Source: Podospora anserina (lineage: Eukaryota). Taken from it: a stretch of DNA of 64,000 nt. A program made the translations under genes and the position numbers. The DNA lies in NCBI GenBank assembly GCA_017654855.1, contig CM030334.1, positions 1,178,001-1,242,000 on the forward strand, written 5' to 3'. This document shows positions 1 through 64,000 of this stretch, in pieces; positions within the stretch are counted from its first letter, which is position 1, and every line of letters begins with the position of its first letter. The notes under the pieces were generated by a model. That model did no database searches and had not been told where the DNA came from. It saw only the letters and a list, made by a program, of their open reading frames with translations.

Positions 1-1346
1 CCTCCTGCATGGACATGTTGGCATAGGCTGAGCCGTGCATGCCGAGCATGTGGAGGGACTTCTCATCAAGCTCGTCGAAGGCACCGAGACCGTGAAGGGT
101 CGTCGTCACGGGGATGGACGCCTTGTTCGCAAGCTCTCTGAGCAGCTCAACACCACGCTCCGAGCTAATGACACCTTGGCCAGCGTAGATGACAGGCTTC
201 TTGGCGATGTTGACCAAGTGAGCCACACGCTTGATAGAAGCACGGAGCTGCTTCTCGCTGGCCTCGAGAGCGGCGCGGGAGGCAGCGCTGGGGAGCGACG
301 GAATGGCGGGGGCCGTGGGAATAGCACGACGCAGAATACCAGCCGTCACGTCCTTGGGAAGATCCACGAGAACGGGACCAGGCCTTCCGCTGGTGGCAAT
401 CTCGAAGGCCTCGTTGATTCTTTGAGGCAGCTCAGCGACATTCTTCACCATGACGTTCCACTTGGTGCAGGCGCGGGAGATGCCCACAACGTCGGCTTCT
501 TGGAACGCATCGCTACCAATGGCTGTGGTAACGACCTGGCCGGTGAAAACGATCATGGGAGTACCGTCCGCAAGCGCATCAGCCATTGGTGTCACAACGT
601 TGGTGGCACCAGGACCGGAAGTCACCAAGACGACACCGGGCTTGCCAGAAGCGCGGGCGTAACCCTGGGCCATGTGGCCAGCGCCCTGCTCGTGTCTGGG
701 AAGGACAAAATCGAAATGTGGCGAGTTGTAGATGGCATCGAACACGGGAAGAATAGCACCGCCAGGGTAGCCGACTGTGTATAGTTAGCCAACTGTGCAA
801 GTTTATGGGAGTAGGAGTAGAGACATACAAATGTGCTTGACGCCGTGTCTGAGCATCATCTCATGGAAGATCTCACCACCAGTCTTGCCGATAAACCTGT
901 AGCGCATTTCGTGTTAACTATGCATACATATATATATATACATAGACGATCCTCATTTGTATAGTTGGGAGACATACGACTCGTCGACATCGTTCTTACG
1001 GGCGTTAGCCAGAGGTTGAACGTGATTGGGCTCGGCGTTGAATGATTGGGCGGGCTTTGCTCGTACGTCGCTGTATATAGGATGGAATTAGCCATTGTGT
1101 TTTTGTAGTGATGGTAGTGGTGAGTCACTACTAGTAGTAGTATGACTCCAAAGCCGACGATGGCGGTGGGACGACTTACGCAGCGGGCACCTTCGCGGCA
1201 GCCGATGTGGACTGATTCCTAACGTCTGATGGCCCATTACGGACACCTGTGATGGCAGAAGCCTTTTGTGTGAGGGAAGCAATTCGCTGTTGGCTAGGCC
1301 GAGTAGTGGCCAGCGCCTTGAGGGCGCGGCTGGTTTGACGGATCAT
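1..1346 (-). CDS. ILV2: Acetolactate synthase catalytic subunit, mitochondrial (5' part; 3' end outside window; 3 introns visible)
   Basis: Manual splicing gives MIRQTSRALKALATTRP (presequence-like), then [81 protein letters not shown], the TPP-enzyme N-terminal signature. GT-AG introns at about 1071-1179, 897-977 and 775-828. Confidence 0.96.
1121..1148. promoter_or_regulatory. Putative Gcn4/CPC-1 elements in ILV2 intron 1
   Basis: Perfect TGAGTCA at 1121-1127 and TGACTC at 1143-1148. Confidence 0.5.
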
Positions 1347-2981
1347 CACGAGAAGGTGACTGCGAAGAGACCGGAAGGAGAGCAGACGGCGGAGAGCGGG
1401 AGGTGGCGAGCTGTAAACTAGGAGAGCACACCTAGGTGAGAGGGACCTGAAGGTTATAGGAGTGGAAATAGGAAAGTTTTAGCTGTAACAGCGAGAACTG
1501 GCTATTAAACAGCAATGTAGAAAGATTCCAAAGTTCCTCTTGACGAGCCGAGGAGTCAATGGGTCTTGTTGGAGGCGGACGTGGTGGTTTTGAAAGAAAG
1601 AAACCCTGTCCTTGGCGGGAACGAGCAATCGGAGTGGTATGAGTCGTTGAATCTCAAATTTTTGGCCGTCGATTGTGGGGTAGAAAAGTGACTACACGGG
1701 TGGCACGGGCCTTATAGTGGCCCCTAGTGGCGATGTCGGAACTGCCCTGGAGCGCCCGATTTGCTGCCACGGCAAGCACACATGGCCACCGGCAGGCGGG
1801 ACGGCGCCTGGACCCTTTCACCTGCTTTTTAGAATAAGTTTCTAACCCGCCTAGAGGGTAGCCGTTGTTTCTTCTTTTGCCCTCGGCACCTTCCTGGAAC
1901 ATCATATCACGTTTCGAAACTTTCTTCTATGACAGTTCAGGCATCACACGACCAATTCATCCATCGTCTGGGAACACTGGACCATGACACCGTGGATCTT
2001 GGTGGCCGAGGAATTCAAGTTTTTGCGGGGAAGAAAGCTGCGTGCCGGTCTGCAGGTCCGTCCAATCACACGCTGTCAATTAAGTGTTCTCCCGTAAGTA
2101 ACACACCCAGCGCGACATTGTAGCACATAACGGCAAGCCGATGAGCCGATCCTTCTCTCGATATCCTCGGGATACGATATTGTTAAATTGTGCGATCACG
2201 GCCATATTCTTTGAGATCTCTGCAAGAAGCGGGCGAAGAGGGCGACCGGCCCAACGGACATTCTAATACTAGGTACCTGACATCCGGCTCACGGATGACG
2301 CCAAGGCGGGGCGGGGTCCATTCCAGGTGTCAAAAGTCACAGCCGTCACAGCCCTGCGCCGGTGGTCGGCCCCACCAAAATATTTCCAGCCGGGTATTCC
2401 AGCTTCACGCCGACAGTCGCAGCGGCCGGCCGCCTCTGACTTCACTGATCGAGCTTCGAATTAGGTTCGGCGCTACCCTGTGGCTTGTCAACACCTCCAA
2501 CTTCGGGCAAGAGCAGCATCCCGCCTTGTTTTCTAGCACTCAGCCCGCGGACACTATGCGATGATCAACTGACGACTGCAGATGCCATCCGACTGCTCAC
2601 TGCAACGCTACGGGACAGAACTGCAGCAGCAGAATGAACGGAGACAGTTTCCCGAGCTGGCCCTTCCACGTGCACCAAACCACAGCTGCCATCGGATTTG
2701 GAGTGAGAATGCTGTCTCTAGCATCAATTTGGATGCTACGCTGAGTGGATATCATCTTGGCAAGAAATCACGCTAACCTCCAGTCTGCTAACAGTTCCCA
2801 GACACGATCTTCTCGCTGTGTAAGTCACATTTCCTATTTCGCTCTCAGGCTCTCAGTTATTCCCGCCTGCCGATATTTTACACATTACAAACAGACAAAC
2901 AAACCAAAAATTGAGTCAACGTACAAGGAGATAAACAAGAGAAAATTACAAGTCACTAATCATCACTCATACTACGTGGCT

Positions 2982-5848
2982 TTAGCCACCCAAGACTCCG
3001 CCCAAAAGACCACCCTTCTTCTTCTTACCCGACTTGAGACTGTCACTGAAGGATCCAAGACCCAATCCGGCAAGGACGCGGTTCAAGCCGAGTGTACCTA
3101 GCAACCCGTCAACCAGTCCTCCCAATCCAAGGCCGCTCAGCTATAGTACTAGTGTTAGCACGTTGTTCCTTGCGTTGCAAGTGGACCCTGAAAGGACTTA
3201 CCAATCTGCCAACGAGGTTGAGCACACCACTCAATAACAACCCAACGGCGGCAAGGATCTGGAACAGAGGCTCGTTGAGCAAACCCCACAGAGGGTTGAG
3301 CTCCTTCTTTGCGTGGGGCATATCCTCAAGCTTGCGCTTGGCATTGTCGATGCACTGAGTGACATCGCCAGTGAGATCCTTGAGGAGCTCAGCAAGACGG
3401 TACTCCTCCGGAGTGGCCTCGCGAGCAGCAGTCTTGTGCTTGGCGTTGGCCGAGATGCGGCCATCAGGGTCGAGGCCCTTGATGATGCCTTGAGCCTCGG
3501 TCAAGATGCGGCCACCCTCTTCGATTAGAGGGCGGACCTCCTTGACAAGCTGCTCTTCGTCGCGCTCGTCTTCTGGAGTGCGCTCTGCCTTGTCGATTTT
3601 CTACTGTGTGTTAGTGATGAACAAGCTGTGGCGTGAGTTGGTAGTGATAACTTACCTCGGTGATCATCTTGCAGATAGGTCGAATCTTGTCAAGGCACTG
3701 GGCAATGCAGACAGACATCTGGATGGCCATCTTCTTGTCATTCTCGGCTTGCTCGCGCTTCTCCTTCTGTTCAGGTGTCTCCTCGTCCTTGACCTCAGGA
3801 ATGCCCTCAAGAAGCGAGCAGTGGCCAATGACAGTGCCCTTCTGGTCGACAACATCACCGTCGTCGTCAATCTCCTTGCCCGAGCAGACCTGAGGATCGC
3901 CAGAAGTCAACTTGCCAATGAGGTTACCATCACCATCAACAACATTGCCCTCCTTGTTGACCTTGCGGCCCGACATGGGGTTCTTGGACTTCTGAACCTC
4001 CTCGGGCTCCCAGCGCTCAGCCTTGCCAATGACATTGCCATTCTTATCCAACACATCACCATCCTCATCAACCGCCCTGCCAAACAAGACCTTGCCCTCT
4101 CCCTTCACCAATCTCCCCACGATATCCCCCGAAGGCGTAACAACAGTCCCATCCTTAGCAACCGTGCACCCCTCCAACTCGGCAAACGGCCCCTCCTTGG
4201 ATCCCTCCCTCTCCCCCTCACTAACCAACTCCGCCTTCCCCAAAACATCACCACTCTCACTCAGAATATTCCCCTTCCTATCACACATCCTCCCCACCAT
4301 CCTCTTCGGATCCCCCTCCACCACCCTCCCGTAAATAACCCCGTTCCCATCAACCACATACCCCGCCTTGTTGACCCTCTTCCCAGCCAACAAGCTATTA
4401 TCCACCTCCTTAACCTCCTCCTCCACCTCCTCCTCCGGCTCCCAACGTTCCGCCTTCCCAATCACATTCCCCGCCTTGTCAAGCACATCCCCATCAGCAT
4501 CAACAGACTTCCCCCTCAACTGCTTGACATCCCCTTCGATAATCTTGCCCACCCACTCCCCATTGCTGACAACCATCCCATTCCCGTCAACAACCGCGTC
4601 AGGGAAGGACTCGAACGGCGCAGACTCCTTGAGCATGTCATCACGTTCCGAGTCAGAGATGGGCTCAGCCTTGCCGATGATCTTGCCGTTGTCGGACCAG
4701 ATATCCCCGTTTTCGTCGACCTTCTTGCCGATGAGGTACTGTAGGATGCCGCTCACGACACGACCGACAACCTTGCCGTCGGAAACGACGTTGCCGCCTT
4801 TGTTGACGGTGCCGTTCTTGAGAATGGAAAAGTCCATTTGTTCGGCTACGGTGGAGCCCTCGCCTGCTTCGACGCCTTGGGGTTGGTCCTCTTGGATTGT
4901 ACCTTCGGGTTGACCTTCGGCTTGGGATGGGGAGAAGTCCTGGACCTGTGACTGGCCGTCTTGGATTTGGTGGGGGTCGAATTGCTCTTGTGCTTGCTCA
5001 CCAGCTTCAGTTTGGGGTTGCTGCTGCTCCGTGCCGGTGGTGGAGGGGGTTTTCTCTGTTTGCTGCTCAACATCGGGCTTCTCGGACCCTGACTTGGCGA
5101 CAGACTCGGCCTTGTCGCTGACGGTCTTGGTGTCAATGTCTGGCTTCTCAGAAGCAGCAGGCTCAGGCTCGTCGATGTTGTTATCCGCAGCCTCAACGTC
5201 TGGCTTCTCCGAGGCAGCCTTGTCGACTGTCTCCGAGGCAGGAGGCTTCTCCGATGTGGTGGTAGCATCCTCCTTTGCACTCTTGAGGAACTCCTCCCTC
5301 GCCTCATCAGTAGGCTGGTTCTCGCTCGCCTGGTCAAAAGCCTTCTTAGCCTGCTCCGTCAACCCCGACGGCGCCTCAGAGATCTTATCCGCGGCGGGGG
5401 TCTGGGTCTCTTCCTCAGCCTTGTCAGACTCTGGCTTCTCAGACGACTCGACCTTCTCCTCCGTCGTAGTCTTAGTATCCTCCCCAGCCTCAGTCTCCGT
5501 CTTGTCACTCATAGCCTTGGGCTCAACCTTCTCCGGCTTCTCCTCCTCCTTATCCTCCATCTGAATCCCCTCCTCTGTTTCCTTGGGCTTCTCCAGATGA
5601 GTATACCCTCCACTCTCCCTCTCCACCTCACTGCCATCATTCCCCTCGAAATCCCCCGACGTGGTCACAACCTCGTCGTTCTCCTCCTCCTCCTCCCGAT
5701 TCTTGTTCTGCTCCTTCTGGAGATCAATAGCCGGAGGGGAGGGGGCAGAGCGAGGGACGTTTTCCTCTTGGGGGGTGGAGACCTCCTGCTGCTGCTGCTG
5801 CTTCTTTCCCTTGCGGGAGGGGAGCGTCTTCTTCGCAATGTCGGACAT
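2982..5848 (-). CDS. Large repeat protein of the DUF3659/'LEA-domain' type: acidic disordered N-terminus, five ~60-65 aa repeats, helical C-terminal domain, Gly/Leu-rich tail (cluster gene A)
   Basis: ATG at 5848 (MSDIAKK). Repeats such as GKRVNKAGYVVDGNGVIYGRVVEG...GRAVDEDGDVLDKNGNVIGKAERWEPEE. Introns at about 3601-3655 and 3141-3201. Last exon LSGLGLGGLVDGLLGTLGLNRVLAGLGLG...GGLLGGVLGG*. Family name is from recall. Confidence 0.88.
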
Positions 5849-7453
5849 ATTGTCTTGTGGTGCGGTTGTAAAGGTGCCTTCCGTGGTGGGGGTTGTGGTA
5901 GGGGAAGCGGGACGTAAGGGAAGGGATAGGTTGAAGAAGAGTTCCAGGATGGCACAAGATAGGGACGGAGGTGAGATGATGGTGTGACTGTATAGGTAGG
6001 GTCTGTGGTGGAAAAAAAAAAGCAAGCAAGGTGAGTTACGGTGTGCTAAAGCTGTACAGTGACAACAAAATGATGTAGATGTGTGGCTGTGCTCAAAGGT
6101 TCAAGAGATTACCGTAGATAGCTATATAGATTTTTCGTTGGTCCAGAAGGAAAAAAGAATCAGACAAGAACACAGCACTAGCCTCAACCTTTTTATGTCG
6201 TCAGCATCTTGCTACCTCAACCACTATTTTCACCCGTCGTCGTCAGACGATAACTTCGAGACAAGCCGGCTTTTTCGAGAAGCTCAGAATATCTCCCCGG
6301 ACGTCATCATCGTCTCTTCTTTACGTCACGAAACCTAGGGGACTTCTCCTGCATTCACAAACTCCCACTCGCGCGCAAGAAGCAAACTGACAACCCCCCT
6401 TTTCCTTGTCCCCCAACACCCCCCAACACCTGCCGTCCCACCCACCTACCTATGCCCCCCGGGATGACTTCATCCCCCTCACCTCCCCGCCCTCCCAGAG
6501 GCCAACACCTCCAAAAGCTGCGCGTCATACCAGCCACACATCCCAAAATCCTGCCTGTGGCACTAAGTCTGCGTAACAAATCGACAGATCGGTGGCTTGC
6601 TTCAAACCTGTCGGAGGTAAAGTGTGGCGAGTGCCCTCCATCATTGGGCGGGGAAATCTTGATCAGGAAGGTGGGCTTGTCATTGGGATTGGACAATGAA
6701 CAAGCGAAACCGTTGAACTGGTGGGAAAAAAACTCAAGATTGGACAGCAATGTGTCAAGAAAGTTGGATGTTGTGTGTCACAGACACTCACAGTGTGCGT
6801 GTAAGAGGTGTGGCTGGATCAAAGAGTGGCTTGCCGTGTTTACGAAGCGGCAAGTAGCGTCAACTGTGGCGAGGGAGATACGCGGGCTGAGGTAAAGGAG
6901 TGGCCGTAGTGGCTGGTGTGTATTTTTCTCTGCCCACCCCCCTTGCTACATGGATATGGATCCTAGTGCAGTTGGGTGGTGAGTGGTGAATAACATGTGG
7001 GACTGACTGGCCAGGGCCAGCTACTCAGTTTCCTTCTAGGGCTGGCCTCCCGAAAAGCTGGGGGTGTGTGGGATGAAGCGAAAAACGTTGGATGTTCCGT
7101 TTGGCATCCCGGAACCGGACTGGAAACTTGCCGGGGTTCGAGATCTTCGCGTCCCCTCTTCTCACTCAGAAACCGAATTTTAGGGCCTCAGCTTCCTTCT
7201 CACCCCTCTCCCACGTGCATAACGGCTCACTAGCTGCTTGTCATGGAACTTTCTGAAAGAAAATTACTTGATACCTTCGCTATTGTGTGACGAGCTCGCT
7301 TTCTTTCCGGACCCTTCCCGCGGGTCTTGCAATCGCATAACCAAACATAAGTTTGGCACCATAACCCCGGAATTCGATTCCCATCATTCCTTTCATTACA
7401 TCATCCCAAGTGCATATACCAACGCCTCTGACGGCAAGACTGATCCCGATCCA

Positions 7454-8527
7454 TCAAGAAAACGAGATGTTAGGCTTGATCTGCTGACTACCAAACACGG
7501 TAGGAATCCGAATGGTAAGTTGAATCCCTTCCTTTGTTGACTTCACGTCCAGGAAGATATCGGACGGGCTGTCACTGGGGTTCTCCTTTCTCCAAGATTC
7601 CGCGTTCTGTCTTCTCTCTTCCTCCGTTCGTCTGGGTTGTCTCGGCTGGTCCGGCTCCTGCTCCTGCTCTTTTGCCTGAGACTGCTTCTGCTGCTCTCTC
7701 TTGGGAGATTTTGGCGGCGGTGACGGATGCTCTTCTTGCTCGTCTGCCACGCCATCCTCCTGACCTCCCTCTTTGTCTTCCTTCTCAGACTTTTTCCCCT
7801 GCTTCTTTTTCCTCACTGATGACGGCCCAGCCTCTGCTTGCTGCTGAATGCGCTCTCGAAGTTCCTGTTGCTCTTTCTCCTTGCGGTGAAGCGGGTTGTT
7901 GTTGTCAAGGAACTTCCCCACGACATTCCCAGACGCATCCAGAATATTGCCCAGGTGGTCAACCATCAAGGAAGCATTGGCCTTTCGCATCATGTCCAGT
8001 AAGCTGCGAGGTTGGGACTCGGTCCGTGGTGAATGTGGGCTCGTGCTGGGTTTCCTTTCGATCTCAATGTCGGCGACATAACCCAAAAGTTCCCCGTTGT
8101 CTCCCAGTATGTCGCCGTCCCTGTTGGAGACTTTGCGCCCAATAATCTCGGGGAGGTCACCGCCGGCACGGGCGAGCACCTGCCCCGTCTGATCGTCTAC
8201 AATGTCCCCATACTCATCAACTGTCTTGCCCATCAAAATAGACCCCACATAAGGCGGCAATTTTGGTCGCTCAGGTGATAAGGAGATTCCAGGGGAAACC
8301 TCGGGAATGCTGCCAATCTTGGGAATAGGGGCAACATATGCTGGGCTCCTACTTTTCGTTCTGTCTGGGGGATCCCTTTTTTCCTGTGTCTCTGGCTCCG
8401 GCTGGTCGGTAATGTCCTCAACTTCGATGTCGCTCTCGTCTTCATGCCCAACCTCCACAATGTCATCCTGTGACTGCCGGCGAGACCTTGGCAGTTGAGA
8501 TGCCTGAGTGAATTGTTTGGATGTCAT
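7454..8527 (-). CDS. Smaller DUF3659-type repeat protein with C-terminal DIFLDVKSTKEGIQLTIRIPTVF motif (cluster gene B)
   Basis: Single open frame from MTSKQF. Contains GKTVDEYGDIVDDQTGQVLARAGG...GRKVSNRDGDILGDNGELLG and VDHLGNILDASGNVVGKF, the same repeat as gene A. Confidence 0.85.
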   Translation of the reverse strand: MTSKQFTQASQLPRSRRQSQDDIVEVGHEDESDIEVEDITDQPEPETQEKRDPPDRTKSRSPAYVAPIPKIGSIPEVSPGISLSPERPKLPPYVGSILMGKTVDEYGDIVDDQTGQVLARAGGDLPEIIGRKVSNRDGDILGDNGELLGYVADIEIERKPSTSPHSPRTESQPRSLLDMMRKANASLMVDHLGNILDASGNVVGKFLDNNNPLHRKEKEQQELRERIQQQAEAGPSSVRKKKQGKKSEKEDKEGGQEDGVADEQEEHPSPPPKSPKREQQKQSQAKEQEQEPDQPRQPRRTEEERRQNAESWRKENPSDSPSDIFLDVKSTKEGIQLTIRIPTVFGSQQIKPNISFS

Positions 8528-10428
8528 GATTCTTGTAGTGGTGATCAACCTAGGTGGAATCTGCAGTGTTGGGAGTTGCTAGTATCCGATCGGACTCCAG
8601 TCCCCGCAGAGAAATGCAAAGGGTCTTGGGGCTGAAAGCCTGAAACACCAGTTTAGGCCGGTTCCAGAGCATTCGACTGGTCGACGTGCGTGAAGGCTGT
8701 TGGGTGTGTGTTGAGGGCGTGAAGTAGGAAAGGAGGGGGTGAGTGACGTCATCGGACCAGGGTTAAATCTTGTGAGCTTCGAGGCTGCAAGGTCTCGACT
8801 CAACCCTGGCAGAGTCGAGACCAACATGGAGCTGGGTTGGGTAACACGAGTGAGAAGACGGTGTTAGCCGATTGCACCTCTGCGCTTGCTAAGCTTATTA
8901 GGATAGCCTATGCAAATCGTCAGGTTGGCAGTCAAATTGCGAGTCTTTGCCCAAGACAAAGCAGAACATTGAGCTGGGCTTTTGATGTCCAGTGAGGTGG
9001 TTTTTTGTGCTGGGATGTGGCTGCATATCGGGGGCTTGGCATTGTCCCGAGGATCAGTTAGCGAACCGTTGAGATCAGTGCTGATGAAAGCGTTGAACTG
9101 CCTGGTTAGCTTCGGACCAGAATATCTCAAGCCCTGTCACTGGACGGATCAGAATTCTAGTGTTCTTCGAAATCGAGCGAGACTTGAGACATTCGAGCAG
9201 AACAATAGACGGGCCGAGCTGAAACATCATCAACGGACTGGAGAACTGCAGCCGCCATACGATTCGTCGGCCGGTGCTTGTTGAAAACCGGTTTCTGCAC
9301 CACTGCCTGCTCTGAAGCAAGCGAGGCAAGGCATGGAAGCGAGGTCAACAAGGTGCTGGCTCCTTTGGCATGCAGCTTTATGCGTCGTTAGCGGTTGATA
9401 AATCGTGGTTTTCCTGGAGATCATGAACGGATAACCAGCATATATCGGTCTTAGCCATGTCGAACCCCGTATGATGCTACAATGGCATCACGGCCAAGGC
9501 CGAGTCGGGCCGCCTGGGAGGTGACTCGAGATCTCGGAAGGCCAGCAAGTCTGACGGCTGCGCCGTGGTAGAGTTGCAGTCGTTCCTGGTGCCGGCATAA
9601 CAACGATGTTATTGCTGAGGATGACCTGTGCCGCATGGAGTTGTAACAACAGGCCATTACACGGAGGACATTATATGTCTGAGTCGAACCTCAGTCCGTC
9701 CATATATCGTAGAAGCGGTATGATAGGTAACTCGGGGAAAATGCAGAAGTGGCCGTCGTGCGTCATGACCTTGAGCGATCCCGAAACGCGCCACCGAGGT
9801 ACAGCAGCTGCATGCTAAGGTAGGTGGTCGAAGATCCGACGGCAGGCCGTTGTCAGGCAATTGTTCTTCATTGGAATTCCGATTCCTCATTGTCCGGACG
9901 TTGTAAAATGGCCTCACCAGATATCATGATTGTCATCAACAAAAGAAAATCTCGAGGTTGTTTTACAGCAGAGGTGCAATTTGTGACGCAGCGGTTGATG
10001 CACTGTAAATTGTTTTCTCCCAGGTTCCTGGCATGCCGCTGCATGACAGCTGCGAGCGCCCGCTGGAAAAGCACGGGTCAACTGTGGCACAGTGGAACCT
10101 GCCCGCTGAAATCGATCCGGGCCCCTGTGTAACGTGCCATTAAGCACTGGCCATGCTATCGGCGCCATACTAGGCAAAAGCTTCGCCAAACTTCACACAG
10201 AGACAAAATACAGCAAAATAGAACAACAACCACAGTGTCCCGAACCATATCTAATACAATTATTAGGATAAAGATAGTATACAAAAGACCAAAGACCAGA
10301 AAAAACCCATCATTAACAAAACAACTACTCCATTCGCCGCCCGACATCAGATACCCTCACCCAGCCCTGAAATGCACACGAGATGAGAAAAAGCTCACGA
10401 GAGCTTGGAACCGGAAAGTTTAGTTGCT

Positions 10429-11184
10429 TCAGTTCCTAAGGAATTAGCCCCATGTCTCTGTCTTGCAGTTGACGTGTAACAGTGTGCTATCAAGCGGAGG
10501 CGCATCATCCACCATCATGGTCATCTCATCGAGCATCTGTCTAGGCAAACAGCCTGCTGATCGTCCTCCACATGGGAGGGCGTGTCTTGCTTATGTCTCT
10601 CTACATGGACCTTTAGCCTTAGGTAAGAAACATGACGGAAAGAGAGATGAAGTAAACAAGAAGGCGATACATCCGACCCTCGAAGCTAACCAAATCGCAG
10701 TCGCCGTGGTTGTCGCATGCGCCGTTCACTTGATCAGGGGGAGGGAAGGAGAGGGGAAGGGGAAGGGGTAAGAATAGGGATGGGTAAAATGAAGATAAAA
10801 GAAAAGGGTAACTTACAAGAGAGCAAGCTCAAGATCGCCATGGATCTTTGCCTTGAGAGTAATCTCAATGTCGAGGTTGAGGTCAAGACGAAGCCTCAAA
10901 GTGTCGCTCTTGCCGCCGCCACCACCGCCTTGTTGGTTGACGGCGCCGCCAGCTACACCACCTAGCACACCGGTTGCGCCGTTGACAAGGCCGCCTGCTG
11001 TTTGTCCGACGCTGTCGAGGGCAAGGCTGTCAAGGGGACCACCGCCGCCCTGCTGTTGTTGGCGCTTTCCGCGTCTCCGTGGGGGAGGAGCATAGTCCTC
11101 AGACTCCTCACCCTCAGACTCGTAGACCTGGGGCTTTGGCTGGCGCTTGGGCTTCTTGGTCTCTGAGCCGCTTCGGGAAGACAT
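10429..11184 (-). CDS. Small low-complexity protein ending in LRLRLDLNLDIEITLKAKIHGDLELALL (cluster gene C)
   Basis: ATG at 11184 (MSSRSGSETKKP). GTAAGT donor inside the last Leu codon (10816). Candidate branch/acceptor GCTAATTCCTTAG ends at 10436, giving ...ALLN*. The unspliced form stops at 10813. Confidence 0.85.
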
Positions 11185-11942
11185 TGTGGGTGTTTGTTGT
11201 GGTGGGAGTAGCCGTGAGGTGTTGTGGGAAGAGATGGGTTCAGGGTCTTGCTGATCAGGTTGCTTTCTAGAGAAGTTGAATGATGAGATGCATCTTAAGG
11301 GTCCTAGGGACTCCGAGATGGGCACTTATAAACGGCAGACATCTCCAGAACCCTTTGTGTCCAAAACAGGATTCTATCGGACGGATGAGCAATGAAGTCA
11401 TCGGCCTCGACAGGAGGAGCCCTCATTCTGACGAGTCCAGCAGAAAATCTCCGACACCAGGCCCTACACCAGGCCCTACATCACAGCCGCTACAGCACAC
11501 CACGGCTAGCCGACGGCCTTACACCATAAGGGTACAGTAGTCACTCAGCACAAAGTATGACTGTCTCTGTCCAATGATCACGGGGGGTAGCACCATGCTC
11601 GTGTTCTAGGCAAGCGAGGATGGATCAACACAAAATGGGGGTGTGTTAATCTAGCCCCTGTTTAGCTGCATAAAGAGAAAAGCTCACTAAAATTACAGCG
11701 CCGAGAACGCCAACCGCCCCCTGATGCACTGTGCAGCACTCAACACCCGAGGCCAATGACACCCCAAGGGACACCCCCCCAGGGCACATCATCCCGGCCC
11801 ACATGAAACATGCATTCACACCTCACCCACAAACACCATCATCCAACAAGACAAGTCCAGCTTCACATGATCCTCCCCCCGCGATCGCTCATGTCAACGT
11901 CACTCTCACGCACACACCCCCTCCCCATCCTCCACGTTTCGC

Positions 11943-12722
11943 CTACCCATTCGCGCCCTTGACATAGCGGCTCTCCATTCCCAACTGCAGCTGCCGGCGA
12001 AGCAACACAGGGACCCACTGGCGCGAACGGTGTCTGTTCAACACGCCCCCTTCCGGCCATAGCTCCTCTTTGTCCCCCTCCGTTTCGCTCTCATCCTCAC
12101 TCTCACCCTCGTCCTCGCTTTCACTCACATCCTCCGAAAAACACCCATCGCGATCAAAAGCGATGGCCCATTTCTTGTTTTCCATCTGAACCGCCACAAA
12201 GCGGGCCGCGTCACCTTGCAGCGTCAGCCACTTCTCATCACTGGTCCAGAACCATGGCCCGATGGTGTGTCCCAGCGTAGCCTGCCGCCCTCCGTGGCGC
12301 ACCAAGTTGGTGTCTTTATCGACATAGATCCAGTTCAGCATGGGCGGGTCGTCGGCGATGGTGCTCACCATGCCCAAGTGCTGCTCCTCGGACGGGTATG
12401 GGAAGTAGTACCCAAAGAACTTGTGGCCAGGCACAGGAAAGGACGGGTGGTCGATCCACAACTGCCAAAGAGAATGTCAGCCGAACGGAGTTTCTTCCGG
12501 CTTGTTGATGTCATCTGGGTTTTCCCAAACAAGACTCACCATGCCGTTCTTCAAAACGCACCAACACTCGACCGGGCCATCCTCGTCGAGAGAAACGGTG
12601 ACCGTCATACGGAACTTGGCCTTCTCTTTTGCCGCTTCATTGGCCTTCTTCTGTGCGCTCAGGGCTTCGCAGACCCCTATCGTCGTGGGAATCCCCGCTA
12701 TGACAAGCAAGCCCACGACCAT
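11943..12722 (-). CDS. Conserved-looking fungal protein with N-terminal hydrophobic helix and PPMLNWIYVDKDT domain (cluster gene D)
   Basis: Exon 1 MVVGLLVIAGIPTTIGVCEALSAQKK...KNGM. Intron at about 12462-12539 (GTGAGT..CTGAC..CAG). Exon 2 LWIDHPSFPVPGHKFFGYYFPYP...GMVSTIADDPPMLNWIYVDKDT. Confidence 0.87.
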
Positions 12723-13507
12723 CGTCTCGGTAGTCGATATTCGTCGTATTGGGTGCTTAGGAGGAGGGTAGCAATGGCGCCAGAGTATCCGAGTCTGTGT
12801 GATGTCGTCTGGTGTGATTCAGTCTCATTCAAACAACATCTCATACTCGTCAGCTTCATCTTCACGGTGGAAGGTTGAACACAGCTTCGTCATATAGTTC
12901 CAAGACCCTACCACCCACCGTCTCTCCGGCCGGCCGTTAGTACGGACGAGGCTGTTCTTGCGTTCACCCCCCTCCTCTCTCCTCTTCTTGGCGGGACAAT
13001 GCCATCCTATGCAACCGAAGTTGGCTAATCCCGGTAATCTGAAAAGCTTGTTTCCTCCTCAACCTCCCATTACTGCAGCGGCTAAACAGCTCTCATGCAG
13101 CATTGACGTCACAGGCCTCGAAACGATGCCCTCCAGCTTGCAAGCCATCATGCCTTTTTTTTGCGCACCCAAAGAAACTTGTTCGGCCCACCCCCCTATG
13201 TCGTCACCCGGCACCAGATTCACGAAGCCGTGGTCTGGTGAGAAGCCGAAGAGCCCCAAAATCATGATTTTTGGTCGTTTCCCGAAGCTATGATGCATAA
13301 GGGGTCTCACTGGACCCTTGGTCGATCCTTGGAACGGCCTTGGTTCAAAGAATCTCTTTAAACCTCATCACCACTAGGCACCACAAGTGATACCTACTCT
13401 TCCCGTCCAAACTTTGCAGCTAGCTTTTTGTTTTGTCCCAGCGTGATCCCAGCATCTATCTCCACCAGAAGCAACACATTGACCTAAAAGAAAACCAGCC
13501 TGTCGCC

Positions 13508-14797
13508 ATGTCGTCGGTAAGTTCTTTCTCTGTTCACTCACCATGCCATCTCAGAGAATGAAGAATCGTAACAAGAAAAAGCAGACTCCAAAGCCCAACG
13601 AGGAGTTCCCCAAGAAAGAGGATGAGACCAAGACCGGGCAGCCCGAGGCTAGCAACCTGCCTCAGACCTCCACAGTTGGTGACAACAAGCCCGAGGACAA
13701 CAAGCCCACGGAAGCTGGCCGTGCTGAGACCGACAAGCAACCTGGAGACAAGCCCCTCGACAATGAAGACTACGACGAGGAGAACCCAGATGAGGAGAAC
13801 GCGGGAGTTCTAGGTGACGACTACCAAGAAGACGAGGACCAGGAAGGCGAAGAGCCATACGACGAGGAGGGAGAAGAGGAAGAGGAGCAGGCTTACGACG
13901 ACGAAGAGCAAGATGATGAGGACGCTGCCTCTGAAGAAGACGAGGAAGAAGAAGAGGAGGAAGTCATCCCTCCACCCCAACCACAGCGACAAAAGAGCAA
14001 CACCACCAAGAAGGGCAAGCCCGCCTCCGTCGTCGACGACCGCAGCAGCACACCCTCTTCCTCCCAGCCTCCCACCCCCAAGGACGATGAGAAGCCCCAG
14101 CCTAAGTGGATGCGCGACCAAAAGAAGAAGAAGCAACGACAGACCGAGTCTGATGTCGACAACAGACAGGTCGACCGCCCTCGCCGCAGGGGGAAGAACG
14201 AGCCATCTTACCGTGAGCAGCAACAGGCGCTGTACCGTCAGCAGCAGCAGCAGCAAATGATGATGCAGCAGCAGCAGCAGCAGCAGGGCGGTGGTGATGG
14301 TGGCGGCAAGAACCCATTGAGGCTCAGACTAGACCTCAATCTGGAGATTGAGATTGAGCTCAAGGCGCATATCCATGGTGATTTGACGCTTGCTTTGCTG
14401 TATGTTTACCTTTCTTTTCATCTTTTCTACCCTTCTTCTTTTGTGGCTTCCCCTGATTCATGGTCCTGGCTTTGTGTCATCATCGCGCATTGGCTTAGTG
14501 GCTTCCACGTGAGCGATACCATGCCGACCAACTCTTTTAACACTTTCTCTCTTCTACTATCACGGATGAACAAGGCAATGAAGGCTCATACACACCGATT
14601 TTCTCGGGGATTTTGTCACAGCAATTAGGGCTATTCAGTTTCACGTCATCAAGAGAAAAGAGAGCAAGATCGGCTAACCACGACGGCGCGTTGTTATCAC
14701 TACAGGGACGGATAAATTGCACTTTTCTTCTTTCCATGATCAGGCGTTGGGAGGTGCAATACCTATGTTGTCAAGGGCTGATGTAATATGCAGATGA
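13508..14797 (+). CDS. Acidic/poly-Q disordered protein ending in LRLRLDLNLEIEIELKAHIHGDLTLALL, paralog of gene C (cluster gene E)
   Basis: Micro-exon ATGTCGTCG followed by GTAAGT at 13508-13516. Main exon runs to 14399. GTATGT donor at 14400 inside the last Leu codon. Candidate acceptor GCTGAT..TGCAG ends at 14793, then A TGA. Confidence 0.83.
14219..14286 (+). repeat. CAG-rich microsatellite encoding poly-Gln in gene E
   Basis: Runs of CAG encoding QQQALYRQQQQQQMMMQQQQQQQ. Confidence 0.8.
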
Positions 14798-15866
14798 TGG
14801 GGGTAGAAAAGGAGATGTCTTGAGTTTTGTCTACCGAGGTCCAGACCTAGCGTTTCCTTTGTCTTATCTTGTGTGGCTTTAAACTGTATTGTAATTTTGT
14901 GTTAGTATGTACTCTATTTATGTTGTAATATGTCTTGCGCTCTATCTGTCCACAGCTCTGTGGTTGTTATTTTTGTCCTACAAGGGGGGTGGGTTGGTGA
15001 AGAGTAGGTAGCCATAGAGCTGCTGAAGGTAGAGTGGTCGTCGGCAACCCGCATCAAGCTATGGCCACCGCTACCGAGCGTTTGGGTGTCTTTGTTCCTC
15101 GATCAGCGGGAGGTTAGACAAACAAAGATGGTTTAATATCCAGTAGATTGCCGAACCCCAGTTGTTCCGGGTTGTCGGGTCCAGTGCCAAGTCGCGAACA
15201 TTGACAAGGGAAGGAAGTCGATGATGACTTTGTGTAACGCTGCCATCAAACGTGCAACTATATCGAACTGCGTATATTGTAGACGTAAACCATGAGAATA
15301 CCCATTGTCAGCAGGCAAAATCTCCACTCGTGTCTGCTTGGTGCATATGAGGTGTCATGGTTGCCGGCTGCCTTCTTTGCAGCGCGCGCTGCTGCAGTGG
15401 AATGGAGATGAAGGCCTTTCGGCGCTCCGCAGCCTTGGGATGGTGATAGCTTCACTCCGCTTCCAAGGCCGGCTCTCTTTTGCTCGAATTCGTCTGATCA
15501 GTAGGTCGAGTTGCTGTTTCCCGTTTGACACTAAAACTGCCGTATCTAACACCTGGCGCAGTCTCAGTGCACACTGGCCAGCACGTTCCGTCATCTTCAT
15601 CGGATTGCATTCTCTTCTCATACCTGAAGGACACGGTGGTGTCCCATTTCTGCGCGTGACATTTGCCAACGTGGCCAAGAGGCCACCCCTTTTGGTTGAG
15701 CTTCGCCGTGCCAGTTTTTCCCTGCTGCAACAGAGCTGCCACGGGTATCTCGATTCTCGAGCCACTTCGCGCTTCTTCCGCTCCGACCTTCTCACTGCAC
15801 GCTCACGAAGAGCTCTACCACTCGCTGCCAATTTGACGTTCCCGATTCCCTCATACTCTTGCAACA

Positions 15867-16410
15867 ATGCCCACCTCTCCGCAGGCCGATAGCACCGAGC
15901 CCGAGACCACTGCGATCACCGACCCGACCGAGCCACCAAGCTGCATTGCCTGCGAAAGCACCACGAGGAGAGTATGGACTTGCATCCAGTGCGGTTTCAA
16001 CTTCTGCGATGATTGCTGGGGAAAAGAACGTCCTCACAAGCCCCGCGTCATGGGCACCGGCGGCCGTCCCCACGAAAAGGTCAATCTTGGGTGTGGCCAA
16101 GCGCCTCGAATATATCTTCCGCAACAAGGAGGTTGAGGACCTAGACGGAGAGTTTGCCATAGATGCGAAGAACAAGTGGTTCGGCATAGATCAGGGTAGC
16201 GATGGGTTGACGTTCAACTACACAGATCGCTTGACCGACCTCAGCATACTGGAGAGTAACGACCACAATGCCGCTGATCGCTTCCCACATCTGGTTTTAT
16301 TTGTTGGCAAGATCGGTACGTCCTCATTATCAAAGACAGTATGGATCGAGATACCTACTGATACTTGATCCTAAATACCCATCTAGGCGCGGTTAAAACT
16401 GCTTGTGAAG
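15867..16410 (+). pseudogene. Truncated, frameshifted 5' fragment of a Zn-ribbon/P-loop/patatin-family gene (paralog of 24614-29060)
   Basis: CIACESTTRRVWTCIQCGFNFCDDCWGKERPH...RPHEKVN, frameshift near 16091, then KRLEYIF...KWFGID...DRFPHLVLFVGKIG. Homology stops at the P-loop, just after the intron at about 16316-16386. Confidence 0.8.
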
Positions 16411-16592
16411 GGTGTGGGCTAGACAGACAGTTTGATGGTATATTTGCGTGGGAGAGCCTTTGGTTGCCAGTACCTTGATGTAAATGTGCTAGATTTCCTG
16501 GATAGCAGGAGGCCAGATACATAATTTAAAGTTTCTTACCTGAGTCTTATGTTAAATCCAGGTACATGAACACCCTAGGATCACTTGCACTT

Positions 16593-16840
16593 ATTTTATC
16601 CCAGCTAGACAACGACTTTATCCGAGCTAACTATCGATCCTGTCCCCAGCTAGCCAGCGACTTTATCCCAGCTAGCCAGCGACTTTATCCCAGCTAGCCA
16701 GCGACTTTATCCTAGCTAACCACTAAATTAGATAACAATGCCGTAAGTTATGATCAAGCGATTTACATGTTGGGATGGAATTATCTAAACGTTGGGATAA
16801 ATGGTGTCTTGAGCCGGGACGAAGGCCAGGGGACGAGAAA
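16593..16840. repeat. 22-bp tandem array followed by degenerate inverted copies (foldback/MITE-like relic)
   Basis: About 6 copies of GACTTTATCCCAGCTAGCCAGC at about 16593-16722. Reverse-oriented cores GGGATGGA, GGGATAAA, GGGACGAA and GGGACGAG follow at about 16771-16837. Confidence 0.7.
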
Positions 16841-17532
16841 TTGACATAACGGGCACTGAGCAGATATGAAACATAGGTATGTAGGTACCAGGTATGAGTT
16901 GCAAGCCACTGACTACCTAATTCCTATCTTCATTATCCATGCATTTGATTCCCAGTAAGTGTGATTGATACCAATGTCAAAACCACCGGATAGATCTCAT
17001 CATTTAATGGTTCAACAATTTGAACTTTTCCCTCTCAGATGAACTCCGCCTGGCTTGATCACTGTTTCGAGTCCGGCAACATTGCTCCTACAGTTTTCCA
17101 CACTATATTTGCTACCTTAGCTCAGCCTGTTCATGAATGGCTGTCGGTGCTTCCTGCTGTCTCTTGACCCCATTCCAAAGATTCATTTCATGGAGCGTTT
17201 TACCAAGGTCACGTTATGCCTTGCAACATGACTGATGCTCAATATCTCCCTGGTGGAGGAGATGAACAAGGTCAGCGCCGATAGTGAATCTTGAGGTTTT
17301 GGGGTACTTGGTCCTGTCCGCTTTGGGTTGCTGAGGGGTTTGGTGTATGGAAAGATGCTGGTTGGACTGGCTGAGGAGCATGGTGATGGGTGGGGTGGCT
17401 TGGCAGAGGTTGGTCTCGGATCCATTCTTTTGTGGGTTCAGGTAGGTAGCTACCAGGTAGCTAGTCAACGTCCACATGAAGTTGTAGGTGGCCTCGACAG
17501 CTCAGCGGCCCATCGAAACTCACACACCCATC

Positions 17533-19406
17533 TCAAAAATGCTTAACGTACTTCTCCAACGGTTCTATCACAGAGATCAACACCTCTTGAACGAACTCGG
17601 CTTTCCCCAGGTCTGGTGTGTCGACAAAGTTGACACCGACACACCTCGCAATGACATCCGCCAGCTCCGGCCCATGTGTCATTTCCACCTCCTCCTGCCA
17701 CTCCTGCGCCGCCCGCCAATGTGTCCAATCATTCGCCGACCCATCGGAGTTACAGTGAGCTTTGTAGTAGGGTTGGTCTTCGATGCGTTCCTGAAAGAGG
17801 AGCTGGAGGAGAGTCGTTCCAAGTGTGAAAATAGTCATCTGTGCGTGTTCTCTGGCGTTGGACACTTGTCGCTCCAGTGCCGAGCGGATAGAAGTGTGGT
17901 TGAAGTAAACCTTGGGGGGTGTATTTCTGACAACCTGGACATCGCGATCATCCCAGGCTTGGGGGATCCAGGCGGATGTTCCCAGTCCGAGAATGGTGTA
18001 GGCAAGCTTGATGCCTATGCGAATACGCTCGCTGAGAAGAAGGGAGGCTGGCTTGCGAAAGTCCACTAGTGTTTGTATACTTGACTTTAACGAGGACTCT
18101 GTCTCACTTGGATGTTGTCGTTTAGCACTTAGAGTGATTGTGTTGTCCTCATAGTGAATGGTGTCTCCATGTTGCTCCAGCACAGATATGGGATTTTTCA
18201 GGAGGTTGCAACCAACTCGGAGCTTCTTTGGGACAGGCGATGCTGCCTCAGGAAGTTTGGGTACTGCATGGCGTTGTGCCGAATCTGGTTTTGCGAGCTT
18301 TGCCGTTTTCCTAGGCATCCAGATGGGGTCTATGATGGATTGACGTGGATTTACCGCGGTTTGGAAGCTCGAGAGTGCGAGCACCGTGGAATTCTGCTGT
18401 TTCCCTGCCTTGACATGCATCTCGAACCCGGCATCCAGCCGTATGCGAGCGGTTAGGTCTGCCACCTGATCGAACAAGGGCTCAGCATTGCCGCTCCCGT
18501 CACAGGTAGAGTCCACTCCAGCAGAGACTTCGACGCCTACTTCCACAGGCATGTTTGGTGGCTCATTTGAACCCAGAAACAGGTTGATAGCCCCCCTTCC
18601 TGGCTGTTTTGCGTGGTGATCAAACCAGACCGTAGCTATCCCACACGGATGAAGAGTTTGACACCTGCAAAGCCAACTTTCAGGTCGAAAAGCCCTGTAG
18701 AGCTGAGCCGTCTTAGACTGCATGTCAAGATAAGGAGCCGTGGCAGCTAGGCATGCTTTCCACTCCTCCTTGCCCATGATAGCTGGTGCAAGCAATGTGG
18801 CTTGCGCTATACGAAGGTCCGCCTCGAGAAATCGGCTGATTTGTGTGTTTATCGTGGTTACTTCTTTCATCAGATCCCGCTTTTTTGTGAAGCTAACAGC
18901 CAGTCTCAGAATTGCAAAATCAACAGTCCCCGAACGTGGGATGTGAATCTAGAGGTGAACATTGTGTCAGAATCCATCATGGTCCTCGCTGAACGTGACC
19001 ATTCCTAACGTACCTTTCCGTCTTGTATGGGCATCAACAGAGTACAAATCTCTTCCAGAATTTGGTTCAGACGGCGAAGCTTTTCCATGAACCACACCAA
19101 CTTTTCTCTGCCAAGTCGAGCCTTCAGCATCGATCGGAGCTTTGAATCGTGCCATCCTCTCGAATGCGCGTTGTTCAAGAGGTCTGACTCTGTGGCGGCA
19201 TCCAAGGCCAAAGGTCGTAAGAGAAGTTCCACGTTCTGTCGAAATGCAATGAGTTCATCTTCGACGGCAGAAATAAAGTCGGGGAATTGTGATGAAAACT
19301 TCCACCAGAACTTTGTCATCTGAAGATAACCCCGCACTAGCTTCCCACCGTCGATGATGAGTGGAAAAGTGCCGAGGACGACACCGGCCACTTCGAGGCC
19401 AGACAT
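17533..19406 (-). CDS. Protein with HeLo-like N-terminal helical domain and degenerate kinase-like C-terminal domain (DUF7580-type)
   Basis: Starts MSGLEVAGVVLGTFPLII, typical of fungal N-terminal cell-death-like helical domains. Intron at about 18949-19012. C-terminus ERIRIGIKLAYTILGL..AWIPQAW..IFTLGTTLLQL..ADVIARCV resembles a kinase C-lobe without HRD/DFG. Domain names are from recall. Confidence 0.75.
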
Positions 19407-19698
19407 GTGGATTAAGGTTGATGGGCTCCGATACCTTGACGAAATTATAAAGGCGAATTTCAAGTTCCCCCCGGATACCTCCCAGACTTTCTTCTGTCAA
19501 TCTTCGACGACAGCTTTATTGTGGAGGGGTGCGTTCCGGTCATGCACGTCGGTGCAAATACTACCCGCCCCAATCGAAGAGGGGTAAGCGTCAGCACCTT
19601 GCGGGGGCTTGCCGATGTCGAAGGTCATCTTCACCAGTGTTTCATATCATCTGTGTCGATTTTCAACTCTGTTAAAGTACCGAAGAAGCCCCTCGAAC

Positions 19699-22088
19699 AT
19701 GTCACAAATATCAGAGTACGTTGACCCCGAACTTTTGTTTGACTCAGCGAGGCATTGTTGGGCAAATTTCGAACACTTAATTCAAATCCTTCCGCGAGAT
19801 CACCAGCATACCATCACAGCACACGATGCCCAGGGCCGCTTCAGTGTCTGGAGACAGGATCTGGAGGGGTTACAAGACGAGCTACTTTGGAACTCGACAG
19901 ATGAACGGAAACAGGATGCTCACAATGCCATTTACAATGCCCTCCTAAATCTTAACAGTGCCCTGAACGACGGTATGGAAACTCCCTCTCCAAGGTGGCC
20001 GTTTCAGCTTCTAACTCCTGCCCTTCATCTACCCACATTAGTTGGATCGATATTTTCCGAAGAGCAGCCGGGCAGTCAAGAAGATGATCTCATGTCTCTG
20101 CTGGGAGATGAAGAGCAAGCAGACCCAGAGAACGCAGAACTCGTTGCGTTTCTTTCCTCGCCAACAACTCGAATTGATGAACTTTTTTTCAGTATTCGGT
20201 CTCATATAGACCGTTTGTTCAAGCTGGCCTCCTTGTTGCGACGCGAAATTCATCATGAAAGCAGCAGTCTAGCTACAATACCTGTTCCGGCACCAGGAGA
20301 CGATTTCATCTATGATTATCACATGTGCCGCCTCCAAAGAAAATATCCGAAGCTATCTCAACAGCCTCGGCTTTGCAAGACACTTGGACAGGCCCTTTTA
20401 TTCCGGCGCGCGTTAATTCTTAGGAAGAGCAAAACGAAAGACCGACATACGCCAGAAATAAGCCCTCAACTGGAGCTGAGGAGCCTACCTACGTTGTTAT
20501 CAGGCAACGAGTCAAAGTCAAAATCTCCAGCCCCGTCTATGACCCCAAAGGAGAGCACGGCAATCAACACATCTGCAACCGAAAAGGATGCAACTCCTAC
20601 GTATGATACGGACACTGGGACCGAACGAGTTGTCTTCGAGGAAGACAATGGTGGGCTGGAGGTAGCAGACTTGACCACATTTGTCATTGATGGGATCCCT
20701 CTTCAGTTCGGCAAACCTTTTCAGTGTCCGTTCTGTGGTGTCATCAAATCAATTGGCACACGGTCCGAATGGAGGTATGTTGATTGTTTGACAGCAGGCT
20801 TGCAGTCTTTTATTTCTACGACTGGGTGCTAATTTGGAATTGTCTGTTTAGGCAGCACGTGTCTGAGGACCTCAAACCTTACGTCTGTACGTCCCAGCAA
20901 TGCGGATCGGGTCTGTTTGCAAGTCGACGCGAGTGGTTTAGCCACGAACTTGAGTTTCACAGAAGCACCTGGAAGTGTCAGCCCTGTCACGTAAGGTTTC
21001 TGTCTCGATCGACTCTGATGCAGCACCTTAACACCAAGCACCAATCCCAAAACTTGAAAACCAGCGATATTTTGGCCATGGTTCAAACAAAAAGAGACTC
21101 CTCTACTAGATCCTGCCCACTGTGTGACGAATGGACAACGCAAGAGACGGAGAGGGACAGCACGAGCTTTTGCCAGCATCTGGGAAGGCATTTGCAGCAG
21201 ATTGCACTGGAGGCGATACCACCGCTAAAAGGGATGGAAGCAATACCATTGATATCGCCTAGGCTCCTTGACCAGAGCGCGATCTTGCGGTTGCAGCCAG
21301 TGCAGAAAGTGGAAGCAGATATGAGGCTTCTTGGAATCGACCACCCTGACACTTTGAAGAGTATGACCAGGTTGGTATGGGAGTTGACTGACAGTGAAGA
21401 GTACTCGGTTGCTGAGCAGTTGGCGTTGAAAACGTTTGAAATGAGTAAACAGGCGCTAGGGGAGGACCATCGCGAGACACTCTACAGAATGTGTACGCTC
21501 GCTGAGGTATATCGTCGTACCCATGACACCAAACACGAATCGGAATCTCTGGCACTACAAGGGCTTGAGGCGGCAAAAAGAGTGCATGGAGAGAATGATC
21601 CCAGCGTGGCAAATTTCCTATCTGTACTAGGAGAGATTTACACGGACCTGGGTCGGTTATCGCTTGCCGCTGACGCACAAAACAAAGAGCTGAGGATATA
21701 CATGGAGAACTTTGGAGGAGAAGATCCCAGCACTATGCACTGTATGGACAAGCTATCAGACACATTACTGGACGACAAGAGGTACACAGAGGCGGAGCAT
21801 TTCGCCCTCCAAGCCTTCGAACTGCGAAAGAGGGCGTTTGGACCGGATCACACGGAAACTCTGGTCAATATGTACAATCTGGCATTGATTTGGCACGCCA
21901 TGGGCCGCTACGATGAAGCAATCCAGTTGCTGGAGGACTATATTCACAAACAGCAGAACATCCTAGGAGAAGAATCTACTACAGACATCGAGACGTGGCA
22001 GATGTTGCTGGAAAGTTGGAAGGCCCGTCAAGTCTCCAGCCAACCACAGAATGCCAGGCGAGGTAAATCGCGAAGTGGCGGTCAGTAA
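19699..22088 (+). CDS. N-terminal helical domain + C2H2 zinc fingers + C-terminal TPR (kinesin-light-chain-like) repeats
   Basis: MSQISEY...GRFSVW...IDRLFKLASLLR. Zinc motifs FQCPFC..WRQHVSEDLKPYVC..C..WFSHE..H, CQPC..HLNTKH and CPLC..HLGRHL. 42-aa repeats LGIDHPDT, LGEDHRET, HGENDPS, FGGEDPST, FGPDHTET. Introns at about 19973-20041 and 20775-20851. Confidence 0.88.
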
Positions 22089-22367
22089 AATATTGGAGCT
22101 AGACAGCGTACTATACGATGCCCATCATACTCAGCTCAAGGGCTGCGGAAGCTGGGTTACCGAACTGCAAACCCAGGATGCCACTACTATAGCTCCAATA
22201 ATAATCAAGTTCAGTCAAGCTGGTGTATCTCAGTAAATACTACGTCTCTATCCGGGTCTCGGTGAGATTATGTCCTCGTACATATTTTCAACCATGAAGC
22301 CGCCGGGGCCGGAAATATTGGCCATCAGCCCCAACTTTAATAGCAACACATTCTTACCCAAGCTATC

Positions 22368-22486
22368 ACATACGACCATAGACAGCTGAAAATACGGCAT
22401 CCCGTCCGCTCTGCCCGAGTCAAACAGCTGATCGCCGGACTAGTACTCAGGTGGGTGACCACTGGGGAATCCCTGGTGTTGTATGT
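22368..22486 (+). rRNA. Dispersed 5S rRNA gene
   Basis: ACATACGACCATA...CCCGTCCGCTCTGCCC...TAGTACTCAGGTGGGTGACCACTGGGGAATCCCTGGTGTTGTATGT, 119 nt with complementary ends. TTTT terminator follows. TATA-like TTTAATAG about 30 bp upstream. Confidence 0.95.
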
Positions 22487-23043
22487 TTTGGTGAATTTTT
22501 GGCTCCACTCAATGCCCCTTTTAACCCCTTCTAATCCCTGCTCTTGGTCTTCGCGGAGCCGACAGATACCATCCACCAACAGCTCCCCATCTTTGATCTG
22601 AACATTTCCAGTTACCTTCACAGCCCCCAGAATTATCGCGGCAACGGAAGTCCTGACCGACATTTCAAGATAGTTGAAACTCGCTAACGTTAATGAGAAT
22701 CATTGCAGATGTGGGTATGTTGTTGGTTGCTAGTTGCACAACCAACCCATCATCACACCCCTGTTCCAAGGTTACATAGGAGCTGACTATTGCTACAGAA
22801 ATCATCATATGTCCTAATATGGAAATGTTCGTGACTAGGCTTTGTGTAATGCATTGATATTCAACAACCAACAACCACATCGCCCTAACCAGACCTCGCA
22901 ACCCTTGTATCTTGCCCCCGTGTTGTTGCCGGTGTATGGAATCCTCTGTATAAGATCCCGAAAAGACGCCTTTCAAACCCAATTCTTTGAACTCTTCATC
23001 AGCTGATCAGACCTTTATTTCTGTACTATCTTGAAACCTCAAC

Positions 23044-23641
23044 ATGGGCCAATGCCAATCCATCAACGCCCAACCTGGCGAAGGCTGCTTGTACGTCTAC
23101 CACTTTCAACTGGATTCCCCTCTTTGACATCAATTCGCCTCACTAAACCTCTCCCACAAAGTGAACTAGCCCAACGTTGCCGCATCTCGCAATACGACTT
23201 TGACCGCTTCAACCCCAACGTCTGTAGGAACATCTACGTCGGCATGCGCATGTGCTGCACCCAACCCGTCTGCTGCCTCTCCCCACCATCGAGTCGCCGG
23301 CGGACGGTACCCCCACCGCCAACCATCGAGCTATCGCCCCCGCCCCCCGCTGGTGGGTCGTGCGAGACTTACACCGTGAAGGGCGGGGACACCTGTGAGG
23401 ATATCGCTTCTGCTTTTGGGGTCTCGGAGGATGGGCTTGATAGGATTAATGTCTTTACTTCTGGTTGGGGAGGGTGTTCTGCTCTTGTGGACGGGACGGT
23501 GATTTGTGAGTGTCTGGTTCTCTTTTGTGGTTTCTATGGCGGCTGTAAGTACCTATTCAGTGCGGATTTGCTAACATGGCTTTTCTGTCAGGCGTTAAGG
23601 AGTCTGTACCGGATGACGAGTCGGAGTTGAGGAAGTTGTAA
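23044..23641 (+). CDS. Small two-LysM-domain protein with Pro-rich linker, no evident signal peptide
   Basis: MGQCQSINAQPGEGCF/ELAQRCRISQYDFDRFNPNVC...CC, then CETYTVKGGDTCEDIASAFGVSEDGLDRIN..GWGGC..GTVIC/VKESVPDDESELRKL*. Introns at 23091-23161 and about 23506-23591. Confidence 0.82.
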
Positions 23642-34768: not shown

Positions 34769-36857
34769 CTTGGTGGGTGGCTCTCTGAGGATGTGATATT
34801 CTGTAGGCCAGCTGCCGAGGTTTGCAAGTCGAGTCGAAGTGACTGGCGCTGAAAAGGTCGAGGCGTCAAGAGGATGATCAACAATCCAGGCTATTGTCTC
34901 TGTCGAAGAGACTGTGAAAGAATAGGGAGAAACAAGAACCAAAAAGGAACGGCTGGCTCTTGATGCTCCAAACTGAAGCGAAGCGAAGGAATGACCAAAG
35001 ATATACTTTTGTCAAAGCACGAGTAGAACTCCCAGAGTCGAAAAGAATGAATGACAGCCTGGTGTCAAAGAGGGAAAAGAGTCTCAGGACTGACTGAGGG
35101 ACAAGAGAGGAAGCAAGCACCCGACCTGCTGGGACCAACTATGGTCTTATACAACAGGATGCACACGCAGCATGACAAACAAACAGCCGAGGAGAACCAA
35201 CGCAACAATGATAGGGGGTGCAACCAACACAGGGATCCCTACCACGAGAGCAAGGGACCGGAAAATTTACCTCACGTTCCTGTGCATCCATACTGTGTGC
35301 ATGCAGGTACCGAGATCCTCCCTGCCACTTACATGTAAATCCTCCCGGCGTAGCCATCCAAGAGCACCGGTCCGGAGGTAGGGTCGGGATGTTTCCCCAG
35401 GGGTCATCCATCCAACACAGGGTACAGTCAGAAAAAGAATCCAGCCGTAAAGGACTCGGTTTGTTTGTCGTGAGCAAACAACCCCTTATGATTGGCGCCC
35501 ACCTCCTGGACCACCTCAGCACCTCCCAACGCCACTGTTTGAACCTGAGCCATCCGCCTGCATATCACAAAAGGGGGGCTAACAATCGCGGGGTGGAAGC
35601 TGCGGGAGTCCGTTTGCTTGGTTGTGCGACGTCATCCCGTCATTCCCAATGGATCGACTCTCCTCTTTTTTTTTGTTTACCCCTGGATTTTGGCTGCCGT
35701 TGAAACACGCCGCCAAATGCAGGGGTAGCAAGAGAGGTTTTTGTTTTCCTCCGAAGTTGGTGCGGGAACATGCAGATCAGTAGATCGTCCGTCCCTCCAC
35801 TCCGGTGGTCCAGGTCCGTGGATTCCAAGACATTGGTGTTTCGTAACTTCTCAGCTGGGAGAGAGCGGTGATGCGGCTCTGGTGGTGATGGTTTTGCGCT
35901 TCGAGAAGTTGCATTGGCGGCAATCTTGGTAGGTTTTAGCGGCGAGCGGCAATGGGGGAAGCTCGCCCAATCGTGGGTTAACCGCCGTGGTGGGTTCCCC
36001 TCTATTTTTGACGACGACCAGAACCCAGGCTAATAAATATCAGATTGCGAATGGTCGTTCAACTGATGATGACGAGAGCGAGATTTCATCTATTTGACGG
36101 GCACAGTAGTTGTTAGCTTGTTACTGTCAGAAATGACATATACAGCAGCTACTGCTGGTGAATCGGCCTTCAGTCTCCGATGTCCGAGGTGCAGGTGAAG
36201 GGACTCGCGGAAAATGCTCCAAAAATGTGACACGACACGGCACTTATTTCCAGGCGCATTTTTCACACAGGAGGTGATGTGAAAAGTTCCTCGAGAGCTG
36301 AGATGAGGAGATGTGAAACGTAACAGTGCGGACGACGATTTGGTCGAGGCTGAAAGACTTGGTCTGATGAGCGGCGGCAGTAGTCGCAAGGAATGGGTAT
36401 ATCTCCTGTCTTGGCGGTTGATCTTGAAGAAGTGAGGTCTAATAGAAGCCGCTGTCAATAAAGTTGATGGCTGGAAGGAATAATAGGTACTGACCACTCG
36501 AAGTGAGCAGGCTGGGTTGCTCCCTCGTGCCTGCCCTCGAAGCAAGCCCTCCTTTGACCTCATTCATTCAGTCTCCCTCCATAAACTCGCACATCACTCA
36601 ACTACCGCAACTCATGCAGCCAGCCTCCGACTCCAAAGCAGTGTAATCCATCACCATCTCAAACCCCTCATTCCACCATCTCCATCTCTTCCGCGTCCGA
36701 TCCACAACCTCGATAGCCTCGCTTACACAGCACAAGTGTTTCCCCGGACGGAGCAACATACCTGCATCTGACACCAATATTGATCTCTCTTCAACTGCCG
36801 ATCCTTCAGTGATTACAGTAGCCTCCCGTCAAAAGCACCCACCCGAACTCATTCACA

Positions 36858-36914
36858 CATGGCTCACTCACTTGCGCACTCACCCATGGCTCACCCACTT
36901 ACGCACTCATCCAT
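36858..36914. repeat. Short tandem duplication, about 26 bp x2
   Basis: CATGGCTCACTCACTTGCGCACTCAC followed by CCATGGCTCACCCACTTACGCACTCATCCATG. Confidence 0.6.
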
Positions 36915-37562
36915 GAACGAGACTTCTAATCCTCACTAAGCCACCGACATACGGCCGTGCGACCCTTTTCTGTTCCTCTGCCCAATCTTTCCTGCGATGT
37001 CTCAAGCCTACCTGCCTACCTTCCTTGATGTTGTCAGATCATGCCTAGCAGCCCAACCCGTCCCGAGTCCGACAAGACAAATCCAGACCTTTTACTTCTC
37101 TCATCATACCTACCTACCTACCCTACCAAACTTATAACTCGGATGCTCGGCACTGCCCAACCATGACGATACCGACAAAACCCCAAGGGTGAACGTTAGT
37201 CATTCATCTCGATCACCAACAGGATTGGACAGCGGATCTGAGAGAGCAGAAGAAGGAAAACAAAACAAAACAAGGCAATGCATTGAACAAGAAGCAAGCG
37301 TCTAACCATCTATATAAAACCCAAATATACCCATGAGGTATTATTCCTTTCATCCTTGGATTTTCCCGGTGATTCATAACGATAGTCATAATCAGCCCTC
37401 TTTTCATATCTACCTCATGTAGCATACCCCTATCAAAGGTGGTATACTCAGAGAAGATGCCCAAAACCCAGACTCAAACCCATCAGTTCCCTATACCCAA
37501 AGAAATTGCAAAAGAAAAAGGATCTTCAGAAAAGCCGTTATCGAAGTCTAAAAGGTACCCTC

Positions 37563-37662
37563 AATGGCGAAGAAAGAGGTGCAATGGCGAAGAAGTAGAT
37601 GCGGCGGTGAAGCAAGAGGTGCAGTGGTGAAGAAAGAGGTGCAGTGGCGAAGCAAGAGGTGC
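37563..37662. repeat. 20-bp minisatellite x5
   Basis: Imperfect units of AGTGGCGAAGAAAGAGGTGC directly downstream of the zinc-finger gene. Confidence 0.8.
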
Positions 37663-37718
37663 GACGACATGCTGAGGGGTTGAGTGTCGAGAGCTCTCTT
37701 CGGAGAGCCAGGCGCTGA

Positions 37719-39146
37719 TCAGTGGTCGTAGGTGTTCCTTGTCCAAACTGGAGTGTCCTCTTGATCCACTTCATGGGGTGCATCATATTCATCCACCACT
37801 AGATCCGGCCGAGGTGTATAAGCCTGCTGGAAGGCCGAGGGATTGTTGGTGCGCATTCCAAACGCACCAGCAGTTTGACCGGCAGAAAATAAGCTGCCCG
37901 TGCCGGCCAGGAGAGGGCCACTAAGAGGGTCGTTGATCCCAGATAGTGGCTCATGAGGTGCATGCATGTCGCCCATCAAGGAAGCCGGCCGAGTTGTAGA
38001 AGGCTGCTGGGAGGTTGGGGGGTTGTTGATGTACAGTTGACCATGTCCAGCAGGAACCGCGGTCTGGCCAGAAAAAAAGCTGGCACTAAAGCCCAGAGGA
38101 TAGCCTTCTAGATTGCCGTTGATGCCTGTAAGCGATCGGCTCATCTCATTTTGAGCAGCCACAAACTCAACATGACTGGATGCCGGTAGTGAAGCCACTC
38201 CAGTCGGGGTCTCAGAGGCCTGCGAGTAACTGAAGCCGTGAAAAGGAATCCCGTGGGGGGGGGGCAATAAAGCAGTGGGACTTTTGTTGCACCAGGCACA
38301 GCTCTCACTGTTTTTAGGAAGTGAGATGCCCAAGGGTGGCTCTGTCGGTATCGGCGAGGTGGGTAGGGAGTAGGATACGAAGCCGAGCTTTCCAGCCCAG
38401 AAGGCCAACAGTTCACTATCCTGAGCATTGAAATGGCGAGTCTCCAACACCTTCCTCAACACGAATGAGGTATGCGGCTGCCATTCGAAGTGTTCCACGT
38501 CGTTGCCCTGAGCCTTGAAGGCCTCATACACACCATATTGGCGCATGAGATTCCGGAAACGATTCGAATAAGACCACTCGTGACCTGCGGCCATGTGGTT
38601 GGCGATGTGCTTGCAGTAGTCTTGAGCGGTTGCAGTAATTCTTGCAGGTTCGGAGTGGTCGGATACTATAAAGACCTCCCTGCAAACCTTTGCACCACAT
38701 GCAAAGACGACCTGTGGGCATAATGCAGTTTTGCAGTCTTCCAGTAAGTCTTCCAGTTTCCCACAGCGAATCGGTTTATGGCCAGCCTCCTTCAGATGTC
38801 CTTTCATCCCAGGAATGGAGTCAAACGGCTTGCCGCAGCCGCTCTGGGGACACTCCCACTGACAGTGGTTCGTGAGGTGAAATTTGTGCAAATGTGTGAC
38901 AAGATTGGCTTTCTGCTTGAAGGGTTTACTTGGCCCGACTTCCAAACACAGCATACAACGAAGGGAAGCAATGTCGGTGTCACTGTCTGTCCGGGCTGAG
39001 GCGCCCTCCAACAGTGTGTGGATTCCCGGTTGCTCTCCATGATCGGCAAGATGCATTCCGATAGCCGTAAAAAATTCGACAAGTTCGCTCCTTGTGAATT
39101 CACCTAGGGCTCTTTCAAGCCACATGTTGATCTTGGGTGAAGTCAT
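37719..39146 (-). CDS. Lineage-specific C2H2 zinc-finger protein
   Basis: Intronless frame from MTSPKINMWLE. Motifs CMLC..FKQKANLVTHLHKFH, WECPQSGCGKPF..HLKEAGH and FACGAKVC..KHIANH. Low-complexity C-terminus with an internal duplication. Confidence 0.72.
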   Translation of the reverse strand: MTSPKINMWLERALGEFTRSELVEFFTAIGMHLADHGEQPGIHTLLEGASARTDSDTDIASLRCMLCLEVGPSKPFKQKANLVTHLHKFHLTNHCQWECPQSGCGKPFDSIPGMKGHLKEAGHKPIRCGKLEDLLEDCKTALCPQVVFACGAKVCREVFIVSDHSEPARITATAQDYCKHIANHMAAGHEWSYSNRFRNLMRQYGVYEAFKAQGNDVEHFEWQPHTSFVLRKVLETRHFNAQDSELLAFWAGKLGFVSYSLPTSPIPTEPPLGISLPKNSESCAWCNKSPTALLPPPHGIPFHGFSYSQASETPTGVASLPASSHVEFVAAQNEMSRSLTGINGNLEGYPLGFSASFFSGQTAVPAGHGQLYINNPPTSQQPSTTRPASLMGDMHAPHEPLSGINDPLSGPLLAGTGSLFSAGQTAGAFGMRTNNPSAFQQAYTPRPDLVVDEYDAPHEVDQEDTPVWTRNTYDH

Positions 39147-41407
39147 TGTGAGCTGCTGAGATTGGCGCGCCGAGTTCCAGGTTGGTAGTATTGGAGAGGG
39201 AACGGGACAATGTTCGACGATGGACTCTACCAGGTCCAGGTAGAAAATGAACAGGAACTGTCGAGTGAGGTTGAGTGTGTTCGCGGGTATCAATATGATA
39301 AGAAAAGTGATGTCTTTGGGATGGAGGCGTGGTCTCTTTGGAAGAGCAGAATAGATTTGGCGTCGTTGAGATGAGCTGTGAAGAGTGATGGTGGCTTTGG
39401 TGTCTTTGGAGTGGGAAGTGCGTATGTGTAGAGGGCGTGTCGCTTGGGAAAGGCGCAAAACAATATATTCAAGATAGCAGACCCCACGCTATTTGGACCG
39501 AAGGCATGGTATTTAAAAGATGAAGACTTTGCTTTTGAGTTGAAGGCGTAATTCAAAGATTGAAGGCGTGTCGAGCCGTGTTGAGACCCGGATTGTCAAT
39601 AAAGAAGCGAATCCAGAATGAAGACGGTAGTTAGAATAAGCTGGCGGAAAGACAGAAGACGATGAAATAGAGCCGAAATGAGGAGTTGTCGAATCTGCCA
39701 AGAAGCAAGTGAAGGTGGTGGTGGTGGTGGGTGAAGGTGGGAAGAGAATGTAAACAGATCTGGTGAGGGTTCAAGGAATGAAAAGAAGGGGCTGCTCGAT
39801 ACGTTTTCCTTCATCCATCTCACCCCCCCTCCCCGAGAATTCCGCCCTGAAAACTGAGGGTGAATTTGCACCACATCACCGCCATCTCAGTGACGGGACT
39901 TGGGAGAAATCTGGGGGACTCCAGCTAGCTACACTATTGTTAATATCAGTACCTACCTACCTATTGCGTAGCTTGAGCAGTTCTACCTGGAGGAGACTAT
40001 TTCAAGGTACAGAAGAGGCTCAGAGAGCATCAGAGGTGCTAAATTACCACTGTGATTGACGAAACCACTTCAACATCGCCATATATTCACAAACATTTTT
40101 TGCCTTGATTTTTTTTGCTGTTCCAAAGCTTGGCCTTCAGGAAAGGTGACAAGCAAGAAAGCGTATGGAACGAAGTCGACCGACATCGCAAGATAAGTTG
40201 CGGTGTGCTTAATGCAGCGGTAAACAGGGGTAGGCATCACCAATCACATCATGTGTGTGAGTTGATTCGATCATGTTTGATGACTGAGCCGGGCTGAAGT
40301 GGGCTTTTTTTGTTAAAACGAAACATGCGAACGTCTTCGAAAGGTTGACCTCGAGAAGGAGCGCGGATTATTTTCTCTGAACGTCACCCTCATTTCCAGC
40401 CCTTTCATCGGCAGAGGTTGTAAGTCGAGAAGCTCAGCTGGGCAAGAGGGTTGATATTGATGACCCGCAGCGTGAGGCGCAGCAGTTCAGGGTTGACAGT
40501 TGTGCCGACCTGACCTGAGTGGCCAGCGCATGCCGATGGGAGACGCTCTGACAACAATACATCTCATCATCCCCCGATTGGACTTGCCATGCTTCAAAGG
40601 TGTTCCAATGTGTCATTTCTTTGGTGTAGTAAAACTAGCTGTCTGCATTTCTAGCCGCCATTGGTGTCCATTATCTAGAGTTCCCCTTCCGTTTTGTCAC
40701 TTTGTTGGCGATTTTGACAGTCATCAAACATCTCATCATCACCACTGGCAATGGGACAGGAGAGTGTACCTAGGTATCCATGCCCAATGCGCAATAGGAA
40801 AATTTTACTGATGTTGCTCCGTGAACACCACAAGTTCTAAGCTCTACTCTTCCAATATGCACATCTGACAGATAGGTACCCCTTCATTGCAAGCATCACG
40901 CCCACCTTCCACAAGCTCTCATGATACCGCCATGGCAGAAACAAGCCGCCAGTCCGCTTCTCCCAACATTATCTTACAACAGCATCACACAGGGGTTGTC
41001 CAACATACCTACCCAAAACGAACCCTCCACAACCATCCACAAATTATTTTACACTTCACACTTCAAGCTTCACATCTCACCCCTCACATCAACCCTCTGA
41101 ATCTAGCCCTCAGAATCAACCCAACCAAAAAAATCTTTTGAATAATAACTATGTATCTTATAAAACAACATCCCACACATCAATGATAAAGTAAACCCCC
41201 TTATCACATAATCAAAAGACGAATATAACAAGGAAATCCTTAGAGATAGACAGCCAGAGACAGAGAGACAAGACAAATCCTCAAAAAAACATATCCTTCT
41301 TTTTCTTTTCGCACCCCAAGAACTTGAAAAAAAATGATATGCAAAACATTATATGATTAGTTTTAACAGTTTAACACCCCCCCACCCTCCCCATCTTCAG
41401 TTCAGTT

Positions 41408-44400
41408 TTACAAGTTCCCAGAGAGAATCGCTTCAGTGGCTGTCACCTTGTTAGCCTCACATCATCACTTGGGGGGAAACAAAACAGTGGAGGTACTCAC
41501 CCGAATTAATAAACGCCCTCCTCCCATCAAGCGGCACCCCAAACCTCCTTTCCAGCTCCATCTTGATCTGCTTCTTCGTCACAGTCATCAGGTCCGCCGT
41601 CCTCAAAATCTCCCTAATCTCCGCCAGCAACGCCTCATCGCTCGGCATCCCCGCCAGGTTCGTCATCTCCAGCTCCTGCTGGCTCCCGGCACCCACACCC
41701 AAAAACTGGCTACCCCCAAACTGGCTCTGCCTATTCCCCGCCATGAGCATCTCCGACGCCGCCAGGCTCATCCGGCTCTGGTTCTGGTGATACCCCGTCG
41801 TGCTCACCGGGCGGGAGGGCACATACCCATACTCCGACACGGCAACAGGATGCTTGGTCGCATACGAAAAACCCGACACCTCCGACCTCGCGTCGTCGCG
41901 CGAAGTTTGCGCCTCCCAAAGCTCAGCCTGATACTCCTCCCACTTCTTTCTTGGAATGGAGCTCGGGTCGAATTTGCCCTCGTCGGAAATGACGACTTTC
42001 TTGCCGTCCTCGCCGGCGATGACACGAGTGTTGCCCCAGTTGAAGTCGTCCATGTGCCAAAAGGCATACAGCGGCAGGGCAAAGCTGAACACGGGAATGG
42101 CGAGGACGTACAGAATCATCCACCCAATCATCTCCCACTTGCGACGGAGGATAAAGATGATGGCCTGCAGGCCGTAGATCGCTCCGAGAAGGACAAAGGC
42201 GGTAACAGGGATGACGGTCGCCTTTTGGGTGACCATGACGATGAGGTAGACGATGTAGGCGATCGTGACAGGCTGGACAATGGTGGACATCAAGTCGATG
42301 AACACGATGAACCTCATGCTGAAGCAGCAGAAGCCGCAGAGCTGATTCAGAGGGATAAGTTCCATCAGGTTGTGAACGGTAGAGTTGATCCATCTGCGGC
42401 GCTGGGACAAAAACACAGTCCAGGAATCGGGCGCGATGGTCCAGGCGTGCGCGGAAAAGATGTACTTGGTCTTGTACTTGGAGTGGTACTTGAGGAGCAA
42501 CGTTGTCAGGTAGCGATCCTCACCCAGGTGCAGCAAGTTCTTCATGTGAAGCGTGTCGACACGGATGGTGGCGTAGCCCTCGATGATTTCGCGACTGACA
42601 AACAGCGGCTTGCCCGTCTCGGCGGCGCGGATGCGGTACATGGAGAAACAACCGGGCAAGCAGGTGACGGAGCCGAAGAGGGATTCGAAGGCCTTGGACA
42701 AGTTGTGAGAAATGTAGTACTCGTAGACCTGGATCATGGTGACGAAGGACGATTTGGCGTTGGTCAGGGCTGTCTCACCGCACACGGCAATGAGACGGGT
42801 GTCGTCGAGGAAGGAGGAGACCATGCGGGTAGCCGAATCAGCAGCCACAACGGTATCAGCGTCGATTTGAAGCAAATACTCGTAAAAGGTCGGGTTGACG
42901 CCAATGATGTTGCGGATCTGGTGGTACATTTCGAGTTCGAGAGGGCTCATGGCAAGGTTGTAGTGGACGCGGTTGAGGAAGCGCATGATGATCATCTGAG
43001 AATCACGCTTGCCACGGTTGCCAGGTCGCGAGACTTCAGAAGGCTTGCCGACCTTGGAGACGACCAGGAAAGGAACGATGTGACCCTGGACCTCGTACAA
43101 ACCAGAATAAACCTTGCCCATATTGTGCTGCTTCTGACCTTCACCCAAAGACTCAAAGCTCAAGGGCTCAGGGTCGACCGTCTCAGAAACACCCAAGATA
43201 TCGAGGACAATACGGGGGGTGGGCCTATCGTTGCCTTGACCGATGATCATACCATCGCAGACAATAACCAACAGTTTGCGCTTGTCATCGTACCGCATGC
43301 GAGCAGCCGAATCGATGGCACGACGGAGAGACTCTTCGTCTTCGGTATAAGCCGGAATCTGACACATGACAAACTTGTCGAGATTCTCTGGGATATTCTT
43401 GGTACCAAACTGCAAAGCAGCAAAGAACTTGAAGGCGATAACGGAAGCCAGCAGAATCGAGATGGACAGGACGAGGTATTCCGAGAACTTGCACTGCGCC
43501 GAGCTACGTGTGTCGACATCGGCCACGTAGAAGAGATTGTCGAGACACAAGCGCATCCTGCTCTTCATGCCAGCGTCAAGATCCATCCCTTCCCAGAGGG
43601 CCGAGACATCCTCGCCAGAGCGTCCGCTGAATAAACCGACGACCTGCTCGTGCATGAACTCGGAGGCCTCGCGATCAGTAGGCTCGGGTTCACCAGGAGG
43701 ATTCCTCTGGCCACGACCACCCTTCAGGTATCTAGTCATGTCGTAGACACGGCCGTCCAGGATGGCAATGGCCTCACCCTTGTTGGCAAGTGTGCGGACA
43801 TACTCGGCTGAGTAACCGATATTTCCAACCTTGTATCCCGAATCACGGAGCATACGCATCTGCTGCGAGAACCAATCCGGTCTGCTGTCGTTGGTGAAGT
43901 GACGGAAGTCGTGGTATTTCCAGTTGGTATCCTCGCGGTTAAGAATGTTGGCAGAGCCGGTGAGGTTGGTGTTGCGGTAGTCTAGCTGGACAGCAGGATC
44001 GATTTCGCCATACTGGCCCTGGCAAACAGCAGAGACTTGCACGGGGAACAGACCGGTGATATCCATGCCGCCGTACTGCTTGAGCATCTTCTCAGGGAGA
44101 ACATCCCTACCGGGGTAATGGCGCGGGTAGAAAGCACCGATATCGAAGACCTGGCCACGAATGGCAGCATAGGCGGGATTGTCGTCCTTGCCATCATACC
44201 GCGAAAGCTCCTCGGGACTGTATACGTGCTGGCGCGGGCAGATAAGCATGGGGAAACCGACGATGAAAAAGGCAGCAACAAGACAAGAGAACCAGATGAT
44301 CATGTTGATGGCCAACTTTTCTCTCCATGCCATGCGCACATCCTTTCGTGACATGCGGCCCAACCATCTGATCAAGAAGTCAGGAATGAACCAGGTCAAG

Positions 44401-47139
44401 AAGTACACGATAAACACCCAACGCTTGCGGCTCGGGCTGTCCTTGTACACCTCGACCTCCTCCATCGTCTTTTCGTTGCCACGCTCCGCCATCTGTTCTC
44501 TCGTCTCGAGGTTCTGGAACATGTCGCCGTTGCCCATGACCGAGACCCCAGCGTCGGACCTTGCATCCACATCATTGCTGCCAAAGTAACCGGCCTTCTT
44601 TTCGCTTGGGATGCTACCGGGAGTAGCGCCCGCGGACAATGGCAGCCGCTCCTTGGACAGGAAAGGGTTAGACACCCCGTCTCCGCCATCCGTATACGGC
44701 CCCTGCGAGAAGCCGTCACCCAGCTGGGCAATCTCCATCCAGCACCTCTCACTGAGAAACACACCAGTAGCACCAATAGCCACCTCATTGCTCGGCCACC
44801 TCTTGTCCTCCACAACCATCTCAACCTTCTCCCTCTCACTCCCCACCAGCACCGTCTGCGCATCAGCAAGTCCCAAAAACTCCCCAAACGGCAGGAACAG
44901 GCTAAAATCAGCAGACCGAATCCGCTGGCTGATCTCAGAGATACCAAACGTCTGGACCTGAGCCCGCACACACTTGGTATCGAACTGATTCGCGATCCTC
45001 CTATCATTCGGCTTGAGACAGAAAACAAAGTAGCAGTTCGTGCCCGGAGCATTAAAAGCACGCGTGACGTTGTCCAGCGCAGCCAAAAACTGCCCCGACG
45101 CCCCTTGCTCCGAGCCCATGACAGAACCCGCTCCCTTGCCCTCACCAACCTCACTCCCCTGATCAGAGGCATCCCCTCTTTCAGGAACAGGCAAAACGCG
45201 AGGCTGACGCGCCGCACCTGGGCGTCCGCGCTTCGACATGATACTGGGCGCGCGCATCGGCTTGGAGCTGACAGACGCCTGCATGACAGTCTGCCTCTCC
45301 TGAGGGTGCACCACCGTCTGCAGCGCCTCTTGGCCAAACAGACGGGCGACAAACTCGCTCTTGCTCTGCCTGATCAGGTTCATCAGGTCGCCAGAGATGA
45401 CCTCGCCGTTTTCCTCCACCAGCCCCTTGATCGGGTAGTCGACCTCGCCGGCAAAGTGCTTGACAACAAAGCTGGCGGCATCGTTTGTGGTGTAAAAGTT
45501 GGAACCGGGAAGCTTGGCTTGGGAGGCACCGACCTGGATGGCTGGGTTCTTGCCTTCGAAGCGTTTCCTGAAGCTCTCGAGAAGCTGGATATCGGTGCGG
45601 TGGCGGCGGGTTTGATCGTCGAGAATGCTCAAGAGGCCGTTGCCGGGCTTGAGAAGGCCTTTGACGGCGTCCGAGTTGTCAAAGTAGCTGGTTGATGGAA
45701 CAACCACCTCTTCGGTCTCGAGGATCTCCCCCTTGCGGTCAAAGAAGTTTTGGAGGGTAAGGTTATACAGAGCCTCGTTGGCGGCGTTGGTGAGAAGGTG
45801 GTCCAAGGTCGAGCCGGTGGTAGACTGTTGCTGGAAGCCAGGGAAGTCAATGATGGAGATGGTATTGGAGAACGTGCCCTCATCAGCGCAGAGCTTGCGG
45901 TTGATCGTCTCGATGATGTAGGCCACCAGAAGCGAGTAGAGCGTCCGGGCGAGCTCGTTGGCATTCCCTCTCGCGCCCTGTGGGTCGAGCATGACCGTGA
46001 CTCTCTCCTTGTGAATCATCTTGGTCTTGTACCCAAGAGTCGTCTGAAGCTCCACTGAGCTGACACCCAAGAATGCGGCAACAATACCCAAAACATCCTT
46101 GTTCTTGACCGTAGTAGACGTCTGAGCACCTTCGTGGGAGAAACCACCGCTCTCATCACCAGTCACCGTTGTGCTAGACGACGTCTCAAACTCGAGCTGG
46201 CCAATGTGCAGAATGGACGCCATGATCTGGCAAAGCTCGGCAATCTCACTCCGAGGGAACTCGAGCTTCCTCAGAGCCGTCTTGAAGAGCTGGAAACCTT
46301 CGGCATCGTTGATTCCAACCTTGAGCTGTGTTGGGTGACCAAGGTACCTCCATCTGTGCGTGGCCGGCACATCGAAGCCAAGATGCGTCTTTTCGGCCGG
46401 GCCCGTACCCGCCAACAAGTAGTACAGCACGTGGAAGTTGCGCTCACCCGTGGGAACATCCGCTATCCTGCTCCGTTCTAATCTGTGGTCCAGGAGCTTG
46501 GCACCGGCAAGAATAGGGGTCGTGGTGGATTCTGTGTTGTACTGGAGCTCGTAAAACAGACCAGCCTTGGACGCGGTTGGCGTCGTCGCGGTCTTTGTGG
46601 TGGTGAGCGTGTCGAAGACATAGGCGGCGAGAGAGATTTTTTGGGACAGGGGAGTGGACGACCGGTTCAAAATCGAGGTCAGAAGGTGCGAGCGAACAGT
46701 GGTCTTTCCAGATCCAGTTTCACCTCTATCAACCAATGTCAGCCATCAAGCAGCGCGCCATTACTCTTACGAGTCAAGCCAACACAACAACCAACAACGA
46801 CAAAAAGGAGCAACGGGAGAAAACAACATACAGGAACAAAACGGCCTGGTTTTCTGATCGGTGTCCCAACCGAAGCAGCGCCCTCTCGGCGAGATCATCG
46901 GCAGCAGCCGCGGCGCACCCGTCCTTGGTGCCATCCCCCTTGTTGGAGGTCGAGAAGGTGTTGAGGGCAATGAAGCCGTGCGAGGAGAGGCGTGTGATGG
47001 GGAGGCCGACGTGGAAACGACTGGCAAAGTGGGAGGTGGCATGGCTGTCGGACTGCAGGTGGTTGGGCAATGAGGGCAACGACGGTTGTGTGTGGGCCCC
47101 TCCGTCTTTCCCGCCCATGGGCGGGAGGTTGAGAGCCAT
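41408..47139 (-). CDS. csmA: Class V chitin synthase with myosin motor domain (CsmA/ChsV type)
   Basis: P-loop [22 protein letters not shown], cytochrome-b5-like segment, [25 protein letters not shown] and DEK-C tail. Introns at 46726-46831 and about 41440-41500. Confidence 0.96.

Positions 47140-64000: not shown

Follow-up and report, generated by a model that had tools for sequence, protein, structure and literature searches.

The window analysed here is a stretch of 64,000 nt (64 kb) of the Podospora anserina contig CM030334.1 (GCA_017654855.1, positions 1,178,001 to 1,242,000), and close to its start lies a block of five consecutive genes, A to E. The block is real and transcribed in Podospora. 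RNA contigs covering all five genes were found in each of four coded runs from four studies; spliced contigs from these runs served as the check on gene models, and back every predicted intron of A–E, including the one common to C and E, while contig depths are unfit for ranking the genes. By locus numbering the block appears to be Pa_3_3210 to about Pa_3_3250. The five proteins are mostly disordered and non-enzymatic. A Pfam search with all five matched only DUF3659 and DUF6987 in A and DUF3659 in B, with zero families for C, D and E and no enzyme family, in agreement with the original prediction of five genes lacking a catalytic motif.

Gene A (2982..5848, minus strand; exons 5848..3656, 3600..3202 and 3140..2982) encodes 916 aa, as established by spliced contigs and translation; introns 3601-3655 and 3141-3201 were both joined out in three of the four runs (X1, X2 and X10). 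Shared locus numbering suggests that A is Pa_3_3210, and the exon-1 query part (residues 341-731) is 99% identical to QC764_303210, a protein of 916 aa. Residues 341-690 (3779..4828, minus strand) hold five DUF3659 repeats (PF12396, E 1.2e-106, five stretches), modelled as beta-hairpin modules: the AF2 model of P0269, a 99%-identical protein, reaches a pLDDT of about 90 across residues 340-680. Residues about 679-916 (2982..3814, minus strand) comprise the long-helix domain DUF6987 (PF22485, E 1.2e-67), whose helices at residues 692-850 have pLDDT 82-96 in the same model, a hydrophobic helix (residues 843-861, Kyte-Doolittle 2.18) and a Gly/Leu-rich tail terminating in a Lys run. Conservation of the tail reaches a chytrid. 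The architecture of A is found out to chytrids, far past the range where C, D and E are seen, and thus A can work without these three.

Gene B (7454..8527, minus strand) is unspliced, lies under contigs over about 6518-8986 in three runs and encodes 357 aa, with a single DUF3659 repeat at residues 96-155 (PF12396, E 4.1e-15) and a C-terminal motif, SPSDIFLDVKST.EGIQLTIRIPTVF, that is invariant in all nine aligned orthologues. In a six-frame translation of the window the pattern G-x-x-[VI]-D-x-x-G-D-[IV] has four matches in A, a single one in B and none elsewhere. The repeat predicted to be shared by A and B therefore exists, although its original spelling, with G-x-V-D, has one x too few.

Gene C (10591..11184, minus strand; exons 11184..10817 and 10600..10591, from spliced contigs) encodes 125 aa ending in LALLET and its product is identical to PODANS_3_3230; the terminal intron, 10601-10816, is joined out (10600/10817) in four of four runs. 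Gene E (13508..14715, plus strand) has exons 13508..13516 and 13585..14399 followed by either 14622..14628 or 14706..14715, giving 276 or 277 aa with ends at 14628 (LALLN) or 14715 (LALLDG). All four runs splice out intron 13517-13584 and contain both of the 3′ joints leading from 14399, and the end first proposed for E, 14797, relied on a guessed acceptor that none of the runs uses. The C-terminal motifs of C (DTLRLRLDLNLDIEITLKAKIHGDLELALL, 10817..10905, minus strand) and E (LRLRLDLNLEIEIELKAHIHGDLTLALL, 14317..14399, plus strand) are identical at 23 of 27 residues (E 6e-13), and the two genes have a common donor position, in phase 2 within the last Leu codon, which bears out the predicted sharing of a motif and an intron position. 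E orthologues at 11 loci retain the motif. A further proposed link, a Gly/Leu module common to A and C, was rejected as compositional only: hhalign gave the pair a probability of 0.4%, with no similarity between their profiles. The 3′ untranslated region of C carries a conserved element, GCTAATTCCTTAGGAACTGAAGCAACTA (10421..10448, minus strand), single-copy in the window and kept in 11 Sordariales-like loci; it was not found in L029, L026 or L028, and an Rfam search with it gave no match. Gene D (11943..12722, minus strand; exons 12722..12540 and 12461..11943, from spliced contigs), whose intron 12462-12539 is joined out in all four runs, encodes 233 aa.

The predicted CRE-like sites upstream of the genes were confirmed. 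The 64 kb contain exact TGACGTCA just twice (8744 and 13104), each time in a 5′ region of the cluster, and 14 of the 36 matches with at most one mismatch fall inside the cluster, which makes up 18% of the window (binomial P 0.003). Conservation of the exact site at 13104, between D and E, was not found in relatives. Before the B start codon, inside a stretch covered by RNA contigs, lies the sole copy in the window of ATGACGTCA (8744..8752, minus strand); it recurs 200-500 nt upstream of B in L006, L008, L010 and L019, and L013 and L014 have variant forms of it. This sequence is the exact AtfA/Atf1 consensus, as given in PMC12731236. Upstream of A a module at 6299..6473 combines ATGAAGTCAT (6464-6473), TGACGTAA (6321-6328) and ATGACGTC (6299-6306); the order of the three elements is identical in the window, L006, L010, L014 and L019 and is changed in L021, and L009 has none of them.

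The decamer ATGACTTCAT (11392..11401, minus strand) precedes the start codon of C by about 210 nt. Its core 8-mer TGAAGTCA (reverse complement TGACTTCA) stands 185-290 nt upstream of C in 10 of 12 lineages, the listed contexts reading ATGACTTCAT; in a shuffled-region control a common 8-mer was seen in at most five lineages. Between D and E (12886..13207, minus strand) we find TATATGACGAA (12886-12896) and GTGACGACAT (13198-13207). In this intergenic region TGACGACA (reverse complement TGTCGTCA) is present in 9 of 11 lineages, reading GGTGACGACA except in L021, and TATGACGA in 7 of 11, where the D–E copies read TATATGACGA. Several of the upstream elements are covered by RNA contigs and may therefore belong to 5′ leaders instead of promoters. 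The conservation of CRE-like elements ahead of the genes speaks for shared regulation of the cluster, and to that extent it supports the co-regulation originally suggested.

Related loci (L001-L080) are metagenome contigs fetched around relatives of D. All five genes occur together in five other lineages (L009, L010/L011, L014/L015, L021 and L029), and L019 has four, which is all its contig can reach. Across L001-L031, D adjoins C or E at 25 of 31 loci, the six others being contigs of 1,913 nt or less. Named records show D–C or C–B adjacency in Ophiostomatales, Glomerellales, Phyllachorales and Fusarium. The tags of C and D follow each other directly in Podospora, Chaetomium, Thermothelomyces and Niveomyces; single fused models span D and C in Phyllachora and Colletotrichum, and C and B in Fusarium. 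In Trichoglossum a 13.6-kb contig bears C-like and A-like genes at a distance of three tags. The genes stay together across several orders of Sordariomycetes while their flanks change, and the clustering is not a chance feature of one genome. The claimed co-occurrence in many Pezizomycotina found no support here: of the 49 D-like loci L032-L080 one has a C/E-like gene nearby, A-like and B-like genes were seen beside none, and the rows from this set taken into a quick tree all fall outside the Sordariomycete D clade, whereas those from L001-L031 all fall within it.

Such a distribution could also arise if the block had been left behind by ancient duplications in place (A/B and C/E), in a region where gene order changes slowly, and its genes had no joint function. 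Local duplication alone would account for two of the links, the domain common to A and B and the motif plus intron common to C and E. An acetolactate-synthase-like gene is likewise a conserved neighbour at six loci, adjoining A in the window, L010 and L014 and E in L006, L008 and L009, so that part of the conservation is ordinary synteny. In the same direction point the family of A, far wider than the cluster, the D-like genes of L032-L080, all but one of them without a partner nearby, and L003, where B was not found within 4.4 kb past C. The Pa_3_3210 deletion showed no effect in the assays of PMC3125171, where mating and inhibitor sensitivity were normal. Still, breakpoints are piled up at both borders of the block and none falls inside it. 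The L009 order, ALS-E-D-C-B-A-SNF2/RING, indicates that the block was inverted as a unit. The E-side flanks of L011-L015 are unrelated (about 8 kb past E in L011, L012, L014 and L015 have no match in the window), and the acetolactate-synthase-like gene was not found beyond A in L019 and L021. At L029, called Xylariales-like because its D is 78% identical to that of Whalleya, the gene order is reshuffled, with A and B on the opposite side, yet all genes lie within 12 kb. At L079 a distant D-like gene has an E-like gene beside it, and the pair is oriented in a new way. The decamer common to the upstream regions of A and C occurs nowhere else in the 64 kb. Purely passive conservation seems the less likely reading, and we judge that selection holds the block together.

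Aggregating disordered proteins exist at fungal septal pores, and the tails of C and E could similarly form beta-sheet polymers, with A, B and D as regulators or nucleators, in place of a membrane coat. The motif of C consists of twenty residues in strict hydrophobic/polar alternation followed by G-D-L-x-L-A-L-L, is almost invariant across 27 aligned homologues and defines a family with 745 representative matches at E up to 0.001; the remainder of C and E is low-complexity and disordered. However, in the Pfam search neither protein matched a known fungal amyloid or prion-motif family, or any family, and the block has no conserved neighbour of the NLR type: the NLR-like genes that the window carries at 17-28 kb are missing in all related loci. 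We regard an aggregation module as improbable.

Protein D runs from an N-terminal hydrophobic anchor (12666-12722) through a beta-trefoil and an acidic loop to conserved C-terminal strands. The predicted anchor was borne out as a hydrophobic segment (residues 1-19, Kyte-Doolittle 1.92) that is conserved among relatives, although it could be a signal peptide instead. PF28325 (atlas name Beta_trefoil_fun) is precomputed on every one of the 120 homologues listed. The AF2 model of D has pLDDT 75.9, and the best 50 of 48,161 chains matched to it (VIA) are all beta-trefoils, at Z 7.9-10.0, with 107-141 residues aligned and identity of 4-15%. If residues 1-19 were a signal peptide, D would lie outside the cytosol in a secreted or lumenal defence module, like fungal ricin-B lectins or mycocypin-type protease inhibitors. 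Its best fold matches include MoErs1, a secreted effector of Magnaporthe (Z 10.0), as well as lectins and inhibitors of the macrocypin/clitocypin type, and a single source calls one D homologue a fucose-specific lectin; Z values of 8-10, however, mark only the common beta-trefoil fold in this modelled structure. This placement is very doubtful: the hydrophobic stretch has no preceding positive charge and is followed by a Lys-rich helix, which fits an anchor with a cytosolic domain, its sequence is almost invariant, unusual for a cleaved signal, D contains a long acidic disordered loop, and A, B, C and E lack an N-terminal hydrophobic segment.

Published function of these families is thin, and the earlier statement that none is established was nearly right, to be qualified by the Pa_3_3210 deletion with normal mating and by LdrD of Aspergillus oryzae. 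LdrD is a DUF3659 protein on lipid droplets and belongs to the LDR proteins whose deletion altered droplet number or size (preprint 10.1101/2022.11.24.517872). Like A it joins a DUF3659 domain to a conserved C-terminal segment, which the preprint describes as amphipathic helices; the likeness of the two is one of description. LdrD has paralogues in its own genome, and because its paralogue did not localise to droplets, its localisation is not transferable to A or B; the text of the preprint makes no mention of DUF6987 or of conserved neighbouring genes. The DUF6987 helices of A followed by a hydrophobic helix also resemble the Habc/SNARE bundle with tail anchor of Sso2 and syntaxin-1A, a weak, generic helical-bundle match (Foldseek E 9e-3, TM 0.51-0.58 on target); A has no Pfam match to SNARE families and we claim no membership.

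LEA proteins, hydrophilins and dehydrin-like proteins are alike in being hydrophilic, largely disordered and repeat-bearing. The LEA label of the original prediction stands only as a name, since some database sources call relatives of A 'LEA domain-containing', but none of the five proteins matches an LEA or dehydrin family in Pfam. DprA and DprB of A. fumigatus are dehydrin-like, stress-associated proteins under SakA/AtfA-type pathway control, with 23-residue repeats bearing a DPR motif, according to PMC3103405; the DUF3659 units of A and B have 61 residues and no DPR tripeptide. D shares its fold with ricin-B lectins, Kunitz and mycocypin inhibitors, fascin and IP3-receptor domains (best match MoErs1, 7vs2) but differs from known beta-trefoils in its N-terminal anchor, acidic loop insertion and linkage to C/E-type genes. 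The block as a whole recalls fungal secondary-metabolite clusters in physical linkage, conserved collinearity and shared cis elements; unlike them it has no enzyme, transporter or pathway regulator among its Pfam matches, and two of its links are paralogy (A/B and C/E).

Our preferred, still tentative reading (probability about 45%) is that A–E form a module kept by selection, probably co-regulated by bZIP factors and active at the surface of a cytosolic membrane or of lipid droplets. The products would meet at one such surface. A, in a topology modelled after LdrD, would be fixed there through the hydrophobic helix and tail at its C-terminus, and its five hairpin modules and an acidic disordered arm of 340 residues would point into the cytosol. 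D would be tethered through its N-terminal helix and, given the Lys-rich stretch that follows, its beta-trefoil would face the cytosol as a binding module. The small disordered proteins C and E would contribute their invariant 30-residue beta-type tail as a docking or self-association piece, and B would be a soluble relative of A with one repeat. Judging from their upstream sequences, the genes are probably co-regulated by ATF/CREB-type bZIP factors, and the CRE-type elements suggest that the module may be induced with stress or resting-state programmes.

The window sequence reads as five neighbouring genes between 2982 and about 14715: A (2982..5848, minus strand), B (7454..8527, minus), C (10591..11184, minus), D (11943..12722, minus) and E (13508..14715, plus). 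That these are real genes, as the original prediction held, is supported by four sequencing runs from four studies, in which contigs without the predicted introns overlie all five. We took the four runs to be RNA because their contigs lack introns; their RNA nature is a guess. Both introns of A are joined out in three of the four runs, and every intron of C, D and E in all four. All five genes are covered in the four runs, at contig depths that are unfit for ranking them. B is unspliced, and its contigs (about 6518–8986, ∼2.4 kb vs a coding sequence of 1.07 kb) imply untranslated regions of roughly 0.9 kb (3′) and 0.4 kb (5′); in run X1 a single 4-kb contig covers 5981 to 10017.

Single contigs of runs X1 and X2 (12540–14229) join the first exon of D, the whole D–E intergenic region and E, with the introns of both genes out; therefore, the divergent 5′ leaders of D and E appear to overlap or abut. 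At the other end of the block, a plus-strand GT..AG joint at 2819–2986 takes out 166 nt, including the stop codon of A, in contigs of X2 and X5; its anchor is short (20 nt), and it may be due to antisense or convergent transcription, or to an artefact of assembly. At 7565, 7785, 12129 and 14139 all four runs deviate identically from the window, by three substitutions and a 3-nt insertion, the latter (behind 12129) adding one Glu to the acidic loop of D. The strain or sibling species sequenced in the four runs is not the one from which the window comes.

E starts at 13508 with a first exon of nine bases. In both C and E the coding sequence is cut two bases into the last Leu codon. C resumes at 10600, giving the end LALLET, and E resumes at 14622 (LALLN) or 14706 (LALLDG), both acceptors being used in all four runs; an acceptor near 14793, proposed earlier for E, was not seen in the contigs of these runs. 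The intron position said to be common to C and E is indeed shared. The donor lies in the last Leu codon of each gene and is kept among orthologues: all 10 aligned C orthologues have it there, and it is readable as LALLYV in 10 of 11 orthologues of E. The terminal intron is therefore older than the C/E duplication. The last 35–40 nt of the C terminal intron (10601–10640, minus strand; GTCATGTTTCTTACCTAGGCTAAAGGTCGATGTAG) are far better conserved than the remaining intron, also at the same place in nine loci, and the last exon behind them adds just one or two residues ahead of the stop codon.

We scanned metagenome contigs with the D alignment, which gave 80 loci (L001 to L080) with up to 10 kb per side, and searched these with the five proteins. 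The clustering extends beyond this genome. All five genes occur together in five lineages (L009, L010/L011, L014/L015, L021 and L029), L019 has D, C, B and A before the contig end, and L006, L008 and L013 have E, D, C and B before theirs. The genes run E (divergent), D, C, B, A throughout, save in L029, a Xylariales-like locus (its D is 78% identical to that of Whalleya, its A 65% to that of Neoarthrinium), where A and B, both reversed, are followed by E, D and C within 12 kb. Among L001–L031, D adjoins C or E in 25 of the 31 loci, and the other six are contigs of at most 1913 nt. L003 is the sole lineage without a C–B link within reach; the 4.4 kb downstream of its C (L003:10065–14509) contain neither a B homologue nor a long reading frame.

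In named genomes, the tag of C directly adjoins that of D in Podospora, Chaetomium olivicolor, two Thermothelomyces species and Niveomyces, and in Neurospora hispaniola their accessions are consecutive. Fused gene models join D and C in Phyllachora maydis and Colletotrichum, and C and B in Fusarium mundagurra. In Trichoglossum hirsutum, C-like and A-like genes lie three tags apart on one 13.6-kb contig.

The flanks of the block vary. A gene for an acetolactate-synthase-like TPP enzyme (ALS) is the neighbour of A in the window, L010 and L014/L015, and of E in L006, L008 and L009; no ALS gene was found within 2.2 kb (L019) and about 3.5 kb (L021) beyond A. L009 reads ALS-E-D-C-B-A followed directly by a SNF2/RING gene, which in the window lies at 29.9–32.5 kb. 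The intervening 15–29.9 kb of the window hold NLR-like genes (DUF7580, TPR_10/TPR_12 and a patatin fragment); this stretch (about 15000–29900) matches none of the 80 related loci and has the look of an insertion specific to one lineage. In L011, L012, L014 and L015, some 8 kb beyond E likewise have no match in the window. Therefore, both borders were rearranged repeatedly and the inside only once (L029), and the genes were not scattered. Collinearity persists as the flanks vary: five lineages have all five genes, and there are at least four flank configurations and one exception (L003).

In a quick D tree (the careful search is unfinished), all but one of the rows linked to C or E fall in one clade (SH-aLRT 92), which also contains all 12 named Sordariomycete sequences. 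Among the 49 other D-like loci, eight of which have about 10 kb per side, A- or B-like neighbours are absent and a C/E-like one is confined to L079. There, a distant D-like gene (L079:3–596, plus; 35% identical) lies tail to tail with an E-like gene (L079:1289–2308, minus) of 339 aa, whose LALLEG end is not interrupted by an intron. The D and E families are paired here a second time, in a different arrangement.

CRE-like sites had been noted upstream of the genes. The 64 kb contain two exact copies of TGACGTCA (8744 and 13104), each in a 5′ region of the cluster; the one at 13104 is not conserved. In an unbiased count of 8-mers common to orthologous intergenic regions, TGAC-core words came out on top; in a shuffle control, one 8-mer was common to at most five (D–C) or six (D–E) lineages. 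TGAC-core elements are conserved before A, before B, before C and between D and E. TGAAGTCA (ATGACTTCAT in the contexts listed) lies 185–290 nt before the start codon of C in 10 of 12 lineages, and the decamer ATGACTTCAT has only two copies in the window, one before C and one before A. The module before A consists of ATGAAGTCAT and TGACGTAA, then ATGACGTC about 20 nt further; this order is common to the window, L006, L010, L014 and L019, while L021 has the three elements reordered and L009 has none. The window, L006, L008, L010 and L019 have ATGACGTCA before B, and L013 and L014 have variants of it; ATGACGTCA is given as the ChIP-seq consensus of Aspergillus nidulans AtfA and fission-yeast Atf1 (PMC12731236). 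The D–E intergenic region has TGACGACA (mostly GGTGACGACA) in 9 of 11 lineages and TATGACGA (intergenic copies TATATGACGA) in 7 of 11. Several upstream elements sit inside stretches overlain by RNA contigs. Shared and conserved cis-elements, one mark of a co-regulated cluster, are present in the block.

The repeat that A and B were said to share is the DUF3659 domain (PF12396; gathering score 24.8 bits), found by Pfam in five stretches of A (349 bits, E 1.2e-106) and one stretch of B (55.8 bits, E 4.1e-15). A (916 aa) also matches DUF6987 (PF22485; E 1.2e-67, gathering score 26 bits), with profile positions 2–38 at the end of exon 1 (30 bits) and 38–172 in exon 2 (228.1 bits). In the AF2 model of P0269 (99% identical to A), residues 1–336 are disordered, 340–680 form predicted beta-hairpin modules (pLDDT about 90) and 692–850 long helices (pLDDT 82–96), followed by a low-confidence tail. 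Residues 843–861 are the most hydrophobic stretch among the five proteins (Kyte–Doolittle 2.18), and conservation of the Gly/Leu tail behind them reaches a chytrid. The proposed Gly/Leu kinship of A with C did not hold, as the A tail has no profile similarity to the Gly-rich segment of C or to the C family. B (357 aa) has a C-terminal motif invariant in nine of nine orthologues, and its tail has no profile similarity to the C/E motif of the C family. The shared numbering of Podospora locus tags suggests that A is Pa_3_3210, a gene described as 7.2-fold higher in mat+ than in mat− mycelium and, when deleted, as allowing normal mating with no change under the inhibitors tried (PMC3125171).

The window belongs to a Podospora-type fungus. 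D (233 aa) is 98% identical to QC762_303240 and falls in one 90% cluster with PODANS_3_3240; C is PODANS_3_3230 (equal product). The hydrophobic N-terminal segment reported for D is present and conserved, and is followed by a Lys-rich helix and a beta-trefoil with an acidic loop. PF28325 (Beta_trefoil_fun) is the precomputed label on all 120 listed D homologues, including the 98%-identical P0001, and on 100% of the members of the P0001 atlas cluster, whose atlas name is Beta_trefoil_fun; D itself had no match in the Pfam copy searched. The core of the AF2 model has pLDDT 86–96, and in a wide search the best 50 of 48 161 solved chains were all beta-trefoils (Z 7.9–10.0). Foldseek against PDB gave weak rows only, both for D and for the A models.

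C (125 aa) and E (276 or 277 aa) are disordered proteins joined by the predicted C-terminal motif, with 23 of 27 residues identical (E 6e-13). Twenty residues of the motif are in strict hydrophobic/polar alternation; the motif is near-invariant in 27 homologues. Neither protein matches a Pfam family. A search with a profile of the C/E family gave 745 representative proteins with E values of up to 0.001, and a Pfam scan of 27 long C-family matches found a domain in only one, a fused gene model. Among fungal amyloid or prion signalling motifs there was no Pfam match to C or E in a copy that may lack newer models. The 3′ untranslated region of C contains a ∼30-nt element (GGCTAATTSCTTAGGAACTGAAGCAACTAG; 10421–10448, minus strand), almost invariant in 11 Sordariales-like loci with unalignable surroundings; the more distant L029, L026 and L028 lack it. 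The element shows no evident covariation, and Rfam gave no match to it or to anything else in 2000–16000.

The five proteins lack the DPR repeats of fungal dehydrin-like (Dpr) proteins: Dpr proteins are described as having 23-residue repeats with a DPR motif (PMC3103405), whereas the DPR tripeptide occurs zero times in A–E and the A/B repeat unit is the 61-position PF12396 profile. Nor do A–E belong to LEA or dehydrin families by Pfam, with no such profile among matches at E up to 0.01.

The closest precedent is LdrD of Aspergillus oryzae, described in a preprint as a lipid-droplet-associated protein whose amphipathic C-terminal region is conserved; it is one of a set whose deletion altered droplet number or size, and a paralogue is described as not localised to droplets (10.1101/2022.11.24.517872). 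The DUF3659 domain of LdrD-type proteins is also present in A. LdrD has conserved C-terminal amphipathic helices. For A, C-terminal helices are predicted, together with a hydrophobic one. On DUF3659/PF12396 our literature searches found nothing beyond this preprint, and on DUF6987 nothing beyond one mention in a proteome list. Nothing was found on PF28325, PF22485, Beta_trefoil_fun, IPR022124, Pa_3_3220 to Pa_3_3250 or NCU07977, and nothing relevant on 12 neighbouring NCU numbers.

The observation behind the original prediction, five clustered non-enzymatic genes, stands once corrected for the A/C Gly/Leu link and the E acceptor. Across Sordariomycete orders the block behaves like a selected unit, with conserved CRE-type elements, and this favours a co-regulated module over passive synteny, though some of the pattern is accounted for by ordinary synteny and old duplications. 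Judging from the anchors, the predicted folds and the LdrD precedent, we infer that A and D would each serve as an anchor on the same cytosolic membrane or droplet surface, to which C, E and B would be recruited as disordered partners. It is solely the Atf1/AtfA-type sites that suggest a role in dormancy or desiccation.

We give roughly one chance in five to the reading that the five proteins form an undescribed coat on lipid droplets or neighbouring ER of resting or stressed Sordariomycete cells. A and D would anchor the coat in the membrane. C and E, through their invariant beta-type tails, would dock on the beta-trefoil of D or polymerise between the anchors, and B would serve as a bridge of DUF3659 arrays. 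The set would be turned on by an Atf1/AtfA-type factor via the conserved TGAC-core elements.

To our knowledge, filamentous fungi rarely have conserved clusters of non-metabolic genes. This block unites DUF3659 and DUF6987, both of unknown function, a recently named beta-trefoil family of fungi and a further family that lacks a Pfam entry despite 745 representative matches. Podospora and Neurospora are tractable organisms, so the predictions are open to standard tagging and deletions. If the genes act together, they would give a handle on what DUF3659 proteins do at lipid droplets, on the binding partner of the near-invariant LRLRLDLNL tail and on structural genes downstream of the Atf1/AtfA stress and dormancy regulator.

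Follow-up and report, generated by a model that had tools for sequence, protein, structure and literature searches.

A conserved 28-residue amphipathic beta-strand motif in two genes of a Podospora anserina five-gene cluster, a candidate intermolecular assembly module of fungi

The window analyzed here, a stretch of 64,000 nucleotides of Podospora anserina DNA (assembly GCA_017654855.1, contig CM030334.1, positions 1,178,001 to 1,242,000), contains a syntenic cluster of five genes, A to E, in which genes C and E sit together with two DUF3659 genes (Table 1). Gene A has an acidic N-terminus that is disordered, beta repeats of the DUF3659 type (five to six of them), and a DUF6987 bundle of helices, one of which is hydrophobic; it scores above the Pfam cut-off for PF12396 and PF22485, as gene B does for PF12396. 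No Pfam family was found for gene D, and no Pfam or NCBIfam domain was found in gene C or gene E. Gene C, the ortholog of PODANS_3_3230, is built of a Ser/acidic tract, a basic patch, a Gly-rich and weakly amphipathic segment, a Gly linker, and the motif described below; gene E, which starts at 13508 and not at 13543, places an arm of 247 residues (70 D/E, 33 K/R, and 32 Q) ahead of the same motif.

Table 1. Genes, motifs, and motif-splitting introns of the cluster (positions in the window)
Feature	Position	Strand	Basis or remark
Gene A, 916 aa	2982..5848; introns 3601-3655, 3141-3201	minus	ortholog of PODANS_3_3210
Gene B, 357 aa	7454..8527	minus	DUF3659 repeats (two); beta segment at the C-terminus, conserved
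Gene C, 125 aa	10591..11184; exons 11184-10817, 10600-10591	minus	spliced-RNA joint and translation
C motif, 28-aa amphipathic beta-strand	10899-10817	minus	codon 28 completed at 10600
Phase-2 intron within codon 28 of C motif	10601..10816	minus	RNA joint 10600/10817, 4/4 runs
Gene D, 233 aa	11943..12722; intron 12462-12539	minus	hydrophobic N-terminus; conserved cluster member
Gene E, 276/277 aa	13508..14715; exons 13508-13516, 13585-14399, then 14622-14628 or 14706-14715	plus	RNA joints
E motif, 28 aa	14317-14399	plus	
Phase-2 intron within codon 28 of E motif, two acceptors	14400..14705	plus	RNA joints

The motif is common to both genes, with 24 of 28 residues identical, and, as the sequence-only reading had claimed, this near-identical tail is the sole part that the two otherwise dissimilar proteins share. 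The likeness is not due to chance, since C finds E at E=4.3e-11 in a search of the 36 Mb genome, and it is maintained at the protein level, because the motif DNA is identical at 61 of 81 nucleotides and the same codon is used at only 14 of the 23 shared residues. The motif shows a near-perfect two-residue periodicity, without proline or a turn cluster: the hydrophobic moment reaches 0.96/0.91 at 180 degrees versus 0.07/0.06 at 100 degrees, and L, I, V, M, or F occupy 85% of the odd versus 7% of the even positions in 108 distinct variants. The strict hydrophobic/charged alternation proposed earlier is strong but in reality hydrophobic/polar, as the polar side includes N8, T14, and A26, the oily side includes A17 and G21, and L28 breaks the pattern. 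Across the 108 variants, not a single gap occurs, in contrast to the divergent arms; L5, L9, and G21 are invariant in 107 of them, and A17 and D22 in 106. This conservation of both faces would suit a strand whose edges and faces all serve as interfaces. The average composition per 28 residues is 8.4 charged residues, 1.2 N/Q, and 1.1 Gly, with a net charge of -0.9.

Gln/Gly linkers precede the motif in both genes (QQGGGGGGK in one of them), as had been quoted, and they are common but not universal in the family: among 90 non-redundant arms, 55 carry at least three G in the last 10 residues, and 34 carry at least three Q in the last 20. The arms had been described as disordered, and they are indeed of low complexity, with hydrophobic residues at only 14 of 95 positions in C and 25 of 247 in E, but the C arm is not featureless, being about 70% identical among close orthologs and containing the basic patch, which recurs in 68 of the 90 non-redundant arms versus 15.9 in shuffles. 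Both genes are transcribed, according to spliced RNA contigs, which also place an identical phase-2 intron behind the motif in each; the joints were taken from four sequencing runs, none of which is on record as RNA. Because this intron splits codon 28, gene C ends in ...LL-E-T, and gene E, for which two acceptors are used (exon start 14622 in three of four runs and 14706 in all four), ends in ...LL-N or ...LL-D-G. The motif, taken earlier for the C-terminal tail itself, is thus close to the end of the protein but not at it, as the exon beyond the intron adds residues. In 139 of 251 proteins the chain stops no more than two residues past the motif, the intron position is identical in 54 of 54 copies (loci of at least 3 kb, not de-duplicated), and some paralogous chains can extend into a membrane tail.

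The motif represents an apparently undescribed family. It comprises 1,022 protein clusters, with named members in chytrids, Mucoromycota, Basidiomycota, and Ascomycota, and four copies in this genome, two of them unlinked to the cluster. Of 21 non-redundant motif loci of at least 5 kb, 12 hold a pair of motif genes, 14 carry another cluster gene, and seven show no cluster partner. No Pfam family was recovered for the motif with 54 members queried, and the motif had no match in NCBIfam, among PDB sequences, or in Foldseek searches with the monomer model; one ESM Atlas search was empty, and another gave only unnamed eukaryotic clusters. The search including bacteria that had been proposed earlier found nothing close, with none of 270 pattern matches in prokaryotes and none of 147 in viruses confirmed, although the patterns were narrow and exclude close relatives only. 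The single paper found to name DUF3659 does not, in its accessible portions, mention the motif or a gene cluster. A 28-residue strand nearly unchanged from chytrids to ascomycetes, for which no family, structure, or literature was found, occurs as several paralogs in a genome and forms part of a co-regulated cluster.

This co-regulation is derived from P. anserina arrays comparing mat+ with fpr1- (PMC3125171 supplement 2), where the five cluster genes rise together (3210 x16.2, 3220 x1.8, 3230 x9.5, 3240 x4.2, and 3250 x2.3), while the six flanking genes do not (-2.2 to +1.3). The cluster shows no clear enrichment of CRE-like elements (6 vs 3.6 expected) or of STRE-like elements (26 vs 20.6 expected). 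Deletion of Pa_3_3210, the ortholog of gene A and the largest gene of the cluster, has no reported phenotype, with normal mating and no inhibitor sensitivity.

In an AlphaFold2 monomer of 39 residues, the motif is confident (block pLDDT 78-79; pTM 0.20) and has neither DSSP structure nor internal hydrogen bonds, in agreement with an unpaired extended strand; this model (pTM 0.20) contains no helix, hairpin, or arch. An unpaired strand suggests that the motif needs partners, although such a lone strand, at this pTM, is also expected from a segment that binds another protein. The register was approached through charge complementarity, using the 108 variants, with their polar positions shuffled 20,000 times: the best antiparallel register, i+j=26, appears perfect by eye but scores 4.7 vs 4.2 +/- 1.2 in shuffled polar faces (p=0.35), and was dropped as evidence of assembly. 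A shift of 6 in parallel orientation comes close to the same score; in-register stacking gives the lowest score of all registers, -8.7, which holds for any charged strand.

On balance, we lean towards the motif being an obligate intermolecular beta-strand assembly module, antiparallel or staggered, with C and E as co-expressed subunits. Each chain would contribute one long 28-residue extended strand, pairing edge to edge with its own copies and with paralogs in an antiparallel or staggered manner, so that the Leu/Ile/Val face would be buried by packing on another sheet, by the curling of its own sheet, or by contact with lipid, and the charged face and disordered arms would point outward, with a basic patch in C-type chains and a long acidic arm in E. 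C and E would then be subunits of a single assembly, produced alongside A, B, and D. This assembly may act in mature or stressed mycelium and may be connected to lipid droplets or membranes, for which A, through its helical bundle and hydrophobic helix, and D, through its hydrophobic N-terminus, are candidate links. Self- and co-assembly, the register, the choice between polymer and closed oligomer, and the lipid link are all points that we infer. In favor of this reading are also the paired motif genes at 12 of the 21 loci and the lipid-droplet localization of the DUF3659 protein LdrD (see below); against it stand the absence of a reported phenotype on deletion of the gene A ortholog, the seven loci with no cluster partner, and the two unlinked copies of this genome. 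The earlier proposal of disordered arms attached to a self- or co-assembling core is retained as strand pairing with other chains, which fits the periodicity, the AlphaFold2 monomer, the paralog family, and the C/E co-regulation, but its classical amyloid sense is disfavored.

Within the preferred reading of intermolecular strand assembly, a sub-case that appears unlikely when taken singly is a closed finite oligomer, in which a small number of chains would build a compact hub with a hydrophobic core, either a beta-barrel or a two-sheet sandwich, that carries the disordered arms, without filament or shell. It shares all the data of the general reading, the short extension past the motif in many proteins is compatible with a tightly packed end, and the membrane tail of a paralog would fit more easily on a small oligomer; nevertheless, an unbroken strand of 28 residues is long for a small beta-barrel. 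Similarly unlikely is a docking strand without self-association, by which C and E would be adaptors whose motif beta-augments a folded partner, whether the DUF3659 repeats of A or B, the beta segment that ends B, or D. The close synteny that ties C and E to A, B, and D, their shared regulation, the small beta repeats of A, and the conserved beta segment ending B speak for such docking, but the DUF3659 strands span only 3-9 residues, well below the length of the motif, and the two unlinked paralogs of this genome and the seven loci without nearby partners are difficult to accommodate. The C-terminal segment of B was also considered as a relative of the motif, and no similarity emerged on comparison.

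Direct lipid binding or membrane insertion, with the oily face on a lipid-droplet monolayer or several chains forming a membrane beta-barrel, seems improbable, more so than the docking strand. One face of the motif is entirely aliphatic, and HsbA/Mp1p-like fatty-acid-binding bundles are among the structural matches of DUF6987; in addition, according to the available part of the report (bioRxiv 2022.11.24.517872), LdrD, a DUF3659 protein of A. oryzae, localizes to lipid droplets, although its paralog does not and the matching cluster gene is not stated. Against this reading, the motif lacks aromatic girdle residues, its model lacks a hairpin, and the lipid evidence concerns genes other than C and E. 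More doubtful still is a functional amyloid of the classical kind, either cross-beta with parallel in-register strands or a beta-arch like that of HET-s, possibly for signaling; the sequence-only reading had named functional amyloid among its options. NLR amyloid signaling motifs (HRAM, PP, sigma, and PUASM) are, in the accessible portions of PMC9815663, about 21-28 residues long, located in neighboring genes, and provided with a G-D bigram near the end, noted for HRAMs as G[DN]; the C/E motif resembles them in being short and shared by neighboring genes, in its strong beta propensity, and in its invariant G-D bigram near the end. It differs from them in being highly charged, devoid of a turn pattern, and near-invariant across fungal phyla, and in that both copies are C-terminal on disordered arms, with no NLR, HeLo, or HeLo-type effector domain ahead of them and no pair of an N-terminal NLR motif and a C-terminal effector motif. 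With about eight charges per motif, and the lowest register score for in-register stacking (a score shared by any charged strand), a parallel in-register amyloid is disfavored; the composition speaks against this type only.

A bolder form of strand assembly, which we put forward only tentatively, is an ancient polymer of the cytoplasm, spread throughout the fungi and shaped as a tape, tube, or shell, that is made of single 28-residue strands, anchored to lipid and equipped with a splice switch. Paralogous subunits with basic or acidic arms would co-assemble, cluster partners and the splice switch would provide the anchorage to lipid droplets or membranes, and, through the conserved last-codon intron, a paralog would either stop after the strand or run into a transmembrane tail. 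Should the motif polymerize, it would represent an overlooked fungal assembly system distinct from known fungal amyloids, and, if the polymer is real, an unrecognized structural system that resembles gas-vesicle shells in design without being homologous to them. The GvpA shell protein also has long beta segments with alternating hydrophobic residues, in a helix-hairpin-helix subunit, and GvpA and its paralogs form a co-regulated cluster building one structure, as the several motif paralogs in a co-regulated cluster might; the short monomer model of the motif (39 residues, pTM 0.20) shows neither flanking helices nor a hairpin, no close prokaryotic relative was found with the narrow patterns, and no match to Gas_vesicle PF00741 or another Gvp family was obtained in the Pfam (up to E=1, 54 motif members) and NCBIfam searches. 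The designed ionic amphipathic beta-peptides EAK16 and RADA16 alternate hydrophobic and charged residues, in plus/minus charge blocks and with near-zero net charge, all of which the motif recalls, but the motif is natural, 28 residues long, and carried on long arms, and its charge complementarity is no better than shuffled. As a synthetic peptide, within a 125-residue protein, and in a genetically amenable host, it is readily tractable.

The DUF3659 and DUF6987 families, to which the 'LEA domain protein' and LdrD labels attach, fit the neighbors A and B, not the motif, and the motif would offer a first handle on these mislabeled proteins: 'LEA domain protein' is a database label on some A orthologs, and none of the five genes matches a LEA Pfam family. 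Foldseek searches of PDB and BFVD with the gene A model gave no match at E<=0.001. Its DUF6987 bundle, to which any likeness is limited, is closest in structure to the laccase small subunit 8paq_B (Z 12.2, rmsd 3.1, 142 aligned), with HsbA/Mp1p-like bundles also among the best matches (Mp1p/AfMp4p, Z 9.1), at 8-11% identity and with Z values (12.2 and lower) in the generic helical-bundle range. The DUF3659 repeats were barely covered by the fold search; the beta-flower family PF21785 gave no match on P0245 and reached 25.6 bits on the chytrid ortholog versus a cut-off of 38, and it is listed for many homologs.

The sequence-only reading held that genes C and E end in a nearly identical 28-residue tail, here called the motif, and this description proved accurate: in C, encoded on the minus strand, and E, on the plus strand, 24/28 residues are identical, and a search of the whole 36 Mb, nine-contig genome (in which the window is G000:C4:1178001-1242000) with C as query returned E at E=4.3e-11. 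The conservation lies at the protein level, since 61/81 bases of the motif DNA are identical and identical codons encode 14 of the 23 residues that the two have in common. In the gene models of the cluster A to E, drawn from contigs of four runs of four studies, whose RNA origin is assumed and in which GT-AG joints are present, E starts at 13508, and in C as in E the joints place an intron within the motif's codon 28, leaving two residues beyond the motif in C and, via two acceptors, one or two in E; raw ORFs are misleading at the gene ends because this is a fungal genome with introns. Genes A and C belong to the 90% clusters of PODANS_3_3210 and PODANS_3_3230, respectively, and the closest named protein matches are from Triangularia/Podospora (97-99%).

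The motif is real, ancient and, as far as searched, undescribed. The genome holds at least four copies, in C, E and the loci L003 (C1:4122070) and L004 (C8:4094108), the reciprocal search giving the identical four, and a profile of these sequences matched 1,022 clusters at E<=0.001 among 1.84 billion representatives, 150 of them among the matches listed. All nine clusters with an organism name, from 20 hand-picked divergent matches, are fungal; the named fungi with the motif are Borealophlyctis (a chytrid), Rhizopus, Umbelopsis, Backusella, Lentinula, Peziza, Epichloe and Podospora, and the chytrid Spizellomyces has a close ortholog of gene A. Pattern scans confirmed 0/270 candidates in prokaryotic genomes and 0/147 in viral contigs, which rules out close relatives only. 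In a set of 108 distinct 28-mers, collected from the fetched loci together with 237 proteins, L5, L9 and G21 are each unchanged in 107, as are A17 and D22 each in 106. In 71/96 motif copies on loci, codon 28 has a GT directly after its second base, as it has in 54/54 on loci of at least 3 kb (loci not de-duplicated); the 25 copies lacking it all lie on short contigs, which are probably transcripts. Two homologous proteins, P0121 and P0122, carry two motif copies each, P0121 resembling a duplicated segment and P0122 (Lentinula) two tandem genes merged by the gene caller. The L004 copy, the most divergent of the four, lies in a short gene beside an ORF with WCGPC, which we take to be thioredoxin-like.

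The hydrophobic moment of the motif is 0.96 at 180 degrees versus 0.07 at 100 degrees, and the mean variant has 8.4 charged residues, a net charge of -0.9, 1.2 N/Q and 1.1 G, with proline nearly absent. AlphaFold2 (54 sequences) gave the motif a pLDDT of 78-79, with pTM 0.20 and no DSSP structure; as modelled, it is an extended strand without anything to pair with. The N-terminal arms, earlier proposed to be disordered, are so by composition, and are nonetheless patterned: a basic patch occurs in 68/90 non-redundant 70-residue arms (shuffled mean 15.9, maximum 25), preceded in 23/90 by a D/E/S tract (shuffled mean 2.0), and the arm of E is mostly acidic.

The most likely reading, held with modest confidence, is that the motif is a putative obligate intermolecular strand: strands of C, E and their paralogs would pair between chains into a sheet, tube or barrel, with the aliphatic face buried and the charged arms displayed. 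Within this reading an open polymer is the likelier form and a closed oligomer the less likely one; the assembly earlier proposed is plausible and unproven. The charge score is lowest for parallel in-register stacking (-8.7), as for any charged strand, and highest for an antiparallel arrangement with i+j=26 (4.7), which does not exceed what permuted polar faces give (p=0.35); parallel strands shifted by 6 reach 3.4. GvpA and designed ionic peptides resemble the motif by analogy, and it matched neither Gvp nor LEA families, nor Pfam, the PDB or named Atlas families. The functional amyloid of the sequence-only reading is, in its classical version, disfavoured and quite improbable, the arrangement that defines NLR amyloid signalling motifs in the available text of PMC9815663 being absent from C and E.

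Alternatively, the motif might be a strand that docks onto A, B or D, which we consider unlikely. The gene order E-D-C-B-A recurs in metagenome contigs, and C and A locus tags are three apart in Trichoglossum; among 21 non-redundant loci of at least 5 kb (80 kept of 289, 61 non-redundant), two motif genes occur in 12 and one or more of D, B and A in 14; in seven none of these is detectable, some of the seven being cut on one side. A lipid-binding strand is improbable. In the one paper naming DUF3659, the repeat domain of A and B, in the literature searched, available in part (bioRxiv 2022.11.24.517872), A. oryzae LdrD, a DUF3659 protein, is on lipid droplets and among proteins whose loss alters them, and its paralog is not on droplets. 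As modelled, the gene A protein has six small beta repeats and a helical bundle following a disordered N-terminus; the top structural matches of the bundle, the laccase small subunit 8paq_B (Z 12.2) and Mp1p-type fatty-acid-binding domains (Z 9.1), are within the range of generic bundles. The beta-flower PF21785 (PMC10584680, available in part) gave a sub-threshold match only, a lead. Neither motif nor cluster as a unit is described in the literature searched, which covered few subscription papers and was not queried with the motif sequence itself.

Returning to the intermolecular strand, one acceptor of the codon-28 intron in the unlinked paralog L003 is predicted to end the protein one residue past the motif, and the other reads into a conserved extension with a hydrophobic, predicted transmembrane helix, possibly an anchor. 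Among 22 gene-predicted L003-type proteins, four have the single-residue end and eight the extension, with 19-residue hydropathy of at least 2.0 in four of the eight.

According to the available part of PMC3125171, Pa_3_3210 to 3250 are all up in mat+ versus the fpr1 mutant (16.2, 1.8, 9.5, 4.2 and 2.3-fold), with six flanking genes at -2.2 to +1.3, and deletion of Pa_3_3210 leaves mating normal and confers no inhibitor sensitivity; by their numbering, 3220, 3240 and 3250 would be B, D and E. The contig across D and E does not imply a single transcript, and suggests that their 5' ends overlap or that they share a bidirectional promoter; that over gene B would reflect unusually long UTRs or read-through. 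The plus-strand joints are possibly spliced antisense transcripts. The contigs partly matching gene A probably reflect short repeats common to other transcripts, DUF3659 itself being found only in this cluster in a genome search.

Features of the cluster surroundings, its transcripts and the two other motif loci
Feature	Position	Strand	Remark
5' part of a gene	1-1335	-	directly downstream of gene A; resembles acetolactate synthase
GT-AG joint	2819-2986	+	low depth, 1/4 runs; antisense to gene A 3' end
Contigs	4412-5440, 5676-5807		3-4 runs; match short gene A stretches, then continue into unlike sequence
Contig over gene B	5981-10017		4 kb, run X1; >1 kb extra each side
GT-AG joint	10620-10699	+	low depth, 2/4 runs; antisense to last intron of C
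Contig across divergent D and E	12540-14229		unbroken in three runs
Cys-rich N-terminus	15867-16368	+	B-box match weak, below cut-off
DUF7580 protein	17533-19463	-	half of divergent pair; no sign of motif
Zinc-finger-like segment and TPR repeats	19609-22088	+	other half of pair; no sign of motif
L003 codon-28 intron	L003:1589-1690 (G000:C1 about 4122158-4122260)		two candidate AAG acceptors
L004 motif copy	L004:1495-1578 (G000:C8:4094108)
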